Shown: positions 1-64,000 of the stretch, one piece after another | How positions within the stretch are numbered: the stretch's first letter is position 1 | Layout of the letters: each line of letters opens with the position of its first letter | Assembly: GCA_000004985.1 (NCBI GenBank) | Contig: GG738892.1 | DNA length: 64,000 bases | Strand: one strand, 5' to 3' | Source of the DNA: Naegleria gruberi | Lineage: Eukaryota | Notes under the pieces: generated by a model | Seen by the model: the letters and a program-made list of their open reading frames with translations, nothing else | Database searches by the model: none | What the model was told of the DNA's origin: nothing | Program-made: the position numbers and the translations under genes

Positions 1-1460
1 TAATTTCATTGTAAATGGAGGTATTGGAATACCAAATGAGCATTATCACATTTGGAGAGATGGTTACAATAGCTATTTATATGCAACTGGTAAGAGATTT
101 AAGCAATCTTTACAAAAGCATCATGTCAATAATTCGATAATGACTGATGCCAAATTGAGATTAATTAGAGAAAAGTGGAATACTGCCATTTCTGGAAAAA
201 GCCAACAAAAGAAAAATCAAGTGAGATCTAAAAGGGATGAGAATAAATCCTTGTTAAATCTCATCAAGAAGATTATTAAGGATCGATTATTTATGAGAAA
301 GTACTTTGATGGTGATAGGTTTAAATCTAAGAGATTTGAATTTCGTGAACAGATTTATTTTGAAAAGAAACTTCAAGTTCATGATTCTCTTCTTCGTTAT
401 ACTGATCACAAGAAGTATTTAGCTAAATTGGAGGAAGCCAAGAAATTGTACAACAATCAAGACACATTGGAGAAACAAATTGAAAGTTTAATTCATTCTG
501 AATATGAAAAGCCAGAGATTGAGGAGATTATAATTGGAGATTTACATGACAATAGTGGACCAACTGATCTATTTCTNNNNNNNNNNNNNNNNNNNNNNNN
601 NNNNNNNNNNNNNNNNNNNNNNNNNNNNNNNNNNNNNNNNNNNNNNNNNNNNNNNNNNNNNNNNNNNNNNNNNNNNNNNNNNNNNNNNNNNNNNNNNNNN
701 NNNNNNNNNNNNNNNNNNNNNNNNNNNNNNNNNNNNNNNNNNNNNNNNNNNNNNNNNNNNNNNNNNNNNNNNNNNNNNNNNNNNNNNNNNNNNNNNNNNN
801 NNNNNNNNNNNNNNNNNNNNNNNNNNNNNNNNNNNNNNNNNNNNNNNNNNNNNNNNNNNNNNNNNNNNNNNNNNNNNNNNNNNNNNNNNNNNNNNNNNNN
901 NNNNNNNNNNNNNNNNNNNNNNNNNNNNNNNNNNNNNNNNNNNNNNNNNNNNNNNNNNNNNNNNNNNNNNNNNNNNNNNNNNNNNNNNNNNNNNNNNNNN
1001 NNNNNNNNNNNNNNNNNNNNNNNNNNNNNNNNNNNNNNNNNNNNNNNNNNNNNNNNNNNNNNNNNNNNNNNNNNNNNNNNNNNNNNNNNNNNNNNNNNNN
1101 NNNNNNNNNNNNNNNNNNNNNNNNNNNNNNNNNNNNNNNNNNNNNNNNNNNNNNNNNNNNNNNNNNNNNNNNNNNNNNNNNNNNNNNNNNNNNNNNNNNN
1201 NNNNNNNNNNNNNNNNNNNNNNNNNNNNNNNNNNNNNNNNNNNNNNNNNNNNNNNNNNNNNNNNNNNNNNNNNNNNNNNNNNNNNNNNNNNNNNNNNNNN
1301 NNNNNNNNNNNNNNNNNNNNNNNNNNNNNNNNNNNNNNNNNNNTACATGGACCCCTTTCACATGGAAAATATTGTGGAAATATTTGATAGACTTGGAATT
1401 GTTCTGGATGTGTATTATTATGAAAGGTATAAAATAGATGAGTATGTTTTCGATTGGTAA
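1..1460 (+). CDS. Partial gene of unknown function, lysine-rich. The reading frame is open from the window start and is interrupted by an assembly gap, and the frame differs on the two sides of the gap.
   Basis: The ORF is open from position 2 through 577. After the N-run a protein-like frame continues to a stop at 1460 (..YMDPFHMENIVEIFDRLGIVLDVYYYERYKIDEYVFDW). I recognise no domain. Confidence 0.3.
578..1343. other. Assembly gap (run of N).
   Basis: Continuous n characters. Confidence 0.99.
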
Positions 1461-1738
1461 AATACGCAATCTATCGAAATGAAAATAATAAAACCAAATC
1501 TTTGTAACAGTATTGACAAATTTCGTTGATTACCACTGTAAAAAATCGTATATGGTAGAAGCTCACTCAACATATTCTTCATCCAAAAGGCTGGGGTTGA
1601 ATGCTGCCTTTTAGGTCATGGACTTTATTGAACTCTTGTCCATTTAAAAACTTGTTTACTCGGTAATTTATTACAGAATTCTCCTGAACAAAATAATGAG
1701 ATAGTGTAATTACATATTTTACAGTCTGGTTTGGTTTT

Positions 1739-3347
1739 TTATTGAATATGTTGGCTTTCTTGGTAAGTTGGAGTAGCACTGAATCGTTGATAACCCTTAA
1801 TTACCTTATTGATAGCATCGAGCATATCCTTTTCGGAAACTGTCTTTCTTCTTGCTCGAATAGCAAACATACCAGCTTCTGTACAAACAGATCTAATTTC
1901 AGCACCTGTAGCATTAGGACACAAACGAGCCAATAATTCATATCTGATATCCTTGTCAACGTTCATATTCTTGGCGTGAATTCTGAAAATGTTAGTTCTT
2001 GCTTCAAGATCTGGAAGACCAAATTCAATCTTACGATCCAATCTACCAGGTCTCATCAAAGCAGGATCCAGAATATCTGGTCTGTTAGTAGCCATGAGAA
2101 CCTTAATATTACCACGAGCCTCAAAACCATCCAATTGGTTGACAATTTCAAGCATAGTTCTTTGAACTTCATTGTCACCACCAGCACCATCGTCAAAACG
2201 AGTACCACCAATAGCATCAACTTCATCAAAGAAAATAATACAAGCTTTACGTTGACGAGCCATTTGGAACAATTCTCTTACCATACGAGCGCCTTCACCG
2301 ACATATTTTTGAACCAATTCAGATCCAATAACACGAATAAAGGTAGCATCGGTTCTGTTAGCAACAGCTCTAGCAAGCAATGTTTTACCAGTACCTGGTG
2401 GACCATAGAGCAAGACTAATTTTTCAATTAAAGTAAAAACTCAAATAGTGACACTTACCTCCTTTTGGTGGGTCAATACCAAGACCTTCGAATTTTTCTG
2501 GATGGAGAAGTGGTGTCTCAACAACTTCACGGATTTTATCAATTTGCTCCTTAGATCCACCAATATCATTATATGTAATATCTGGTTTTTCTTCCACAGT
2601 CATCATTGTAACACTGGCATCAATTTTTGGAGGGAGTGGAATACGAATTTGATATTTTGTACGATCAACACCAATACGCATACCTTCTTCAATATCTGTT
2701 GGTGCTACGTTTTCTCCTAATCCTACAACATATTTAGCAATTTGACGAACATTGATGAGGTACTTTGGTTCCTCTTCATCATCATCAATAATTTTTGTAC
2801 ATCTAGCAACTTGCAATGGCATTTCATGTTGAAGAGTTGCTTTATCTTGTTGAATATCCCAAAGACTTGGATTTGCCAAGCCAGTATCAGATTCCTTTAC
2901 ACCACATAATTCATTTACTTCTTGTACCATTTTCTTAAGGCCATCTTCTGTTTCTTTTCTATGATATTGTTGATTCAATAATTATAAAATTGATCCAAAT
3001 TAATCCGAACAATAAAATTGTAGCAAGTTGATCAGGTTGTAAATCATCATTTTCAGTCATTAATGTTAGTGTTATGAGTTATTGTTATTAACGAAAATAT
3101 AGTAGATATACATTATTATACAATATAAGTAATATGTTAAGATTGTACAAAATCTAAGCTACTTTGTTTTGAAGCTAGCGACTTACATTTTTCCAGAGTA
3201 TGGTCCTTGTCCATATCGTTTAATCAATTTAATTTCTTCGGCATCCAATGGATTTATAGGTGTATCTTTCTTTTCATCTTCCTTGTTATCACTTGATTCT
3301 GGTTTCTTTTCCTCTGGTTTCTTATTGTCTTGTTCTTGTTGAGACAT
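1739..3347 (-). CDS. RPT1: 26S proteasome regulatory ATPase subunit Rpt1 (PSMC2/S7 orthologue). Three exons: 3347..3189, 2958..2460 and 2415..1739.
   Basis: Exon 1 translates as [13 protein letters not shown]...[13 protein letters not shown]. Across a ~230-nt GTAAGT...AG intron it continues [28 protein letters not shown]...QVARCTKII...IDPPKG. Across a 44-nt intron it continues [18 protein letters not shown] (Walker A)...[25 protein letters not shown]...[26 protein letters not shown]...[10 protein letters not shown]. This is collinear with human PSMC2 as I recall it, including the C-terminal KFSATPRY region. Confidence 0.9.
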
Positions 3348-3513
3348 TTTTTGATTTTGTGTTGTATGGTGTGTTTGAAGTTAAGTGCTAAAAATAAAAT
3401 TGTGTTTCCGTATTTTTAGTCTTCTGCATGATCCAAAGCTAACATCAGCTGATTAGAAAACAAAATGTTGATGATGGATTTGTAATAAGATTGAATTCAT
3501 TTATTGTTTGATT

Positions 3514-5852
3514 TTAATCATAGTCATTGAAACTTTGTTCCTCATTTTCAAAGGATCCAAGTATTTGCTCCAATTCTTCACTTGGCATGAATACTTCACT
3601 GCCATAAGTTGGTGGAATATTTGTCACGGTTGGAAGAAAGTTATGTTGTAAATGTTGTGGATTAATATCAGCAAAGGATGGTGGTAAATGAGTTTGATTG
3701 ATCATATTTACATCAAATGAATGTTGTTGGGATTGGATTGAATTATTTCTCATAGAAGATGCTTGAACACTGATAGTGTTACAAATTTGGGAAAGAAGTT
3801 CTGATACAGAGGGATCATTAAGCGTATTATTTGTTGGATTGATGGGAATAAATGCTTGTTGAGGTGATTGGAATTCTCCAGATGAGCTAGAACTAGTGTA
3901 CGGTGATGAGGTTGAGGAAGAGGATGAAGACATGATTTCTTCAAATCTTGGAGGTTGAGGATTAACATTTCCAAATGGTAAGTTAGGATTCATAGTTGGT
4001 GCTGTTTGAGTGTTAATTACAGGTTGTTGGGTAGGTGGTTGTTGTCTCTTTGCAATTTGGGATGTTAATTCCTCAATTGAATTGACAGTATTGGTTCCTT
4101 CTATTACTTCTGCTTGTTCTTTCATAATTATTCCACAAAACTTGTTAACTCTTCCATATCTTGTTCCTAGTATTTTCAAAGCTCTTAATCCTTTAGCTAC
4201 ATAATCGTAATAGTCAATACCCTCTGCTAAATTAACTCGTTTTCCAACTCTTATCATTCTAATTATTGACAAGTGAACTTTACAAGCGCCAGCCACAACA
4301 CTGGTTAAGGCTACAGGTACAACTGGGAATGTTTCTTTTGTAGTTTCATCAATAATCTTGTTGGCAGATACTTCAATTAAGTGACCTCGAATACCAGCCT
4401 CAATTAAAATTCTCATTCGAGAACCATGATAGACCATACTGTCAGTAATGGTGGCTAATTCTCGTTGTTCAGGAGTAAACGAAAATGTTTGATTGTGAAG
4501 AGTAAGGAATGAACAAACGCTATCTAGTAATCCAAGATAACTAATGACGTTTTGAGGAGTAATTTTCTGTTTAGCAATTGTCATATATTCCTCTGGCATT
4601 TGTCTACCAGTGGCATATCTATAAATTAATGTCAGTCTTGTACACATGAAATGTTCATCTTCAGTTGAGTGATAATTTTGTGAATCTATACTCAATCGTG
4701 TAACTGTTTTAACCTTGTCCAAATTTTTCATTTCAGGTGTCAAATTATCATGATCCAACAAGTTCTTTTCTTTGAAATAGTAATCTACATTATTTAAATA
4801 GAATCTTGCTCTACTATCATCTCCTTCTCCTGCAAAAAAGTAACTAATGTAATTAAATGTACTAACTACAAAGAAATCGTCACACTTATCGAATAGGGAT
4901 GATAAAAGTTGTTTTGAAATATTGATATCTTCCATAGCTCGTTCTCGTCTTCCTAATCGTTGTTCAACAAGGGCTTGAATAGAAAATACTAAAGCCATCA
5001 ATTCTGTATTATTATATGGATTTTCTGTAAAGAGAAAATCTTCCAAGACTTTTCTTCCAACAACAGGATGCCCTCCTGAAACAATATTGAAATAAGAATC
5101 AATAGTATTAATTTTCAAAAATTGTTTGTAGAGAGAGTAATTCTCGCTTAATAAATTATTCAATGTTGATGGAATGAGCATTGTTAATTTCTTTCTTAAT
5201 TCAAAATCTTGTTCTGGATTTGTAGGAACAGGATATGGATCTTTTCTTTGAGAGTATTTCAATCTACTTCCTTGTATTTCATTCTCCGAACTTATTAATA
5301 AATTACTTGCTTGATTTTGAGAAATTGCCAATTGATTTGTTGATGATCCTGGTGCTCCTGTATCCTTCTTCTTTTTGTTTTTACCTCCTCTAATTCTTCC
5401 TTTCTTTTTTGGTTCTCTATATATACATTCTCTTCCTCTTAGTTGGCATTCACTGCAAATTGGTAATTTCTATTTAAATAATAATAATTAATATTAATTT
5501 CAAAAGTATGCAATTTATACTTACCTTGTCACACTACACAATGATAAATTAATAATCATACAAGTTAAATTCCTTACCTTTTTATGCTAAACAATAAATA
5601 AATTAATAATCAATTAATTGATAAAATCCTTACCATACTTCTACAAGTTGCACAAGCAATAGGATGATATGAAAAATTTGGATCTCTTGGTGTATCATCA
5701 TTATCAAATTCGTCATCATCATCAAAATCATTAGCTTGTTTTCCAACAAGAGATTCTGAGCCGAAAGTTGACATCGGATTGAATTCTCCAGATGAACTCA
5801 TGATGTTGTTATTATTATTGTTGTTATTGAGAGTTTTTATATAAAATTTCAA
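3514..5852 (-). CDS. Zn(II)2Cys6 binuclear-cluster transcription factor with a C-terminal fungal-specific TF-like region. Five exons including two 9-nt microexons (5586..5578 and 5533..5525). The alternative start is the ATG at 5801.
   Basis: The spliced DNA-binding domain reads ...YHPIACATCRSM|HKK|CDK|KLPICSECQLRGRECIY, i.e. C-x2-C-x6-C-x6-C-x2-C-x6-C. All three introns (47, 44 and 55 nt) begin GTAAG and end AG. The large 3' exon (5469..3514) encodes a 605-aa region typical of fungal Zn-cluster factors and ends in a Ser/Gln/Asn-rich tail. Confidence 0.75.
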
Positions 5853-6261
5853 AGATTCTTTTAAATGTGATTTAGTCGATCGAACAACTCCTATTCCGCA
5901 ACAATCAAGTATTAATTTTCTTTAATTTTTTGTTGTGTGTTGTTGAATATTTTCTGATTCAATTTGTCAATGATGATGTTGACGTTTGTTTTTGCTAATG
6001 TTGTGGTGATGAAGGAGATTTGGAAATTTGCCGTTGATTTTTAGCAGCAAGCTTGGCCTTCTTCTCTCTTTGCGCAAGTTTTTAAAAATTTGAATGAATG
6101 GACAAGGGAAAAATAAAAGGCAAGGTTGTTGTATAATACCTCAATGATTCCTACTCAAAATGAAGTCGTTAGATTCCTTATTAATATGATGGAAACATTC
6201 ATAATACTGTTATAAATTGAATATCTGGATTGTCAGAGTTGAGTTGTGTGAATAGGTTTAT

Positions 6262-7087
6262 TTATCCTTGAGCAACATCAGCAGCTGGTTCAGCAACTTC
6301 TTGTTCTCCAGCAACTTCAGCCATCTTGTGAGCAATCTGTTCAACAGCTTCCCAAACGAGGTGAGCTTCTTCTGGATTGGCTTCTTCATCATCAGATGGT
6401 TGTTGTTGTTGTTGGAGCAGTAACCTTGGTGACCTTGACCATCTTGTGAGCCATCTTTTCAACAGCAGACCAAGCTTGTTGAGCTGGGTTGACTGGAAGA
6501 GTAGCTTGCTTTGGAACAACAGTAGTAGCAGCAACAGTTTGTTGTTGTTGTTGTTGAGCTGGGGTAGCAATAGTAGTAGTCATAGCAACAGCTTCTTGTT
6601 TAGCAGCAGATGCAGATTGTTCCAATAAAGTCTTCATTTCTTCCAAAGCCTTCTTCATAACAGTTTGAACAACACCCTTGACTGGGAGGACAAACTTTGG
6701 TCCATTAGCTTGTTGTTCTTTAGCGAATTTTCTCATTAATTTTCTAACAAAACGAACGGAACGAGAGAATTTCTTTGACATCTTTAAAGAATCAACCCAG
6801 TTGGTGACTTCTTCAGTTCTTCCTTGTCCCTTCAAGATGAGTAAATAACGAACCATTCTAGCGAGATTAGTGATGGATTCATTCATTTCCTTCTTATCGA
6901 ATTGTCTTCTTTTAACGGAAGTGGACTTGATCAAATTCAATGACTTTAGATCAGTGAGTAAATTTCCTAAAAATACACTTGGTTGTGGTGTTTCTTCTTG
7001 TTGTTGGGCGAGAACAGATGAATGTGCTGACAACAACAAAACCATCATCAAGGTGGCAACGACAGCAAGTTTGACAAATGACTTCAT
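6262..7087 (-). CDS. Predicted secreted protein with an internal repeat. The reading frame breaks near 6392-6440, which could be an intron or a frameshift.
   Basis: The N-terminus MKSFVKLAVVATLMMVLLLSAHSSVLA is a signal peptide. The motif AWSAVEKMAHKMVKVT is repeated as VWEAVEQIAHKMAEVA in the overlapping downstream ORF 6262..6570 in another frame. There are Gln runs. Confidence 0.45.
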
Positions 7088-7320
7088 TTTTTAATAGGAT
7101 GATATTTTTACTCATTACAGCTTTCTGAGACAGTGATTGGCGCATTAAGTGAATGTGGTTATAATCTCTGTTTTAGTTGTTAGGATTGAAATCAATTTGA
7201 TTACAATAAGAAAAACAATAGTTTGTCAAGCTATTCGAAAGGTTTTTTTGTTTTCCAGCTTGTAGGTTTCCTTTCTCCTTTACCTGCAATAAACAAGCAA
7301 GATTCATAATGGTGAGAAAA

Positions 7321-7382
7321 GGAAACATAGAGTAAAAAGCCAAAAATGGAGTCATAGGGAATCGAACCCTAGACCTTCTGCA

Positions 7383-7413
<31 letters not shown>

Positions 7414-7458
7414 AACCCCTACTATTTTGTTTTTTAAATATACTACTCCATTTGTTAG
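7321..7458. repeat. Copy 1 of a ~140-bp duplicated unit that carries the tRNA-Ala gene and its flanks.
   Basis: Near-identical to 9464..9598, including about 25 bp on the 3' side of the tRNA (aaa[c/t]atagagtaaa[a/t]agccaaaaa) and about 40 bp on the 5' side (tact[a/g]ttttgtt[t/a]tttaaa[a]tatactactccatttgtta). Confidence 0.85.
7347..7419 (-). tRNA. tRNA-Ala, anticodon UGC.
   Basis: The reverse complement reads GGGGTTATAGCTCAGTTGGTAGAGCGTCTGCTTTGCATGCAGAAGGTCTAGGGTTCGATTCCCTATGACTCCA. It has a cloverleaf with a G3:U70 wobble pair in the acceptor stem (the alanine identity element), anticodon loop CTTTGCATG and T-loop GGTTCGATTCC. It is followed immediately by a TTTTT Pol III terminator. Confidence 0.92.
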
Positions 7459-7607
7459 ATTACAATGAGCTCTGTCTCGCGTTATTGATCTAGTGTGTAC
7501 TAAAAACTTGATTATAATTTGAATAACATTGAACCTTCAAGCCAATTAGCATAAAAAATGAAACCATTTACACTTCATTCACAAGGTGGGTTTTTTCTCA
7601 TGACTAT

Positions 7608-8756
7608 TTGATTCCAATAAGAATGAAAGCAATATTTGCTGATGATATTTGTGTTGAAATATTTTCCTTCTTATCCGAAGATTGTAAATCGATGATGATT
7701 TATTCTCTTGTTTCAAATCAGTGGTTAACAATCATTCGAGAAAGGTCGAATATTTCTCTTTGCATCAACACAAGAAAAATGGTCAACCATGAATTGTTGA
7801 ATTATTTTACAAAGATAAAGTTTGCGCCATCAACATTTAATGACCTGGGATTTAACAAGATCAATACGAAACGATTAAAAGAGATTGAAATAATGTATAA
7901 TCGGCTTGGTGTTGAAGGAGCAAAATTGATTGGAAAATTGTCTCAGTTGACTATTTTAAATATCAGTAATAATCAGATTGGGGATTTAGGAGCTCAATCA
8001 ATAAGTGAATTGAAACTACTAAAGGAGCTTTTTGCTGATAACAATCAAATTGGCAATACAGGAGTCAGTTTTATAAGCCAATTGAAACAATTACTCAAAC
8101 TTTCACTGATGGGAAATTATTTTGACAATGAAGGTGTTTATTCAATTAGTAAAATGGACCAATTGACTGAACTGGATATAGGAACGAACAAAATCGATGA
8201 AAAAGGGGCTCAATATATTGGTGAAATGAAACAATTAAGGAAACTTTTCATTTCTGGAACTCAAATTGGTTCAGAAGGAGCTAAAGCCATCAGTGGATTA
8301 CCAAATTTGACCAATTTAAATATTGGATACAGTCAGATTGGGATTGAAGGTGCAAAATATGTTTGTGGAATGCATCAATTAACTCAACTTGGAATTGGAA
8401 ACAGCAGAATTGGAGTTGAAACAGCTAAACTAATTGGTCAATTGAAACATTTAACTTTTTTGGTGATTGAAGGTAATAATATAGGTGATGAGGGTGCAAA
8501 ATATATTAGTGAAGCTAAATTGAAGAAATTAGTAATTAGCAATGGAAGAATTGGTGGAGAAGGCGCTCAATATATTGCTAAATTACATCAATTAACTAAT
8601 CTTGACATTAGTTGTAATAATGTGGATACAGCAGGTGCTAGATCAATAAGTAAATTACCCAATTTGACAATACTCGATATAAGTGTCAATAAAATTGGAT
8701 CAGGAGGAGCAAGATTGATCAAAGGAATGACCCAATTGACCAAAGTCATTCAATAA
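7608..8756 (+). CDS. F-box / leucine-rich-repeat protein of the RNI-like type with 24-residue repeats. Single exon.
   Basis: The N-terminal ICVEIFSFLSEDCKSMMIYSLVSNQWLTII is F-box-like. It is followed by about 12 tandem 24-aa units of the form L..L.I..N.IGdeGAk.I..l.qLt. Confidence 0.7.
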   Translation: MIPIRMKAIFADDICVEIFSFLSEDCKSMMIYSLVSNQWLTIIRERSNISLCINTRKMVNHELLNYFTKIKFAPSTFNDLGFNKINTKRLKEIEIMYNRLGVEGAKLIGKLSQLTILNISNNQIGDLGAQSISELKLLKELFADNNQIGNTGVSFISQLKQLLKLSLMGNYFDNEGVYSISKMDQLTELDIGTNKIDEKGAQYIGEMKQLRKLFISGTQIGSEGAKAISGLPNLTNLNIGYSQIGIEGAKYVCGMHQLTQLGIGNSRIGVETAKLIGQLKHLTFLVIEGNNIGDEGAKYISEAKLKKLVISNGRIGGEGAQYIAKLHQLTNLDISCNNVDTAGARSISKLPNLTILDISVNKIGSGGARLIKGMTQLTKVIQ

Positions 8757-9074
8757 AACAAGAGCATATGTAATTGGAAACTTTATTTATCAATATTGTT
8801 ATTCTCCATTTTCCGTTCAGTGGATTGGAAATCTTGCCATTGTGAATATAACAATGAATAAAAGCTAATTCGTATTTTTCGAAGTTATCTGTTCGGTTGT
8901 TGAATTCCCTTATTGGAAATAAGGGATTATTGGAGTTTTCAATTGCGTAAGCACAATCAATCGCTCAAAAACATTCACAACCAACGCACATTTCGAACAA
9001 CATAAACACAGTTCTACCAGAACATGTTTCTGTTTCAAATAGCATCAAAAAAATTGTTGGAAAATCATTGAAGA

Positions 9075-9398
9075 ATGTCCCAAAGAAACTATCAACTTAG
9101 AACTTACACTCTCAAAACTAAAGAAAGTGCATTACAATACAGAGATATTTGGTATGATCATGTTGAAAGTTTGAAAGTGGTTGGAATTCAAACTCATGGA
9201 ATTTTCATTCCTGTTGATTGTGAGGAGCAAGTGATTGCCTTGGTTAGTTACAATACTGATAAAACAGTTGAGGAATATACATTGGAATATATGAATAGTG
9301 AAGGATTTAAGAAAGATGTCAAGGATTTTGATATTTCAAATCTTGTCAAAGTTGAAACAAGAGAAATGACAGCTATTAAAGGATCTCCATTGCAATAA
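9075..9398 (+). CDS. Small protein, possibly a NIPSNAP/Dabb-like dimeric alpha+beta barrel.
   Basis: The N-terminal NYQLRTYTLKTKESALQYRDIWYDHVE resembles the NIPSNAP Y-E-L-R-T-Y-x-L-K motif. The protein is 107 aa. This is a weak call. Confidence 0.35.
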   Translation: MSQRNYQLRTYTLKTKESALQYRDIWYDHVESLKVVGIQTHGIFIPVDCEEQVIALVSYNTDKTVEEYTLEYMNSEGFKKDVKDFDISNLVKVETREMTAIKGSPLQ

Positions 9399-9463
9399 AA
9401 AAGAAATGACAACCAGATAACATCCAAATGTGTTAATAAACTTTGCTCAATTGAAAAGTGAAT

Positions 9464-9523
9464 GGAAATAGAGTAAATAGCCAAAAATGGAGTCATAGGG
9501 AATCGAACCCTAGACCTTCTGCA

Positions 9524-9554
<31 letters not shown>

Positions 9555-9598
9555 AACCCCTACTGTTTTGTTATTTAAAATATACTACTCCATTTGTT
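9464..9598. repeat. Copy 2 of the ~140-bp duplicated tRNA-Ala unit.
   Basis: See copy 1. It is in direct orientation, 2.1 kb downstream. Confidence 0.85.
9488..9560 (-). tRNA. tRNA-Ala, anticodon UGC. Second copy, with identical mature sequence.
   Basis: The same 73-nt sequence as 7347..7419, followed by the TTTTT terminator. Confidence 0.92.
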
Positions 9599-9867
9599 AT
9601 TGGAGGTGAATAACTATGTCAAACTAAATCCACCTTTTTAGATTCTCCTCAATCATAGTACAACTTTGTAACAACAGTTTCGTTATGTTTCAAACTTAGA
9701 ATTGATTCAATTTCACATTAAAATAAATATCACGATTCAAATTCAAAACTCAACATGAACGTTCAATTTCAAATTCAACTTTTAACTGACACAACGCTAG
9801 CAAATTTGTTAAAATCAACTCGAAAAAAATAACTCTACCGACCATCAACACCAATCAACACACAAAA

Positions 9868-11337
9868 ATGAAATCTTTCAAAGGCTACGAGAGAGTTTGG
9901 TATCCTCCGATGAATGAAGAAAGTTCTCTGAATTATTCTTCTTCAAATCAACATGAAAAATTCCCATTTTCTTTAATATCCTATAATATTCTTGCTCAGG
10001 CACTTTGTAATAGACAGGGATCACAGAAATACTTGACCAAGTCACAAGCAAGGTGGAATATTAGAAGAAATAATTTATTGAATGAAATTTCGCATTATAA
10101 TTCCGATTTGATTTCATTACAGGAATGTGATTTTTATGATAGTTTTTGGAAATCAGAATTGGAAAGATTGGGATATGAAACATTGTATAGTCAACAATTT
10201 AATTGTGAAAAGAATTATCAACCAATGCCATATGGATTATTGACAGCTTTCAAAAAGGACAAATTTAAATTATTGGAATTTGTTGTTTTGGATTATCAGA
10301 AGGAAGCTTTAAAAGATGTCAATATTACTGATATTGAAATTTACGAAGCCAAGCTGAGTGGAAATATTGCTCTCATTAGTGTACTATCACCGATTGACCA
10401 TCCTGAGAAGGTTCTTATCCTTTCTAATACTCATCTCTATTGGAGACCAGCATGCAATTCAGTTCGTGTCAGACAAGCACTCATTCTCATGCAAACAGTT
10501 CAGAAACTGAAAGAAACCTATGATAGCCAATCGTCGTACGAATCGGTTGAGTATGTCTGTACCGGGGACTATAACACTTCTCCGAATGATCCACCCTATA
10601 TTCTCCTAACAACAAGGAACCCCTCAAATAATGAACCTTTCAAGGGCGATTACAATGCTGTAAAATTGTGGGAGGTTATCAATAATGGAACAGATGACGA
10701 ATTTATTAAGGAATTTCCTCTTGTGTTTGTTGAGGAAATCAAGTTGGTTTTGGAATCCAAGTTACAAATGGAGTCGTCATTACAACTAACCTCAAATAGT
10801 ATAACTGTGGCTGATCCATTAAACGGCCAAGATTGCACGTCAATAGACACTGTATCTCGAGAATCAACAGAGGAATGCAACCAGGGTATTAAGGATACTG
10901 TTGTTTCCCAAGAGGAGGTTGAGAGAATTTTCAAAGAGCAATACCAGCAACGAATCAGAAACATTAAGCAGTGTATTCATCAATTTTCTTTATCTCTCCC
11001 TATTATTTCCCTTTATACATTCTATAATAGTCACTGTGACAAGGAAGAAGATATTAAGGCCATGAAGGTACACGAAAGGTGGAGCAATAATGACTTACCC
11101 TATACCACATATACGCCTCATTATATTTCCACTCTGGATTATGTATTTGTTAGTGAAAATTCCACACTTTCATTAACACATCTCTTATCTGTTCCGACAC
11201 CTCAACAAATTCAAGAGGAACACTCACAACTAACTCAATTGTTGGAAGAGAAGGATTCTGGAGATAGTCTCGTTTGGATTCCAAACGATATTCACTCATC
11301 TGATCACTTTAGTTTGGGAGTAAGGATGTCCCAATAA
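9868..11337 (+). CDS. Endonuclease/exonuclease/phosphatase (EEP) family protein, CCR4/nocturnin/angel-like putative deadenylase.
   Basis: FSLISYNILAQAL...SLQECDFYDSFW...SNTHLYWRP...IPNDIHSSDHFSL are the conserved EEP catalytic blocks in the right order. It is a single 489-aa ORF. Confidence 0.65.
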   Translation: MKSFKGYERVWYPPMNEESSLNYSSSNQHEKFPFSLISYNILAQALCNRQGSQKYLTKSQARWNIRRNNLLNEISHYNSDLISLQECDFYDSFWKSELERLGYETLYSQQFNCEKNYQPMPYGLLTAFKKDKFKLLEFVVLDYQKEALKDVNITDIEIYEAKLSGNIALISVLSPIDHPEKVLILSNTHLYWRPACNSVRVRQALILMQTVQKLKETYDSQSSYESVEYVCTGDYNTSPNDPPYILLTTRNPSNNEPFKGDYNAVKLWEVINNGTDDEFIKEFPLVFVEEIKLVLESKLQMESSLQLTSNSITVADPLNGQDCTSIDTVSRESTEECNQGIKDTVVSQEEVERIFKEQYQQRIRNIKQCIHQFSLSLPIISLYTFYNSHCDKEEDIKAMKVHERWSNNDLPYTTYTPHYISTLDYVFVSENSTLSLTHLLSVPTPQQIQEEHSQLTQLLEEKDSGDSLVWIPNDIHSSDHFSLGVRMSQ

Positions 11338-11926
11338 GCGACATTAACCTTACCATGTTTTATCTCTCCATAGTAATAGGGTACTTTATTTGTACCAAAG
11401 GATTTGTTTACTGTATTTTTGCTTTTATTTGGACAAGTGTTTCTTCTTTATGTGTGCAGCATTCTTGCCTGCTAAGTGTGTTAAAACTGTACAGTGTTTG
11501 CGCAACCAACACCAACACCACAACAACCTCTTTTTCAATTTGCAAATGGCGTGTTTTTCAAAGTAAAACAAAACATCAATACAATAACCAATTATTTTCT
11601 CTTCTGAATCAAGACAATTTTTATACTCATAGTAATAATCCAATATCAAGACATTTTGTTGTGTGGAAACATTCAACAAGATCAAGGCAATATTATTACT
11701 ACCTCCACTACTACTATAAATTTTGTACACTATATTTATTTATTAACCAAATCCCTTAGAATCCCTTAAATTTTGTTCCCGCCCGAACTTAATAATCCCT
11801 CATATCAACCTCCCCTTTGTACTTTTAACATCAAACAACTTAATTATTTAAACTATTTTAAATAACAGACATTGTACTTCTACTACCAATATTTAACATT
11901 AAACAACCCTCAATACAACCATCAAA

Positions 11927-12646
11927 ATGGGAGCCAGCCAATCTAAAAAGAATCAACAAGCACAACAAGTTCAAACTCAACACACACCACTCCGAGAGGA
12001 ACGATCACAGAGTTTACATTCATCAAGTACTCCAATTCCTGTCAAGAGACAATCCTCAACACCTGTTGTTTCCCTGACCATGAAACGAAAGACCTCACTT
12101 TTCACAGCAAAGAGTGCAAGCCCACCTCCAACACGAGTCCAGTCAGCAACGAGAAATTCACCAATAGTTTCGGCGGCTCCTGAATGCAGAAATGAAGATG
12201 ACTTGATAATTGGTACTCCACCAAAGAAAAGAAATAGATCCTTCTCCATGCCATATAAAGTTGTTCCACTGAATGTGAGTAGTGAAGAATCCATGTGGAG
12301 AGAATTAAGGAATGCTAATAATGGTGAAATGCCAACTCGATGCCAATCAGCACATTCAATGCCACAAAGCCCAATCTTACCAACTAGTCCAACAAGCCCA
12401 GAAGGTCGTCTTCTTCGACGATTGTCAAAAGCTCACTCTAAGAGTGAACAAGATTTACCATCCATTCTCGTCACACCACCTAAAGAGATCTCCAATTTGG
12501 AACACTTATCACCTTCACAACGAAAGAAATGTCTAGCCAAAAGTCCAACAGTTTTATCTGGTCTGAAAACGCCGTACATTATCGAAACTGGTGAAAATCT
12601 TCCAAAATCTCCAATTTTTGCTAAGGGTGTTTTAATTAATGCTTAG
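11927..12646 (+). CDS. Ser/Pro-rich, probably disordered protein with an N-terminal myristoylation consensus.
   Basis: Starts MGASQSK (an MGxxxS/T N-myristoylation motif). It is low-complexity S/P/T-rich and I recognise no domain. Confidence 0.4.
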   Translation: MGASQSKKNQQAQQVQTQHTPLREERSQSLHSSSTPIPVKRQSSTPVVSLTMKRKTSLFTAKSASPPPTRVQSATRNSPIVSAAPECRNEDDLIIGTPPKKRNRSFSMPYKVVPLNVSSEESMWRELRNANNGEMPTRCQSAHSMPQSPILPTSPTSPEGRLLRRLSKAHSKSEQDLPSILVTPPKEISNLEHLSPSQRKKCLAKSPTVLSGLKTPYIIETGENLPKSPIFAKGVLINA

Positions 12647-12687
12647 TTTTTGTGAATAAAACACTCTTGTTGTAAACTTGATTTCCA

Positions 12688-13197
12688 AATTGAAAAAAAT
12701 GAGTGATTCTCAATCTTGTGATTGTTCAAATAACTGTCAACAGTCGGAAAAGCAGCCGGAGAAGGCAAAAATTGCAATGCCATGTTACAAGAGGATAGTA
12801 TTGGAGCCTGGAAAGACATACTTGTATTGTATGTTAATTATTTAAAGAAATTTTAAATATTAAATATTATAAATAATTATTTAATTATAATTGAAAATAA
12901 AGGTACATGTGGATTTAGTAAAGAGGAGGGAGGAGCATTTTGTGATGGAACTTGTAAAACAGATGAAAATATTAAAGGATGGGAACCAAAGGAGTTTACT
13001 GTTAAGCATTTCAACACTGGAGGATATTCAATTTGTTTATGTAAAAGGTTTGTTAATTCTTTAGAATGTTTCGAATATATGTGAATGAATTGTGAATTGT
13101 GAATTTTGAATTATTATAAAAAATATATGTATCATAACATAGAACTGAAAGAGCTCCATTCTGTGATGGTTCTCATATCAATTTGGATTGGTAGGAT
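12688..13197 (+). CDS. CDGSH iron-sulfur domain protein (CISD3/mitoNEET family) with two CDGSH-type motifs across three exons.
   Basis: The spliced product reads MSDSQSCDCSNNCQ...KTYLYCTCGFSKEEGGAFCDGTCKT...GGYSICLCKRTERAPFCDGSHINLDW. The second motif is canonical C-x-C-x2-T-x3-P-x-C-D-G-S-H; the first has CDGTC in place of CDGSH. The introns have GTATGT and GTTTGT donors and AG acceptors. Confidence 0.7.
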
Positions 13198-13342
13198 GAA
13201 TATTAAGGATTATAATAAACATTACGACTATTAAATATTAAACCATTAAACATTCCAATAAAATTGTTCCATTTCACACACAAGGAACAATGAAAGAACT
13301 TCAATATCGAGTTGACTCTCCTCACATTACAATCCAAAAAAA

Positions 13343-14698
13343 ATGTCATCATCACTCGTGAGTGGAGCATTTCATGACCTTCCGTTGGAGGTTGTTATTG
13401 AATTTATATTTCCCTTTCTGATGGATGGTGAGTTGGTGCATCTCCGTATTCTCTCCACTCATCTCCAACAAGTACTCCAGAGAAATATTAAAACATTAAC
13501 ATTGAATCATAATAGAGTGGCCAATTATGTATTAAAGATGAGTGATCATGAATCATTGTTTAGATTATTGGGAAAATTGGAGAATGTTCAATATTTGAAG
13601 GGAATTAAACAAATTTATAATCACGAGCTTATTGAAAAAATCATTGCATGTTTACCCAAATTGAGGGATTGTGAAGAGTATTTCTATATGGGAAGAGCAA
13701 AAATTGCTGGATTGTGTCCAGAGTATGAAATTGTTGATATTTCGGGTATTTTGTGGATGACAGATGAGGAAATTGAAAATTTAAATGTTAAAAGATTCAA
13801 GATTGGACTTGTTGGAGAATGTACAGGTCATAAGGACAGATTTTCGCAAGTCTTTAAGAAATTTCACTATTTGGAGGAGATTAGGATGGAATCAATGTAT
13901 TCTCCTTTTGTTCTTTGGAGTCTTATTAAGGAGGAAAGAGAGTTTAGGATTGAATACAATAAGAAATTATCAATGACTGAAAAACAAGATAATGGTGGAG
14001 ATTATTATCCTGAAACAATACATATCAAGATTAATGATGAAGTTAATATTGACCCAGAGTTTCAATTCAATTCTCATTTTCCGCTAAGTGTTGAAACGAG
14101 TAGAAAAGAACAACTTCAAGAGTTGGCTCCCTATTGTGAAAAGATTGATTATTATGGAAGTATTAAGGATTTGCTTTTACTGTTGAAAAATGAGGGCAAT
14201 ATTAAGCAGTTGAAGGAATTGGATCTTTCCAAAAATAATCATAATTGGATAACTCCAAGGAATACCATTCAATCAACTGTTATTGTAGGAGATGAGAAAT
14301 TATCCAATCTCACTATGGAATTGTTCAGAAAGGTTATTGTTCAATTAATGAACCGTTTGAAATCATTACAAATTGTCAAATTATCATTACCATTCACCAT
14401 TCTAGTCTTGTTTGGAAAAGACCTGAAGCCAAACATGTCTCATTATAACCTTGAAAAGCATGCAATTTTAGATTGGATTCCATTGAACTATTATGCATCT
14501 GTGGAAAATTATGGAGAAACTATTCCCAAGTTGATTTTGAAAAAGAGGACAAGCTCTCCTCAATACAAGGAGCCAACAGAATATGAAACAATTGATTTTT
14601 CCATATTGAATCCTCCCAAAGTGCAAGTAAAACCTATTGGAGATATATCGAATGATTATCAACCAACAGGTTTTGGATTACTAGATGATGTATGGTAA
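13343..14698 (+). CDS. F-box-like domain protein of unknown function.
   Basis: The N-terminal HDLPLEVVIEFIFPFLMDGELVHLRILSTHLQQVL matches the F-box pattern. The rest is unassigned. Confidence 0.45.
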   Translation: MSSSLVSGAFHDLPLEVVIEFIFPFLMDGELVHLRILSTHLQQVLQRNIKTLTLNHNRVANYVLKMSDHESLFRLLGKLENVQYLKGIKQIYNHELIEKIIACLPKLRDCEEYFYMGRAKIAGLCPEYEIVDISGILWMTDEEIENLNVKRFKIGLVGECTGHKDRFSQVFKKFHYLEEIRMESMYSPFVLWSLIKEEREFRIEYNKKLSMTEKQDNGGDYYPETIHIKINDEVNIDPEFQFNSHFPLSVETSRKEQLQELAPYCEKIDYYGSIKDLLLLLKNEGNIKQLKELDLSKNNHNWITPRNTIQSTVIVGDEKLSNLTMELFRKVIVQLMNRLKSLQIVKLSLPFTILVLFGKDLKPNMSHYNLEKHAILDWIPLNYYASVENYGETIPKLILKKRTSSPQYKEPTEYETIDFSILNPPKVQVKPIGDISNDYQPTGFGLLDDVW

Positions 14699-14852
14699 TT
14701 AAGTAACTTTTAAACTAAACTTCAATGAATTGCTATAGCGAACCTTAGTCTTAATGAAATCTGGATTTTTGATATTATTCTCAAGCATTAGGGAAACCAT
14801 AAATTCCTGATCGAATAACAAATTCTTACTAATGAATGCCAAACAACCTATC

Positions 14853-15353
14853 TTAACTTTTCATGAGGATTGCTTTTTCAGCAAAGGTTTTAATATTTCT
14901 CTTCTTGACAGGGAATTTTTCAAAACAATCATCATTGGTAAGCTGTATCATATCTATAATGAATTTTTCATTCTTCCAAACACTTTCTGGTAAATATTTA
15001 AATATACAAAGAAATCCATAACCACACGAAATCAATTTTCTCACAAAATATTCATCGGAAAGGTAATCCTTTGGAATTAAATTCCATTCCTTATCACCGT
15101 AGATTCCTTCTCCGTTACAAAGTAAATTTAAGGATAAATATTTGTAGTTTGAATTAGCAACAGCCCGTTTTGTGAGATTTGAATAGATTCTTTCAATCTT
15201 CTCATCAAATAGCACAATATCCAACATGATAATTACATATCCTTCATCTCGTTTAATCTTTTTAGATAGAGTTTCATTTTCAAGTAATTGGGCTTCTTGC
15301 TCTTCGTTGTTGTTTGATTCTGGATTGGTACTTCTTGTTCTCTTGTTGGTCAT
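14853..15353 (-). CDS. Hypothetical protein, 166 aa.
   Basis: An ORF with coding-like composition. No recognisable motif. Confidence 0.3.
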   Translation of the reverse strand: MTNKRTRSTNPESNNNEEQEAQLLENETLSKKIKRDEGYVIIMLDIVLFDEKIERIYSNLTKRAVANSNYKYLSLNLLCNGEGIYGDKEWNLIPKDYLSDEYFVRKLISCGYGFLCIFKYLPESVWKNEKFIIDMIQLTNDDCFEKFPVKKRNIKTFAEKAILMKS

Positions 15354-15493
15354 TTTTTTTAAACTTGTTAAGAAATGATTTACTTTCAGTAAGGCTCCTA
15401 TTAAGGAAGGCCCTGCAATGAATTTAACAAGTTGAAAATTTTAAATTGAATTTGATAAATAAATAATTTATTGTTATATTATAAATAGAGGTT

Positions 15494-16591
15494 TTACAAA
15501 AAGTTTGTTTTTGGGATGTCAGATCTTGCAATGATTAATTTGATACTATCATCCCACAATTCATTTTGAAGTCTAGTATTATAGGTATCAGGTGCTGAAT
15601 CAACAATTTCTCTTCCATCAAAATATTTTCCAGTCACACTATCAAGATTCCTATCCACAATTAATTGTTTCAAATCGCCACCAGAAACTTCCAATGTTCT
15701 AACACCACTATGAACAAATCTCAATAAAGGTAAAACATTTCTTGCAATAGATCTCAAAACCTTATTGTAATCTCTTGATAAACTTGTAGTTGGTACAAAA
15801 CCTGGATTATATAAATTGACAGTAAATTGATCTCTATAAATTTGACGAGATTGCAATCTGGTAATCAATTCATAGGCACATAAAACATTACAGAACTTGG
15901 ATGTAGTATATCTAACACTGCCAAACTTGCTGTTATCTTGATCTGTATTCGAATCAGTAGGAATGATCGCTAACTTTTCAGCAGTTTCAAATTCTGGAGC
16001 TGGCATTCCTCCAAACTTTTTTCTTCCATGAATATCACTTGATACTATTACAATTCTATTCTTGGAATTGGTTGATTTGGTAAATAATGGAAGTAACAAA
16101 TTAATTAATAAGAAGTGTCCAAGATGATTGACTCCAAACGTGGCCTCATAGCCTTCTTCTGTCAAAATTAATTTGTGTACAAAAGATACACCTGCATTGC
16201 AAACAAGTGAATGAAGAGGTGGAATTTTGGAATTGTCAATTAAGGATTTGAGTTCTGAAACAAATTGCTGAATTGATTTGAAAGAGGCCAAATCAAGTTT
16301 CAAAGCAGTAATTTGACCCTTTAGTTCAGATTCGTTTCTTTCAGGGTGTTCCTTCAAATAATCTTGAACAAACGCATCCATTTCACTATTTGATAACTCA
16401 ACACCTCTACATGCCATTACAAGATGTTTAGTTTTTCTATTCGAATCCCATTCCTCTCTCAACATTTGTCTTGCTGCTTCCAAACCAATTCCACTGTTAC
16501 AACCAGTAATAATAACACTTTTATATTCTTCTTCTTGTTGTTGACTCATTTTCTTTTTTTGTTTTGAACTGTTCAGTTGAAATTTGTCCAT
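15494..16591 (-). CDS. Short-chain dehydrogenase/reductase (SDR), retinol-dehydrogenase / WW-domain-oxidoreductase-like.
   Basis: VIITGCNSGIGLEAAR is a TGxxxGIG Rossmann motif. NAGV is present (LVCNAGVSF), and the protein has typical SDR length and order. Confidence 0.7.
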   Translation of the reverse strand: MDKFQLNSSKQKKKMSQQQEEEYKSVIITGCNSGIGLEAARQMLREEWDSNRKTKHLVMACRGVELSNSEMDAFVQDYLKEHPERNESELKGQITALKLDLASFKSIQQFVSELKSLIDNSKIPPLHSLVCNAGVSFVHKLILTEEGYEATFGVNHLGHFLLINLLLPLFTKSTNSKNRIVIVSSDIHGRKKFGGMPAPEFETAEKLAIIPTDSNTDQDNSKFGSVRYTTSKFCNVLCAYELITRLQSRQIYRDQFTVNLYNPGFVPTTSLSRDYNKVLRSIARNVLPLLRFVHSGVRTLEVSGGDLKQLIVDRNLDSVTGKYFDGREIVDSAPDTYNTRLQNELWDDSIKLIIARSDIPKTNFL

Positions 16592-17141
16592 CCTCTTAAA
16601 GTAAATTCATCTGTTTCAATTTCAATGGAATGAAAATCGAGAGGACATGATGGAAATATTGGAAAATCATGTCGTGCGTACTAAACTAACATTCAACTTA
16701 TTTCAACCAATGAAATTCCTCCTCATTCGAAACTCAGTGGTTATTGGTCAGTTAAGAGTTTCATTGAATGGACAAATAGTTTGTCCACACTAATTTGAAA
16801 TACCATCAACAGTTTTTTTCAAAACCTTTTCAATTATTGGCATTCTAACACTTGAATAAATAGGCAAGAAGGAAGAATCTAAAAACAATCTGAAGAACAA
16901 CTGTAATTTGAAATTCTGTAATTAAGCTGCTGAACATGCACTCAAAAAAGCACCAACTTGGAATAGTTCATCAACATTCAACAATAGGAATGTTTTTCTT
17001 GGCCATCCATTACAAAGACCCATTGCTTGATTTTGAATAGCTAGATTTTAATACTTAGGAATTACAATAACAACATACAAGGCAGCTTTTGGAATTTGAA
17101 CTTTAAAAAAAAAAAAAGAACAAAAAACCTCTCAAAGAAAT

Positions 17142-18019
17142 ATGGATCAAATTTTCCAACAAACCAAAGACTACTTTGAACAATTAGATCAAGTCAAGGA
17201 AAAGATTCAATCATGTACTCGTGATTTGGATGAACCTTTGGCTCTCTTGCAAGGAATTTTCCACAAGATTCATCAAAATAAGTCAAATTATAAGGAACAT
17301 ATCACCGAATTGTGTTCATCATCCAATCAATACATTCAAAAATGTTCGGAATCTTTGATGAGACTCTCGGAATCAATTCCAGAAAATAGTTATTACAAGT
17401 ATTATAATATGTGGCAATATAGACTTTCCAATTTATGTTCATTGATTGCTTTAAAGCACTTTTTGACAAAGGATTTGGAAGATGATTTGGATCACGCTTT
17501 GATTACCAAAGATCAAGTTGAACAATTGTTAGGAATTGATAAGATGAAGAATTTCTATCTTCCATTAGAAGATTATTTGTAAGTATTAATTTGTCCTTTT
17601 AATAATCATCAAATCAATATTATTATTCATATCGAATTGAACGATGATATTTTACTACTATGGATTATTGATTTAACAATTGATTGATTGTAAAATTTAG
17701 ATATGGATTGTGTAATTTATTCTCAGAATTGAATAGATATTGTGTAAATTGTGTAATTAGATTGGACTTTGCCAAACCATTCCAAATTAAGGAATTTTTG
17801 ACTCAACTCTATGATGGTTTTAAATTATTGAATTTAAAGAATGACTCACTCAGAAAACGATTCGATGCTATCAAGTATGATGTAAAGAGATGTGAAGAAA
17901 TTGTCTATGATTTATCAATCAGAGGATTAAACCCAAGTGGCAAATCAGTTAATATCAGTGCTGATATTAATCCAATAACCAAAAATTTGGATGATAATAC
18001 CATGCAACAAGATCAATAA
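17142..18019 (+). CDS. Translin (translin/TRAX family). Two exons with an intron of about 118 nt.
   Basis: The exon 2 product ...LFSELNRYCVNCV...GFKLLNLKNDSLRKRFDAIKYDVKRCEEIVYDLSIRGLN aligns with the human translin C-terminus ASELSRLSVNSV...GFRLLNLKNDSLRKRYDGLKYDVKKVEEVVYDLSIRGFN as I recall it. Exon 1 ends LEDYL followed by a gtaagt donor. Confidence 0.8.
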
Positions 18020-18142
18020 ATAATTGAGCTCAAAAACTACTTTCAGATTATTCTCTCGTTGTGGTCATCCAACCAATGCATGAGAAAGATTGACATTTTA
18101 CCCACAACGTTTCTCTCATTCAGCTGTCAACACAATTAAAAA

Positions 18143-21100
18143 ATGAGCAACGATCAACAAGCAAACGTCGATATAACCATCACGTAAGTCATCATCACAC
18201 AATCATCTCCTTCTCATCATTAAATTATTGCTGTTAATCAATATACACAACAACAAAATAGCGAACTTTTAATTGAATATGAAGTCCTTGTTCATTCACA
18301 TTCTCTTGTAGCAATAGAGTCAAGTGTTAGAGGTGAAATTGTAGAAAAATATCGACATGTAAGTTATTGTTGTGTGTTTATTTGAATTATAATAGTAAAT
18401 TGTAAAATTGTGTGATTTGGCATTGTGTTGTATTGCTATACACACAAACGATTAGAATCAAGAATATAAAACCAAGAATATTAATTTCCAATATAACTTG
18501 GAAAGTTTGAAATGCATTCTGTCTCGCCTTTCAAAGAATAAGGCCAATCTGTTGAAAATTTTGGACATGATGGCTGATATCATCAATTCGTATACATTAC
18601 TTAAGGATTTGAACAGTAAGAAGAAGATTGTAATACCAGAAAAGAAGGAAGTAGATTATATTGATAACAATGTAATGAGTCATATGAGATTATGTTTACA
18701 ATCATATAAGGAAAATTTGTAAGTAACTTGGTCAAATCATTGAGCTAACAACTCTCATGTTAATTGGTTGGTGGACCAAACTCTCTATGATAACACTACT
18801 ACACACAGAGATAAACAAAATAACCAAGGAAAATTGATAATTCCAGACAAAATTCACAAGATTTGTTACGATAGAATTTATAATGATATTTTTATTGAAG
18901 AGTGTGGAAAACTTCTCGGAGAAATTTCAAGCTTCCAAATGGACAGTGTTTTACAAATTGTCTTGACAAGTTTTGAAAAAGTTGGTAAATCACAAAATGA
19001 GGCCAAAAACTTTCAACCACTTCAAAAAATTACAAAACATTTAGATTTCTGTTTTGCTGATGAAGAACGTACTCATGGAACTCTTGCTTACCTTGATGCT
19101 ATTCGTACTAAACTTCCAAATATGAAAAAGGGTAAGAAGGATCTCATGCCATTCATTTGTGAAACTTTAATTCATATTTTTGAGGAAATTCTCACTGGAC
19201 AATACATGTTTGATGAAATTCAATTACTTGAGAATAGTCAACATTGGGAAAAGCGTAAGAAGGAATTTAAATCACTTAATAATGAATTGAGTAATAGATT
19301 TTGGGGATGTTTCCAAGAAATCTATGATAATTTGTTGAAGATGGCTTCAAAGAAAGAAGCTTCATCATTTGATCTTGTAAATTGTATGGCAATGATGACT
19401 TGTCGTGCAAAGGAGGACATTTACTTCCAAAATGTTCCAGAACTCATCAAATTGTACACTGCCGGTCTCAAAGATAAGAAGGAAAAATTCGATTTCTTCA
19501 AATCAATCAAATCATTTGTAACATATGTACCTAATGAATATGTTACAAAAGATCTGGAAAAGTTCAGTAACTTTATTAAATCTGTTTCAGATCAAATTTT
19601 CAATAAGAAGGTGGTACTCAATGAATACAGACAAGATGCTGAAACATTCCTTGTTGAATATGCCAAGAAACAACTTCATAGAACATGGCCTAAACTCATG
19701 GAAGAAATTTTGAAACCAGAAAACCAAAAAGTTTACACTAACGAACACAGAGCTGTTGCATTGTCATGTATTGCTAGAGTTGCAAGACTATTCCCTGATG
19801 AAATTGCAAAGCAAAACTACTTGTTGGGAGTTGTTTGTACAAATATCATTTTAGATGAAAAGATGAGAACTGATGTTACTCTATTGAGAAATGTTCTTAA
19901 ATGTTTCCCTCGGGTCAGACATACATCTGAAGAAAAGATGAATGAAATTAGAAATATCATTGGTACTCATTGCTTATTACATCCTGATAGAACTGTTTCT
20001 AGAAATGCTGCTGAGGCTCTTGTTTCCTCTGTTGAAATGGAACCAGGTAAAATCCTTGATGTTGTCGAAAAATTCAGAGATGTTTTGATTAAGGTTAATG
20101 AAATTACTCCAGAAAATGCTTACAAATTGTTGAAGGATTTATTCCTTGTTTTGGAAACATTTATTCATAAGGTTCAAGAATCGGAAAAACTTATTATTGG
20201 ATTAGACATTCAAGGATACAACTCTCTTAGAAAGAAGGTTGAAGGAATGTTACTTTTGTATATTATTCATACTGCCCCTACTGTCAGAAATCAAGCTGTC
20301 AAGACTCTTAAACAATTGTCTAGACCAGAACTTAAAGCAATCACTAAGGAAATTTCATCAAATTGTACTTATCTGATTGATGACGGCATGCTTACTTCCC
20401 CAAAGAATGACAGTTCTGAATGGTTACCTTGCGTAGAAGAAATGTGCAAGAATCACGTTGATGATGCCATCACTAAGGCATGGGAAGAATTGATAAAGCG
20501 TTGGAGTACTGGTGTTTCCAGACTCGATAAGATTGATCTCCTCTCGAATCATTTGAGATTCCTCTGTGCTGCAGCTAGACCAACACTCGCCTCAAAGGCA
20601 GAACCATTCTTCAATGAATTACTCCAATTGTTAACTAAGAATTGCCCTCATAACGAAATTAAGACAGCAGTTTTGGGAGCTTTAGAATTGGTCCATCCAA
20701 CAAGCATGTACATGATCCTCTCACAAATAAGATCCATTGATGTAGCCAGAACCTACATCAAGAAGGAGCATAGAATTGAAAGCTCCGATCCTGCTTACGA
20801 ACAACACATTATTTCCTTGCTAAAGAGATTAATTACCAAGTCCATCTCAAATGTTTCATCCATTTCACCAACTGATTTCCTCTTTGTCAAGCAAGGAATT
20901 GCTGTTAGAGATTTCTTTGATGAACTCATTTCTAATTGGACAACCAAGGATAGAATTGATGTTAGAGACATTACAGGTTCTTTCCTCAATAATATTGACA
21001 CTTGGAAAGACGCTGCTGAAATTATTGCAACTTACCTCAAGCATTTGAATACCATCAGTAAGCAAACTGCTCTCGAAAAGGGAACAGATATTTCTGATCA

Positions 21101-24100
21101 AGCTGTTACATACAGTAATATGTTCAAAAAGCACACTGTCAATCAATCTTTGGTGTATCTCTTCAAATTCTTGCATTATGACCACATTGGACTTTATTGC
21201 CAAGAAGCTGCTAATGGTATTCAACACATTTGTTCATTTGGAATGATTGAAGATGAAAAGTTTATCAATGACATTTTGAGATATTGTGAACAAGTTATTG
21301 TTCGTAAGAAAGATGAAGTTGACGTTATTCCAGTCATGTCAGAATTTTTGAGAAATAATCCTCAAACTCTCAGAACCTTCATTATCAACTCATACTATGA
21401 ATCCTTCAATAGATATATCAAGGAAGAACTCGATACTCAAGACGAATCTGAAGATAAATCAAAGAAATCCAGTAAAGGAACCAAGAAGGAAGTTGAAGCT
21501 ATGCTTGAATTAAAGGAAGAAAAGAAAGAAGAAAGAAAGAAATTCACTGAAAGAATTCCAAATATTTGCAGAGCATATCTCTCTGCCATTGTAAAGGTTA
21601 TGGAAGATCACCTTGATCATTGGATTCAAGAACAATACACCACTTTGGGAGGCATGTTCTATATTGCACTTGTCCACTCATGCACCAGAGGTAACATTTC
21701 ACTCAGAGATAAGGCTCATGAATTGATTAATATTGTAATCAAATCAGATACCTCTGAAGGAAATATCAATTATGGAACAACCTATCACTGTACAAGTGTT
21801 GGTGATGAATGTGTCTTTAAAAAGACTATTTACAACTTTTCAGAATATGTTTCAAAGACTGCTCCTTTGATTACTGCTGATTTGTTTACTGAAGCTGATA
21901 AGACTGTTGATTTGTTGGATGGTGTTAATAAGGAAAATACTTTGAGAATTCTCACACCATGGTCTTACAATTTCGGTCTCTATGTCAAGACATGTTTGGA
22001 TTCTGCAAATACTTCTGATGCTGCCTACAAGATGAAAGATTTCACTTCTCAAAGACTTTTGAAGATTATCTTTACTATTACTGAAAAACTCCACGGTGAT
22101 GAAGATTCACAAACCGACGATTATCCAATGACTAATAATTTGAATAAGCACTATTTGGAAAGAATTTGGTACAACCTTATCAAATCATCAGAAGTTTGTA
22201 AATGGGTTATTCCAGAAGTTGTCAAGTTTATTGTTGAAAATTATGATTATTCATTCTCAAATAATACTCAACCTGTCAACACAACCCATACCTTGTTGAG
22301 AGCTGTCTTTGTTTATATTTGTAGAGATGAAAAGAGCTTGCCGCTCATCCTTGAAAACCTTGTCTATTATTTGAGAGATTACAAGGAAAAGGTACCTGAA
22401 ACTAAGAAGGAAGTTGCCAAATATCTCGTCGAAAGAGGTTTACAGGAACCTGTTGATGCTGAATTCACTAGTCTAGAATTCAGTGCTCTCCAACTCTTGG
22501 TTGATATTACCTATGAACATGATGTTGCACTCATTCCTCATTTACCAAAACTCTTCATGAATACCATTGTTCTCTTCAACTCTTGTCAAAATACTAGAAC
22601 ATTTATTGAACCTAAACTCATCTTGGAAAATATCCTTCAATCACTTGCATTGAGAATGAGAGATTTGAATACTTCTACCATTCACTATGTTGAAAAACTT
22701 ACTCAATTCCTCATTGAAAATTTGAGAAAGTCCTCTCAACAAAAGCTTACACGTGTTCGTTCATTCATTGTTCAATGGACAGAATATGTATCAAAGAAGC
22801 ACAGACCAGATTTGGCTGAAGCTATTTCTGAAATGGCTCTCAATTGGGCTTTACAAACAAAGGACAATAAGATTTCACTCGAATCTTACTATGTTTTTGA
22901 AGCTTTGAACAAGAACTTCTCATGTGATGTCATTGAAAAGTTAGTGATTGGTTTCTTTGATGCTGTCAGAGTTAGAGATGATGCCAAGATTTCTATCATT
23001 ATGGATATTTTCTTCAATATTCCATCTGATAAGTTGGCTCCTCCTCGTGTATCTAAATTATTGTTCCAAGTCGTCTTTTGGCTCTTCTTCTCCTGGAATA
23101 AGACTCACTTTGCTCGTGGTTTGAAATACATGCTCAAGTTGCAAGGACTCACCCAATATGATAATATTGATGAATCCGTACTCAATTCATCCATGTACAA
23201 TGTATGGAAGGGTTACACAGGTGAAGAAACTGTTGATGTTAGCGTCTCTAGAGTTATTTTCAAGGGAATATTCGATACTGAAACATTTGCTGAAACCTTT
23301 GATCTCTTGAATAATTTGGTTGTCAGATTTGAATCATACATGACCAAACAAAGCAATATGATGATTGCAACTATTTTGGTTGTTCAAGGTATTCTATACC
23401 TTTCTGGTGACTTCTCAAAGAAGGCTCAATTGCAAAAGTTGTTGGATAGAAACGAAGGTTTGGTGGATTTCAAGAATGCTTTCAATACTCTTGAACAATC
23501 CTTCACTCAAGTCAAGGCCAATTTGGTAACAAATGAGGAAGTTATCTCAGAATTGACAGAATATAACAAGTGTATGACTCAGTTTACCACTGACTTTGCA
23601 TCTGCCTATCAAAAGATATTCTCAAATAAGAGTGGCAGCTTTATTAATTGGGTATTGGTTTCCCTCACCAAAAATTCTAACATCAAGTGGTCTCTTGCCT
23701 CTGTTCTTCTTACTAGCAAATTGCTCCCAGTCATTTTCCAACCTGGTTTGTGGTCTATTGAAGAAATTAGCAGTGTCTCTTGTATTGCTAAGGAATGCAT
23801 GTCAGATGTTAAGCTTGTTTCATATTTGAGAAATCCACTCCTCCACAATTCTGCCAAGGATATTACTGAATTTATTGCCTTCCATGCTCATGAAAAGCAA
23901 AAGAAATACACCAAGAAGGAGGTTGAAACTGTTTTCCCATACTTGGAACCAACTCTTGGATTCTTGAAAAGTGTTCGTTCAGAGAAACCATCCAATAATG
24001 AATCATTCGTTGGAACAAACACTGTTGAAAAGGATATTACTCGTAGTGAAATTTTGTGTCGTATGTGGTATCAAACATTTAGTCTCCAAATTGATCCTGC

Positions 24101-24389
24101 ATCCAACAATGAAGAAGCATCACTCCTCACTTCAATTCTCGAATTCAAATCTGAAACTCATGCCACTGAATCAAATATTTCTCCTGTCATTGCAAACTAT
24201 GCCAAAGTCATTTCACAAAGAAAGACCAAACCACTCTCTGATATTCCAGAATCGGATGCTCCACCAACTGTAACCCAGGTAAATGATATTAATATTGATG
24301 ATGTTGAAGATGAAGTAGAAGAAGCAATTATTATTCCACCACCTCCAGAATCTGATAGTGAGGATGAAGAAAGTGAGAAAACTCAATAA
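18143..24389 (+). CDS. Very large (>1,900 aa) alpha-helical protein, HEAT/ARM-like, with an acidic C-terminal tail. I could not assign a family. It has several short 5' exons followed by a 5.6-kb exon.
   Basis: There is a long 1873-aa ORF at 18768..24389. It is preceded by short exons with GTAAGT donors at 18143..18184, ~18272..18359 and 18498..18719. The protein ends ..IDDVEDEVEEAIIIPPPPESDSEDEESEKTQ. Confidence 0.5.
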
Positions 24390-24442
24390 ATAATTTAATC
24401 TTGTTTCAAAGATGAATCTTAATCCTATTCTTATTCTTTCTT

Positions 24443-25690
24443 CTATGTCAATACAGACGCTGACTGCGGTCTATGAGGAACAGTGTATCTGTTCTGGTTT
24501 GAGTTGTAAGAAGATTGAGGTCTAATCCGTAATTTAGAGTTATCTACTCTTGATGCTGCAATATCTGGAGGGGGAGTAAACTCACTCCTTCCAGATAATC
24601 TTGCAGAAGTTGGGCGAGCAATACTATCTGACAACTCTTTTCTAGTATTGGACGATGTTGTTGATTGTTTGAATGTTTTGTTTGGAATTGGTGGGGTGTT
24701 AAAGCTGTAAGGGGATTTGCTTGAAGATATGGATTCGATTTTGCTTACTTGTGAAATATTAGAAGCTATCTCATCCAAATCAAGACTGGATCTAGTTTTT
24801 TCGGGTGAATTATATACAACTCTCTCATTTGCAGGATTATTCACTGAGATCGAGATGAAATTATTGTTTGTACTTTTACCAACTCTGGCACTCATAGGTC
24901 TAACTGGCAAAGAAACACTTGCTGCCTTCTTTCTTAGAGAAATAGACGCCGAAGATGGTCTGACTAGGTTTGTAGGTATCGAAGGAATATTATTTACAGA
25001 AGAATTGGATGTGTAGCTTTGTCTGGATGATAGAGAAGCTGGAAGTTCCTTAGGTTCAATGTTTTCAGAATTAATTGCTGATGATCCTGATATCATTAGG
25101 GTAGAAGGGAAAGTATTCTTTCGTTTGTGTTTTGGATTAGTAAAATGTTGATCAGGATTAAATTTAGAGTTTTGTAGAGCTTGAGTTGTTGCGTTTGCCT
25201 TATTCATAACTTTTTCCCGTATTGATCCAAATTTAAAATCTGAAGCAAAACTACTATATAATGGTACAGATGGATCATCAAGACCTGATCGCTCATTAAA
25301 CATATAATACCAATATTTAACTTCCGAGAGTGAGGTTTGGCCAAATGATGTTGATTGTCCTCCACTGTCAACTCCGTTAACCTTAATTCTGTTCGGATGA
25401 TCGGGAAGGTATTTTTGTTGTTCTCTTTTTAGCACAATAGGGCTTCTCCCTTGAACTTTTTCTGTTGTTGTTGAATTCTTAGATTTGACTTGATTTTTCT
25501 TCATTCCTCCTTCTCTGTATTCATACATAAATACTATTTTGATATTAATTAAATTATTTACCTTAGGTAAGAAAAGGGAAGGTTTGCTCCTTCAAATCTT
25601 TCATCGGGAGGAAAGGGAAGAATATTACGAACATTATCACCATTAATCATTGCCGAACGCCTAGCGTGATTACTTTTTGGTGACATTGGT
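24443..25690 (-). CDS. Ser/Thr/Asn-rich low-complexity protein, probably with a short 5' exon at about 25573..25690.
   Basis: A 361-aa ORF plus an upstream exon MSPKSNHARRSAMINGDNVRNILPFPPDERFEGANLPFL. No domain recognised. Confidence 0.35.
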
Positions 25691-26003
25691 CTTCCCTTAC
25701 TAGCATCTTTTATAAATTCCTTCTTTCGATACTTTTAATTGTCGTTGATGATCTTGGTGATGATGTGATGTAACCTACCTCCAGCAATTCTGTCCTAGTT
25801 TTGGCCGTTTGATTGTTTTCTGGCCGTTTTTCATCCATTTTTTTTAAAGTAGTTGTTTGGCGGGAGTTTTTATCTCTCAACGTTAATCAGAATCCTTAAC
25901 CATAAAATTATTTTATCAAAACTTTCCTTATTAATGATTTGGAAGTCAACAAGTGAATTGGCCATTAATAAAAGTTTTAAATAATTTATTTAGGATTTAT
26001 AAT

Positions 26004-28532
26004 TTAATCATCGTTCTTACCAAAGGTTTCAAAGCTGAATGGACGGAAGAGAGAACCAGTACCCTTGAAGAACTTGTTTTGGAATTCGACCCAAGTCAAT
26101 CTCAAAGCGTGCAAGAAAGCAGACAAAGATTCCATGACAAGCAAGACACCAATGGTCATACCGAACCAGAGAGCGAAAACAAAGAAAACACCAACACCAC
26201 TGTGTACAACGGCAGTTTCAACTTCTGGCATGCTTTCAAGTTGGTTAAGAATGAGACCAATGGTCATTTGCCAAAAGACTTCAGCAAGCTGAGCGTGAGC
26301 AAGTGACAAGGCCCACAAACGCAAGTATGAGGCAGTGTTAGAAACAGTACCCAAAACATATTCAATAGTGTGAATAAGTTGCTTAATGAACAATTCAGAG
26401 AATGGTTCCATTTCAGCATGACCTTCACCATGAGTATGAGCAACGTTATCGTGACCATCAGTACCATCCAAAATAGCAACGTGGTGGGATTCATCACTGT
26501 TAGAATTGACAACTTCAGCATCATCAACCTTACGGTGCTTGAACTTTCTCTTTTGTTTGAGGTATTCAGCAATTGGCTTTGGAATCAAGAGAATTGGAAC
26601 TGAGATAGCAGTAATAAGCAATAAAGCCATTTGAGCATAAGATTGTCTAGCTTGAGCTTCAGCAACGTCACCACCATAGTAGAACATTGGAGGTTGAGAC
26701 ATCTTCCAAGGACTCAAGAAATAATCAGTCATCATTGGCAAGATTTGAGGAGGATCAAATTTACCGCTGTGAACTTCATCACCCCAGTTAACACACCACT
26801 TGTAGACGATCAAAACACACATATAACCGAAAGTACACCACAAAATGAGGACTTCAGGAATGAATTCAACAAAGATATCCAAAAAGTGGCCGAATTGAAT
26901 CATGTTAGCCAAAGCAAAGAAGAGACCAATACTCATGTGACCGACACCGAAAATGACGGACATCTTCATCTTAATAGAGTTATAGAACAACAACTTGTTT
27001 GAGGTATGGAACCAAGCTGGATCAACACCAAATGGATAAGTTCTACCAATCTTTTCACCAACGTGTTCAGAGTTGAATTCATAAGCAGATGGGAAAATAT
27101 CGACAGCCAAACCTAAACCGTCATTGTAGAGGAAACCAGTATAAATAGAGAACAAGCCCATCAACACTAAAATATATCTACCTTGGAAGACCATGGCAAG
27201 CAATTCACTGTTTTCAGCGATTGGCTTCAACTTCTTTTCAAAGACAACCATAGCAATGGCAGCAGCAGCCAAGAGAATACCGTGACCAAAGTCACCAAAC
27301 ATAACAGCGAAGAGGAAAGGGAAAAGAATGACAGCAGCAACAGCAGGGTTCATTTCCTTGTAATCTGGAATACCATATGAGTTGACAATTTGTTGGAAAA
27401 CGTCAGTAAACTTGTTGGTTTCAAAGTAAGTTGGAGGAGTTTCAGTAGGTTGTACAATATCACAAATGGATGGAACTTGAGCATTGGAAGCAAGTCTAGC
27501 TTCTTCCATTTCTCTCTTGACATTTTCAAAGTTCTTTTCAGCAGCCCAACCAACAGCAACAACTGAACCCTTAATGTCATAGTTGAAAAGATTGAGTGTG
27601 TGGAAAATAGCCTTTTCCTTGTGGACTCTTTCCTTCCATCTTGGGAGGTTGACAGAAATCTTACTCAAAATATCAACAACACGAAGCTTTGAGCTTTCAA
27701 TAGTAGTATCTAATTCGTTAATCTTTTGTTGAACAGATCTTTGAGCACCAGCAACATCATCTTCTGGGAAATCGTGAATAGAAGCACCCAAAGCTTCACA
27801 GACCTTCTTGACCTTTTCCTTTGCAGAGGAGGCACCAAAGAAAACAGTGAAAACACTCTTTTCAATAGATTTACCACTCTTGGCATCAAAAAGTGGAGTT
27901 GGAATTTCAACCATTCTTGGTACAACGTTACCACGAGTACTACGATAAATCAACATCAAGAAGGTGGAAATCTTTTCACGTGGAATGACACCAGTCAAAT
28001 AACCAAGGGAAGAACCTCTAGAAACCATCAAACCACTTTCGCTATCACCAGAGTAACTTTCTTCGTCACCCTTGAAAAATTGGGCGGCCAAGTTGAGGAC
28101 ATAGCTATATTCTTCAGCCTTGTTCTTTTCAGCAACCATTTGATCCAAATTTCCAGACAAATCACGGAGTTCCTTTTCATGTTGAGAAAAGTCTCTTTCA
28201 AAACTGTCCAAAACATTGCCGTATTCATTAGTTTCTTCATCATTAAAATCGGCTCCTTCAGAGAATTTAACTTCAGACTTTTCAATTTGGTCTTCAAAGA
28301 AACGAATAATTCTGTCCAATTCTTCGCAACGCTTGACTTCGTTAGCGAATTGTCTTTGGAAAGCGTTCAAATGGGAAGACAAATCTTTAAATTCGACATA
28401 GCCCAATTCACCCAAACGTTCAACAGTTTGGTGAGCAGCTTCACGTTGCATGGTCATTTCGAGAAGGACCATGTTCTCGCTACGCCACATTGATGAGCCT
28501 TTTGTTCCCGCGATAAGATGGGAAGTAGCCAT
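26004..28532 (-). CDS. VPH1: V-type H+-ATPase subunit a (116-kDa, Vph1/Stv1 family). Single exon.
   Basis: An 842-aa ORF. The N-terminal MWRSENMVLLEMTMQREAAHQTVERLGELGYVEFKDL is conserved. Multiple C-terminal transmembrane helices carry the a-subunit blocks (..LRLWALSLAHAQL..). Confidence 0.9.
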   Translation of the reverse strand: MATSHLIAGTKGSSMWRSENMVLLEMTMQREAAHQTVERLGELGYVEFKDLSSHLNAFQRQFANEVKRCEELDRIIRFFEDQIEKSEVKFSEGADFNDEETNEYGNVLDSFERDFSQHEKELRDLSGNLDQMVAEKNKAEEYSYVLNLAAQFFKGDEESYSGDSESGLMVSRGSSLGYLTGVIPREKISTFLMLIYRSTRGNVVPRMVEIPTPLFDAKSGKSIEKSVFTVFFGASSAKEKVKKVCEALGASIHDFPEDDVAGAQRSVQQKINELDTTIESSKLRVVDILSKISVNLPRWKERVHKEKAIFHTLNLFNYDIKGSVVAVGWAAEKNFENVKREMEEARLASNAQVPSICDIVQPTETPPTYFETNKFTDVFQQIVNSYGIPDYKEMNPAVAAVILFPFLFAVMFGDFGHGILLAAAAIAMVVFEKKLKPIAENSELLAMVFQGRYILVLMGLFSIYTGFLYNDGLGLAVDIFPSAYEFNSEHVGEKIGRTYPFGVDPAWFHTSNKLLFYNSIKMKMSVIFGVGHMSIGLFFALANMIQFGHFLDIFVEFIPEVLILWCTFGYMCVLIVYKWCVNWGDEVHSGKFDPPQILPMMTDYFLSPWKMSQPPMFYYGGDVAEAQARQSYAQMALLLITAISVPILLIPKPIAEYLKQKRKFKHRKVDDAEVVNSNSDESHHVAILDGTDGHDNVAHTHGEGHAEMEPFSELFIKQLIHTIEYVLGTVSNTASYLRLWALSLAHAQLAEVFWQMTIGLILNQLESMPEVETAVVHSGVGVFFVFALWFGMTIGVLLVMESLSAFLHALRLTWVEFQNKFFKGTGSLFRPFSFETFGKNDD

Positions 28533-28775
28533 ATTGTTGTTTGTATTTTTTTTAGATAAGAAAAAATATTTTATTATTTTTTATTGTAAACGGAGTTGGA
28601 TCATGTTTAGAAAAGCTGCCTGTTTTTGTGTCTCCGGCCCTTGCTAATAATAAAAATCTAATACTTTTCCAAATACTTTCAATTAATCAGTGGATGGCTC
28701 CATTGAAATTGTTTTAAATCTTAGTACTGTAGATAATTCAACAATTTGACATGTTTTGATGGAGTAACAGGTCAA

Positions 28776-29412
28776 TCATTGTCTATTTCTTCTAAGCCAA
28801 TCGTTTTGTGGAATGGCAAGTGGATTGAGATTCTTATCCACCTCTGCAATATGTTGCAATGAACGATGATAAACATAGGCAGTGATTGGATTTTGAGAAG
28901 ATTTTTCAATTAGCACACATTCATCTGAATTAGTTTCCATTACTTTCTTATCATAGGTTTCTTTACAGACTGGATAGGCATGCACTGCAGTTCTATCGTA
29001 CACTAATTATATTTCAATCACATCCATTCCATTAAAAATCATCCAATAATATTTGAACAAACTTACTCGATGGATATTCCTCAATTTCATCAGCAACAAT
29101 TAACAATTTCTTCAAAATTCTCTTGCACAGGTTCACTCACTGAAATAATATATCCGTAAATTCTATCATTCGGATCGGAAGTGAAAACAGCAACCGGATC
29201 TTTTCAATTATTAAATATTCAATATATTTAACTTTAAAAACCTACAATCGGAAAAGTACATTTTAACTCCCTCTATAAATCCAAACTCTGCCAATGCTTT
29301 ATAGGAATCTGGATTATTGAATGAATGTGTCCAAGCTGCCTTTGAGTCGTCATCAGGTCTCAAAGTTCCATACACGAATAAATTCACAACATTTTGTCCA
29401 TTTGGTTGTGCT
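28776..29412 (-). CDS. Gamma-glutamylcyclotransferase-like (AIG2/GGACT family) protein with multiple exons. The N-terminal extent is uncertain: the ORF continues upstream to 29687 and carries a possible signal peptide.
   Basis: NLFVYGTLRPDDD is the YGTL hallmark of the GGCT fold. It is followed across short introns by ..RIYGYIIS.. and ..YDRTAVHAYPV... The 29250-29120 region joins on a GTAGGT donor. The exact splice pattern is unresolved. Confidence 0.5.
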
Positions 29413-29889
29413 GACATTTTTTCAAAGAATTTAAAATCTTTAACAAATTGACTGGGAAAATAAGATTTAAATAGTAAATGATTGTTATCTGGATTATTAG
29501 GATTGTTTTCAAGATGTTGAAGTCCTTCATTATTTGTTAATTTGTTGGGAAACTCTAAGATGTGAAAGAATGCAATAGCAAGAGCAAAACAAGTAAAAAA
29601 CTTCATCAACTTACAAATTGAAGAGTTGAGAGATGCTTTTAATGTTAAAATTACAATAGAGGGTCTACCAATGAAGATTTTCTTCAAATTGAAACTTTAC
29701 AATAATTCCAACTCAATCTCAATTAGATTCCAACATATTTAAATGTATTCAACCTCTCCAGAATAACGTGTCCCAAAATCACGTAACCATTTCATTGGTT
29801 CCTTCATGAAACGTGAAACCTCTTACAAAAACTCAATTATTTAAAAACGTGACAATAAAAAACTGAAACGTGATTTCCATAAGAAAAAA

Positions 29890-32284
29890 ATGCTGTCATT
29901 GAAAACAAGCCAATCCGAAACTTTTTCTCCAACGTTGCCTCCTTCGGCTTCAGACTCCTCCTCCTTATCATCCATGTTGCCAGATATTGAAAACTGGAGT
30001 AATATGGATGTGAGTATGATTCTTGTCAATTCGGGAGAAGTTTGGGTGGTTAGGGATCAAAGTGAATGGACAAAGTTGATCAATGGAATACACGGTGAAG
30101 AAAAAAAGTGTTTGGTTGTATTGGATTCGAATGGAAAGTCTGTAAAGAAGGTGAGTGACAATTGATCAATATATTTAAAGGGTTTAATGTGTTTAGTTTG
30201 ATCAATCAACAATTAATTATTTGATTTGTAAAGGAAAGTTAGAAGATAAAGAAAATTCATCAAGTGAAGTAATGAGGGGATTGGAATTATTTAATGAATA
30301 TGTACAGTACTCTATCAGGAAATTTGAGAACTCGAGAATTAACTTGAACTCCAGATTGGAAACCCTTCAGAAAATGAATTTCAAAGAGAAATATCATAAC
30401 TTTAAATTGGAACAATCATTGAATGTTGATTTCTCAAAAATTGTTAATGAAATGCAGGAAAAGCTAAGGCTTGTAAGAGAAAAAACCAGACTGATTGTTG
30501 TGGAAATGAATTCTTTTCTAGCTCCAAACTTGAGAAAGTCTATTGATGGTTTATCAATTCAAGAGAGGATTGAGTACTTTGATAATCTTATCAATAATTT
30601 CACACAAATTAAGAAACTGTTCAAAAATCCATTTGACGACATGACAAAAAGATTGTTTGATGAATTATTGCTATTTGATGGGTTTGAACCTTATTATCGT
30701 CTTACATTACAAGAATGTTCTAGAATTAATAATGTAAAGAGAGAGCTTGAGAATTATTTACAACAAGCACGAGAAGAGGAACAGGAAAATCAAGCACAAT
30801 TCAAAGAATTCATAGGTATAGAGAAATTCAAGTATGTGCTAAAGATTGCTCCAAGTATTGTGGACTACATCTCAAACGAGACAAACTCCTCCATGGAGGA
30901 TGTAGTAGAAATGGCTTCTTCCATCCAATCTGTTACAAACATTCAAGGAGAAAACACACTTTATTCTTTAGAAGAAGAGGAAATGGATGAAGATCAACAA
31001 TTAAAAGACCAAGAAATACAAGATTTGAGATCACAAATTGAAGGTTTAAACAATCGAATTGCCGAATTGAACAACCAGGTTAATGGGTGTGATGTAAAGA
31101 ATAACTCATTAATTATTGGGAATGTTGAGTTTACTAAAATGTTTGAAAAAGAGATGCAAGACATGACAGACAAATTTAACAAAGAAATTGAATGTTTGAA
31201 AATGGAGAAGGAAGAAATCGAGAAAAATATGAAGGAGGAGAAGGAAAATATGTTACAACAACTTGAAATTGAGAAGCAACAACGCCAAGATTATGAAAAA
31301 CAGATCAAGGCATTACGTGATGATGTCGAATATTTGAAAAACGAGAAAAAGAATGAAAATAATAAGGCCAACAAAGAGATAACTGGATTGAATGAGCAAT
31401 TGAAAACTGAGAAAGAACAAATTTCCAAGTTAATGAAGCAACTATCCTTCCTTAAAGAAGAATCTGAAACAGAAGAGGCTAAATATAATGCAAATATTAA
31501 GGAACAAAAGGAAAAGTATCAAACATTGTTGACAGATCTAAACGAAATTCAGCAGAAGTTGGAGTCCAGCAAAGGAGAATGTACTGCTGTTAAATCTCAG
31601 TTGGAAGAAAATGCTGGAAAGTATTGTGAAAATATATCAAACCTTGAAGGTTTAATTGTAATGTTGAAGGATGAAATAAGGAATGATACACAAAACTATA
31701 ACGAATACCAGCAAAAATATTTTGACTCTAAAATTCTCTTGGAATCATTAGAAGTAAAACTATCTGAAAGGGTTGAAGAATTGAAAAAAGTGTATGATAT
31801 TAACAGTAATTTAGAATACCAATTAGGAGAAAGTAACCACGAAAAGGAGAAATTAATGGAAGATTTCAAAATATTACAGGATCAATTAGATATGAAACTC
31901 AGCATGTGTGTGGCAGAAAATTTAAATCTGGAAGAAAAGCTTAAAAATTTGGAAAATGAAAAGGAGCAATTATTGATAAGCTCATTTGTGGATCCACCAA
32001 ATCAAACAGATGCTTCTAATGACAAACAAAAAAGACTTTTAGAGAGTTTGGCGAATCAACTTCAATTAATATCTTTTTCCTTGGCAAGTGTTATTCAAGA
32101 TAGAGCAAGATGGATTGATAATGTTCTTGAAATACTAACAAATCTTATTACTGGTGAAATTGACAATCTCGATGAAGACCAACTCAATGACATTGTGAGA
32201 GGACTATGTAATAGATGGCACTTTGCCAGAGATAAGAAACTCATTGATGAGAATGGTTCTGATGCTAGAGGAATAGGGCATTGA
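29890..32284 (+). CDS. Long coiled-coil protein of about 770 aa. Exon 1 is 29890..30150 and exon 2 is 30234..32284.
   Basis: There is a gtgagt donor after ..SVKK. The 687-aa second exon is dominated by heptad-like E/K/L/Q repeats such as LKMEKEEIEKNMKEEKENMLQQLEIEKQQRQDYEKQIKALRDD. Confidence 0.5.
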
Positions 32285-32476
32285 AATAAATCAATTGAGA
32301 ACATTGTAAACATTTATACTTTATTCCTTACAAATTAACTTCACCTTGTCAGTTTTGCTGAAGAAAATGAAAAGTATAGGAACACGTCTGCAAAGAGATG
32401 AAAGCAGGCCAGTTTCGAATTTGGCACAACCTTCAAAAGACTATTGAAAAATCGTTTATATTGAGTGGATTCAATT

Positions 32477-33480
32477 TTATTCAACATGAAAAGTCCAAAC
32501 TGGAAAGTGAAACTCCATCATTGATTGAGCAGGATTTGAGGGAGCTGCATTCTTTCTCTTCTTATACTTTCGTCTTCTTGTTAAATGTTCCTGATTGGAA
32601 ATATAACAACTGCTCGTTGTGGAATTACTGGATGATATGGAGCATGAAGAGGATTTTCTCTTCTTGCCTATTTTTTTGTATTTAGCTCTTTCACCTACAG
32701 GGTTGGTCCCGGCCAATGGTTGAACATTATTCGAATCTAAATTGTATGATGCAGTCAAGTTTGTATTGAATGTTGTTGGATCACATAACATATTGTTCAT
32801 AGAACCTTCCAAAGACCTTTCATCTTTGATTTCAACAATTTGAATAGTTGGTGATTTGGCATTCGAATATTGAGTTTCTTCTCTTGCAACTTTCAATAAC
32901 AACTCCCAACTTTGCATGATATCATCAACATCTAGCTTTAAACAACATTCTTCTCCTGAGCTCAGTATAACGTTATCATTGATTTTGGGTGAGAATCTAT
33001 GGGAATAATCATTCATCCGACATGTGGCAGAAACACTTGACATCTTTGTTGTTAATTTTCTTTTTAATTGTATTATGCAACACGTTTTCAAGGTAAGAGA
33101 ATCAAACCAAAAAGAAAGAGAATCCACCACTACAATTTTGTCCAGTACACTTCCTTTCGTATTTTAAATGTTCCAATAGTTTAGAACGACATCATAACAT
33201 TATCTGAAACGGCAGTACTAATTGTACATAGTTGTTCATACACCACCAAAAAGTCAATCAGGATTCTCTCGATGTTTAGTGCGAAATGGGTAAATAAAAC
33301 TCCATGAAAATCAATAAGTTCTAAACTGTTTATAAAATACTGTTTTGAGATGTCAAAGCTGATGTTGCTATGGAGAAAACTGTTCTTTGACGTTGTTTGA
33401 TTGGGTTGGCAAAGAAGCATCGAGTGATTTTGCATGAAAGCGACAAGAGCTGAGTGGAGTCCATTGTTTACATTTGACAA
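32477..33480 (-). CDS. Hypothetical gene or genes: 32477..33130 with a basic KRK-rich C-terminus, and an upstream ORF 33181..33480.
   Basis: ORFs with coding-like composition and nuclear-localisation-like basic stretches. No domain assigned. Confidence 0.3.
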
Positions 33481-34223
33481 GATTTGGATTTGAGAAATGA
33501 TATTCTACTTGTGTTGAGATATTCATAATTTTGTAATCATGTTAAAAGAGTAGTGATTTTAGTGATTTGTTGATGCCTATATGATGGCAATTAAACAAAT
33601 ATTCGAAAGTCCTTGATGATTAGTGGAGGACTAGAGTAATTGGCGCAGATTTCATTTCGTTTTGATTAGTCCAATTCAGAGAACGTACATGGAGCCTTAT
33701 TCTTTTTTAATACATCGTATTGATGAACCCCAACTAGTATTTATATGAAATACATCAATTTGACTGACTCAATGTTTCTAATGAAAACTTATCAACTTTG
33801 TTAAATTATGACAAATGTTTTTCAATTTCATACTACAAAAGATACAATAATTTTCAATACTCTTTGCAATTCATTAGCCAAATTAGAATTCTCAATTGAG
33901 AATACATACAACAGTACCTGGAATCCTCACTTAATACTCTTATCCTTTTGGGACAAATAAACCACTTGGCATGTTAGCCTTTCTTATCAAGAAATAAGGG
34001 TTGACTATAATTATAGTTCTTGCAAAAGACTTTAATGTTTTATTTATGAGACTTTGCATTCTTCAACAAGAAAGAAAACCAAAGCAAAAGCAATAATTTG
34101 TGCCTATTGTTACATCCAAAAGTTTAGTAAAAACACAAATGTTTTTGTTTCTGCAAAAAAGCCTTTAAAAAACCATGTCGAGCCCGCTCTCGATTTCAAA
34201 AATAAAAATAAATTTTAAAAAAA

Positions 34224-34586
34224 ATGAGCGAAGATACCAAAGACATTAAAGCTGAAGGAAAGGGTGAACAACACATTAACATCAAGGTTGTGAGTCAAGT
34301 AAGTAGTAATAGCAATGCGCAATCATCAGGAGGCTAACTATTTTTTATTATTTTTTTAATATATTTAAAATAGGATGGTGTTGAAGTTTTCTTCAAGATT
34401 AAGAGATCAACCCCTTTGAAGAAGTTGATGGATGCCTATTGCAAGAGACAAGGTCTTTCTCCAGCTTCCGTTAGATTTGTTTTTGACGGAAACAGAGTCA
34501 CTGGTACCGAAACTGCTGATCAACTTGAAATGGATGACCAAGACGTTATTGATGTTTTGGTTGAACAAACTGGTGGTTCATTCTAA
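34224..34586 (+). CDS. SMT3: SUMO (Smt3). Two exons: 34224..34298 and 34371..34586.
   Basis: The product reads [25 protein letters not shown]|[70 protein letters not shown]. It is collinear with human SUMO1 as I recall it and carries a di-Gly processing site followed by a short tail. The 72-nt intron runs gtaagt...aatag. Confidence 0.88.
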
Positions 34587-34970
34587 ATTATTAAAACTAA
34601 GAATTTAAAATTGTAATACAATTTACTATCTTTTCATTATCTATTATTTTAATGCTAGCCTTTTTTGATGAAGAGTGAAACTTTGGAATTCCAACAAGCA
34701 AATTTGTTTATGATTCCCTCACCAATTATGATACAAATAATTTCTATGAATTAATTCTCTTCTTTTAACACCAATCATTGGGAAAGATATCTTTTAATAT
34801 CTGAAATACCTTATGCTAGGTCCAAATAATGAACATTCTTAAATCAGAAATAGCTGATAAAAGGAAATTTGCAAGTTCCAAGTTTTTTGAGCTTAAGGCC
34901 ATCCAATCTGACTCTACATTTTCATGAATCCACATTTCGCTGTTTATCATAATTTAACTAATTAGGTTTA

Positions 34971-35864
34971 CTAATGGATACTATAATTATCCAAATAGCT
35001 GTACCTACAAGCGAAAGGAACGACAACAAAGATCTGATTTTTCTCATCATATGCAATCGTTCCATTCCTTGATTCGTATACTTTTGGAAAGGTCAATCCA
35101 AAAAGCTCAATATCAAGTTCTGAAATCTCCTGTTCGAACCAAGTCTGAAAAGGAGTCTCCAAACAAAGAAACCTACCCACCTCTCCTATACTATCATCCT
35201 CATGTTTTTCGAAAGTTGTACATCGCTCATACATCAAAGATTGAGATTTAAATTCGGCTTTGAAGGATTTAAACTTGTCCAAGTAATGCAAGAGAAATTC
35301 GCCATCGTAGAGAGAAGTTGAGTAGACATTATTTCGAACGGTGACCCTTTTTGGCTCCTTATCACTTGTTTTCCATTTTGCTTTCGAATAGTCTATTAAA
35401 TAGTGAAATATGTCATGGTTGAATCTATTCGAAATTCTAAATAAATTGAGCAATAGTAAACAGGGCGACCATTTAACAATTTCCAAACATTGTCCTGTTT
35501 CTATTTCCAATCGCAGATTCAATCTTTCCAATAAAACAGACGAAATTTCAACTCTTGAAAATGTGTTATTGTAAAATTCTTCCAAAACTTTCCTAAATTT
35601 CACACATTTTCCCAATCCCCATTCGAATCCATCAAAATATTCCCTTTCCGATATAATTCCATCACAAAACTTGGTTGCCAACCTGAAAACAGCATTTCCA
35701 AAAACACATCTATCTGTATTCACTTGTTGTAATTGTTTATGGAAAAATCTATTCGATAGTTCCAACAAGTAAATTGATGGAATTTTCAAATAGGATAGAA
35801 TATGATTGCATAAATCTTCATTATCGGTAAAGAGTGCGTAGAGAACATGTTGTTCTTCTGACAT
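34971..35864 (-). CDS. Hypothetical protein with a possible N-terminal F-box-like motif.
   Basis: DLCNHILSYLKIPSIYLLELSNRFFHKQL. The protein is 297 aa. Confidence 0.35.
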   Translation of the reverse strand: MSEEQHVLYALFTDNEDLCNHILSYLKIPSIYLLELSNRFFHKQLQQVNTDRCVFGNAVFRLATKFCDGIISEREYFDGFEWGLGKCVKFRKVLEEFYNNTFSRVEISSVLLERLNLRLEIETGQCLEIVKWSPCLLLLNLFRISNRFNHDIFHYLIDYSKAKWKTSDKEPKRVTVRNNVYSTSLYDGEFLLHYLDKFKSFKAEFKSQSLMYERCTTFEKHEDDSIGEVGRFLCLETPFQTWFEQEISELDIELFGLTFPKVYESRNGTIAYDEKNQIFVVVPFACRYSYLDNYSIH

Positions 35865-35988
35865 TTTTTTTGATGGTTGACCGAATCTATTGTGTGAATT
35901 TGAATCTTCATTGTAAAAGATTAAATAATGTTAATATTTAATAGATTAAGAGTGTGATGAAACGTATTGATAATTTTTTGTTTATTAT

Positions 35989-36594
35989 TCAGACTAATCT
36001 TTCGAATAGATTATTTTGCATCATGTTTAGCAAGTGCATCAGAAGAATTGCATTCTCAATGTTTGGATTTTCTGGAGAATCAAACAATGATTCTGATGTG
36101 TTTTGTGGTTGGAATGTTGCTGGGATTGAATTTTGTTTACAATGGAATGCTAATTCATCAAGAATCGAATGATTGTTCGATTTCTTCTGGTTTAATTCAC
36201 AATTTCCTTCTGCACAACCAGTACTGGAAACTGTAGAACTGTATGTCTCAGATGTAGTGGTGGAGAAGGAGCTTGTCGTTCTCACTAATTGTAATCTTTC
36301 AGATACAACTATATTACTTTCGTCCTCTTTCTTTTGTACTTTAAATGTTGTCTATGTATCTTTACTATTGTTTTCCATTACAAAGTAGTTCTTGAGAAGA
36401 TTATTATCGTGAAGTGTCTTTCTCAATTTATAATTCTCTGGTTTCTGATAATCTTTCTTGTGGATTCGTCTTGTTGTTCGAACTGTTTCGTCAATAATTG
36501 AAAACTTTCTTCTTGGATTGCTTCCTCTTGAGTTGATCATATTGAGTTTCGAATAAGGATAATTTTTTGAATAATTAATTCTATTCTGTCGCAA
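35989..36594 (-). CDS. Paralogue B of a two-gene tandem family that shares a basic SIIDET...LLKNYF motif. Multi-exon.
   Basis: The ORF 36352..36594 reads ..PRRKFSIIDETVRTTRRIHKKDYQKPENYKLRKTLHDNNLLKNYFVMEN. It probably continues into 35989..36285 (..TSSFSTTTSETYSSTVSS..). Confidence 0.4.
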
Positions 36595-36818
36595 TAGTTA
36601 GTTTTGATTGATGAAAGAAAAGGCTCATTTGAGCAAAATCTGTATCAGGATTAATTAATTCCAAAAGAATCTTCATAAATGGGCTTCACCTTGTCGTGAT
36701 CTTCCTTTTTAAGATTGAGCCTTTCAATCTATGTCTATCCAAAAACATACATTGGACACGGACCGTTCAAACTCATTGGAAAAATCCAAACATTTTCAAA
36801 AACAAACTTTAACTTTAT

Positions 36819-37883
36819 CTACTTTTGTTCGTTGTTTTTTGAAATTGTCGTTGGTTGATCTGAATTGTCTGTAAACTGCATCAATATTTGTAAAAGATCC
36901 AAATTTTCAGAAGTAAAAGGTGAAAGCCCGCTCAAAAAACTTGAATTATCCATCTCGTTGAGAGTTTCATTGTTGTGAATGGAATATTGAGAGTTATTGA
37001 GAGAAGGTTCTGGATTTGGATCTTCATGCGTTAGAGGAGGATAAGGCGGAATGTCGGAGGGGATTGGCTGAGTATTACTTAACGAAAAGTTATTCGAATG
37101 TTGGGTAAAATTATGCATTATTTCAGAGTTCATTAATTCTTGTAAAGTCAATGAACTGTTTTGAAAATGTGCTGAAGTAGTGTTTTGAGAAGATTGGACG
37201 GATTGAGGCAAAACTTGCTGTTGTTGGGGTGGTGTAATCGATTTTCTAGAAGAATCCTCACTACTTTCAGATAATTTCGAATAAACTTGAAAGGTTTCCT
37301 TTTTGATAAAGCTTTCAGATGATGCAGAAGTGTTGCATGATTGTTGATCATGTGATGAATCTTGAGATGTTGTTTCTGATGGAATTATTTTAAAGGTTGT
37401 CACTTCATTAGACGAAACTCTGTCCATCTCAAAGTAATTCTTTAAAAGCTGATCGTTTTGGAGTGGTTTTCTCAGTCGTGTTGATTTCTTTCTTTTCCTT
37501 TTCGAAATTTTGTCTCGAGTTCTATTAGTTTCGTCTATTATTGAAACTCTTCTGTTTGAAGAAGTTTCGGATGGTTTTACATTAGTTACATGTTGTTGAT
37601 GTGTTTCACCTGTTTGGTGTTGATTAAGATCATGTTGATTCATTGTTTTTGGCTGGTTAGTTTCGGCACTCCATTGAATAGTTTCGTATTTTTGAAATTC
37701 ATTTCTTCTTTCCTGCTGTTGCAAGCTACTTTGAGGGTCTGTTGTTTGAACAGACATTACACGATTGTACTCTTCCTGACTAGTATTCGAATCTACAGAG
37801 AAATCAGACGAATGAACATCCTTCTCCTCTCTATCCATTCTTTTTTGAAGCAAGCACACAAGATTCATGGAGAGAGAACACAA
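36819..37883 (-). CDS. Paralogue A of the SIIDET...LLKNYF family.
   Basis: ..NRRVSIIDETNRTRDKISKRKRKKSTRLRKPLQNDQLLKNYFEMDR.. The basic region and LLKNYF motif are conserved with the neighbouring gene. The C-terminus is Q/S/N-rich. Confidence 0.5.
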   Translation of the reverse strand: MCSLSMNLVCLLQKRMDREEKDVHSSDFSVDSNTSQEEYNRVMSVQTTDPQSSLQQQERRNEFQKYETIQWSAETNQPKTMNQHDLNQHQTGETHQQHVTNVKPSETSSNRRVSIIDETNRTRDKISKRKRKKSTRLRKPLQNDQLLKNYFEMDRVSSNEVTTFKIIPSETTSQDSSHDQQSCNTSASSESFIKKETFQVYSKLSESSEDSSRKSITPPQQQQVLPQSVQSSQNTTSAHFQNSSLTLQELMNSEIMHNFTQHSNNFSLSNTQPIPSDIPPYPPLTHEDPNPEPSLNNSQYSIHNNETLNEMDNSSFLSGLSPFTSENLDLLQILMQFTDNSDQPTTISKNNEQK

Positions 37884-38764
37884 ACAACAACTTGTTTTGA
37901 TTCTTTTTTGATTTATTTTGTAAAGTTATTTGTTATTCGAATGAAGTAACAAACTGTAATGTTCGTTCAATTGCATTATCAAGGTAATGTTTGGAAGGTT
38001 GTAACATAAAAGACTTGCCCTAAGTGACATGATCAGTCGAAGCGTGATATATTCTATCAATTGTGGTTCGGTAGCTAAAAGCTGTTAGCTCTCACCCCCA
38101 AAAAGGTCAAACACAATTACGACATTATTTGCAAATGGAATACATGTATCGAATAAAAAGTGTTTCGCTATGAACTTGAACGAAAAGGCCATTAATGATA
38201 ATGTCTGATAGCATTGAACTGCTTGAGGTTCATTTTTAATCAAAAATGGCCATTACTAATTTGTATTTGAATCAATCAGTTCTCTCGTTTCTCGTTTACA
38301 AATTGGAGATTCTTATATTGGATATTCCAATGTTAGTTGTTCACAATATTGAAGTTTAATTATTGTCTAAAAGTGTGTTTCCAGTATTATTATTATTATT
38401 AGCACAGGAAGTCTCAAACGATATTGAATTCTTATTGAAAGGCATCATCACATCTCTCATCTTTACAATAAAATCTCAATAAATCTCAATACTGTACAGA
38501 ACAACAATTTTCAATGTTCAAGTATAGAACTTTTGCTCACATCAAACTGGCTCGCTACTTGAACTCAATTCCAATTTGTGCGACTTTAGAGCGGAGCTCA
38601 ACTCGAGATTAAATCCAGACACATTGAGCTTGTAGTTTTCACTACCCTAAGAGTGGATGTAGTTGGTGGTGTAGCCGGTAGCCGGTTACAGCCGGATGGT
38701 AGTGCGGGTAGTCGGAAGCTGTTGAATACACCTTCAAAGCCAAAAATTAATAAAAGTTCTATTT

Positions 38765-40195
38765 TTAAAATTTAACTTTATGGAAATTCATGAAAAACGA
38801 GTATTGGTTGAACATTTCTTTGCCAGCAATATTATGAATCAAACATTTACCAATTATTTGATTTAGTGCAACATAGCCTGTTGTTACATGAATGTTTGAA
38901 TCAATTAATCTATATCCAATAATTGGATGAACCGAAGAGAGACACTTTTTGATGTTGGTGAAATATACTCTTTGCTCTTTAACCTCAACAAATTGACCAA
39001 CAAGTAAGGAACCATCCTTTGCCTTAAATAAAATAAATTCTTTGTTTTGTACAATTGGAATCCATTTCTTGTTTTCAGATTGATTTCTTACCCAAGGATA
39101 ATTGATGTTAATTTGTTTTTGAAGTTTTTCAAAATTCGCTCCTCGTTGTTCTAAATTTTTGTGATTGGAAGAGTCATTAAATTGTTTGAAAACTTTGTGT
39201 TTCAATTCAAAAAGCAATGCCCAGAAGAACCTGGCATTTCCCCACTTCAAACAATCTTCAAAAATATGAGAATTCCAATGAAAATTAGGATTTGTAAAAT
39301 TACCATTACCATATAGGGAAATGACTTGTTTCCTGAAATTGAAATGTTTCAATTTTGCAATTTCAATATTTGAAGGTGAAACCAAATCTTGAATCAAAGA
39401 AAGTACGTATTCTACGTGATTTGACCAACATATTATATGTTTCTTCTTCAAACTGAATGAAACATCACAGTGATTCTTATTATTAATAAGAAAATCATAC
39501 ATAATTGGGCAACTAAAAACCACGAATTCCAAAAAATGATCTGCTGAACAATCATTGTAATCTTTTGCAATCATTTTCAAAGGTTTACCATGATTGTTTG
39601 TATACTTGTCCATAACAGACTGAAAATCACTTAAAATGTTGGTGTAATTGAAATATTTGAAAAATTTTTTAAGGTGTCTCCTTAAATCACCTTGAATAGA
39701 ACCATGCATTAATTCAACAGTTGAATTTTCAAAAATATCACAATCCTTAATTTGTAAAAACGGACACTTCATTTGAGTATTGTTACTTTGTCGAACTTTT
39801 TCTTTTACCTGTTTGGATTTTTTGGACTTGGAATCAATCTGCATATCTTTGATTTGAATATCAGCGACTGTAATAAACTTGTAGCCATTACATGAGGTAC
39901 CAATTGATAATTTTTGTTGCATTTCAATTGCTTCAGTAACAGTTCTTAAAGGATAGACTAAAGGTGTTGAAATGTCATTAGGACATTTACAATAATCTCC
40001 TTTTGGGCATTTACATTTAGAACATGTATAGCTTTCAAGAAATAATGATAGCCATCTTTGTACAGAATCCCAAATCCAAGGACCTATTAGAATTCGAATC
40101 TTTTCAATTGAATCAGTGTAAGAGTTATAANNNNNNNNNNNNNNNNNNNNNNNNNNNNNNNNNNNNNNNNNNNNNNNNNNATTATTATTTTCCAC
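38765..40195 (-). CDS. Intronless Cys-cluster protein of at least 476 aa. The N-terminus is interrupted by a 50-nt gap. It may be a transposase-like or mobile-element ORF.
   Basis: A continuous ORF in an otherwise intron-rich region. It carries the cluster YTCSKCKCPKGDYCKCP. Its flanks contain GC-rich degenerate repeats (38640-38700 and 40900-40990) and a tandem ~20-nt repeat (40730-40830). Confidence 0.45.
   Translation of the reverse strand: MENNNXXXXXXXXXXXXXXXXXYNSYTDSIEKIRILIGPWIWDSVQRWLSLFLESYTCSKCKCPKGDYCKCPNDISTPLVYPLRTVTEAIEMQQKLSIGTSCNGYKFITVADIQIKDMQIDSKSKKSKQVKEKVRQSNNTQMKCPFLQIKDCDIFENSTVELMHGSIQGDLRRHLKKFFKYFNYTNILSDFQSVMDKYTNNHGKPLKMIAKDYNDCSADHFLEFVVFSCPIMYDFLINNKNHCDVSFSLKKKHIICWSNHVEYVLSLIQDLVSPSNIEIAKLKHFNFRKQVISLYGNGNFTNPNFHWNSHIFEDCLKWGNARFFWALLFELKHKVFKQFNDSSNHKNLEQRGANFEKLQKQININYPWVRNQSENKKWIPIVQNKEFILFKAKDGSLLVGQFVEVKEQRVYFTNIKKCLSSVHPIIGYRLIDSNIHVTTGYVALNQIIGKCLIHNIAGKEMFNQYSFFMNFHKVKF
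40131..40180. other. Assembly gap.
   Basis: N-run. Confidence 0.99.
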
Positions 40196-40269
40196 AATTA
40201 ATTAGAGCTATTGTTATGTCAGTAAGATATTCAGCAATCTGTGGAGTTCTTTTAAAAGAAAGAGTCTAA

Positions 40270-40625
40270 TAGAATTAAAGAAAAAAGAGAAGCCAAAAAG
40301 AAAGAAGAATTCCAATGTAGAAGTTTCTAATATAGAAGGGGTTCCATCCTCAATTCAAGCAACAGCTATTCAACCTTCTACCTCTTCACCAACAAGAGAA
40401 CATGTCAGAGCCAACAATGGTCAATTCTCTTCATTGCAGAGCTATGTTGCAGAAGATGAACAAGTTGTTTTTTTAACACTTGTTAAAGATTGGATCAAAA
40501 AACCTGACACAAGAGCAACACAACCTTCAGCAGACGCAATTAATTTGCTTGATATGGAATCAGATGGTGCAGATCTTTATTCAGATAATGGTCAATCAGA
40601 CTCAGAAGAAGCACAACAATTGTAA
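40270..40625 (+). CDS. Hypothetical acidic protein, divergent from the Cys-cluster ORF.
   Basis: The frame is open from about 40270 and reads ..EVSNIEGVPSSIQATAIQPSTSSP..LDMESDGADLYSDNGQSDSEEAQQL. Confidence 0.25.
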
Positions 40626-40729
40626 ATAAATAAATCAGTTTTACTCAAATTATGAAAATTGTAATGGTCAACAGAGTAAATTAAGGGAAACTTTCAGTCA
40701 AATACCAACACACTAAAAGCCGCATAGAA

Positions 40730-40830
40730 ACTGAATGTTCACCGAATAGTCACTGAATGTTTACCATATAATAACTGAATGGTTACTGAATATTTATTGA
40801 ATAGTTACCCACCAATTTCATTCCTTTACC
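40730..40830. repeat. Degenerate tandem repeat with a ~19-21-nt unit.
   Basis: aaactgaatgttcaccg / aatagtcactgaatgtttacc / atataataactgaatggttactg / aatatttattgaatagttaccc. Confidence 0.6.
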
Positions 40831-41220
40831 CAACAATCAACCGACTACCAACCAACTAACACTGAACTAAAACGGTCAGGAGAGTATGGGCTGATATTCG
40901 ATTAATTTCTGGAAAATCGTTCAGTTGTTTTCGGAAACAAGTTGGGGAAAATTAGGGTTGTAGTCGGTGATAGTAGGGTTGTGGATGGGGTTTAGACGGA
41001 ACATAGCCAACTAAAAACCAACTATAACACTGTCTATTACCCAAGTACTCCACTCTTAGGACCCATGTGTTTCACACCACTACAACATACAACATCAAAA
41101 CAAATAGCTAAACATCATCTCTTAGAAGAAGTGCACCTTTGAATTTCTCTGTGCAATTCCGCGAGTTAAATACAACAAGACAATAATTAAATACTTTTTA
41201 ATATATATTCCAGATAGAAA

Positions 41221-42879
41221 ATGCCTAGAATTGGTATTGTAGGAGGTGGTCCAGGAGGACTTTCAACTGCCAGTATGTTTTATTTTGATTTTTATTATGT
41301 TTAAATACAATATTTTTTGTAAACTATTTAAAAACTATTGAAATACACTATTGAAATACTATTGAAATACTTAGTGATTTTGGCTAGTAAGGGATTTGAT
41401 GTAACCATTTTTGAAAAATCCAAAGTAATTGGTGGTAGAACTTCATCATTCAATGTTGGCCATTCCAAATTTGATTTGGGTCCAACTTTTCTCATGATGA
41501 AATTTGTTTTGGATAAAGTTTTTCAAGATGCTGGAAAGGATTCATCGAATTATATGAAATTCCAACAATTAAATCCAATGTACAGATTACAATATAATCC
41601 AGATAAGCATATGGATTGTTATGATTTAACACAAAAATCAAAAATGATTGGTGAAATGAAAAGATGTTTCCCACAAGATGTGAAAGGATATGAAGAATGG
41701 GTTGATTGGGAAACTCAAAGATATGAAAAGTTATTACCACTCTTACAAAAGGCTTACACTTCACATAGTGACGTTGTGTCAATGGACGCAATTCGTGCAA
41801 TTCCATATATGCAATTTCCAAAATCACTTCATGAAATGTTAGGTGGTTTCTATAAGGATCCATTGACCAAGTTATCTTTCAGTTTCCAAGCTAAATATTT
41901 GGGAATGAGTCCATATACTTGTCCTGCTTTTTATGGAATAATTCCATATGTTGAACATGCATTTGGTGTTTATCATGTTGAAGGAGGTCTTTCAGAAATT
42001 ACAAGAACTATGGCCATTGCTGCAACTGAGAATGGAACAAAGATTAAGCTTAATACTCCAGTGACACAATTAATTGTCGATCAAGCTAATAGACGTGTGA
42101 AAGGTGTCAAAGTTATGGAAGAAGGTCAAGAAGAGAATGAATATTATTTTGATGAAGTTGTTTTGAATGCTGACTTCCCTTATGCTGTAAATAATTTAAT
42201 TCCAAATGCTGAAAATTTAATGAAACAATGGAAACCAAGTAAGCTTGCCAAGATGAAATATTCATGTTCCACATTTATGCTTTATTTGGCACTTGACAAG
42301 GAATATCCTGAAATTCAACACCATACCATTTCATTTGCTGATGATTATGCTGCCAATTTGAAGGCCATTCAAGAGGGAAGATTAACAGAAGATTTGTCGA
42401 TTTATGTGAGAAATTCATGTGTTAATGACAAGACAGTTTCACCAAAGGGTAAATCTGGTATCTATGTTTTGGCTCCAATACCTAATCTCATTGATAGTCA
42501 AGGACAAATCGATTGGAATGATCAAAATACTGTAAAGAGATGTAGAGAAATTGTTTTGAACCATTTGGAAAAGAGAGTTGGAATGACTGATATAAGACAA
42601 CATATTGAAGATGAATTGGTCATTACTCCAAAGACATGGCAAAACAATAATATTTACAATGGTAGCGTCTTTTCATTGTCGCACAATCTCTTACAAATGT
42701 TATCCATGCGTCCAAGAAATAAGTTCAACGAATTGGAGGGATTGTACTTGACTGGTGCTCACACTTCTCCAGGTTCTGGACTTCCAACAATCTTTGAAAG
42801 TGGAAGAATGGTTACTGAACTATTGTGTAACAAATATGGTGTACAATATCAAAGATCTAGTTTGTTACATCAAAAATAA
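41221..42879 (+). CDS. Phytoene-desaturase-family (CrtI-like) FAD-dependent oxidoreductase. Two exons: 41221..41272 and 41365..42879.
   Basis: The spliced N-terminus reads MPRIGIVGGGPGGLSTAMILASKGFDVTIFEKSKVIGGRTSSFNVGHSKFDLGPT. This is a GxGxxG dinucleotide fold followed by the GGR...FD.GPT block characteristic of CrtI/CrtISO/RetSat enzymes. The donor is GTATGT and the acceptor is TTAG. Confidence 0.72.
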
Positions 42880-42893
42880 AAATCTAGAGTTTA

Positions 42894-44465
42894 TTGGAGA
42901 TCAGCAAGTTCAGTTTCCTTTTGCTTTAACAAATCAACAGTGCAAGCATATGGTGTTTCGAAATCCAAGTGATATTCACAAGTGGATGGTTCATCAACCT
43001 TACCCAAAACATTTTGAGGACCACACTTGAAGTGAACAATGGCCTTTCTGGCACCAACCTTCCAACAATGTTGACCATCAGTGAAGGACATTTGGTTAGT
43101 TTCAGTGTTGAATTCCTTAAAGTTACCAAGGAGAGTAGAGGAGTGACCTTCTTTTTGATGAGCATTATTGAATGGACAAACTTCATACTTGTATTTCTTT
43201 TGTTCCCATTCGAAACATCTTTCACTAATCTTGAAATATTCACCATTCTTACCATAATTGATAGCCAATTTCTTTTGGAGATCACTATGTGAGTTCTTTA
43301 AGGTGTCAAGTTCATTGTTAACTTCATTATACTTATTTCTAGCTTCCTCAGCATCTTTTAAAATTAAATTAAGGGATTGTTTGTCATGTACATTGTGGTG
43401 GAATCGGAGTTTATACAGGGAAATGATGTGTTTAAGGGATTGAATTGGTTCAGTAAGAATGGATGATAGGGCTTTGTTGATTATTTTAAAAATTTAAAAC
43501 TACTTACCTGGCAACTTGAAGTTATTAAGTTCATCATCATCAAAAAATTGGGCTGGTTCTTCAACTTTTGGAGGTTCAACATTTTCTCCAGTTGGTTGTT
43601 CTCCTTCAGTATTTTCTCCAGTTGGTTGGTCAACTGCAACAGGTGTTGGTGCTGGTTCTTCCTTTTCTTTGGCAGCTTGAGCTTCTTCCCAATCTCTCAT
43701 CTTCTTAGCTCTGAGCAAGTCCTTTTCGAGTCTTTCAACTCTTTCAGCTTCTTCCTTCTTTGTTTGCAATTCATTTAATGTGGTTTCCTTTTCAGTAATC
43801 TTGGATTGCAAATCATCTGATTGAGTTTTCATTTCAGCAAGCTTATTCTTACCATATTCAAGATCAGCATAGACAGAATGGATTGCTGATTTAATGGCAG
43901 CAATTTCATTTTGTAAACTAGCAACAATTTCCTTTCCTAAATCTTTACAGGTATCTTCACAAACTCTGAGAGATGCTTCACCCATAGAAGAGGCAAAGTT
44001 TTCATCGGAACCATCACAACAATCACAAACACCACTATTCAATTAATAATAATATTTAAATACATCTAAATGATCCTCGTATTCATGTACTTACTCGTTA
44101 ACCTTGCTGTGGGAAATGTATTGTGATTTGTAGTGCTTATTTCTACAATAGAATTTAACATCATCACTAAAAGAAAGATCGGAATTACTACAAGCACTTG
44201 TAGCTGGTTCATCACTTCCATCAGCACAATCACAATAATTATCATTTACAGAAGAGAAGGGAATTTCCTCATTCGATTTTAAACATTTAAATTTTTGGTT
44301 TTCAGATGTTTGTGTGTATTTATCCAACAAATCGCTTGGCACTCCGTATGTTGTTCTTTCCTTTGGAGTCAAGGATCCATTGACAGCAAAGATAGTGGCC
44401 ATCATCAGGATAACTACAACAGCCAACATACAACAACTAGTAGCTGAGGTTTTCATTGTATTCAT
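42894..44465 (-). CDS. GTB1: Glucosidase II beta subunit (PRKCSH/GTB1). Three exons: 44465..44095, 44030..43504 and 43367..42894.
   Basis: It has a signal peptide, then ..FKCLKSNEEIPFSSVNDNYCDCADGSDEP..SHSKVN|DGVCDCCDGSDE.. (LDL-A-like Cys/acidic repeats), a central coiled coil, an acidic stretch, and a C-terminal MRH domain (..FEWEQKKYKYEVCPF...CWKVGARKAIVHFKCGP...STCEYHLDFETPYAC). This is collinear with human GluII-beta as I recall it. There is no HDEL at the end. Confidence 0.8.
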
Positions 44466-44654
44466 TTTTTTAGGATTTGAAAAACGTGTTTTCTTTGTAT
44501 CGATACATAAAGATCGGAAGTAAGCTTTAAGAATCATCATCATCATATGAATGTCTAATATTATTGGTAGAAATAGATTCTGAATATCAAGGTGAATGAA
44601 TATAGATAATAAGAGAACATGTGAGAGATTAGAGAATAAATTAGAGTTATATTT

Positions 44655-46224
44655 TTAAACAACATTTTCAGTGGAAAAGTTAATTGGTACACAATCAAGT
44701 GTTTTCAAATTAATGAGAACAATTGTTGGACAAGAAACAAATTCAGGAACACAAACCAAACGAGATTTAGTTTCTTTCACTGTCACGAGGGTTGTTTCAA
44801 ATTTAGGGCAATTACCACAAATCATAATGTGGGGTGTATGTTTCATTATAAATGGATCAGTATCTTTGAATGGATAACATCCTAATCATAAGTTTCAGTT
44901 TTACAAAGATAATTATCAAATACTTACTCATGGTATCAGGGGCACTTGGTGCATAATGTCCCCATTGTAATAAGTTCTTCATTACTTCCAATCTAGAGGA
45001 GTAGGTTGAGTACTTTTCAATTTCTGCAACAGTTTGACCAGAAGTAACAAAAACACTGAGAATTGTGTTAAGATTAAATTTGAACAAATTAGAAAACTTA
45101 CTCCAATCCATTCTCTTGAATCAAATGTGGATTAGTAACAAGACGACATGTAGAGAAAGGGGAACTTCTTTGAAGCATAAATGGGTGGATAGGCTGTTGT
45201 GGAATAGTTACGTTCGATGGATCATTAGGACCAGGCATTACATCAACGTCAACAGTATTCACCAATTGTTCTACGAGTCCATCGAATGATTTCATGTGAC
45301 CAGCAATCGAGCTCAATTCTTTTGGTCTCAATGACTAGATTGTAAATATAATGTCACTCGAAGGAAAAATGTTGAACTACTTACACCTCTGACATCAAAT
45401 CTCTTTCCTTCATCTTCAGCTGCAATAACACCATTTCCTGCAATAATTACACGTGAAATCTTAGCTGCAACATCATTAACAAAAGCTCCACTTCCAGCTA
45501 ATCCATTAATAAAATCAAATGCCATTTGTGTGGCAACAACATCATATTTTGGATGACCAACACAAACGCCAGAAATTACAGCCAAATAGGCATCCTTTTG
45601 AGGAACTGTGATAGATCTTTGAGGTGGTGGATCATTAAAAACGATATCTTTGGCGATAAATGTTCCAGAACTATCAATTTGTCCATACAAGCCAGCAATA
45701 ATACCTGTGACTAATTGACTTGTCATTAATCTATTCTTCTCAGAGTTCTTACTTTCAAAAACGACATTACATCTCGAACCATTCAAATCTTCCAAAATTA
45801 AATAATCACTATCTGATACAAAGTTGTCTAATAATTCAACCTTCTCAGCTTCAAAGTTTTTTTCGGTAGTGAATTCTCTCAAAATATTTGGCTTTAGTTT
45901 CATTTCCTTGTAAAGAGTACCAGCAACAGTATATTCCACTCCCATAGTGAGATCCAACATTGATTTTGCTGTTGTGGCATTTGGATACATTTTAGAAATT
46001 TTCTTCAAGAGAGCAGGCTTCATAGTCTTGATTCTATGAGCATATAATTTAGAAAATTGTTGTGTAAATGTTTTATCATTTAGAAGGAAAAGATCCTTTG
46101 ATGCGGAGGTGTGTTGTGTCTGTTCTCTTTCAACTTTTTCAGTGTGTGTTGTACTTGCCGATGATGGCTTGTTTAAAAGTGAAGAAGAAGCAATATTGTT
46201 GGCCAAAGTTTTTGATGATGACAT
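44655..46224 (-). CDS. POL31: DNA polymerase delta small subunit (POLD2/Pol31). Multi-exon.
   Basis: ..RVIIAGNGV.. / ..VDVDVMPGPNDPSNVTIPQQPIHPFM..LVTNPHL / ..FVTSGQTV..LQWGHYAPSAPDT / ..HIMICGNCPKF..TLVTV.. are in the same order as the human POLD2 blocks RVILAGN / [25 protein letters not shown] / FLGTSGQNV..HISPTAPDT / HVYFCGNTPSFG. Confidence 0.8.
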
Positions 46225-46337
46225 TTTTTTTAAACTGGTTATTTTTTAAATATTTTGGCGGGGTTTTCACTTCTTGCAGGTATTGGAATTGTTCAATACA
46301 ATCCAAAGAGTAATTCAAAGTGATATGTTCTACAATT

Positions 46338-47161
46338 TTAATAACTCATTTCATCTGGTTGAGGACCCTCTTCTTCATCTGTATCATTGTAATAAGAATA
46401 ATAAGGAATATATTCACTGATAACATCGTTCACATTCGATTCTGCCTCTGTAAATTCCATTTCATCCATTCCTTCAGCTAAATACCAATTTACAAATGCT
46501 TTTCTTCTAAACAACTTTGAGAACTCCTCTGAAGTGAATTTCAAGTAGTTACTCATAGCACTTGAACTAGCCAGGAGAGAGCCACTTCTTTTGAATCCTT
46601 GTTGAGCAACTTTGCAATAGGAAGATTGAAAGTTATTTGGAATCCATTCATGAAAGTACGAGCTTTGATAAATACATGTTCTAAATAGTTCGTTTTCGGC
46701 ATTGGAGGTAGTAAAGTCTCCTCTAAAGGTGGCTGAACAAGTGTAATATCGTCCCTCTTTGGGATTGAGTGAGGCCAAAAAGTGCGAAGGAACCAACAAT
46801 TGGCGTACAATGTCTGTAAGTTGAATGTCAGTGTTATCCATCCCCTTAATTTGTTTTCCAAGAGGTGCCATTGAAGACACTAAAAAGTGAATACGAGGGA
46901 ATGGTATCATGTTAGTTGCCAGCTTTCTCATATCATTATTGACGAACCCATTAAATCTGAACGAGCAAGTTTCAGCACATAGCGACTGAGCAATAACCTT
47001 ATTCACATCTTCTAGATTTGCTTTTTCTAATTCAATCTTATTTCTACAAATATTATACACAGCTTCATTATCATAAAATTTCACATAATCAACAAATTCT
47101 ACAAGGTTTTGCAATTGTAGTATTGAGTTGTATGGTGCCAGCACTCCGTCTGACACGTTCT
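46338..47161 (-). CDS. Epsilon-tubulin-like protein, C-terminal half only. The 5' part is lost in an assembly gap.
   Basis: It is tubulin superfamily, with PYNSILQLQNLVEF..., NNDMRKLATNMIPFPRIHFLVSSMAPL and KAFVNWYLAEGMDEMEFTEAESNVNDVISEY. These match epsilon-tubulin blocks I recall from human TUBE1 (PYNSILAMKELNEH / NMDLNEISMNLVPFPQLHYLVSSLTPL / KAHLHHYLQVEGMEESCFTEA) better than alpha, beta or gamma. Confidence 0.6.
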
Positions 47162-47624
47162 NNNNNNNNNNNNNNNNNNNNNNNNNNNNNNNNNNNNNNN
47201 NNNNNNNNNNNNNNNNNNNNNNNNNNNNNNNNNNNNNNNNNNNNNNNNNNNNNNNNNNNNNNNNNNNNNNNNNNNNNNNNNNNNNNNNNNNNNNNNNNNN
47301 NNNNNNNNNNNNNNNNNNNNNNNNNNNNNNNNNNNNNNNNNNNNNNNNNNNNNNNNNNNNNNNNNNNNNNNNNNNNNNNNNNNNNNNNNNNNNNNNNNNN
47401 NNNNNNNNNNNNNNNNNNNNNNNNNNNNNNNNNNNNNNNNNNNNNNNNNNNNNNNNNNNNNNNNNNNNNNNNNNNNNNNNNNNNNNNNNNNNNNNNNNNN
47501 NNNNNNNNNNNNNNNNNNNNNNNNNNNNNNNNNNNNNNNNNNNNNNNNNNNNNNNNNNNNNNNNNNNNNNNNNNNNNNNNNNNNNNNNNNNNNNNNNNNN
47601 NNNNNNNNNNNNNNNNNNNNNNNN
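47162..47624. other. Assembly gap that truncates two genes.
   Basis: N-run. Confidence 0.99.
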
Positions 47625-48640
47625 TTCTGGCATAGTTCAGAGCTCTGATTGCAGGAATAGTTGTCAAAATTATTACTTGACTCATGGCATAAAAGGAAAG
47701 AATTACTGGAATAGGAATAATATAATCCACCAATTGATTCAAAATGTCAATGCGAGGAAGTGCAAAACTGAGTATGACACAAATTAACATTAAGGTTGTC
47801 GTAACTGATGCTTCCAATTTGATTCCCCAAGTGTCCTTTTCCCTAATAATTACCAATATTAAACAACAAAGAGTAATAATTCCATAAAGGCAATAGAATG
47901 CAATGTACAGAGGAACTGTATTTGGTTTGGTTAAACAACCAGTTCCGAATTGTTTCCATCCGAAACTTGGATAATTATGAGTAAAAGACTCTGGACCCAA
48001 AACCTCAATCATTCCAAGCACCAACCAAATAATTGAATGAAGAGAGAATAAACCAATTTGAACGATCAACAAGAACTTATTACTTAGAAGAAACTTGTAC
48101 ATAATCAAGAGTTTCTTCTGATAGTTACTAAATTGCACTTTCAATGATTGAGAACTGTCATCTTTTTCTTGAGAGATGATATCATTCACAACTTTCTGAA
48201 CTTGTGACCTGTTATTAGAAACATCACCAACTGCTTCTGGAAAACTTGATTTCATAGTTAATAATTGAAATAATCGACCTCGTATCACAAATGAAAAGCA
48301 AGCATACCTTAAAATTATTATTTCTAAAAAAGGGAACGAGAAAAACTACATACATGGCTGGAAGTGGCATAGCCCAACACAAATTGAACGCCACAAATGA
48401 AAATAATCCACAAGGAAAGATATCGCGTCCTATAATCCATCTTAGACACGGTATTAAAACATGTACAGTCCCAGCCATAATATTCGACAAAATCCAAAGC
48501 ATTCCTCTCGAATGAATATGTCCACTCTTTCGTTTCAGAAAGACAACAATCAAAGTAAAGCATAATATTGGAAGAAAGAAAAGCAACATAATAGAAGAAA
48601 ATATAGGAACAATAATGGTATCTGGACATGCTAACATCAT
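47625..48640 (-). CDS. Multi-pass membrane protein with at least 7 predicted TM helices. The C-terminus is lost in the gap. There is one small intron near 48240-48300.
   Basis: Successive hydrophobic segments: IIVPIFSSIMLLFFLPILCFTLIVVFL, MLWILSNIMAGTVHVLIPCL, FLLIVQIGLFSLHSIIWLVLGMI, VPLYIAFYCLYGIITLCCLILVII and others. No family assigned. Confidence 0.4.
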
Positions 48641-49156
48641 CTTGTCTGCTGACGACGACGATAATGAGTTATTGAGCAGTAGAAGAGTATTGACACCTCT
48701 AAAGGGTATCCCTAATTCAAATAATAGAGGATTACAGGGTAAAGAAGATGTATTCATCTGTTTTTTTCAATATAAAACTGTATCTCTCTACCGTGTTGAA
48801 GACAGATGACTCATTTCATTTTATGGCCAATTAACAACTTGTCAAGGCAATATCAAGAATAGAGATATCCCATTTCTGAATAGGAAACCATAATAACAAA
48901 ACTAGTATTCTTTCATCCGAGCGATGATGATTACAAGTGTGTTTGATGATGAGACTATTTTTTTTTGTATTTAATAAACAAATTCCTTACTAATTTGTAT
49001 TGTGAGGGCTGCTGACATTTTCCGTTGTGAACTTTGTAGGATCGCATTGCTTAGTTGTACAGCACTGGGTGGTTTTTGTCTGGTCGTAATGTTTCTATTT
49101 GGATTGGAGTGTTTTTTGGAGAGACTTATCCGTAAGTTGTTGTTCATTGATGATTA

Positions 49157-49798
49157 TTGATGACATCTTTAATTAGTGAAATTCGTGTAAAGGAGACTTT
49201 TCTTGAAACTAATTGTACGGTCACTAATAGGAATATCAATTCCTTTAAATGTTGTCAGAAAACATGCTCATACTGCTCGGAATGCAAAGGCAAAAATCCC
49301 AGCTGTCTGGAATCATATGTTTCCATCAATTCTTCAATGGATTGTTGTGATGGATATTCATGTTGTGGAAATTGTTGTGATACATGTGAATCATGTGACA
49401 GTGATGGGAAGTGCACCTCTTACTCATGTAATTGTGTGTGTTGTACAGAAGCCATTGATGAATTATGCACTTTGAGTTGCAGTGAATGTTGGTCTCCCAA
49501 TGTCACAATGCATTACTTGACAGTTGGGGGCTATGTTTCATCAATAATGAAAACGGAATGTAAAACAAATTTTGATTGTGTGGATCAGTATTTTGAAAAG
49601 TGGCAACAGAATGAAACCTATCTTTGTTATTACAATCCATATGATACCAAAGAATTTTCAACAACCAAGGAATATACGCCTTACAAATTTGGAATAATGT
49701 ACACATTTGCTGGCCTTAGTATTGCTTCAATTATTGGTTTAGTAATTTGTTGTGGTCTACTTGCAAGACCATTGTGGTCCAAACTATTAAATAGATAA
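49157..49798 (+). CDS. Cysteine-rich protein with a single C-terminal transmembrane helix, i.e. tail-anchored-like topology.
   Basis: The protein is 213 aa and has about 40 Cys (..CCDGYSCCGNCCDTCESCDSDGKCTSYSCNCVCC..). There is no N-terminal signal peptide. The hydrophobic stretch IMYTFAGLSIASIIGLVICCGLL lies about 12 residues from the C-terminus. Confidence 0.5.
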   Translation: MMTSLISEIRVKETFLETNCTVTNRNINSFKCCQKTCSYCSECKGKNPSCLESYVSINSSMDCCDGYSCCGNCCDTCESCDSDGKCTSYSCNCVCCTEAIDELCTLSCSECWSPNVTMHYLTVGGYVSSIMKTECKTNFDCVDQYFEKWQQNETYLCYYNPYDTKEFSTTKEYTPYKFGIMYTFAGLSIASIIGLVICCGLLARPLWSKLLNR

Positions 49799-49803
49799 TC
49801 TAT

Positions 49804-50868
49804 TTATTTAAGATCTTCTCGTTTATAAGCTAATGGTGTTGGATTGAGGAGCATTTCCTTAAAATCATTGAGAGCTTCAACACCTCTGACTTCCTTTCCA
49901 AGAAGAGGCATTTGAATAATGTGGAAATCTTCGTAAAGTTCGAAAACTTGCTTCAAATATTTGGATTGAATGGCCTTTCTGGCTTGACACATTTCACATG
50001 GTTCCTTTACAGTATCCTTGAGTACAAGTTGGTTGACAACAATATTATGTGAGTCAATATTAGAATTTGTCAATTCTTGGACAAGTCTTTCAGTTTCATA
50101 GACAGACAAAAATTCTGGAATGCAAACACAGATAAAGGTTGTCTTGGTTGAATCTTGGAATTGTTGAGTAATTTGATCAACACTATCATAGAATTTGTGT
50201 AATTGTTCTTCAGCAATTTGAGGAGTAGCACCACTAGATCCAAAAACTGAACCAAATTGAGTTATCATTTTACCAATATTTGATCCTAAAATATTTCCGA
50301 GAGTACTCTTCAAAACATTTGGTAAAGAGAGCAATCTGAGAGTGTGACCAGTTGGAGCAGTATCAAAAACAACTACATCAAAGTTACTATTTCTAACTTG
50401 CTTTAAAATGTGTACAAAACTTTCAACTTCATCAAGACCTGGCATGTTACTAGAAACATTCTTCATTAAATTCTTGAAAATACCAGATTCTTCAGAGTTT
50501 TCATCTTCCTCACCAAATAATCCAGAAAGAGCACTCTTAGAATCACTTGGATCAATTTCAACACAATATAAATTATCAAATCCATTAACAAGTGTTGGAT
50601 CCTTGCTAAACTTTTGAGCAAAAGCATCAGATAAATTGTGAGCAGGATCTGTACTAATCAACAAGACATTCTTTCTAACTTTTGCCAAGTGCATAGCAAT
50701 CGAACTACTAATTGTTGTTTTTCCGACACCTCCTTTTCCTCCTACAAAAATCCATTGCAATGACTTTTGATCGAGAATGTTTTGAATTGTTGGTTCGAGT
50801 ACCAAATCTTCTCCATCAAATTCCTCATCACTCATAACCAAATCATCAGCATCGTGGTGTGATAACAT
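49804..50868 (-). CDS. GET3: GET3/ArsA-family ATPase (TRC40), which inserts tail-anchored proteins into the membrane.
   Basis: ..LQWIFVGGKGGVGKTTISSSIAMHLAK..LLISTDPAHNLSDAFAQKF.. contains the P-loop and the switch and 'TDPAHN' blocks. The CEMCQ in the protein is the conserved CxxC zinc motif. The protein is 354 aa. Confidence 0.85.
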   Translation of the reverse strand: MLSHHDADDLVMSDEEFDGEDLVLEPTIQNILDQKSLQWIFVGGKGGVGKTTISSSIAMHLAKVRKNVLLISTDPAHNLSDAFAQKFSKDPTLVNGFDNLYCVEIDPSDSKSALSGLFGEEDENSEESGIFKNLMKNVSSNMPGLDEVESFVHILKQVRNSNFDVVVFDTAPTGHTLRLLSLPNVLKSTLGNILGSNIGKMITQFGSVFGSSGATPQIAEEQLHKFYDSVDQITQQFQDSTKTTFICVCIPEFLSVYETERLVQELTNSNIDSHNIVVNQLVLKDTVKEPCEMCQARKAIQSKYLKQVFELYEDFHIIQMPLLGKEVRGVEALNDFKEMLLNPTPLAYKREDLK

Positions 50869-51232
50869 TTTTAAAAATTTTTGATTTTCCGTTTTTAAAA
50901 GTTTTTAAATTTTTTTATTATCGGTTCATTCCGAAAGATGATTCAACACCAATTATTATATCATCAAATCTTAAATATTTAATGTATTAATAATAGAATC
51001 TGTCTTTCGTTGAACTTGAAACGTGTTAGTGTTATGTTTTATTCTCCATCACTATGGTAAATTAAAAAGTCAAAAAATTAAAAAGTACATCAATACTCGG
51101 AGTGGAATGCATTGTTGAGCACTGGTTGGATAAAATTGTCATCTTTAATAACCAACCGATTATGCATAATAATTCTCTCTCATCGCATTATAAAAAGCAA
51201 ATATATAGTATTACTAATAATAATAACCATCA

Positions 51233-53718
51233 TGCCATCATCAAGCTTCTTAATTCCTTCATCTCCAATTCCCTCAGCACTAACGACAACCACAGCAGCA
51301 ACAGTTTCATCATCAGCTGCAACAACAGCATCAATGGTGAGATTTGGAACTGCCAATGTTTATAAAGAAACCCCACCATACTCTCCACAATCACCAATGA
51401 TTGCCCTCCGAAGGCAATCCCTCCTCTTATCGGCCACTCAATTCCCTTCAACATCATCACAACAAATTAAATCTCGTTGGATGCTTGTTAGAGTATTGGA
51501 TGGTATAATTTATATAGTCTCTGAATATACTAAAACATTAATTAGAGAATTGATACTACTCCTTGGATATTTCCTCGATTTGATAGTAAGCCTTGTATTG
51601 TACGTGTTTCATATTCCTGGGAGTTATGATGAAACATCGTTGGCCCATCAGAAAGGACTTGTAGTACGTTCTGCTTCATCTGCCTCACTTATTCATCTTT
51701 CCGAAGAATTTAGAAAGGAAAGAACAAGAAGTAGAAGTAATTCAACCAAATCAAACAGTGGTGGATCCACCTATGAATATAATTCAAGTGAGGAAGAAAT
51801 GGAGAAGAAAATTTCATCAACTTCCTCTACTGGAACACTTTCTCCCATTAGAGAATTATCACCTACCACTACTGATGAAGATCATAATATTCAATTGGAT
51901 AATCAACAATTGGAAGATGATGTTCCTCCACCAATTACTACTAGTTTATTTTCTTCATCAACTTCCTCACATACCATGATTGGAAAAAACTCATTTAAGA
52001 AGATTTTGGAATCAACACTCAAAATGAAAAAAGCAAATAATACAAATCAAGTGGTGGTTGATTCTCCAACAACTATGACTACTTCAACTATTGAACCAGT
52101 TTCATTTGAAGAGGCACAGAAAGAACCTATTGCAGACGATGTGAGTGTTGCCAGTACAGCTGATTCTGAATGGAATGATTATGAAAATTTGGATGCAAAC
52201 TTTGATTATGACTTTGAAGATGATGTTAGAGATGATATCAAATTAATTTATGAGGAAAAGAAGTGGACATCCAGAGTGTTAAATTTCATTGGAGAAACCT
52301 TCTTGTGGTTTGTCATGCTGATAATTTATCTTCCAACTCTCTTCAAAACACCAATTACATCTAAAAAGACACCTATTGAGGCTGATAAGGTTCATCTCTA
52401 CGAGAAGAAATCTACTGGTCTATTGGAAGATTTTTACTATGCTGTTTTTGAGTGTATTGATTTACTTGCCAAGGCAAGTAGATTGTTCATTCGTCTCAAA
52501 CTTAGGGAATGTTTCAAAACCATCAAGGAATGCTTTGGATTATTCAAACTCTCTAACTTTTTATCCACAAGGGGTATTGATGACAGATCGATCAGTCAGG
52601 TCATTATTGACAATGGCTTCAAATCAAAGACCTACGTATGCTCCACTGAGGATGGATACAAAGTTCAACTCAACAGAATTCCAAATACTACAAGCAAAAC
52701 AGCAGTATATTTCCAACATGGTATTTTAGATAGTGGATTTACATGGATTGGCAGTAATCCAAATGTAGGACTTACTTGCGCCTCCAATGGATATGATGTC
52801 TTTCTTGGAAATTTCAGAGGATATGGTCTTGCTCGTTGCCATGGTAAACACCTGAATGAAAACATCAGTGCACGAGAATATTGGGATTTCAGTATCAATG
52901 AACATGCATTTTATGATGTTAAGGCATTCGTGAAAAAGATTAGAGAAATCAAACAAAAGGAGCTTGGAAATAACGATTTCAAATTAGTGGTGGTTGCCCA
53001 TTCGATGGGAGCAGGTAGTATTCTTGCCTACATGTCATGGTGTAAAGCACACAATGAAGAACATTATATTGACAAAGCAATTCTATTGTCTCCAGCAGGA
53101 AATCACCAAGAGATGCCAACACTTTTTGAATATGCTTCTATGGCAATTCCTATCGTTAGAAGGCTACCATTTTGGAATTATTTTGGATTTACTTCCAAGA
53201 CCGTTAAAATACTGGTTGCCAAACTCCTTCAAGATATTAACAATCATAAGGCTACTAGAAGTTTACTCTCTGCAGTAGTTTCATCTCTTATCCTTGGTGG
53301 AAGAACAAAGAATAATCCATTCCAATATGTTCACAATCTATTCTACCACACTTTTAATGCAACTTCTGTAAAGGTGGTTGAACATTTAATTCAACTCCAA
53401 AAGAGTGGTAAATTCTTAGCATATAATTATGGTCCAACAATGAATAAGCAATACTATGGAACTGAGAAACCTTATGACTTTTTTGATGCATATGACAAGT
53501 TGAATATTCCAATTTACATAGTTTATGCAGATGATGATAAGGTAATTCCAAAACAATGTATCGTTCGCCACTATAAGGAATTGAGAAAGTATCACTCCAA
53601 TACTTGTTTTGCCAAGAAATTCAAAGATATGGGGCACCTCGAACTCACACTCAGTAGTAATGATAGAGTTATTCAATATGTTCTTAAAGTGTTGGGACAG
53701 AATGAGGAAGTCAATTAA
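51233..53718 (+). CDS. Lipase of the lysosomal-acid-lipase / sterol-esterase family (Tgl1/Yeh1/LIPA-like), with a long low-complexity N-terminal region that has TM segments.
   Basis: The C-terminal 400 aa carry ..AVYFQHGILDSGFTWI.. (an Abhydro_lipase N-terminal block) and ..VVAHSMGAGS.. (the GxSxG nucleophile elbow). The ORF is open from 51112, but the first plausible ATG is 51233. Confidence 0.7.
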
Positions 53719-53730
53719 TTTTCTTTCATT

Positions 53731-55029
53731 CTACACATTCAAGATTGAAACGTCTGTGTATGGAATATTGTTAGATTTCTCAAAGAATGGCATACAATTA
53801 TCAATGAAGAAAGTCCTGTTTGAAAAGTAAACTACCTTCAACACCTTACCCAGCCCTACTAGTAACCGCTTTCTAAAAGTCAAAACCAAACACTGCCCTA
53901 AGGTTGGCTCTTTTTCAAATGGTTTTGTATAAAAATATTGAGAATAAGAATCAAACTTTCTCTTTTGGTTTTTGGAAATTAGTTCTGGTTCATGAGGGCT
54001 TAATCTTAACACTACCTTCTTGGAGCTTTCCTCAACAAAATCAAGAATCTGACATTTAACTTTCTTCAGGCCACACCTCACAATTATCGTTGGATTTTTA
54101 CAAAATGCATGCCACAATTCATTATTTTCAATGTCCAGCTCAATCCAGAAAGTCTCCACCTTGGCACATCTTGTTTCTTCTAAAGGTAGGCTCATCATTC
54201 TTTGATTGAAATAATCTCCAAAAAGACCACCAATAAAACCATCCGATGTAGAGAAATCCTCTCTCCCCAGGCAAAAAAATTGACCAGGTCCAATTTTTCT
54301 ATCCGAATAGTGATCTCCCCCAATCCATATCTTATTCAAAATTATTTTTTCATAACTGCTCCTTTCAAATACTGAAATAGTTTTCCAATCATAATTTAGT
54401 TCAAATACTCCACTCAGTACTTTACAATATATAAAACTATGTGCTGCAACAGCAACCAACATTGAGGTTTGAGGATCCTGTCTCAAGGCCTGAAACCTTG
54501 ATTTTGGTGTTAAATCTTCAATCCACTCATTGATGGTTCCTCCTTCAAACCATGAAAATTCTTGAAAGTCATTACCCTGCAAATAACTCCAAACTCTCAT
54601 TGGAATAAATGTAACATTGAGGTCTCTATCCAAATCCTCACATTCCAATTCCTTTCTTATCTTTTCTACATCCCTTTCAAATTCAAACTTGGTAACATTT
54701 TCTGTCTGATAATCCACTAGAATGGCCACCTTTCTAATAGATGAATTAATCAACACTCTCACTAAATCTTTATACGATTTTTGCCATCTTTCCATACCAA
54801 TTCTATACGAAATAATAGCATAATCAGACAAACAAACCACTCGGAACATATTCTTGATCGAAGCCTCATAACCAACATCCACAAACTGAAAAGGATAACT
54901 CCTATAAATTGATATTCTCCTATAGTTTCTATCAGAATAATTATGAGCTAATTTTTTACCTATTGAATACGGATACACCACTCCAAAGATACCAACTGAA
55001 ACAAATTCCTTCTCTTGTTCTTTAGACAT
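53731..55029 (-). CDS. Hypothetical 432-aa protein.
   Basis: An ORF with coding-like composition. It contains ..IWIGGDHYSDRKIGPG... No confident family. Confidence 0.35.
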   Translation of the reverse strand: MSKEQEKEFVSVGIFGVVYPYSIGKKLAHNYSDRNYRRISIYRSYPFQFVDVGYEASIKNMFRVVCLSDYAIISYRIGMERWQKSYKDLVRVLINSSIRKVAILVDYQTENVTKFEFERDVEKIRKELECEDLDRDLNVTFIPMRVWSYLQGNDFQEFSWFEGGTINEWIEDLTPKSRFQALRQDPQTSMLVAVAAHSFIYCKVLSGVFELNYDWKTISVFERSSYEKIILNKIWIGGDHYSDRKIGPGQFFCLGREDFSTSDGFIGGLFGDYFNQRMMSLPLEETRCAKVETFWIELDIENNELWHAFCKNPTIIVRCGLKKVKCQILDFVEESSKKVVLRLSPHEPELISKNQKRKFDSYSQYFYTKPFEKEPTLGQCLVLTFRKRLLVGLGKVLKVVYFSNRTFFIDNCMPFFEKSNNIPYTDVSILNV

Positions 55030-55092
55030 TTTTTTAGGTTGACTTAAAATCAGGATGAACTTTAATTACAAAAATAAACAACAGAAAAAAAA

Positions 55093-55593
55093 ATGTCTCA
55101 ACAAGAAGAATCACACTCTACCACCACAGCCACCACAGCTCACGCCACTATTGATCTCTTCTCGGTACCAAGAATCGGAGTTGCTTGCTTTATTGTTAAA
55201 AATATTAATGGATCGGAACATGTTTTAATTGGTCAGCGAAAGGGTTCTCATGGAAAGGGTTCTTATCAATTGCCTGGAGGTCATTTGGATTATGGAGAAA
55301 CATGGGAAGTTTGCGCGGAGAGAGAAATCAAGGAAGAAACCAACTTGGATGTTTGCAATTTAACCTTTATTACTTGTACTAATGATGTTTTTGAGGTTGA
55401 GAAGAGACATTATAATACAATTTTCATGAGAGCCTATTTGAAGGATGAAAATCAAGAGGCTGAATTGTTGGAGCCTAATAAGTGTGAAGGTTGGCAATGG
55501 GTTTCAATTCATGATTTGAAGAATTTCTCACCACTTTTCCTTCCATTAGATAATTTCCTCAAACTCTATCCACCTCAAAAGATTGTTCAATAA
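55093..55593 (+). CDS. Nudix hydrolase.
   Basis: The Nudix box LPGGHLDYGETWEVCAEREIKEETNL matches Gx5Ex7REUxEExGU. Confidence 0.78.
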   Translation: MSQQEESHSTTTATTAHATIDLFSVPRIGVACFIVKNINGSEHVLIGQRKGSHGKGSYQLPGGHLDYGETWEVCAEREIKEETNLDVCNLTFITCTNDVFEVEKRHYNTIFMRAYLKDENQEAELLEPNKCEGWQWVSIHDLKNFSPLFLPLDNFLKLYPPQKIVQ

Positions 55594-56082
55594 GAAAATT
55601 TCCAAATATCAAATTGTTAATTTTAAATATTTATCTTAATATTAGATGAACCTTTTGAGTACTTTAATTTGACGAAATAATGTATTAGATATATGAACAT
55701 GATAAGAGTTCCTAATTCCAAATGTATTAATACATCATTAATAGTGGTGAATCGTCTTATTGATTTACATTTATCGCAGTTCACCATTTTGTAAATCATT
55801 ACAATAAGGATTAGTTACAATAGTGCACTTTGCGTAATAATTGGACAAAGAATCCACGACAATGATGGCAGTTATTCATCTTTTCACTGCTTAATTGAAT
55901 CCTGTGCGCATTATTTTGCACTGACAATCATCAATCACCACACGAAGAGTTTAATTTCACGTTTTTGTGTAACTACCATCATTTTCATCTTTAAAAAAAA
56001 CAAGAACACCATTGAACAACATCTACTCTCTCACTAATTCTTAAAAAACAAATTGAAACCTTTCTAATATTTTATAAGAAGA

Positions 56083-56559
56083 ATGAATACAAGTCCAACA
56101 ACATCGTCACCATTTCGTCAAAAAAGCAAAACAATGGGATATAAATCCTCACCAACAGTAGCACATCAATTAGAATTGGCACTCCAAGATGAAGAAGAAC
56201 ATCGCATGCAACAACATTTAGAACATGCCTACAATCGTTCAAATTCCACTACTAAAACTAGTACTACTGCCACTAATCGTTCTCATTCCACTCTCAGGAA
56301 ACAATATTTTAGACATTGTAGAACTGATAGTGAGAATGAGAGGGAGAATTCCAAGAGAATGAGTAAAACACTGCAAGCTAATGATGAAAGAAACTGGAAG
56401 AAACATCAATCGTTAAAGATGGATCCTTTGGATAGGATTGGTTATTCTGCTTCTATGATGGATTCTTCTTGTGGAAGTCAATCAACAACTAACCGAAATA
56501 TTTTCAGCAAGTTTATTTCAAAACTCTCAAAGAAGAAGAGTTCGAATAATTTATTCTAA
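56083..56559 (+). CDS. Hypothetical Ser/Thr-rich basic protein.
   Basis: A 158-aa ORF. No domain recognised. Confidence 0.3.
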   Translation: MNTSPTTSSPFRQKSKTMGYKSSPTVAHQLELALQDEEEHRMQQHLEHAYNRSNSTTKTSTTATNRSHSTLRKQYFRHCRTDSENERENSKRMSKTLQANDERNWKKHQSLKMDPLDRIGYSASMMDSSCGSQSTTNRNIFSKFISKLSKKKSSNNLF

Positions 56560-56821
56560 ACTCAAGTTTAGATATGGTGGAAAACACCATTTAGCATCAA
56601 AACGAGCATATTTATCGCGAATAATGTACATAACATGTTTCTCCTTCTACAACTTACTAACGACTATTGTTACCAAAAATAACAATAGTTTCTTCTACTT
56701 TCCAATAACAACAAACAACATGGTTTTCTACCAATAGAAATAAACATTTAAAATAGACATTAGATTAATTTTCAAATTTATTGTTGTTATTTAAAGTTAC
56801 AATTAGAATTGTTGAAATAAT

Positions 56822-57712
56822 TTACATGACCAATTTTCTAAACTGGTCGAAACTCAAAGTTTTTGAGCCCTCAAACAAAATACTCAATTCTTCATCAGAG
56901 AATGTTTGTTGAATTCCCAAATTTGAAATAACCTTCTTGAATTCACTCATTGAAACAACACCATCTTCATTAACATCAAGAATCTCAGAAAAGACAGCCC
57001 TCAAATCTTCATCTGTAAATCCATCGTCATCATCAATCTCTGACAGTGGTGAATGTTTATATGCAGAAATAGCCATTGATTGACTTCTACCACGTCCTTT
57101 CATAGGTGATTTTGATTCTCTCTTGTTGGAAGCTGCTGCTGCATCATCTCGACATAATTTAACAAATTCATCAAAAGTTACACCTTCCTTATGAGAATTC
57201 TTAATGAGTGAGAGAAATTCCTTACTCTCTGGACCATTATATACACTTGTTAGGAAATCGTTCATTTCTTCTGGGTTTAGTTTGTCATCGCCATCTTTAT
57301 CGAAAAGTCTGAAAACCATTGAAAGTCTTTCTCTACGTCCCTCTTTCTTTTGTTGATTTGGCGAGTTGACCACCCCTGTTGAAATTGATAATCTTCTAGT
57401 ATTTGAAATGGATTGACCACCACCACTAGCATTAGAAGGTGAACTTGGACTGGTCAACCCAGATGAAAAATCAAGAGGTCCCTTAGAAATTGGAGATGTC
57501 ATTCTATTAGAACTTGGAGTTTTAATCGTTGGAGTTAGATTTTGAGGTGGAATTGGTGAAGATTTTGCTCTTGATCTCGAGGCAACTATATTGTTGAGGG
57601 GAGAATCGATGGATTTTGAGCCTTTTCTGGTTGGTGTAGAAGGGGCATTGTCAATGAAACTAATTCTCTTGGTGGAGTTTTGTGGTGAGGTTGGTGTTGG
57701 ATGGGAGCTCAT
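56822..57712 (-). CDS. EF-hand calcium-binding protein with a disordered Ser/Pro-rich N-terminus.
   Basis: There are two canonical 12-residue EF loops: DKDGDDKLNPEE and DVNEDGVVSMSE. Confidence 0.6.
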   Translation of the reverse strand: MSSHPTPTSPQNSTKRISFIDNAPSTPTRKGSKSIDSPLNNIVASRSRAKSSPIPPQNLTPTIKTPSSNRMTSPISKGPLDFSSGLTSPSSPSNASGGGQSISNTRRLSISTGVVNSPNQQKKEGRRERLSMVFRLFDKDGDDKLNPEEMNDFLTSVYNGPESKEFLSLIKNSHKEGVTFDEFVKLCRDDAAAASNKRESKSPMKGRGRSQSMAISAYKHSPLSEIDDDDGFTDEDLRAVFSEILDVNEDGVVSMSEFKKVISNLGIQQTFSDEELSILFEGSKTLSFDQFRKLVM

Positions 57713-58649
57713 TGTTTCGTAAAAGAGAAATGTTTCGAATAAAAATGTATTCTAAAGAAAGGATTATGATACAAGGATGAAATTAGTGGATATTACTTTC
57801 AGATAATATTGAACATGTAGTTCCTATCAGGTCGAAGTCTTTGGGGTTTCCAATAGTTTTGTAGAGTTCAATATTGTGTTTCTTTTTTCGAATAATTTGA
57901 GAGATGAAGAATGAAGGGTGTAAATTTAAAACATCTTATTGCTCATTGGTATTCTCCCTCTCCATCTGTGCTACTAAAACTCATCACTGCTTGTACCTTG
58001 CTGTCTTGAGCTGTCACTTGTTATCAAGAGATTTACGAAAAATAAGGCTAATGATTCTATTTTGTGTAAACCATCTCCACAATGTTGTTGGGAACGAATG
58101 TATTGCGATATTGAAAATGATTTAACCTTATTGATGAATTTGTTTCGAATCTCTAACAACTTTCGTCAAGTTTCTTGGAAGTGAATAGCCTAATCTCTTA
58201 ACGATGGACTCCTGACGAAGTTGAGAAATTAATTAAATATTTTGAATCATAGAGTTCAGGAGATGAGCTCATAACTAGCTTGTCATTACAAATTTATTTT
58301 TCATTTCAAAAGAAATCACTCCCAAAAATGGAATTCATTTTACAAAATTTTCATTCTTTTTCAAAATTACAAATTTACATTTTACTTTGCAGAATTTATA
58401 TTTTTAGAAATTATTCTTGATTAAATCGTTAGTTTCCCATTTCTAAAACTAAAGTTGTAAAATTTAGGAGGGAAATGATAATTACCTGTATTGGAGTATT
58501 GTTCAAAAAATCTCTTTCTTTTTTTTTCATATATAATATAAATTTTCATTGTAATGGATCTACCTTTTTTAAATACTTTACAACAATTTAAATAATTAAA
58601 TACTTAAGAATTCCAAGCCATTATTAAATTTAAAAAAATCAAAAAAAAA

Positions 58650-59684
58650 ATGCTCAACAGAGTTCCCTTCTCCAATTACTTTGCTGCATCAGATTTTGAA
58701 TCAGAATCATCAGAATCAAATAATTCTCCATCAATTTTTCCCTTCCTTTCCTTACCATCGGAATTAAAAGCAAATATTCTCTCCTTTCTTCCATCGAATG
58801 AAATTATTAATTTCGGAAGCTTATCGAGATCGAGTTATGAATTGGTTGCTCCCTTCCTCTCTGATTCAATTGCTCACTTGTATGAAGATTATGCCGATGA
58901 GTATAGTATTGATATTTGGACTGAATTAATTAATAGAGTGGCAATTACGAGGCGGGAAAAGATTGGTTCCTTGAAAGATTGCAAGAATTTGTTTTTGAAA
59001 TTGTTTTTAGAGCAACGATCGTGTAGAATGTGTAGTAAGACAACACCAAGTTTTCAGAGTTTTTTGAGTAGAAAGATTGTAAAATCATGTTATTGTGATG
59101 GATTTATTTGTAGGAAGCCATGTTGGAATAAGGAAAGATTGGCTGATGAATCAGTGTCGAGATGTTCAAAGTGTGGATATGTGTATCAGTTTTCAAATCC
59201 TGAAAAGATTGGAATGATTCCAAAGGTCTTTTCTAGATATCCAATTTCTTCTCAATTTATATTAACAGCTCTTTCATCAATTTCTTGTATATTATTTGTA
59301 TATTCTTTGGTTTCTTCCTTGGGATATATTATGCCACACAATTCACAGAGTGAGCTTTGGTTGGAATTGGAAAATTTCTGGATTTTCAAATATTTTCCAT
59401 TTTGGAATTATTTCGTAAATGGAATGTCAGTGATTTCATTCATTATTTTTGTATTACTTATCATTGCAAGTATATTTAGTGGAAATGTCAATGTTGGAGC
59501 AAATGATTTGGGAGCAATGGAAGGAATTATTCTCATTATCACAGTTTTAATTGTAGTTGCAACTCCTTTCCTTCTTGGAAGTTATGTTAAAAAGGCAGTT
59601 CTAGAAAAATCAATTTATGGTTGCCCAGTTAAGGCACCAAGAAAACATGATTTGGATCGTGATGATCATCATAGACATCATTAA
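58650..59684 (+). CDS. F-box-like protein with a Cys-rich zinc-finger-like region and C-terminal TM helices.
   Basis: The sequence has LPSELKANILSFLPSNEIINFGSLSRSSYELV, a CRMCSK...CYCDGFICRKPCW...CSKCGY cluster, and two hydrophobic helices. Confidence 0.45.
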   Translation: MLNRVPFSNYFAASDFESESSESNNSPSIFPFLSLPSELKANILSFLPSNEIINFGSLSRSSYELVAPFLSDSIAHLYEDYADEYSIDIWTELINRVAITRREKIGSLKDCKNLFLKLFLEQRSCRMCSKTTPSFQSFLSRKIVKSCYCDGFICRKPCWNKERLADESVSRCSKCGYVYQFSNPEKIGMIPKVFSRYPISSQFILTALSSISCILFVYSLVSSLGYIMPHNSQSELWLELENFWIFKYFPFWNYFVNGMSVISFIIFVLLIIASIFSGNVNVGANDLGAMEGIILIITVLIVVATPFLLGSYVKKAVLEKSIYGCPVKAPRKHDLDRDDHHRHH

Positions 59685-59889
59685 TAATTCATTTAACCAA
59701 ATTGTAAATATTACGAAATCAGATAACCGAAATTGATAAACTCAATTTTAAATAATTTGAAATAGTTTGATAATTATTTCAACACTAACACGGAATATAA
59801 ACATTAACACAATTTCACTAATTAAATATAATTAATTCAATATTAATTTTCAACAAGTTGAATCATTTAAATTTTCGAAACCTAAAAAA

Positions 59890-61633
59890 ATGTCTGCAAT
59901 CACAAACGACGGAAGTTCCATCATTCAACAAGAAGTTTCAGTCTCAAGCTCCTCTCAAGGAACCTATCGATGCTTGAGTAGACACTTGGATGAATACAGT
60001 GTCGAACAATTTGATGCTTGTTATAAAATCAAGGAATCCGTTGATATCATCATCAAGAATGGATTCAAGAATGTAGCCTTGCAATTTCCTGATGAATTAC
60101 TCTCGGATGCATCACTTGTTTCCTTTCAATTAAAGTATTATTATTCAAAATATAAATTAGCTTCCTCATCATCGGAAGAAAATAGTACAGAGAAACAATC
60201 AGAACCATTGATTGGAGATATTGAAGATTTTTCAAATCATTCATCATTATCATTACTTTCCCAATTATCAATTGATTCTGAATTTTCAAAGAAGGCATAT
60301 GATACTGAATATTTGAGAGTGTATGTTCTCGGAGATACCTCTTATGGAAGTTGTTGTGTTGATGAAGTTGGAGCTCAACACATGCTCTGTGATTTTATTA
60401 TTCACTATGGTAATGCTTGTCTTCAACCGTAGGTTTTTATTCTCTCTTTAATAGTTGACCAATTATAATAATAGAGTTAAGAGAACACCAGTCTATCACG
60501 TTTTTGGAATGAATTATAAGTTGGATATTAATCAATGTTTGGAGAATTTGAATAAGTTTGTTGATGAAAATAGTGAAGGAGAAGTTATTGTGATTTATGA
60601 TTTGGTAAATTATGAGAGAATTAAGAAGGAATTAATTCCTTTGGTTACATCGGATCGTGTCATCTTTTCAAGATTGTACGATTCTAGAGTTTTACAGAAT
60701 GTTAGTGAAAGTACAGTGACTGAAATTGGAGAAAATGAAAACAAGATTAGTAATCAAATTTTCCCAAAGCCAAGTGAAAAAGCTCGTTTCTTCTTCATTG
60801 GAGAATTGGGCTCATTTATTACACAATTTATGGTTGAGCACAATACACATACATTCAAAGTATATTCTGCCTACAAGAACAAGATTGAAAGTGATGGAAG
60901 TGGAACAATTTCTAGAACTTTGGGAAGAAGATTTGCCATGGTTCAAAAAGCTAAGGAATCTCAAGTTTTTGGTATTCTCGTTGCAACAGTTTCTGTTGAG
61001 AATTATTTAAAGATGGTTGAATATGTCAAGAGACTCATTATCGATAACAATAGAAAGTTTTATTTATTCTTTGTTGGTAAACTTAACGTTCCAAAATTGG
61101 CCAACTTTATGGAAATTGACATGTTTGTGTTGATTGGATGTTCACAAAATTCATTAATTGAATCTAGAGAATATGTTAAACCAATTATTACTCCATTCGA
61201 ATTGGAATTAGCTCTTAAATATGGCAAGGAATGGACAGGATATTATCAACTCGATTTTAACAGAATTTTCGAAGACGACAATTGTTGTAGTGAAGAACCA
61301 ATCAGTAATGAAGAAACTGAAGAGGATAGATATGAAGTTTCGCTCATGAGTGGCTCTGTATACCGAGTTGGAAAATCAACAGCATCAAGTAAGGAAGTTC
61401 TCTTGAGTAAGGATGATGGAAAATCACTCATCCTCCAACAACAGCAACAAAATCAACTCATGGAAACTCAATACACACCTTCAATGCTCTATCTCAAGAG
61501 TAGAACCTATAAAGGACTGGGTCAGGATGCAGAAGATGAAGACGAGTCTGCCAATTCTCAAACTTTTGCAACCATTGAAAAAGGAAAGACTGGTATTGCA
61601 TCCAATTATGTTGATGAACCAAAACTCAAATAA
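59890..61633 (+). CDS. DPH2: Diphthamide biosynthesis protein 2 (DPH2). Two exons, with an intron of about 58 nt at about 60429..60486.
   Basis: [55 protein letters not shown] and [19 protein letters not shown] match the human DPH2 blocks RVALQFPDQLLGDA, ILGDTAYGSCCVD..HFGPACLSP and LANFPEVDVFVLLACP as I recall them. Confidence 0.78.
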
Positions 61634-61867
61634 AATAAATGGTGGAAGTGAAATTTTTTAATTGATTGGTCATTAATCGTCAGCAAGCTTTTTTTTTAAA
61701 TTTTAAAATTAAATCTAATAATATTTGCTAAATTTGGATTACAAATCAAAATAGGACATTATATTTTAAACGGTTCCAAGTTCTGTCACAGATATCTATT
61801 ACAACATGCCAAACTTTTCAATTTGATGATGACTTTCTAATAATGAACAAAAAACAAACTTCAAAAA

Positions 61868-64000
61868 ATGGCACCAAAGAAGAAAGACAGCATTTCAAAG
61901 AGAAAGCTGTCACTTCCTGCTGCTTCTGCATCACCAATTGCTAGTAGCAGTGAAGGAACATTAGAATCACCACATTCGAATACATCAGATCTTTCTTTAA
62001 CACCACATTTAAACTTCCGATCATTATCAATAATAGAAAACGATGATCACCAATTAGTGTTGGAATCTCCAATGATGAATCACAACTTGAATTATGAAGA
62101 ATTAATTTCTCCCTCTTTGAATAACATTTCGAATACAACAAATATTGTAAATATTGTGAATAATACAATAGTCAGCACCACAACACCAATTACTACATCC
62201 TCCACTCCCACTACCACCACAACAACTATTACTACTACTAATATTTCTTCAACTCCTAACATTACAACAACTCCAAATCTTCACATTTCACAAATTCCAT
62301 CATCACTTGGTGAATTGCCGACTGATATTATTTATTATGTGATTGGTTTTCTGGATTTGAAAGATGTTTTGCATTTTCGTTTGAGTTTCAGATTGTTTCA
62401 TATTTTGGCTGAAAATGAATGGCAAAGATTTTATAAATCAGTTTGGCAGGTAGCCCATCGTTTGGTATTTTGGGATTTTAGTGATAATCATTCGAATAAT
62501 AATCATTTTTCTAAACGTGGAAGTATTATTGATTTTTCTAATAAGGGAATTTATTCAACTCATTCAATTTTGGAGTATAATAATCCATGGAAAGATTTAT
62601 TTATTGAAAGATTTAGAATAATTCATGAAAATACTTCACCTTCCAATAAGAAGAAACTTGGAATTTTCTCTCCCAGAAATACTTCAAGTGAGGATTACAT
62701 TGAAAAAGGATATAGACACGTGTATAGAAATGAATATACGAAAGCAATTCAATCATTTGAGAAAGCTATTTCATTAGATAGAGGTGGAAGTGCAAGAGCT
62801 TGGGAAGGTCTTGCAAAGATTTGTTGGCAAAGAGATTTACCTCAATATGTGATTGTTTATGCAGAAGAAGCTCTCAAATGCAAACCAGTCAATCCTGGTG
62901 AGCTGTTCTTTATTAGAGGAAAGGCGTTGATGAAATTACAGAGAATTGGAGAAGCTTTACCTGATCTCACAAAGGCTGTTTCATTGCTAACAATGTCACC
63001 AGTCAATTATCATTTATTTTTAAAAATTAGTGAAGTTTATTATGAGAGAATGATTTGTCACTTGGAACTTGGAAACATTCAACAAGCTTTTTCAGATGCA
63101 GAGACAATTATTACAACAGACAGGTGTTTTGAAACTGATTGTTTTTTCAAAGCTGCCAAGCTGCTATACGAAAAGCAACAATTTGAAGATGCTGAAAAGT
63201 TCATGAAGAGCCAATATGTGAAAAAGACCCCAGAATTTTATTTACTCTATTTACAAATAACAAGTGCAACTGGAAATTATGTAGAGTCACTGAAACATTT
63301 GAAATCCTTTGAGGAGTTGGAAGAGAAGAGGAAATCCAATACTTTTAACTATGCTCCAACAAAGATCAACAAGGAGTCAAATATTGATATTGGAATAGTA
63401 TTATTGATGAATAATTGTATCCATCAAGCTGTAGAGTACTTCTCAAAGGGAGCCCTTTTAAGGAGTGGCAACCATAATGAAACATCACCACCTACAATTG
63501 GAGTCAATGCTAATTCAGAGGATTACATGTTCAGCTCTTTGCTGCGAAGAAGCTCTCTTTCGTTCGCTTTCTCACCCAACAAGATTATTGATGAAGAGGC
63601 AACAAGAAGGGCAAAACTCAAAGTAATAGAGGCATCCACACGCCAAACTGTAGAATATTCCAACTATTTTGGCACGAGTAATATCAGCTCGTGTATAGAT
63701 ATTAACATGGCATGGAGCTTTTACTATTTATTGCTGGCTCTATTGTACTATTGTAGAAATACTGTTTCATTTAATATTTCAAAGAATAGGTGGTCGTCTT
63801 CATCGGCTGCCTTTTCACCTCGATCCACCACTTCTCAACTTCTCTCTTTGGAAGGGGAATATGCAGAAGCTACTGGATCAGCATCGAGGATGATCTTACT
63901 CATCAAGAGTCAGAAAAATCATGTCTATCAACAGAGAAAAATGTCTCTGAGATTTATCAACGAATATTTGGAGAATGATTTGAAAAATTCAATCACCAAC
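61868..64000 (+). CDS. F-box / TPR-repeat protein. The 3' end is beyond the window.
   Basis: The frame is open from the ATG at 61868 to the window end. The ORF track omits it because there is no stop in the window. It has an F-box-like LPTDIIYYVIGFLDLKDVLHFRLSFRLFHIL and TPR-like repeats (..YIEKGYRHVYRNEYTKAIQSFEKAISLD..). The N-terminus is Thr-rich. Confidence 0.5.
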   Translation, partial: MAPKKKDSISKRKLSLPAASASPIASSSEGTLESPHSNTSDLSLTPHLNFRSLSIIENDDHQLVLESPMMNHNLNYEELISPSLNNISNTTNIVNIVNNTIVSTTTPITTSSTPTTTTTTITTTNISSTPNITTTPNLHISQIPSSLGELPTDIIYYVIGFLDLKDVLHFRLSFRLFHILAENEWQRFYKSVWQVAHRLVFWDFSDNHSNNNHFSKRGSIIDFSNKGIYSTHSILEYNNPWKDLFIERFRIIHENTSPSNKKKLGIFSPRNTSSEDYIEKGYRHVYRNEYTKAIQSFEKAISLDRGGSARAWEGLAKICWQRDLPQYVIVYAEEALKCKPVNPGELFFIRGKALMKLQRIGEALPDLTKAVSLLTMSPVNYHLFLKISEVYYERMICHLELGNIQQAFSDAETIITTDRCFETDCFFKAAKLLYEKQQFEDAEKFMKSQYVKKTPEFYLLYLQITSATGNYVESLKHLKSFEELEEKRKSNTFNYAPTKINKESNIDIGIVLLMNNCIHQAVEYFSKGALLRSGNHNETSPPTIGVNANSEDYMFSSLLRRSSLSFAFSPNKIIDEEATRRAKLKVIEASTRQTVEYSNYFGTSNISSCIDINMAWSFYYLLLALLYYCRNTVSFNISKNRWSSSSAAFSPRSTTSQLLSLEGEYAEATGSASRMILLIKSQKNHVYQQRKMSLRFINEYLENDLKNSITN

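What the first reader, a model, noticed from the sequence alone, without database searches (positions are those of the whole stretch)
5461..5640. Two consecutive 9-nt microexons encode the centre of a Zn2Cys6 DNA-binding domain
The six cysteines of the binuclear cluster are spread over four exons. Exon 1 ends ..IACATCRSM. A 9-nt exon CATAAAAAG (HKK, plus 5586..5578) is followed by a second 9-nt exon TGTGACAAG (CDK, 5533..5525), and the next exon begins KLPICSECQLRGRECIY. Each is bounded by canonical GTAAG...AG introns of 44-55 nt, and the join restores the exact CX2CX6CX6CX2CX6C spacing. Tandem 3-codon microexons are rare and hard for gene predictors, so this gene is likely mis-annotated in automated gene sets. 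It also makes alternative skipping of a Cys-bearing exon a possible regulatory switch.
Basis: seen in the sequence. Interest (0 to 1): 0.6.

Follow-up and report, generated by a model that had tools for sequence, protein, structure and literature searches.

The report
Two 9-nt microexons in Naegleria Zn2Cys6 gene
The two tiny three-codon exons are real features of a Naegleria gruberi transcription-factor gene and are already in its public annotation; the only new point is that one of the three introns looks like a recent copy of its neighbour.

Summary
On the minus strand, exon 1 (5801..5634) is followed by a 47-nt intron, the exon CATAAAAAG (HKK, 5586..5578), a 44-nt intron, the exon TGTGACAAG (CDK, 5533..5525), a 55-nt intron and exon 4 (5469..3514). 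Together they give a 713-aa ORF with a canonical CX2CX6CX6CX2CX6C cluster.

The window is Naegleria gruberi, not a fungus. The spliced protein is identical to GenBank EFC40490.1 / XP_002673234.1 (NAEGRDRAFT_71642). The claim "likely mis-annotated" is therefore wrong for this gene. A Naegleria fowleri paralogue, FDP41_010721, does have a 12-nt QCDK microexon skipped in its GenBank model.

The CDK microexon is conserved in three other Naegleria orthologues, with only synonymous changes and unalignable flanking introns. The HKK microexon exists only in N. gruberi, because an extra intron (intron 1) splits HKK from exon 1.

Intron 1 is about 80% identical to the adjacent intron 2. That is far above shuffled, natural AT-rich or orthologous-intron controls, and it suggests a recent local intron duplication.

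There is no evidence for regulated skipping, and I could not obtain transcript reads. Overall this is an ordinary, already-annotated gene structure with a modestly interesting intron-gain footnote.

The parts
5634..5801 (-). Exon 1 (CDS part). It runs from the ATG at 5801 to ..SYHPIACATCRSM and carries Cys1 and Cys2 of the Zn2Cys6 cluster.
   Evidence: It is identical to the N-terminus of XP_002673234.1.
5587..5633 (-). Intron 1, 47 nt, phase 0, GTAAGG...TTTAG. It is present only in N. gruberi and is about 80% identical to intron 2.
   Evidence: Read-through meets a TGA after 8 codons (ORF 5610..5852). The intron is absent from L001, L004 and L005.
5578..5586 (-). Microexon 1, CATAAAAAG = His-Lys-Lys, residues 4-6 of the X6 spacer between Cys2 and Cys3.
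   Evidence: The same HKK peptide is encoded as part of exon 1 in three other Naegleria orthologues.
5534..5577 (-). Intron 2, 44 nt, phase 0, GTAAGG...TGTAG. Its position is conserved in all four Naegleria orthologues.
5525..5533 (-). Microexon 2, TGTGACAAG = Cys-Asp-Lys, carrying Cys3. It is conserved as a 9-nt exon across the genus.
   Evidence: The orthologues have TGCGATAAG, TGTGATAAG and TGTGACAAG, which differ only synonymously, between diverged introns.
5470..5524 (-). Intron 3, 55 nt, phase 0, GTAAGT...AATAG. Its position is conserved in the orthologues and in the N. fowleri paralogue FDP41_010721.
3514..5469 (-). Exon 4. It encodes KLPICSECQLRGRECIY (Cys4-6), a basic linker (KKKGRIRGGKNKKKK) and a roughly 350-aa domain shared by a heterolobosean family. 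The stop codon is at 3516..3514.
   Evidence: No Pfam family other than Zn_clus is found.

Best explanation
The locus is the 5' part of Naegleria gruberi gene NAEGRDRAFT_71642. It encodes a Gal4-type Zn2Cys6 transcription factor belonging to a family found so far in Heterolobosea.

The DNA-binding domain is split by three short phase-0 introns of 47, 44 and 55 nt. All three have strong AAG/ATG|GTAAG donors and YAG acceptors. Removing all three joins exon 1, two 9-nt microexons (HKK, and CDK carrying Cys3) and exon 4 into the canonical CX2CX6CX6CX2CX6C cluster.

The CDK microexon is old. It is shared by at least four Naegleria lineages and its codons are under purifying selection.

The HKK microexon is young. 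It arose when an additional intron, intron 1, appeared 9 nt upstream of intron 2 in the N. gruberi lineage. Intron 1 is most likely a copy of intron 2, made in one of two ways:
- intron transposition into the gene's own transcript;
- a local tandem duplication followed by a 9-nt deletion.

Shown here: the DNA, the unique frame-restoring path, identity to the public protein, conservation in orthologues, and the intron 1-intron 2 similarity. Inferred: that splicing is constitutive, the direction of change (gain rather than loss), and the mechanism of the intron change.
For: - The exact structure and a 713-aa ORF are confirmed.
- The spliced protein is identical to EFC40490.1 / XP_002673234.1.
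- Pfam Zn_clus scores 40.6 bits only when both microexons are included.
- Only 1 of 113 in-frame splice paths gives six Cys.
- The domain aligns without gaps to the LAC9 DNA-binding domain (1cld) and with a single one-residue gap to PUT3 (1ajy).
- Orthologue DNA from N. lovaniensis (L001), N. fowleri (L004) and an unnamed Naegleria (L005) has AAAAAG or AAGAAG|GT...AG|TG(T/C)GA(T/C)AAG|GTAAGT...AG|AAA. That is the same 9-nt CDK exon with synonymous changes, with HKK fused to exon 1.
- The introns flanking CDK in N. fowleri and N. lovaniensis are at most 58% identical, with alignment scores of 5 or less, although the two proteins are 87% identical.
- The N. lovaniensis and N. fowleri models were made with BRAKER1 using RNA-seq (PMC6125883, PMC6831594) and include the CDK exon.
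- Intron 1 versus intron 2 has a global alignment score of 25. This was reached by 0 of 20000 mononucleotide shuffles and 4 of 20000 dinucleotide shuffles.
- The core score of 17 was reached by 0 of 21396 and 0 of 12886 natural AT-rich segments of the window.
- The shared 15-mer TGATTATTAATTTAT occurs only in these two introns in 64 kb, against 0.09 expected.
- Other real introns in the window are 43-60 nt with GTAAGT..YAG ends, so the sizes are normal for this genome.
- A second strain (L006) has an identical sequence here.
Against: - No transcript or cDNA evidence for N. gruberi could be reached. A protein search with the N-terminus returned nothing, and no transcript-derived ORF is in the protein cluster.
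- The intron similarity rests on only about 45 nt of AT-rich sequence that must also carry shared splicing signals.
- The four orthologues form an effectively unrooted three-way split. Parsimony alone therefore cannot exclude an old intron 1 that was lost elsewhere and later homogenised with intron 2 by gene conversion.
- A simple one-step tandem duplication does not reproduce the present arrangement.
Confidence: 0.88

Rival explanations
1. Regulated alternative splicing. One or both frame-preserving 9-nt exons are skipped under some conditions. This would give a protein without Cys3 or with a shortened spacer, that is, a switch that turns DNA binding off.
For: Both exons are 9 nt, so skipping keeps the reading frame (one search lists the HKK-only, CDK-only and both-skipped products). 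Without them the Pfam score falls to or below threshold. Exon skipping does occur in N. gruberi transcriptomes in general (PMC6142364).
Against: All three donors are near-consensus GTAAG, which fits constitutive use. The introns flanking the conserved CDK exon show no sequence conservation even between N. fowleri and N. lovaniensis. Regulated microexons in animals, by contrast, have conserved intronic flanks (own knowledge). Related family members encode the same domain with no intron at all, so the split is not needed for function. No isoform data are available.
Confidence: 0.06
2. Intron 1 is ancestral and was lost in the other Naegleria lineages. Its similarity to intron 2 would then reflect gene conversion or convergent splicing signals, not a recent gain.
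For: The orthologue tree is effectively a three-way split. If the root lies on the N. gruberi branch, one loss is as parsimonious as one gain. Intron loss is generally commoner than gain (PMC3443670).
Against: None of five other family members examined in Naegleria, Willaertia and Acrasis has an intron at the M|H position. The 80% identity between intron 1 and intron 2 exceeds that of orthologous introns between two species whose proteins are 87% identical. It also exceeds all other intron pairs in the window, which score 18 or less. An old intron should have lost such similarity.
Confidence: 0.2
3. The HKK segment is not used, or the gene is decaying. Exon 1 would splice directly to CDK or to exon 4, or intron 1 would be retained, and the N. 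gruberi protein would have no functional zinc cluster.
For: There is no direct transcript evidence. A 9-nt exon between two introns could be sterically hard to recognise (inference).
Against: The HKK peptide is identical in the orthologues, where it is ordinary exon sequence. The whole 713-aa ORF is intact. Two strains differ at only 6 of 2288 nt, with 2 amino-acid changes. Retaining intron 1 gives a stop after 8 codons.
Confidence: 0.03

Closest known systems
Gal4 / LAC9 / PUT3-type Zn(II)2Cys6 binuclear cluster DNA-binding domain (Pfam PF00172)
   Same: The CX2CX6CX6CX2CX6C spacing is identical, followed by a basic linker. Pfam scores 34.7-40.6 bits. The domain aligns to the solved LAC9 domain (1cld) without gaps and to PUT3 (1ajy, 1zme) with one one-residue gap.
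   Different: The host is a heterolobosean amoeba, not a fungus. The rest of the protein has no detectable fungal middle-homology domain (PF04082 or PF11951). Instead it has a roughly 350-aa domain shared by 117 cluster representatives whose named members are Naegleria, Willaertia and Acrasis.
N. fowleri FDP41_010721, a paralogue in the same family, with a 12-nt QCDK microexon
   Same: Cys3 is carried on a tiny exon flanked by two introns, and the downstream intron is at the same CDK|KLP position.
   Different: The exon is 12 nt and the upstream intron lies one codon earlier (HK|QCDK). The GenBank model skips the exon, so the annotated protein scores 20.3 bits instead of 38.6. There is only one microexon, not two.
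Intron gain by copying an existing intron: intron transposition or duplication. Examples are Drosophila Xdh, 'New Drosophila introns originate by duplication' (Tarrio et al. 1998, own knowledge), and fungal intron transposition (Torriani et al. 2011, as reviewed in PMC3488318 and PMC3443670)
   Same: A lineage-specific intron shows clear sequence similarity to a pre-existing intron, is inserted precisely and leaves the coding sequence unchanged.
   Different: Source and copy lie only 9 nt apart in the same gene, and the gain creates a microexon. The evidence is a single pair of introns about 45 nt long. The mechanism is not shown: it could be reverse splicing with reverse transcription, or tandem duplication plus a deletion.
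Animal and plant microexons (3-30 nt)
   Same: These are very short, frame-preserving internal coding exons with canonical splice sites that encode a few residues inside a structured domain.
   Different: There is no evidence of tissue- or condition-specific inclusion and no conserved intronic enhancers. The setting is short, intron-defined introns in a protist.

Membership tests
Zn(II)2Cys6 binuclear cluster DNA-binding domain (PF00172) | Six cysteines spaced CX2CX6CX5-12CX2CX6-8C | tested here: met
   CATCRSMHKKCDKKLPICSECQLRGREC after splicing. It is the only one of 113 in-frame paths with this motif.
Zn(II)2Cys6 binuclear cluster DNA-binding domain (PF00172) | Profile match above Pfam's gathering score (21 bits) | tested here: met
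   34.7 bits for the whole protein and 40.6 bits for the isolated domain.
Zn(II)2Cys6 binuclear cluster DNA-binding domain (PF00172) | Binds two Zn ions and CGG-type DNA half-sites | not testable with these tools
   Requires biochemistry. Only similarity to the LAC9 and PUT3 structures was shown.
Fungal zinc-cluster regulators (full-length architecture) | Middle homology region (Pfam Fungal_trans PF04082 or Fungal_trans_2 PF11951) | tested here: not met
   No hit at E<=1 in this protein or at E<=0.1 in ten family members. Structural similarity was not tested.
Microexon | Internal coding exon of 30 nt or less, bounded by a canonical 3' AG and 5' GT | tested here: met
   Two 9-nt exons, TAG|CATAAAAAG|GTAAGG and TAG|TGTGACAAG|GTAAGT.
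Microexon | Inclusion in the mature mRNA shown by transcript sequence | not testable with these tools
   No N. gruberi transcript-derived sequence was found. The evidence is indirect: the public model is identical, and the BRAKER1/RNA-seq models of two sister species contain the CDK exon.
Microexon | Evolutionary conservation of the exon | tested here: met
   The CDK exon is conserved in four Naegleria lineages with synonymous changes only. HKK is a separate exon only in N. gruberi.
Regulated alternative (cassette) microexon | Conserved flanking intronic sequence and two observed isoforms | tested here: not met
   The flanking introns are at most 58% identical between N. fowleri and N. lovaniensis, with no conserved block. 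Isoforms could not be tested.
Intron gain by intron duplication or transposition | Intron present in one lineage and absent at the same site in orthologues | tested here: met
   Intron 1 is absent in L001, L004 and L005 and present in the window and L006.
Intron gain by intron duplication or transposition | Significant sequence similarity of the new intron to a donor intron | tested here: met
   Score 25, reached by 0 of 20000 and 4 of 20000 shuffles. No natural AT-rich segment of the window reaches the core score, 0 of 21396 and 0 of 12886. The shared 15-mer is unique to the two introns.
Intron gain by intron duplication or transposition | Polarity established (gain, not loss) on a rooted phylogeny | tested here: inconclusive
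   The orthologues form a three-way split. Paralogues lack an intron at this site but have variable structures.

The most novel reading that the evidence does not exclude
Intron 1 (5633..5587) is a recent gain specific to N. gruberi. It was made by copying the neighbouring intron 2 into a site only 9 nt upstream in the same gene, and this created a new 3-codon microexon. That would be a clean, datable example of a spliceosomal intron spawning a second intron next to itself, by reverse splicing into its own transcript or by local duplication plus deletion. It would also show how tandem microexons can arise.
Probability: 0.6. Interest if true: 0.5.

Novelty: already known. Interest (0 to 1): 0.28.

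Why it matters
For the original claim it matters little. The gene model with both microexons has been public since the 2010 N. gruberi annotation, and the protein is an ordinary Zn2Cys6 factor.

Two smaller points have some value.
- Microexons in this heterolobosean transcription-factor family do defeat annotation in at least one paralogue, N. fowleri FDP41_010721. That protein loses its Pfam domain call as a result, so counts of Zn2Cys6 factors in Naegleria may be too low.
- The intron 1/intron 2 pair is a candidate for a recent intron gain from a neighbouring intron. This mechanism is much discussed but has few clean examples (PMC3443670).

Tried and rejected
- I looked for transcript-derived proteins covering the junctions. 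A protein search with the N-terminal 157 aa returned no hit at all, probably because of the sparse word index. The 90% cluster holds only genomic ORFs and the GenBank model.
- Two metagenome scans for more orthologues or cDNA-like contigs found nothing. One used a profile-derived pattern and one a degenerate KKKGRIRGGKNKKKK pattern.
- I first suspected a fungus such as Pneumocystis or Neocallimastigomycota from the AT-richness and short introns. This was rejected by the homology hits to Naegleria.
- The apparent 5% GC region at 501-1500 is an assembly gap of Ns, not an AT-rich element.
- I tested whether the intron 1/intron 2 sequence is a dispersed introner-like repeat. There are no other copies in the 64-kb window. 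The whole genome could not be searched.
- I tested whether a simple tandem duplication explains the structure. TRF finds no array with a period near 54. Direct repeats with 53-56 nt spacing exist, but the two microexons match at only 5 of 9 positions. One-step models give the wrong exon order, so a deletion or an intron transposition is needed.
- A regex hit for a six-Cys motif at + 49364 is a different Cys-rich ORF, not a zinc cluster.
- Literature searches for Naegleria with microexon, Zn2Cys6 or Zn_clus, and for microexon with Zn2Cys6, found nothing relevant.
- Look-ups of two further paralogues (P0020, P0023) found no record.

Full report
**Observation.** Reading the minus strand of 5200-5900 and slicing it by script reproduces every detail of the finding.
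- An ATG at 5801 opens exon 1, which ends at 5634 with ..SYHPIACATCRSM.
- Intron 1 (5633..5587) is 47 nt, GTAAGG...TTTAG.
- The 9-nt exon CATAAAAAG (HKK) is at 5586..5578.
- Intron 2 (5577..5534) is 44 nt, GTAAGG...TGTAG.
- The 9-nt exon TGTGACAAG (CDK) is at 5533..5525.
- Intron 3 (5524..5470) is 55 nt, GTAAGT...AATAG.
- Exon 4 starts at 5469 with KLPICSECQLRGRECIY and stays open to the stop at 3514.

The join is 2142 nt and encodes 713 aa. Without splicing, exon 1 reads into a stop after eight codons (ORF 5610..5852).

**Is it more than chance?** I enumerated every GT..AG path from exon 1 into the exon-4 frame, allowing up to three introns of 30-300 nt. There are 113 stop-free in-frame paths, and exactly one has a complete CX2CX6CX5-12CX2CX6-8C motif: the proposed one. 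Pfam PF00172 (gathering score 21 bits) gives 40.6 bits with both microexons. It gives 24.9 with CDK only, 21.1 with HKK only and 18.9 with neither. The spliced domain aligns to the solved LAC9 domain without gaps and to PUT3 with a single one-residue gap. Other genuine introns in the window are 43-60 nt with GTAAGT...YAG ends, for example 2458..2416 in the neighbouring proteasome gene and four introns at 45384-44035. The intron sizes are therefore typical for this genome.

**What the locus is.** A homology search places the gene in Naegleria. A cluster look-up shows a 713-aa member, EFC40490.1 / XP_002673234.1 / NAEGRDRAFT_71642 / UniProt D2VRM9 of Naegleria gruberi. My spliced translation is identical to it. 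The window is therefore N. gruberi genomic DNA, and the public annotation already contains both microexons. This refutes the expectation that the gene is mis-annotated.

A second, independent assembly from an ENA metagenome (L006) carries the gene with six ungapped differences in 2288 nt, the first at gene position 617, so the split domain is identical. The structure is not an assembly artefact.

The downstream neighbour is the proteasome ATPase Rpt1/PRS7. This gene order is conserved in N. lovaniensis, N. fowleri and L006.

**Comparative evidence.** I fetched orthologue DNA from three sources:
- N. lovaniensis C9374_000095 (L001);
- an N. fowleri contig whose ORF clusters with FDP41_003227 (L004);
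- an unnamed Naegleria from a JGI metagenome (L005).

All three read ...ATGCACAA(A/G)AAG|GT...AG|TG(T/C)GA(T/C)AAG|GTAAGT...AG|AAA(C/T)T.... The 9-nt CDK exon and both flanking intron positions are therefore conserved across lineages whose proteins are only 63-70% identical. Substitutions in the exon are synonymous only.

The flanking introns do not align. Even between N. fowleri and N. lovaniensis, whose proteins are 87% identical, they are at most 58% identical, with alignment scores of 5 or less. This is the signature of a real coding exon.

The N. lovaniensis and N. fowleri gene sets were produced by BRAKER1 with RNA-seq data (PMC6125883, PMC6831594). Both models contain HKKCDKK. In these three orthologues HKK is simply the end of exon 1. 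The HKK microexon exists only in N. gruberi, because of the extra intron 1.

**The wider family.** A full HMMER scan with the exon-4 protein finds 117 cluster representatives. The named ones come from N. gruberi, N. lovaniensis, N. fowleri, Willaertia magna and Acrasis kona. They share the Zn cluster and a roughly 350-aa C-terminal domain with no Pfam match.

Intron content of the DNA-binding domain varies across the family:

| Gene | Introns in the domain |
|---|---|
| Acrasis KAL0478077 | none |
| N. fowleri tandem paralogue | none |
| W. magna KAL9646072 | one phase-2 intron in the codon after His |
| N. lovaniensis C9374_007813 | one phase-2 intron in the codon after His |
| N. fowleri FDP41_010721 | two introns around a 12-nt exon CAATGCGATAAG (QCDK) |

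The GenBank model of FDP41_010721 skips that exon (CRKMHKKLPSC) and scores 20.3 bits. Restoring it gives 38.6 bits.

**Origin of intron 1.** Intron 1 and intron 2 align end to end with about 36 identities over 44-47 nt, a global score of 25.
- No mononucleotide shuffle out of 20000 reaches this score, and only 4 of 20000 dinucleotide shuffles do.
- The other 27 pairs among eight real introns of the window score 18 or less, and most score 12 or less.
- The cores, without the splice sites, score 17. This is reached by none of 21396 and none of 12886 natural AT-rich segments of the window.
- The shared 15-mer TGATTATTAATTTAT occurs nowhere else in the 64 kb, against 0.09 expected.

The two neighbouring introns are much more alike than orthologous introns of two closely related species. 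No other family member examined has an intron at the M|H site. The most economical reading is a recent gain of intron 1 by copying intron 2.

The mechanism is open. The first option is intron transposition by reverse splicing into the gene's own transcript, followed by reverse transcription and recombination (PMC3443670). The second is a 53-nt tandem duplication of [HKK + intron 2] followed by deletion of the first HKK. A one-step tandem duplication does not give the observed order. TRF sees no array. Direct repeats at 53-56 nt spacing include the microexons only weakly, at 5 of 9 positions.

The polarity remains formally unproven, because the four orthologues form a three-way split. Gene conversion between an old intron 1 and intron 2 also cannot be excluded.

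**The regulatory-switch idea.** Skipping either exon would keep the frame and destroy the cluster. Nothing supports regulated skipping, however. The donors are consensus, the flanking introns are not conserved, and relatives work with an unsplit domain. N. gruberi RNA-seq exists (PRJEB23822; PMC6142364) but could not be queried here.

**Novelty and verdict.** The structure is real, correctly described and already present in GenBank and RefSeq. I found no paper discussing it. It is an ordinary Zn2Cys6 factor gene with an unusual but annotated exon layout. The added value of this check is fourfold:
- the organism is identified as Naegleria gruberi;
- the CDK microexon is shown to be genus-wide;
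- a mis-annotated paralogue is identified;
- there is a moderately supported case that the second microexon was created by a recent duplication of the adjacent intron.

Noticed in passing
window 577-1344: A run of N (an assembly gap) interrupts an ORF-bearing region. It explains the apparent 5-9% GC in the composition profile at 501-1500.
   Followed up: yes
L002:3706-3972 (N. fowleri GCA_008403515.1, gene FDP41_010721): The GenBank model skips a 12-nt microexon CAATGCGATAAG (QCDK, L002:3774-3785) that carries Cys3. The annotated protein reads CRKMHKKLPSC and falls below the Pfam Zn_clus threshold (20.3 bits). Restoring the exon gives 38.6 bits.
   Followed up: yes
L003:187-460 (N. lovaniensis C9374_007813, partial model): The annotated protein leaves the zinc cluster after ..KLPSCSE (it reads ..CSEYAPSEQ). 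The genomic sequence continues in frame as CSECIDKGKECCYRTPKKKG, which raises Pfam from 26.8 to 38.8 bits. The cause is probably a false intron call.
   Followed up: partly
L001, about 3800 onward (N. lovaniensis C9374_000095): The exon-4 reading frame breaks after ..NTELMA (ELMAWYFRYKR*), where the orthologues read ELMALVFSIQALVEQ. The GenBank model bridges the break and lacks about 50 conserved residues. This is probably a long-read indel error or a real frameshift.
   Followed up: partly
window 1739-3347 (-): A proteasome 26S ATPase Rpt1/PRS7 gene lies directly downstream of the Zn2Cys6 gene and has at least two short introns, one of them 2458..2416 (43 nt). This gene order is conserved in N. 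lovaniensis, N. fowleri and the L006 strain.
   Followed up: partly
window 3514-5150 (-) and proteins P0012-P0125: The roughly 350-aa region after the zinc cluster defines a family of 117 cluster representatives at 50% identity. Named members come from Naegleria, Willaertia and Acrasis. No Pfam domain was detected and I found no literature on it. It may be a heterolobosean counterpart of the fungal middle-homology region.
   Followed up: partly
window 49364 (+): A Cys-rich ORF (CGNCCDTCESCDSDGKCTSYSCNCVCCTEAIDELC) matches a loose six-Cys regular expression but is not a Zn2Cys6 domain.
   Followed up: no
window 5520-5542 and 5573-5595: A 23-nt direct repeat, 78% identical with 53-nt spacing, covers the intron 3' end, the microexon and the next GTAAG: ATTGTGTAG|TGTGACAAG|GTAAG versus ATTGTTTAG|CATAAAAAG|GTAAG. 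The duplicated unit may therefore have included the 9-nt exon, although the exons themselves match at only 5 of 9 positions.
   Followed up: partly

Follow-up and report, generated by a model that had tools for sequence, protein, structure and literature searches.

Two identical tRNA-Ala(UGC) genes in Naegleria gruberi, probably related by a young, local duplication at the DNA level

The DNA analysed here, a stretch of 64 kb that we call the window, is nuclear DNA of Naegleria gruberi; the V-ATPase a subunit, a CCR4-like protein, a protein of 231 aa and a NIPSNAP-like protein that it encodes are 100% identical to NCBI N. gruberi entries. According to ARAGORN and the Rfam model RF00005, the window contains exactly two tRNA genes, and both encode tRNA-Ala(UGC). 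They are on the minus strand, in the same orientation, 2.1 kb apart and identical at 73 of 73 nt, and each scores 72.2 bits with RF00005, for which the gathering score is 29. The likeness between the two copies, called A and B below, continues into the DNA on both sides of the tRNA genes. The features of the locus are the following, with the flanks named in the sense of the tRNA.

7327..7346, minus strand: 3' flank of copy A, with T5 (7342-7346), GGC, a second T5 run and ACTCTAT
7347..7419, minus strand: tRNA-Ala(UGC) copy A (ARAGORN; Rfam 72.2 bits), identical in the second strain (contig L008, 998-1070)
7420..7457, minus strand: 5' flank of copy A (-1 to -38), TAACAAATGGAGTAGTATATTTAAAAAACAAAATAGTA
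7623..8756, plus strand: LRR gene, intronless, 377 aa from the ATG at 7623 (Pfam LRR_6, E=3e-38)
9075..9398, plus strand: NIPSNAP-like small gene, complete, 107 aa, equal to N. gruberi protein XP_002673165
9468..9487, minus strand: 3' flank of copy B, with the T5 terminator (9483-9487), then GGCTATTTACTCTAT
9488..9560, minus strand: tRNA-Ala(UGC) copy B (ARAGORN; Rfam 72.2 bits), same sequence as copy A
9561..9599, minus strand: 5' flank of copy B (-1 to -39), TAACAAATGGAGTAGTATATTTTAAATAACAAAACAGTA

Read directly from the sequence, both tRNA genes have the G3:U70 alanine identity pair and the A73 discriminator. The pair (G3:T70 in the DNA) follows from the pairing of the acceptor strands, GGGGTTA on the 5' side with TGACTCC, after which A73 comes next. 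The same reading gives an internal A box, TAGCTCAGTTGG, and an internal B box, GGTTCGATTCC, and in both copies a T5 terminator starts at +1 (plus-strand positions as listed above). A preliminary description of this DNA had reported two identical 73-nt tRNA-Ala genes with G3:U70 and oligo-T terminators in the same orientation, and ARAGORN, Rfam and direct reading all agree with it. On these sequence features both copies are predicted to be functional, and two functional copies would amount to one additional gene dose of tRNA-Ala(UGC).

Two genes lie between the tRNA copies, both outside the repeat. The intronless gene had been described as an F-box/LRR gene. Its LRR part is well founded, and the F-box part is not, as the F-box-like match at its N-terminus is sub-threshold (Pfam E=0.0034, 17.6 bits against a cut-off of 24.3). 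The exact LRR protein is not in the protein collection, where a homologue search returned only paralogues of at most 37% identity (37% for the best), and the ORF seems to be missing from the N. gruberi reference protein set. The NIPSNAP-like gene also matches its Pfam family below threshold (NIPSNAP, E=4.4e-4, 20.8 bits against a cut-off of 22.3). Only the start of this small gene had been placed inside the block; the whole of it lies in the interval between the two tRNA genes. In and around the block, the ORFs are these two, a CCR4-like exo/endonuclease-phosphatase and the 231-aa protein, which has no Pfam match, and no reverse transcriptase, integrase or transposase ORF was found in or beside it. 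A scan of the window for bacterial-type promoters and terminators was uninformative, the host being eukaryotic.

The repeat unit covers 7327-7457 and 9468-9599 (131/132 bp, 97% identity). It comprises, besides the tRNA gene, a 5' flank of 38 nt and a 3' flank of 20 nt, and weaker similarity continues to about +27, which in copy A corresponds to about 7320. Past the T5 terminator, the homology continues for 15 nt or more. With an extent from -38 to at least +20, the conserved unit is larger than the tRNA and its Pol III elements, as had been proposed. Over the 38 nt of 5' flank the two copies differ by two substitutions and one one-base indel, and over the 20 nt of 3' flank by one substitution. 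The 5' flank of copy A contains an AT-rich, TATA-like tract at about -23 to -11, and the distal, non-TATA part of the 5' flank is identical between A and B at 19 of 19 positions (TAACAAATGGAGTAGTATA). Within the window, these two sites are the only ones at which the distal 22 nt of the 5' flank or the 20 nt of the 3' flank are present; 0 and 0.05 matches, respectively, would be expected by chance.

The edges of the unit are sharp: identity is lost there in a MAFFT alignment, and blastn with a word size of 7 detected no residual similarity above chance level in the 400 bp on each side. The segmental duplication suggested in the preliminary description therefore holds for the tRNA unit of ~135 bp and fails for the 2.1-kb segment, for which there is no similarity outside the unit. 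No A-rich or simple-repeat 3' tail is present, the unit ending in ...ACTCTAT(G)TTTCC. We also looked for target-site duplications, and none was convincing at either unit. At unit B, the 6-nt sequence ATTCAC occurs twice, directly at the 3' edge and also 8 nt upstream of the 5' edge; unit A has no comparable flanking match.

No third copy or fragment of the unit was found in the 64-kb window, nor in ~53 kb of non-redundant DNA from other Naegleria species. The latter consists of loci fetched around homologues of the CCR4-like gene in N. lovaniensis (L003), N. fowleri (L004 and L005) and a Naegleria-like ENA contig (L006). The genes next to these homologues differ from those of the window and no tRNA lies near any of the four, so that they provide no outgroup for the flanks; this absence is consistent with a fast turnover of tDNAs. 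Among JGI metagenome contigs, a 22-nt pattern from the T-arm and acceptor had one match (L002), a tRNA-Gln/tRNA-Ala pair 6 nt apart on an unrelated eukaryote-like contig, which was set aside as its flanks are dissimilar, and the 39-nt 3' half of the tRNA had 0 matches. Among viral contigs, the tRNA pattern had 0 matches and the 22-nt motif of the 5' flank a single one (L007), which lies within a phage-like ORF with no adjoining tRNA, does not extend, and was treated as chance. A scan of prokaryote genomes gave 0 matches.

A second strain, referred to here as strain E and ~98% identical to the window, is represented by three contigs of the ENA metagenome ERZ929261, a fragmented assembly. The neighbouring 231-aa protein led to its copy A locus by way of the 90% cluster to which that protein belongs. 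One contig (L008) carries the gene for this protein, copy A and the N-terminus of the LRR gene; another (L001) carries the C-terminus of the LRR gene, the NIPSNAP-like gene and copy B; and on the last (L009), copy B is found together with the CCR4-like gene. That the contigs are linked is deduced from their collinear order relative to the window; L001 overlaps L009, and ~140 nt are absent between L008 and L001. Arranged in this way, strain E has both tRNA copies and the intervening genes, including the LRR ORF, at the same positions as the window, and no excision or amplification variant was observed in the three contigs. The pair had been suggested as a substrate for recombination; direct repeats of 131 bp make this possible in principle, but strain E retains both copies and the genes between them.

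Differences between the two strains are distributed very unevenly over the locus. The intergenic baseline is 26 events in 777 nt (3.3%). Against this baseline, the 5' flank of copy A shows 5 events in 38 nt (13%, P=0.0098) and that of copy B 8 events in 39 nt (21%, P=6.6e-5), so that at these two loci the divergence between strains is 4-6 times as high in the 5' flanks as in other intergenic DNA. In strain E the 5' flank of copy B has an 11-nt gap together with substitutions, and orthology resumes upstream; the distal 5' motif is gone, with the tRNA intact but for a single change. The tRNA bodies have 0 changes in copy A and 1 in copy B, the latter being U47C in the variable loop. Divergence of the 3' flanks is not raised, and that of copy B has the same sequence in strain E (L001). 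The NIPSNAP-like gene has 0 differences in 324 nt. Furthermore, two sites distinguish the copies in the same manner in both strains: copy A has T at +10 and A at about -13, where copy B has A and T, respectively. These shared copy-specific states indicate that the split between A and B is older than the split between the strains, and that no wholesale homogenisation of the unit has taken place since then.

Taken as a whole, we think it likely that the two copies are young paralogous Pol III units produced by a local patch copy at the DNA level, and neither a mobile element nor a selected control element. The repeat would correspond to a full Pol III transcription unit, made of an AT-rich upstream region, the A and B boxes, and the T5 terminator with a short tail, and a DNA segment of ~135-140 bp would have been copied to a second site 2.1 kb away. 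Copying of DNA, and not a SINE-like process, is indicated because the homology spans -38 to at least +20, past the Pol III start and past the T5 terminator; we infer that the route was most likely a patch duplication mediated by repair or recombination. The identity of the flanks would then reflect shared ancestry with incomplete decay. The duplication would predate the strain split and, judging from the divergence of the flanks, its age would be of the same order as that split. After the split, the tRNA bodies would have been frozen by purifying selection and the 5' flanks would have mutated several times faster than ordinary intergenic DNA, a pattern that would fit the transcription-associated mutagenesis known for tRNA genes. 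The LRR and NIPSNAP-like genes probably just happen to sit between the donor and acceptor sites. One caveat is that the 5' flanks of A and B within the window (3 events) are closer to each other than those of A and A (5) or B and B (8) across strains. A strict clock without conversion does not predict this closeness, so that some homogenisation or a lineage-specific acceleration may also act.

The same closeness is what one would expect if the duplication were old and the flank identity in the reference strain came mainly from recent gene conversion between A and B, with a tract running from the tRNA into the 5' flank. The 5' flank of window B is nearest to that of window A (3 events), then to that of strain E A (5 substitutions and 2 indels over 43 columns), and it is far from its own orthologue, strain E B (8-11 events), all event counts in this comparison being small. 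When the paralogues are used as outgroups, nearly all the post-split changes, again few in number (about 12 against 3 at most), fall on the strain E lineage, and this asymmetry vanishes if the window copies were homogenised; concerted evolution is, besides, known for tRNA families (PMC4981973). However, the states at +10 and about -13 mean that no homogenisation has touched those sites after the strain split, and the only stretch that needs conversion, from -21 to -39, is at the edge of the homology block, with no homologous DNA upstream to resolve the tract. The flank of strain E B, moreover, aligns with the unit to about -26 (~17/26 matches, ungapped count) and looks like a decayed unit with an 11-nt deletion, not like an unrelated ancestral flank. 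Conversion as the main cause appears unlikely to us. In S. pombe, the serine tRNA suppressor genes are reportedly the classic example of intergenic conversion and concerted evolution. As there, the paralogues studied here are identical and the 5' flanks are closer within a genome than between orthologues of two strains; in contrast to that case, copy-specific flank differences persist in both Naegleria strains, so that recent conversion is only a candidate process at this locus.

Upstream TATA-like elements are used at tRNA genes by some eukaryotes, and the TATA-like tract in the 5' flank, together with the T5 that opens the 3' flank and is followed in copy A by a second T5, would suit sequences that control Pol III, namely a TATA-like element upstream and a terminator or backup terminator downstream, kept alike by selection and not by recent ancestry. 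The divergence of the 5' flanks at 4-6 times the background argues against selection as the cause of their identity: they are the fastest-changing sequence of the region between strains, and strain E copy B has lost the distal motif with its tRNA intact except for the one change in the variable loop. Selection for generic AT-richness would not yield the complete identity of the 19 distal positions either. We therefore hold functional constraint to be a very improbable explanation, also in view of the report that tRNA flanks are free of purifying selection in the organisms studied (PMC6130373). A search of the literature found no tRNA-linked repeat or Pol III upstream element described in Naegleria. 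Less probable still, to the point of being extremely unlikely, is a mobile origin, in which the ~140-bp unit would be a SINE-like retroposon derived from a tRNA, the trace of a retroelement that targets tRNA genes, or a repeat created when a small element with the LRR and NIPSNAP-like genes integrated at a tRNA gene. The sharp edges of the unit, the layout of direct repeat, 2-kb insert and direct repeat, the absence of the LRR ORF from the reference protein set, and the ATTCAC 6-mer near both edges of unit B would speak for such an origin, which the preliminary description had entertained as a SINE-like or retroelement-associated element. But ATTCAC is offset from the edge, and we judge a 6-nt match in short AT-rich windows unremarkable; there is neither a tail nor, at unit A, a flanking match; and the homology includes promoter-side DNA that no Pol III transcript would hold, as well as DNA past the terminator. 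In and beside the block no ORF of a mobility enzyme of the three kinds named above was found, and the window and the fetched Naegleria loci hold no further copy. A complete tRNA with both flanks is repeated, unlike the 3' tRNA core of an att site. Finally, the block is fixed in two strains with the NIPSNAP-like gene 100% conserved, and a nearest LRR paralogue of only 37% identity indicates that the cassette was not recently copied. Known elements that target tRNA genes include the retrotransposons TRE and DGLT-A of Dictyostelium and Ty3 of yeast. With these, and with tRNA-derived SINEs, the present repeat shares its association with a tRNA gene; it differs in that both copies are intact tRNA genes, that upstream DNA is shared, and that tail, target-site duplication and retroelement ORF are lacking.

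A local DNA-level copy agrees well with what has been described for tRNA genes elsewhere. In N. gruberi, 924 tDNAs have been reported, and tDNA positions turn over about as quickly as unconstrained sequence (PMC2888827). tRNA genes give rise to new copies both locally and elsewhere, and many of these copies are recent (PMC4981973). Nothing essential separates the present pair from such local tDNA duplicates (Bermudez-Santana et al. 2010, PMC2888827; Velandia-Huerto et al. 2016, PMC4981973): the genes are identical, of the same isoacceptor, in the same orientation and a few kb apart, with an invariant body and decaying flanks, and the tDNA complement of N. gruberi is expanded, as in birth-and-death turnover. 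Compared with the usual local duplicates, this patch of 131-140 bp is unusually well delimited by its sharp edges, and the strain split provides a relative date for it. A wider role, in which the unit would belong to a genome-wide family of 'tDNA cassettes' copied at the DNA level, this copying could explain the ~924 tDNAs, and the repeats would shuffle or delete intervening genes such as those of the large LRR family, seems to us very improbable.

Hypermutable tRNA flanks without purifying selection have been described in animals, yeast and plants (Thornlow et al. 2018, PMC6130373). Our two loci resemble these in that the tRNA is conserved (0 and 1 changes) and the 5' flanks diverge at 4-6 times the background; they differ in belonging to a heterolobosean amoeba and in that the 3' flanks are not raised.

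The tDNA duplicate described here is ordinary, fairly young and local, and it matters little as a discovery. For annotation, flank identity of this kind should not be taken for a mobile element or a regulatory motif, and the reference protein set apparently lacks the LRR ORF that lies between the copies. The locus offers a clean, datable case of the growth of a nuclear tRNA family by means of a small DNA patch that holds a whole Pol III unit. Furthermore, the combination of fast 5' flanks and a frozen tRNA, seen here at two loci only, would extend transcription-associated mutagenesis to a heterolobosean amoeba.

ARAGORN and Rfam find exactly two tRNA genes in the 64-kb window, both tRNA-Ala(UGC) and both on the minus strand. 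They bracket a block with two further features:

7347-7419, minus strand: tRNA-Ala(UGC), copy A (ARAGORN; Rfam RF00005, 72.2 bits, gathering score 29)
7623-8756, plus strand: LRR open reading frame, 377 aa, with an LRR domain match
9075-9398, plus strand: NIPSNAP-like gene, CDS of 324 nt, between copies A and B
9488-9560, minus strand: tRNA-Ala(UGC), copy B (ARAGORN; Rfam RF00005, 72.2 bits, gathering score 29)

As the preliminary description held, the two tRNA-Ala genes have the same orientation and are identical (73/73 nt), and reading of the sequence gives both the G3:U70 pair, A73 and canonical A and B boxes, with a T5 run immediately 3' of position 73. It was also right that the repeat reaches past the tRNA gene: the unit spans 7327-7457 and 9468-9599 (131/132 bp, 97% identity), with 38 nt of 5' flank and 20 nt of 3' flank common to both copies, counted in tRNA sense from the mature gene ends. 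In the window the 5' flanks differ by two substitutions and a one-base indel (3 events) and the 3' flanks by one substitution. The flank sequences occur at only two sites in the window, where shuffling predicts 0 and 0.05 matches. The edges of the unit are sharp; A/B similarity fades but persists to about +27. A blastn comparison at word size 7 of the 400 bp on either side of both units gave chance-level similarity only, and consequently the 2.1-kb block itself is not duplicated; the suggested segmental duplication is thus retained for the small tRNA patch and abandoned for the larger segment. At the junction of unique upstream DNA and the unit, copy B only has a 5-bp hairpin (CTCCAATAACAAATGGAG; 9588-9605, minus strand), which is probably fortuitous, owing to a chance CTCC just ahead of the unit.

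The shared sequence starts 38 nt before the mature 5' end and continues for at least 15 nt past the T5 terminator, and so takes in DNA that a Pol III transcript would lack. The repeat unit has no A-rich tail, and the sole target-site duplication candidate is a 6-nt ATTCAC with an 8-nt offset at copy B and no counterpart at copy A. Open reading frames in or near the block code for the LRR protein, a NIPSNAP-like protein, a CCR4-like exo/endonuclease-phosphatase and a 231-aa protein that matches no Pfam family, and none in or around it codes for a reverse transcriptase, integrase or transposase. These observations count against the proposed SINE-like, retroelement or tRNA-associated dispersed element, and likewise against an integrative element at a tRNA gene. 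Together, shared non-transcribed flanks and the lack of a tail, of a convincing target-site duplication and of a retroelement ORF suggest that a small patch with a complete tRNA-Ala(UGC) transcription unit was copied locally at the DNA level.

The locus could be compared with that of a second Naegleria strain (strain E, ENA metagenome ERZ929261), about 98% identical to the window. Three of its contigs carry, respectively, the 231-aa gene, copy A and the LRR N-terminus (L008, reached via the 231-aa protein's 90% cluster); the LRR C-terminus, the NIPSNAP-like gene and copy B (L001); and the 5' side of copy B joined to the CCR4-like gene (L009, which overlaps L001). Both copies and the intervening genes thus appear to lie at their window positions in strain E, a linkage we infer from collinearity in a fragmented assembly, with about 140 nt missing between L008 and L001. 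These contigs show no deletion or amplification variant of the locus; recombination between the copies, proposed as a substrate for excision or duplication, is possible in principle and has no variant in its support.

The tRNA body is equal in both window copies and in strain E copy A, and strain E copy B has one variable-loop change, U47C, so that the strains differ by 0 (A) and 1 (B) changes in this gene. In both strains, +10 is T in copy A and A in copy B, and a site at about -13 is A in copy A and T in copy B. These common copy-specific states indicate that A/B divergence is older than the strain split, and that the two sites have not been homogenised since. Against an intergenic baseline of 26 events in 777 nt (3.3%), the 5' flanks show 5 events in 38 nt for copy A (7420-7457; P=0.0098) and 8 in 39 nt for copy B (9561-9599; P=6.6e-5), an 11-nt gap being counted among the latter, substitutions and indels together, a rate 4-6 times that of other intergenic DNA; in the 3' flanks the rate is not raised above intergenic. 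A further cluster of changes lies upstream of copy B, at about -57 to -75 (within 9561-9640).

Common ancestry through a fairly young duplication, one that predates the strain split and yet is of the same order in divergence, is the best reading of the flank identity. Selection on promoter elements is a poor explanation, since no sequence of the region evolves faster than the 5' flanks and an 11-nt gap in strain E has removed the distal motif of copy B while the tRNA stays intact. Gene conversion as the main cause would account for the 5' flanks of window copies A and B being closer to each other than either is to its own strain E orthologue; furthermore, with the paralogues as outgroups, almost all changes after the split fall on the strain E lineage, a hint of homogenisation in the reference lineage, although the counts behind this comparison are small. 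However, copy-specific sites are common to both strains, and the stretch that would need conversion (-21 to -39) sits at the outermost end of the homology, past which no similar sequence is present to resolve a tract. Strain E copy B flank, moreover, aligns with the unit to about -26 (about 17/26 matches, ungapped hand count) and so looks like a decayed version rather than a different ancestral flank. Some homogenisation may have taken place, and as the main cause of the identity we regard it as unlikely; shared ancestry remains our reading.

The bracketed genes differ from their first description. The gene called F-box/LRR has a solid LRR match, and its F-box rests below the Pfam threshold (E=0.0034, 17.6 bits, cut-off 24.3); the small gene said only to start inside the block lies entirely within it. 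The LRR ORF is missing from the protein collection while the genes beside it encode annotated N. gruberi proteins, and so appears unannotated in the reference. Its closest paralogue has only 37% identity. In strain E a 2-nt deletion at codon 8 makes the ATG at about 7641 (MICVEIF...) the usable start, and about 5 non-synonymous against 2 synonymous changes between strains (hand count from alignments) suggest weak constraint. The NIPSNAP-like CDS and the 188 nt sampled from the 231-aa gene (6900-7087, minus strand) show zero strain differences, with about 3.3% in the surrounding intergenic DNA. Four proteins encoded in the window, the V-ATPase a subunit, the CCR4-like protein, the 231-aa protein and the NIPSNAP-like protein, match NCBI N. 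gruberi proteins of a 342-kb scaffold at 100% identity. Window GC content is ~33%; the draft assembly has a scaffold gap, a run of N, at 578-1343, which accounts both for an apparent GC of 0.198 over the first 2 kb and for spurious overlapping ORFs at 140-1469. At 30001-32000, over an ORF at 30221-32284, base composition is strongly skewed (GC skew +0.28, AT skew +0.22).

The CCR4-like homologues of N. lovaniensis, N. fowleri and a third Naegleria-like contig have different neighbouring genes and no tRNA nearby. N. lovaniensis and N. fowleri share a gene order there (upstream, translin, proteasome ATPase, Zn-cluster protein and DNA polymerase epsilon B; downstream, CDGSH, Vps54 and MTHFR), none of it seen in N. 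gruberi (9868-11337), and protein identity is only 34-40%. Scans of public metagenomes, viral contigs and prokaryote genomes turned up nothing relevant. A tRNA pattern scan found, on an AT-rich, eukaryotic-looking JGI metagenome contig (Ga0066646_10038261, 2150-2309), tRNA-Gln(UUG) and tRNA-Ala(UGC) genes on the same strand and 6 nt apart, the latter with 97% identity to the Naegleria gene and unrelated flanks.

A comparative survey gives N. gruberi 924 tDNAs, about ten times the kinetoplastid number, and concludes that tDNA positions turn over at roughly the pace of unconstrained sequence (PMC2888827); the lack of a tRNA near the CCR4-like homologue in relatives fits such turnover. tRNA genes give rise to copies both nearby and elsewhere, many of which are recent (PMC4981973), and the Naegleria pair matches this ordinary local copying. 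Published work describes tRNA bodies that stay invariant while their flanks are hypermutable and unselected, and ascribes this to transcription-associated mutagenesis (PMC6130373), a picture that the 5' flank pattern fits, here in a heterolobosean. With low probability, the unit may belong to a set of many identical cassettes in the genome. Overall, the feature is real and is best explained in an ordinary way: a complete tRNA-Ala(UGC) transcription unit, duplicated locally at the DNA level in a genome rich in tDNAs.

What the first reader, a model, noticed from the sequence alone, without database searches (positions are those of the whole stretch)
35989..37883. Tandem paralogues sharing a conserved basic motif R-R-x-S-I-I-D-E-T-x-R-T...L-R-K-x-L...L-L-K-N-Y-F-x-M of unknown family
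Two adjacent minus-strand genes both contain the block [RK]RxxSIIDETxRTxxxIxKxxxxKxxxLRKxLxxxxLLKNYFxM embedded in otherwise divergent Ser/Gln/Asn-rich low-complexity sequence. The block is a basic region followed by a short conserved hydrophobic segment, which looks like a nucleic-acid- or protein-interaction module, but I cannot place it in a known domain family. Local duplication followed by divergence everywhere except this ~50-aa block suggests it is the functional core.
Basis: seen in the sequence. Interest (0 to 1): 0.5.

Follow-up and report, generated by a model that had tools for sequence, protein, structure and literature searches.

The report
Naegleria-specific basic-module protein family, tandem pair
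Two neighbouring genes of the amoeba Naegleria gruberi really do share a strongly conserved ~60-residue basic module; it defines a small, undescribed protein family found only in Naegleria and Willaertia, its function is unknown, and one of the two copies carries a premature stop codon in this assembly.

Summary
The window is Naegleria gruberi nuclear DNA. Gene A (36819-37838, minus strand) is NAEGRDRAFT_71658. Gene B (35989-36540, minus strand) is unannotated. They share the block ...SIIDET.RT...LRK.L...LLKNYF.M...TTFK (shuffle z = 16).

It is not bZIP, bHLH or any Pfam or PDB family. A profile search of 1.84 billion proteins found 14 further proteins. All those that carry a name come from N. 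gruberi (at least 6 loci), N. lovaniensis and Willaertia magna. DET, LRK, L and NYF are invariant.

In gene A the block is under strong purifying selection (dN/dS 0.07, against 0.50 for the rest of the protein).

Gene B is interrupted by an in-frame TAG where two related contigs have Leu codons. This is a very recent nonsense allele or an assembly error.

Tandem pairs recur in Willaertia. The function is unknown. My best guess, from inference only, is a lineage-specific nuclear regulator that resembles a transcription factor. Interest is modest.

The parts
36819..37838 (-). Gene A, CDS of NAEGRDRAFT_71658 (339 aa plus TAG stop). The ORF extends upstream to an alternative ATG at 37868 and a TTG at 37883.
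   Evidence: 100% identical to XP_002673242.1 / D2VRP5.
37383..37556 (-). Gene A conserved module (aa 95-152). It contains motif 1 VSIIDET, a basic helix and linker with KRKRKK, motif 2 RLRKPLQNDQLLKNYFEMD and motif 3 VTTFKII.
   Evidence: dN/dS is 0.073 against the L001 orthologue.
37281..37313 (-). Gene A motif 4, SFIKKETFQVY. This is the third predicted strand of the family beta-meander.
   Evidence: Full-length family alignment. By homology to strand 78-84 of the P0005 model. Coordinates.
36873..36908 (-). Gene A C-terminal acidic and hydrophobic helix, ENLDLLQILMQF.
   Evidence: The equivalent helix in the P0005 model has pLDDT of about 90. In gene A the most hydrophobic 19-residue stretch (aa 301-319) overlaps this helix.
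35989..36540 (-). Gene B, an unannotated paralogue. It runs from the ATG at 36540 to the TGA at 35989-35991, in one reading frame interrupted by a single TAG.
   Evidence: Orthologues on L001 and L002 read through this position.
36334..36513 (-). Gene B conserved module, RRKFSIIDET ... LLKNYFVME ... TTFKVQ.
36352..36354 (-). In-frame TAG inside the gene B module. The homologous codon is TTG (Leu) on L002 and CTA (Leu) on L001.
   Evidence: DNA alignment; translations.
36283..36315 (-). Gene B motif 4, NIVVSERLQLV, downstream of the TAG.
   Evidence: Conserved on L001 (LIVSERLQF) and L002.
36004..36057 (-). Gene B C-terminal hydrophobic helix, ENAILLMHLLNMMQNNLF.

Best explanation
Genes A and B belong to an undescribed multigene family restricted to vahlkampfiid heteroloboseans (Naegleria and Willaertia). 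Its members are small, soluble proteins. Each has (i) a conserved basic module: a hydrophobic-x-hydrophobic-hydrophobic-DET motif that starts a basic helix, then a K/R-rich linker of variable length that often looks like a classical NLS, then RLRKxLxNxxLLxNYF leading into a small three-stranded beta-meander; (ii) a variable, mostly acidic, Ser/Thr/Asn/Gln-rich disordered spacer; and (iii) a C-terminal acidic and hydrophobic amphipathic helix. I think they are most likely nuclear regulators that resemble transcription factors. In this view the basic module carries nuclear import and binds nucleic acid or chromatin, or one conserved nuclear partner, and the C-terminal helix is the effector or interaction motif. 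The family expands by tandem duplication, and redundant copies decay. Gene B in this assembly is such a copy (or an assembly error), with a single T-to-A change making TAG. Shown: membership of the family, the conservation pattern, selection, charge, lack of a membrane segment or signal peptide, the tandem arrangement, and the stop codon. Inferred only: nuclear localisation, nucleic-acid or chromatin binding, and the effector role of the C-terminal helix.
For: The family is real and lineage-restricted. The profile search gave 16 proteins at E < 1e-3, all matching the block. The named ones are N. gruberi 71658, 71135/76322, 71132/76320/76403, 76150 and 53199 plus a partial protein, N. lovaniensis C9374_014028, and Willaertia ABK040_006269, 006247 and 012534. 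D-E-T, L-R-K, L and N-Y-F are invariant in 17 modules. Purifying selection is concentrated on the block. The module has a net charge of +5 to +10, K[KR]x[KR] is present in 11/17 modules, and the rest of the protein has a net negative charge in 15/17. No membrane segment or signal peptide is present, and in most members the most hydrophobic stretch is the C-terminal helix. AlphaFold on P0005 gives helix 16-28, strands 51-56, 61-67 and 78-84 at pLDDT 70-80, and a C-terminal helix at about 90. Paralogue number (at least 6 loci in N. gruberi, at least 4 in Willaertia), length variation from 148 to 868 aa and Q/N/S/T-rich spacers are typical of lineage-specific transcription-factor families. That last point rests on general knowledge, not on a test here. 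Tandem pairs: A/B here and on L001 and L002, 71132/71135 on one scaffold, and Willaertia L004 and L003.
Against: There is no direct evidence for localisation, DNA binding or expression. No expression data could be retrieved. The first AlphaFold run, on the block alone, was of low confidence (pLDDT 62, one helix). The overall confidence of the second run is also low (63.7, pTM 0.30), and both alignments are shallow. The fold matches no known DNA-binding domain. A basic, disordered module could equally be a cluster of short docking motifs for a protein partner.
Confidence: 0.35

Rival explanations
1. The module is not a folded domain. It is a cluster of short linear motifs in a disordered protein that docks onto a conserved hub: PP1 through an RVxF-like [RK]xVSF motif, SUMO through a SIM-like VSIIDE beta-strand, PCNA through a PIP-like LxNYF, or APC/C through RKxL. 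The proteins would then be lineage-specific regulators or inhibitors of that hub.
For: The block alone is predicted to be mostly disordered. KVSF, RTVSF and RDVSF followed by IDET resemble the KNL1-type RRVSF motif, a resemblance I recall from memory. SIM-like hydrophobic-x-hydrophobic-hydrophobic-D-E is present in 12/17 modules. [LIM]xx[FY][FY] is present in 17/17, and RxxL in 16/17.
Against: None of these motifs is met as defined. A strict RVxF occurs in only 4/17 modules, and in neither gene A nor gene B. The PIP Q occurs in 0/17; that position is D, N, E, G or C. The D-box RxxLxxxxN occurs in 1/17. The Ser of the motif is S, A or E in the three gene B sequences. The invariant residues (DET, LRK, NYF) are not the defining positions of any of these motifs. 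NYF lies in a predicted beta-strand, not a 3-10 helix. At least 6 paralogues per genome is unusual for hub inhibitors.
Confidence: 0.2
2. It is a highly divergent cyclin-dependent kinase inhibitor of the p21/p27 type. The order of elements would be an N-terminal hydrophobic docking motif, a linker helix, then an aromatic beta-hairpin (NYFEF...Y.I compared with WNFDF...YEW).
For: The only support is a similar order of elements and an aromatic hairpin, compared from memory. CDK inhibitors are known to diverge quickly.
Against: No member matches Pfam CDI. hhalign of the family profile against a p21/p27/p57 inhibitory-domain alignment gives probability 0.12%. No RxL motif is conserved (5/17 at scattered positions).
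Confidence: 0.03
3. It is a divergent member of a known basic-region transcription-factor class, bZIP or bHLH.
For: There is a basic stretch followed by leucines.
Against: No Pfam bZIP or HLH match at E <= 1 for any of 17 members. No L-x6-L-x6-L pattern occurs (0/17). The segment after the basic region is predicted to be beta-strand.
Confidence: 0.02
4. The genes are decaying or spurious ORFs without function, and the similarity only reflects a recent duplication.
For: Gene B has an in-frame stop. The second Willaertia copy on L003 also has one. All members are annotated as hypothetical proteins.
Against: At synonymous divergence of 0.67-0.95 between species, the gene A block has dN/dS of 0.07 and gene B of 0.22. 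The module is conserved between the genera Naegleria and Willaertia. The 120 codons after the gene B TAG are still open. From base composition I estimate the chance of that at about 1e-4.
Confidence: 0.05

Closest known systems
Lineage-specific transcription-factor families of protists, in the general sense (for example ApiAP2 in Apicomplexa): a small basic DNA-binding module, low-complexity spacers and paralogue expansion
   Same: A small conserved basic module with a three-stranded beta-sheet element. Highly variable, low-complexity remainder. Restriction to one clade. Several paralogues per genome, some in tandem. An acidic and hydrophobic C-terminal motif like an activation motif.
   Different: No sequence or fold similarity to AP2 or to any other DNA-binding domain. 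DNA binding has not been shown.
KNL1- or Repo-Man-type PP1-docking RVxF motifs (RRVSF followed by acidic residues)
   Same: Some members read [RK]xVSF-IDET, with basic residues before and acidic residues after.
   Different: Only 4/17 modules meet the RVxF definition. Genes A and B have I at the F/W position. The family's invariant residues lie elsewhere.
PIP-box PCNA-binding peptides (Qxx[LIM]xx[FY][FY], for example the Spartan QNVLSNYF recalled from memory)
   Same: LxNYF is invariant and flanked by basic residues.
   Different: The defining Gln is absent in all 17 modules. The segment is predicted to be a beta-strand. It is embedded in a longer conserved module.
p21/p27 kinase-inhibitory domain (Pfam CDI, PF02234)
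   Same: A disordered protein with a helix followed by an aromatic hairpin.
   Different: hhalign probability is 0.12% and there is no Pfam match.

Membership tests
Undescribed Naegleria/Willaertia 'DET-LRK-NYF' module family (defined here) | Invariant D-E-T, L-R-K, L and N-Y-F in conserved order and spacing, with a basic linker between them | tested here: met
   Both window genes have all invariant residues. Family HMM scores are 87 bits (gene A) and 75 bits (gene B).
Undescribed Naegleria/Willaertia 'DET-LRK-NYF' module family (defined here) | Downstream strand motifs (LTxFKI and [VI][IV][TS]x[EH]x-hydrophobic-x-hydrophobic) and a C-terminal acidic and hydrophobic helix | tested here: met
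   Gene A has VTTFKII, SFIKKETFQVY and ENLDLLQILMQF. Gene B has TTFKVQ, NIVVSERLQLV and ENAILLMHLLNMM, all after the TAG.
bZIP | Basic region directly followed by a leucine zipper (heptad leucines); Pfam bZIP_1 or bZIP_2 match | tested here: not met
   No Pfam match. L-x6-L-x6-L occurs in 0/17.
bHLH | Basic region plus helix-loop-helix; Pfam HLH match | tested here: not met
   No Pfam match. Beta-strands are predicted after the basic region.
PP1-docking RVxF motif | [RK]-x(0,1)-[VIL]-{P}-[FW] | tested here: not met
   4/17 modules match. Genes A (RRVSI) and B (RKFSI) do not.
PIP box (PCNA-interacting peptide) | Q-x-x-[LIM]-x-x-[FY]-[FY] | tested here: not met
   Q is present in 0/17; position 1 is D, N, E, G or C. 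The [LIM]xx[FY][FY] part is present in 17/17.
APC/C D-box | R-x-x-L-x-x-x-x-N, or the ELM form .R..L..[LIVM]. | tested here: not met
   1/17 and 2/17 respectively, and not at the conserved RKxL.
SUMO-interacting motif | A hydrophobic core (hydrophobic-x-hydrophobic-hydrophobic) flanked by acidic residues, binding SUMO as a beta-strand | tested here: inconclusive
   A loose pattern matches 12/17 modules, including A (VSIIDE) and B (FSIIDE). AlphaFold puts IIDET at the start of a helix. Binding cannot be tested here.
CDK inhibitor (Pfam CDI, p21/p27 inhibitory domain) | RxLFG cyclin-docking motif, linker helix, WNFDF...PLxGxYxW | tested here: not met
   No Pfam match. hhalign probability 0.12%.

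The most novel reading that the evidence does not exclude
The DET-LRK-NYF module is a new nucleic-acid- or chromatin-binding domain. It would define a transcription-factor or chromatin-protein family that arose in vahlkampfiid amoeboflagellates, the clade that includes the relatives of the pathogen N. fowleri. Its C-terminal helix would act as an activation or partner-recruitment motif. The paralogues could control lineage-specific programmes such as the change from amoeba to flagellate, or encystment.
Probability: 0.25. Interest if true: 0.5.

Novelty: categorically new. Interest (0 to 1): 0.3.

Why it matters
About a third of Naegleria genes have no recognisable homologues. Turning a pair of 'predicted proteins' into a defined family gives annotators a model that could become a new Pfam entry or DUF. 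That definition comprises 10 invariant residues, a predicted architecture and a clear taxonomic range. It also gives experimentalists a short list of candidate lineage-specific regulators in a genus that contains a lethal human pathogen. 'Categorically new' here means only that no sequence or fold relative was found. Orphan, clade-restricted families are common in protist genomes. The finding is therefore not surprising in itself, and no function has been shown. The in-frame stop in gene B also flags either an assembly error or a segregating null allele in the reference strain.

Tried and rejected
- **Pfam:** scans of both genes, their neighbours and 17 family members found nothing.
- **PDB sequence profiles:** only chance matches with E > 1.
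- **Protein database searches:**
  - The search with gene B found nothing.
  - The word-indexed search with the block profile returned only one N. gruberi partial protein.
- **AlphaFold on the block alone:** low confidence, so I did not use it for a fold search.
- **Fold searches with the P0005 model:**
  - Foldseek gave a best E of 0.23.
  - The afdb50 library was unavailable.
- **CDK-inhibitor idea:** rejected by hhalign.
- **RVxF, PIP, D-box, Cy and KEN readings:** rejected by pattern counts.
- **C-terminal tails of A and B:** pairwise similarity is not significant, although the feature recurs across the family.
- **Collection scans:**
  - Viral contigs gave none.
  - The second metagenome attempt found no relatives.
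- **Literature and supplements (locus tags and expression):**
  - Nothing was found.
  - The one N. gruberi expression table that is held is cut off before the jgi_7xxxx identifiers.
- **Other N. gruberi family loci:** they could not be fetched, because the gene products are not on record.

Full report
**Origin of the window**

The window is eukaryotic nuclear DNA with about 33% G+C. The larger ORF of the finding is 100% identical to 'predicted protein [Naegleria gruberi]', XP_002673242.1 / NAEGRDRAFT_71658 / D2VRP5, on a 342-kb scaffold. Neighbouring genes are ordinary eukaryotic genes:
- a V-ATPase subunit a, an amine oxidase and an alpha/beta hydrolase;
- a SUMO-like exon ending in QTGG at 34416-34586.

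**Check of the observation**

- **Gene A** runs on the minus strand from the ATG at 37838 to the TAG at 36819-36821 (339 aa). The ORF lister's start at 37883 is a TTG.
- **Gene B** starts at the ATG at 36540. After 62 codons there is an in-frame TAG (36352-36354). The same frame then stays open for 120 more codons, to the TGA at 35989-35991.
- **Significance.**
  - BLASTP of A against B gives E = 7e-8.
  - tblastn of block against block gives E = 7e-12 at 48% identity.
  - A Smith-Waterman score against 5000 shuffles of the same residues gives z = 16.
  - The similarity is therefore not compositional.
- **Copy number.** No third copy lies in the window, either by tblastn or by a family HMM on all six frames.

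**Gene B and its stop codon**

Gene B is not in the protein databases. Two related contigs carry the same A-then-B tandem arrangement:
- L001 comes from Logan run SRR21279712. Its gene A orthologue P0002 is 51% identical, with synonymous divergence of about 0.74.
- L002 comes from ENA ERZ929261. Its gene A is over 99% identical.

In both contigs gene B reads straight through the position of the window's TAG: TTG (Leu) on L002 and CTA (Leu) on L001. The window therefore differs by a single T-to-A change. The 120 downstream codons are still open, which I estimate from base composition has a chance of roughly 1e-4. They still encode family motifs, so the stop is either very recent or an assembly error. 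Over the first 91 codons gene B has dN/dS of 0.22 against L001, so it has been a functional gene.

**A family, not a pair**

A profile search of 1.84 billion representative proteins returned 16 proteins at E < 1e-3. All of them match the block. The named ones are:

| Species | Members |
|---|---|
| N. gruberi | NAEGRDRAFT_71658, 71135/76322, 71132/76320/76403, 76150, 53199, and a partial protein |
| N. lovaniensis | C9374_014028 (868 aa) |
| Willaertia magna | ABK040_006269, 006247, 012534 |

The remainder are unnamed metagenome proteins. Nothing outside Naegleria and Willaertia was detected. Scans of viral and JGI metagenome contigs gave nothing.

In 17 aligned modules D-E-T, L-R-K, L and N-Y-F are invariant. 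The consensus is [VFM]-S-[FI]-[IV]-D-E-T-x-[RK]-[TV]-x-x-K, then a basic linker of variable length, then R-L-R-K-x-L-Q-N-x-x-L-L-K-N-Y-F-[EV]-[FWM], then 8-12 residues, then L-T-x-[FY]-K-[IV].

- a further strand-like motif, SFIKKETFQVY in A and NIVVSERLQLV in B;
- a C-terminal acidic and hydrophobic helix, ENLDLLQILMQF in A and ENAILLMHLLNMM in B.

**Selection and physical character**

- Between N. gruberi and the L001 species the gene A block has dN/dS of 0.073, against 0.50 for the rest, at similar dS.
- The module always has a net positive charge (+5 to +10). K[KR]x[KR] is present in 11/17 modules, for example KRKRKK in gene A.
- The remainder of the protein has a net negative charge in 15/17 and contains 26-45% Ser, Thr, Asn and Gln.
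- There is no hydrophobic N-terminus and no segment of transmembrane strength. The highest 19-residue Kyte-Doolittle mean is 1.25. In most members the most hydrophobic stretch is the C-terminal helix.

**Structure**

- **Block alone.** AlphaFold2 on the gene A block (81 aa, 17 sequences) gave pLDDT 62 and only one helix, ETNRTRDKISKR.
- **Whole short paralogue.** On P0005 (148 aa) it gave:
  - a helix at 16-28;
  - three strands at 51-56 (NYFVFD), 61-67 (QLTTFRI) and 78-84 (VVTQHVR), with pLDDT 70-80;
  - a disordered spacer;
  - a confident C-terminal helix with pLDDT of about 90.
  - Overall pLDDT was 63.7 and pTM 0.30.
- **What this means for the block.** The 'short hydrophobic segment' LLKNYFxM is therefore probably the entry into a small beta-meander. 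This rests on shallow alignments and should be treated as moderate evidence.

**Comparison with known families**

- Pfam gives nothing for either gene or for any of 17 members.
- PDB sequence profiles give nothing.
There are no heptad leucines (0/17), and strands follow the basic region.
- I tested several short-motif readings that the sequence suggests:
  - RVxF PP1 docking matches 4/17 modules, and neither A nor B;
  - the PIP box has its Gln in 0/17, though LxxYF is present in 17/17;
  - the D-box matches 1/17;
  - a SIM-like pattern matches 12/17, which is inconclusive.
- A resemblance in element order to the p21/p27 kinase-inhibitory domain was rejected by hhalign, with probability 0.12%.

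**Tandem arrangement and turnover**

- The A/B pair is conserved in three Naegleria-type contigs. The duplication is therefore older than those lineages.
- In a neighbour-joining tree of modules, which is unbootstrapped and has low resolution, B groups with 71135/71132 rather than with A.
- 71132 and 71135 share one scaffold.
- In Willaertia, L004 holds an intact tandem pair (10001-10606 and 11182-11775). L003 lies on the same contig and has the same flanking gene order (Kelch/BTB, the pair, TauD, GST, asparaginase, PDEase). Its pair is decayed: the first copy has lost the C-terminal helix, and the second has an in-frame TGA inside the module.
- The family therefore grows by tandem and segmental duplication and loses copies.

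**Interpretation**

The following are shown here:
- a real, selectively constrained and taxonomically restricted protein family with a basic N-terminal module;
- a disordered acidic spacer and a C-terminal amphipathic helix;
- soluble character;
- the tandem organisation;
- a nonsense codon in gene B of this assembly.

The function is inferred only. The combination of features is the usual signature of lineage-specific nuclear regulators or transcription factors. Those features are:
- a basic, NLS-like module;
- a clade-specific paralogue expansion;
- variable Q/N/S/T-rich spacers;
- an acidic and hydrophobic C-terminal motif.

I put that at about 0.35. The main rival, at about 0.2, is a disordered docking module for a protein hub. 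No expression or localisation data could be retrieved.

**Verdict**

The family is new in the sense that no sequence or fold relative exists in the libraries searched. Orphan clade-specific families are common in protists, and no function is demonstrated. Interest is 0.3.

Noticed in passing
window 36352-36354 (minus strand): An in-frame TAG in gene B, where related contigs have TTG or CTA (Leu). The downstream 120 codons are intact. This is either a segregating or recent null allele of strain NEG-M, or an error in the reference assembly.
   Followed up: yes
L003 3738-4229 and L004 10001-11775 (Willaertia magna JBEGDK010000073.1): One contig carries two copies of a segment with the same gene order (roughly 10 kb or more): Kelch/BTB, a pair of family genes, TauD, GST_C, asparaginase, PDEase, CoA transferase. 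The pair is intact in L004. In L003 it is decayed, with a truncated first copy and an in-frame TGA at 3864-3866 in the second, which the annotators modelled as an intron.
   Followed up: partly
window 34416-34586 (+): An ORF fragment encoding a SUMO/Smt3-like C-terminus (...[12 protein letters not shown]), about 1.4 kb downstream of gene B. It probably belongs to an intron-containing SUMO gene. I found no evidence of a link to the SIM-like VSIIDE motif.
   Followed up: no
window 7347-7419 and 9488-9560 (-): Two tRNA-Ala(TGC) genes about 2.1 kb apart on the same strand.
   Followed up: no
window 577-1343, 40131-40180, 47162-47624: Assembly gaps (runs of N of 767, 50 and 463 bases). The 50-base gap lies inside the 476-aa ORF immediately upstream of gene A (38765-40195). 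The first 2 kb of the window has only about 20% G+C, in part because of the 767-base run of N.
   Followed up: no
window 34971-35864 (-) and 38765-40195 (-): The two genes flanking the pair (297 aa and 476 aa) have no Pfam match either. Several other large ORFs in the window also lack one, for example 18768-24389 (1873 aa), 30221-32284 and 3514-5331. This shows how much of this genome is orphan.
   Followed up: partly
window 30001-32000: Strong strand asymmetry (GC skew 0.28, AT skew 0.22) coincides with the 687-aa ORF at 30221-32284, which has no Pfam match. The coding strand is purine-rich.
   Followed up: no
L002 against window, gene B compared with gene A: The near-identical strain or haplotype on L002 differs from the window much more in gene B than in gene A. 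In gene B dS is about 0.07, with a 12-nt indel and Ser to Ala in the SIIDET motif. In gene A dS is about 0.005. This suggests uneven allelic divergence across 1.5 kb.
   Followed up: partly

What the first reader, a model, noticed from the sequence alone, without database searches (positions are those of the whole stretch)
38560..41060. Intronless Cys-cluster ORF with GC-rich repeat-bearing flanks: candidate mobile element or foreign insertion
The ORF 38765..40195 is at least 476 aa, has no introns, and carries a CxCxCx5CxC cluster (YTCSKCKCPKGDYCKCP). Every sizeable neighbour is spliced. Its flanks are compositionally unusual for this AT-rich region. The 5' flank has GC-rich degenerate repeats (gtagttggtggtgtagccggtagccggttacagccggatggtagtgcgggtagtcgg at 38650-38700). 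The 3' flank has a related motif (ttgtagtcggtgatagtagggttgtggatgggg at about 40930-40970) and a tandem ~20-nt repeat at 40730-40830. The divergent small acidic ORF (40270..40625) may belong to the same unit. The Cys cluster followed by a large uncharacterised domain recalls the CxC-domain transposase families of fungi (KDZ-type), but that assignment is only a guess.
Basis: partly seen in the sequence, partly recalled or inferred. Interest (0 to 1): 0.6.

Follow-up and report, generated by a model that had tools for sequence, protein, structure and literature searches.

The report
Cut-and-paste transposon copy in Naegleria

Summary
An open frame at 38765-40130 (-) carries a Cys cluster, the flanks hold GC-rich repeats, and a tandem repeat lies at 40724-40820. 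The "476 aa" ORF, however, runs through a 50-N assembly gap.

The block is a DNA transposon spanning 38646-41060. It has perfect 12-nt terminal inverted repeats (CCTAAGAGTGGA), AC/AC 2-bp flanking duplications and clustered subterminal GTAGYYGG repeats.

At least four 99-100 % identical transposase copies lie on different scaffolds, while the neighbouring host gene is single-copy.

A sister family in N. lovaniensis has six copies, all with CCTAGG termini and 2-bp duplications.

No KDZ or CxC domain was detected. The termini are not CACTA-like. This is a new member of a known kind, of modest interest.

The parts
38644..38645 (.). Left copy of the putative 2-bp target-site duplication (AC)
   Evidence: AC directly abuts both termini. 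Six of six copies of the sister family in N. lovaniensis have 2-bp duplications. For this single copy the match alone is weak, roughly 1 in 14 by chance.
38646..38657 (+). Left terminal inverted repeat CCTAAGAGTGGA. This is the end downstream of the transposase gene. It continues imperfectly to about 38666.
   Evidence: Its only exact matches in the 64-kb window are the two element ends, in inverted orientation. About 0.15 matches (allowing 1 mismatch) are expected by chance. The terminus CCTARG is conserved in N. lovaniensis L001, in L003-L008 and in metagenome locus L002.
38659..38715 (+). Left subterminal GC-rich repeats: GTAGTTGG, GTAGCCGG x2, CAGCCGG, GTAGTCGG
   Evidence: This is the highest-GC 70-mer of the window. 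A 7-nt tandem GTAGCCG is reported.
38765..40130 (-). Transposase gene, C-terminal 454 codons plus stop, corresponding to aa 288-741 of the full-length paralogue P0004. It contains the second catalytic D (WIWDS), the C(2)C cluster, MH, H(3)H, the catalytic E (FELKH) and a C-terminal beta-barrel.
   Evidence: 100 % identical to P0004 and 99.3 % to P0001. It equals NCBI model P0003, NAEGRDRAFT_71659. Conserved residues are, and the fold.
40131..40180 (.). Assembly gap (50 N). If the copy is complete, it hides transposase aa 1-287 (including the first catalytic D), the shared divergent promoter region, and exon 1 plus the intron of ORF2.
   Evidence: The N-terminal 287 aa of P0004 and the first ~103 aa of P0082 are absent from the window.
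40206..40625 (+). Last exon of ORF2, a small accessory protein with a basic KKKEKPKRKK stretch and an acidic tail. It is transcribed divergently from the transposase.
   Evidence: 99-100 % identical to P0006 and P0082. These are annotated next to the transposase paralogues P0001 and P0004 on the same scaffolds, with consecutive UniProt accessions. The acceptor AG lies at 40204-40205.
40724..40820 (+). Internal tandem array with an 11-nt unit ACTGAATNGTT (22-nt super-unit), lying between ORF2 and the right end
40841..41028 (.). Right subterminal repeats of the same GTAGYYGG / TAGYYGG type, mostly on the opposite strand to those at the left end
   Evidence: One search lists occurrences at 40841(-), 40852(-), 40960(+), 41007(-) and 41018(-).
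41049..41060 (-). Right terminal inverted repeat (TCCACTCTTAGG on the + strand)
41061..41062 (.). Right copy of the putative 2-bp target-site duplication (AC)
   Evidence: with the family rule.

Best explanation
The block 38646-41060 is one copy of a class II (cut-and-paste) DNA transposon resident in Naegleria gruberi. It belongs to the CACTA/EnSpm-Mirage-Chapaev-Transib ('CMCT') group of DDE transposons.

Shown:
- It has 12-nt perfect terminal inverted repeats beginning 5'-CCTAAG, with clusters of GTAGYYGG subterminal repeats at both ends.
- It has two divergently oriented genes: a transposase of at least 741 aa and a roughly 240-aa basic/acidic ORF2.
- It is present in at least four 99-100 % identical copies on different scaffolds.

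Inferred mechanism:
- N-terminal C2H2 fingers, present in full-length relatives, and possibly ORF2 bind the terminal and subterminal repeats.
- The RNase-H-like core, braced by a Cys2-His2 zinc site as in RAG1, cuts both ends. By analogy with RAG1/Transib this would go through a hairpin on the flanking DNA.
- The element is inserted with a 2-bp staggered cut, which gives the AC/AC duplication.

Unresolved: the 50-N gap hides the middle of the element, so this copy may be complete and autonomous or internally deleted.
For: Organism and copy number:
- The ORF matches N. gruberi proteins at 99-100 % identity. Four gene models at >=90 % identity lie on scaffolds of 530, 342, 362 and 7.7 kb.
- ORF2 has paralogues on the same scaffolds as the transposase paralogues, with adjacent accession numbers.
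- The right-hand host gene (NAEGRDRAFT_71660) has only one N. gruberi member in its 90 % cluster. Repetition is therefore confined to the element.

Ends:
- The 12/12 inverted repeat occurs only at the two ends.
- 6 of the 8 GTAGYYGG motifs in the window lie within about 80-220 nt of the ends.
- The same CCTARG terminus occurs in a 29 %-identical metagenomic element, L002 (17/18-nt TIR).
- It also occurs in N. lovaniensis L001.
- It also occurs in six 4391-bp copies of a 28 %-identical N. lovaniensis family, L003-L008. These are 99.6-99.9 % identical, sit in six different gene neighbourhoods, and all six have 2-bp duplications.

Protein:
- In 16 family members D220, D308, C323, C326, H429, H571, H575 and E595 are invariant.
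- This D..D-C(2)C-..-H(3-4)H-E pattern is the stated signature of the CMCT clade (PMC12730594).
- Distant hits of the phmmer search carry Pfam Transposase_21 above the cut-off, and also DUF4218 and Plavaka.
- The family profile finds plant CACTA transposases at E 5e-10.
- hhalign of the family against a CACTA alignment gives 99.5 % probability and E 1e-22 over 469 columns, with the D, D, CxxC, MH, HxxxH and E columns paired.
- The AlphaFold model has pLDDT 89.9 and pTM 0.88.
- Foldseek's top 20 hits are RAG1, followed by HzTransib.
- The family profile's N-terminus matches C2H2 zinc fingers in the PDB.

Literature: CMC-EnSpm repeats are already listed for N. lovaniensis (PMC6125883).
Against: - Pfam gives no hit to this protein itself. 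The link to CACTA transposases needs profiles or structure.
- The termini are 5'-CC..GG-3' rather than the 5'-CA..TG-3' / CACTA usual in this clade.
- The 2-bp duplication at this copy is a single observation. The L002 copy does not show a clean 2-bp duplication.
- The first catalytic D and all of ORF2 exon 1 are not visible in the window because of the gap.
- No empty site or excision footprint could be examined, because the N. gruberi genome is not in the retrievable collections.
- ORF2 has no recognisable domain, and its single-sequence model is uninformative with pLDDT 40.
Confidence: 0.9

Rival explanations
1. It is a KDZ-type (Kyakuja/Dileera/Zisupton) transposon with a CxC zinc domain.
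For: A Cys-rich cluster lies upstream of a large uncharacterised domain. It is indeed a transposon.
Against: - No KDZ or CxC1-6 Pfam model is hit by the protein or by 25 relatives. The relatives instead hit Transposase_21, DUF4218 and Plavaka.
- Only the CxxC pair of the cluster is conserved, and it aligns with the C(2)C of CACTA transposases.
- The fold is RAG1-like.
- The family makes 2-bp duplications, whereas Zisupton makes 8-bp ones.
Confidence: 0.03
2. It is an ordinary or domesticated single host gene, and the repeats in the flanks are incidental.
For: The NCBI annotation calls it 'predicted protein'. A degenerate relative in N. lovaniensis (L001) lacks one end and ORF2.
Against: - At least four 99-100 % identical paralogues lie on different scaffolds, each paired with ORF2.
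- The flanking gene is single-copy.
- The terminal inverted repeat is perfect, and its terminus is conserved in relatives that share only 28-43 % protein identity.
- The N. lovaniensis relative L001 is not at a syntenic position.
Confidence: 0.03
3. It is a non-autonomous, internally deleted derivative. Under this reading the 50-N gap is roughly its true size, so this copy lacks the first catalytic Asp and ORF2 exon 1 and can move only with transposase supplied by complete copies.
For: - The other gaps in the window are sized at 767 and 463 N, which suggests that gap lengths are estimates rather than placeholders.
- At least 1.2 kb would have to be hidden in a gap written as 50 N.
- Internal deletions are common in DNA transposons (general knowledge).
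Against: Assemblers typically break inside dispersed repeats, and 50 N may be a minimum placeholder. Both retained parts are intact and identical to the full-length copy. This is a sub-case of the main explanation, not a contradiction of it.
Confidence: 0.3
4. The copies arose by segmental duplication or assembly redundancy, not by transposition.
For: The flanks of the other N. gruberi copies could not be inspected.
Against: - The adjacent host gene has a single N. gruberi member in its cluster.
- The sister family in N. lovaniensis sits in six unrelated gene contexts, with sharp boundaries exactly at the TIRs and with target duplications.
Confidence: 0.03

Closest known systems
EnSpm/CACTA transposons (CMC superfamily; Pfam Transposase_21 + DUF4218, e.g. 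plant TnpD-like transposases)
   Same: [quoted passage not shown]
- Profile-profile match over the whole core at 99.5 % probability.
- Short target duplication, subterminal repeat clusters and a second accessory gene.
   Different: - Termini are CCTARG...CYTAGG, not CACTA...TAGTG.
- The duplication is 2 bp, not 3 bp.
- The two genes are divergent.
- The N-terminus has C2H2 fingers instead of the plant 'Transposase-associated' domain.
- Pfam models do not detect the protein directly.
Mirage, the CMC lineage with 2-bp duplications, now merged into EnSpm in Repbase (PMC4455052; the 2-bp figure is from my own knowledge)
   Same: 2-bp target duplication and CMC-type transposase motifs.
   Different: No Mirage sequence was available for direct comparison, so the relationship is untested.
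Transib transposase and RAG1 / RAG1-like (ProtoRAG)
   Different: - No sequence-level hit to RAG1 or Transib in the PDB profile search.
- The duplication is 2 bp, not 5 bp.
- The termini are not heptamer-like CACAGTG.
- There is no RAG2-like partner.
- Sequence profiles place it nearer to CACTA.
Plavaka (fungal CMCT lineage)
   Same: The same motif set. One distant relative found by the search hits Pfam Plavaka at 3.4e-10. PlavakaA also makes 2-bp duplications.
   Different: Plavaka termini are TGT..ACA or CATCA..TGATG. The Naegleria protein gives no direct Plavaka Pfam hit.
KDZ (Kyakuja-Dileera-Zisupton)
   Same: A large eukaryotic DDE transposase with Cys-rich modules.
   Different: No KDZ or CxC domain hit. 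The fold relatives and the duplication length are different.

Membership tests
CMCT clade (EnSpm/CACTA-Mirage-Chapaev-Transib-Plavaka) | DDE catalytic triad in an RNase-H-like core | tested here: met
   D220, D308 and E595 are invariant in 16 family members. The predicted fold matches RAG1 and Transib. In the window copy, D308 and E595 are visible and D220 lies in the gap.
CMCT clade (EnSpm/CACTA-Mirage-Chapaev-Transib-Plavaka) | [quoted passage not shown] | tested here: met
   C323-x2-C326 and H571-x3-H575 are invariant. Both are present in the window ORF (CSKC; HWNSH).
CMCT clade (EnSpm/CACTA-Mirage-Chapaev-Transib-Plavaka) | Target-site duplication of 2-5 bp | tested here: met
   The sister family has 2-bp duplications in 6 of 6 copies. 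The window copy has AC/AC. L002 is unclear.
CMCT clade (EnSpm/CACTA-Mirage-Chapaev-Transib-Plavaka) | Termini 5'-CA..TG-3' ('in most cases') | tested here: not met
   Termini are 5'-CCTAAG...CTTAGG-3' here and CCTAGG in three related families.
EnSpm/CACTA sensu stricto | Direct match to Pfam Transposase_21 / DUF4218 | tested here: not met
   P0001, P0004 and the window ORF give no Pfam hit. The homology is seen only through profiles.
EnSpm/CACTA sensu stricto | CACTA(CAC..GTG) termini and 3-bp duplication | tested here: not met
   An alternative reading, CAC at 38640 ... GTG at 41069 with TTT flanks, needs an indel in the repeat. It is contradicted by the sharp CCTAGG boundaries in L001 and L003-L008.
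KDZ (Kyakuja-Dileera-Zisupton) | KDZ transposase domain and CxC1-6 domains (Pfam); 8-bp duplication for Zisupton | tested here: not met
   No such Pfam hits in the protein or in 25 relatives. The duplication is 2 bp.
Transib/RAG1 | 5-bp duplication, heptamer-like CACAGTG termini, sequence similarity to Transib or RAG1 | tested here: not met
   The structural similarity is strong. However, there is no sequence hit in the PDB profile search, the duplication is 2 bp and the termini differ.
Autonomous transposon (this particular copy) | Complete transposase gene and both ends | tested here: inconclusive
   Both ends are present. The transposase is intact where visible, but aa 1-287 fall in the 50-N gap.

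The most novel reading that the evidence does not exclude
The element represents a so-far unnamed lineage of the CMCT clade, found in Heterolobosea (Naegleria, Willaertia) and in uncultured AT-rich eukaryotes. The lineage would be defined by:
- near-palindromic CCTAGG termini;
- 2-bp duplications;
- an N-terminal C2H2 finger array;
- a C-terminal Sm/Tudor-like barrel;
- a divergently transcribed accessory gene.

It is invisible to Pfam and is still active: copies are 100 % identical in N. gruberi and six copies are 99.6-99.9 % identical in N. lovaniensis. That would give Naegleria a native transposon usable as a genetic tool. It would also add a RAG1-like transposase from a deep-branching eukaryote to the RAG1/Transib/CACTA comparison.
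Probability: 0.4. Interest if true: 0.4.

Novelty: new member of a known kind. Interest (0 to 1): 0.27.

Why it matters
- Four or more 'predicted protein' genes of N. gruberi, and a similar set in N. lovaniensis and N. fowleri, can be re-annotated as transposase and accessory genes of a DNA transposon.
- The result explains an assembly gap.
- It defines exact ends, a target-duplication rule and catalytic residues for a family that standard domain libraries miss.
- Near-identical copies suggest recent activity. This is of practical interest because genetic tools for Naegleria are scarce.
- The confident RAG1-like model adds a data point on how widely the RAG1/Transib/CACTA architecture is spread among eukaryotes.
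- None of this changes current understanding of transposons.

Tried and rejected
- **Pfam on the window ORF, P0001, P0002 and ORF2.** No meaningful hits.
- **Retrieving the other N. gruberi copies.** The look-up of encoding contigs has no record for P0001, P0003, P0004 or P0005. Boundaries, duplications and empty sites in N. gruberi itself therefore could not be compared. I used N. lovaniensis and a metagenome contig instead.
- **Gapped self-alignment of the flanks.** It gave only a weak diffuse match, and the repeat finder did not list the 12-nt TIR among its top pairs. I found the TIR by eye and confirmed it with the DNA search.
- **CAC...GTG / TTT (3-bp) reading of the ends.** Considered and rejected in favour of CCTAAG...CTTAGG / AC, because related families end exactly at CCTAGG.
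- **The MH(x)E position as the catalytic E.** Rejected. It is not conserved (S in N. gruberi), whereas E595 in FE.KH is invariant.
- **Profile search of the 5.8-billion set with the alignment.** It returned only three proteins, so it gave no taxonomic survey.
- **afdb50 fold library.** Unavailable.
- **Single-sequence AlphaFold of ORF2.** pLDDT 40, unusable.
- **ORF2 homology outside N. gruberi.** Only compositional and weak: tblastn E 0.016 in L002 and none in the N. lovaniensis family.
- **Weak tblastn hit of the transposase at 47920-48276.** This is a membrane-protein-like ORF and a chance match.
- **Synteny with N. lovaniensis.** No shared flanking genes with L001.
- **Literature.** No paper in the library describes this N. 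gruberi element.
Full report
**Observation**

The window is AT-rich (33.6 % GC) eukaryotic DNA. The ORF listing reports a minus-strand ORF at 38765..40195 (476 aa) containing YTCSKCKCPKGDYCKCP. The sequence shows a run of 50 N at 40131-40180 inside that ORF, so only 38765-40130 (454 codons plus stop) is real coding sequence.

The left flank 38646-38715 is 58.6 % GC, the highest 70-nt value in the window (mean 33.6 %, sd 6.1 %). The right flank 40831-41060 is 41 % GC. TRF confirms an 11/22-nt tandem array at 40729-40808.

The open frame is 40206-40625 on the + strand and starts just after an AG.

**Organism and copy number**

- The ORF matches Naegleria gruberi 'predicted proteins' at 99-100 % identity.
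- Its 90 % cluster holds four N. gruberi gene models on four scaffolds: P0001 (645 aa, 530 kb), P0003 (385 aa, 342 kb), P0004 (741 aa, 362 kb) and P0005 (245 aa, 7.7 kb).
- P0004 is 100 % identical to the window over all 454 residues. P0001 differs at three positions.
- The N-terminal 287 residues of P0004 are nowhere in the window. They would fall in the gap.
- I spliced the right-hand neighbour by hand (41221-41272 + 41375-42879). The product is exactly NCBI protein NAEGRDRAFT_71660 on the 342-kb scaffold, and it is the only N. gruberi member of its 90 % cluster.
- The window is therefore the scaffold of P0003 (NAEGRDRAFT_71659). The host flank is single-copy while the element is repeated.

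**Second gene**

The + strand frame 40206-40625 is 99-100 % identical to the C-terminal part of P0006 (193 aa) and P0082 (241 aa). These lie on the same scaffolds as P0001 and P0004 and carry the next UniProt accessions (D2VAA4/D2VAA5 and D2VNN7/D2VNN8). Each copy therefore has two genes, divergently oriented, and the window's gap hides their 5' halves.

ORF2 is spliced. It has a basic stretch and an acidic tail, no Pfam domain, and an unusable single-sequence model with pLDDT 40.

**Ends**

- CCTAAGAGTGGA occurs exactly twice in the window, at 38646-38657 (+) and 41049-41060 (-). About 0.15 matches (allowing 1 mismatch) are expected by chance.
- Both ends are abutted by AC.
- GTAGYYGG occurs 8 times in 64 kb, and 6 of these lie just inside the two ends.

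Because the N. gruberi genome could not be retrieved, I tested the ends in relatives.

1. Metagenome contig L002 encodes P0009, 29 % identical. It holds a 5365-bp element with a 17/18-nt TIR, CCTAGGAAGGTCAAAACA, at 15-32 and 5362-5379. Small genes lie divergently upstream of the transposase.
2. N. lovaniensis L001 carries a frameshifted copy (35-43 % identity) that ends in ...CCACTCCTAGG at 11102-11112.
3. A second N. lovaniensis family encodes P0092 (742 aa, 28 % identical to P0004). It has six copies (L003-L008) in six unrelated gene neighbourhoods.
   - The copies are 99.6-99.9 % identical over 4391 bp.
   - All start CCTAGGAGCAGA and end TCTGCTCCTAGG.
   - All are flanked by 2-bp duplications: AT, AA, TT, TT, AA, TT.

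The window element therefore fits a family rule: CCTARG termini, roughly 12-nt TIRs and a 2-bp duplication. An alternative reading (CAC at 38640 ... GTG at 41069, with a TTT duplication) would be more 'CACTA-like'. It needs an indel in the repeat and is contradicted by the sharp CCTAGG boundaries in the relatives.

**Protein family**

Pfam finds nothing in the protein. An exhaustive phmmer search found 76 relatives. These comprise a second N. gruberi subfamily, N. lovaniensis, N. fowleri, Willaertia, and many 850-930-aa metagenomic proteins.

In alignments, the following are invariant: D220, Y236, N241, D308, C323, C326, H429, G434, H571, H575 and E595. This is D..D-C(2)C-..-H(3)H-E, the published signature shared by EnSpm/CACTA, Mirage, Chapaev, Transib, Plavaka and RAG1 (PMC12730594).

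Links to CACTA transposases:
- The most distant relatives hit Pfam Transposase_21 above threshold, and also DUF4218 and Plavaka.
- The family profile retrieves plant CACTA transposases at E 5e-10.
- hhalign of the family against a CACTA alignment gives 99.5 % probability and E 1e-22 over 469 columns, with all motif columns paired.

No KDZ or CxC model is hit anywhere.

**Structure**

- An AlphaFold model of P0001 built with 39 sequences is confident: pLDDT 89.9, pTM 0.88.
- Foldseek's 20 best PDB hits are all RAG1, followed by HzTransib.
- The N-terminus of full-length family members matches C2H2 zinc fingers.

**Mechanism**

Shown: the anatomy described above and the catalytic signature.

Inferred:
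- The zinc fingers, and perhaps ORF2, recognise the TIR and subterminal repeats.
- The DDE core cleaves both ends, with a Cys2-His2 zinc site equivalent to C727/C730/H937/H942 of RAG1 (own knowledge). By analogy with RAG1/Transib this goes via a flanking-DNA hairpin.
- Integration uses a 2-bp stagger.

Near-identity of copies in two species argues for recent activity. Whether the window copy is complete or internally deleted cannot be decided, because of the gap.

**Comparison and novelty**

The element works like, and is homologous to, CACTA/EnSpm-type transposons. CMC-EnSpm repeats have already been tabulated for N. lovaniensis (PMC6125883).

It differs from textbook members in several ways:
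- its termini (CCTAGG rather than CACTA);
- its 2-bp duplication, as in Mirage and PlavakaA;
- its divergent gene pair;
- its domain ends;
- its invisibility to Pfam.

I found no paper describing this N. gruberi family, and Repbase could not be searched. I rate it a new member of a known kind.

The KDZ assignment was wrong, and the ORF length and Cys pattern were partly wrong.

Noticed in passing
L001:8272-8336 and L001:11113-11177: The degenerate N. lovaniensis copy (8337-11112) has only one recognisable element end and no ORF2. It is bracketed by a perfect 65-nt direct repeat that starts exactly at the element terminus. This is far too long for a normal target duplication. It may reflect aberrant or one-ended insertion repair, or a duplicated promoter/5'UTR of the downstream GST-like gene.
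   Followed up: partly
L003-L008: 4328-8718 in each: A related 4391-bp transposon family in N. lovaniensis has six 99.6-99.9 % identical copies. The 742-aa transposases are identical, all copies have 2-bp duplications, and each lies in a different gene context. The family appears recently active. A 186-aa fragment of the same protein cluster is annotated in N. fowleri.
   Followed up: yes
L002:15-5379: A JGI metagenome contig (sample 3300038658, 23 % GC) is almost entirely one complete element of the same lineage. It has the CCTAGG termini and long poly-T/A-rich internal spacers, from an unidentified AT-rich eukaryote. Its flanks (TA / AT) do not form a clean 2-bp duplication.
   Followed up: partly
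[not shown]
   Followed up: no
window 41322-41370: A 24-nt tandem repeat (ACTATTGAAA-type, 2 copies, 91 % match) lies inside the first intron of the right-hand host gene NAEGRDRAFT_71660.
   Followed up: no
window 56287-56298 (-): A solitary one-mismatch match to the terminal repeat (CCTGAGAGTGGA) has no partner nearby. It is probably chance but could be a relic end.
   Followed up: no
window 577-1343 and 47162-47624: There are two further assembly gaps, of 767 and 463 N. The one at 47162-47624 interrupts ORFs on both strands. Gap lengths differ, so they seem to be estimates, which bears on how to read the 50-N gap inside the element.
   Followed up: no
P0004 N-terminus (not in window): The longest N. 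gruberi gene model begins MEEYVDHINFKHH. This aligns with the second half of a C2H2 finger in the Willaertia and metagenomic relatives. The annotated start is therefore probably truncated, and the real transposase is longer than 741 aa.
   Followed up: no
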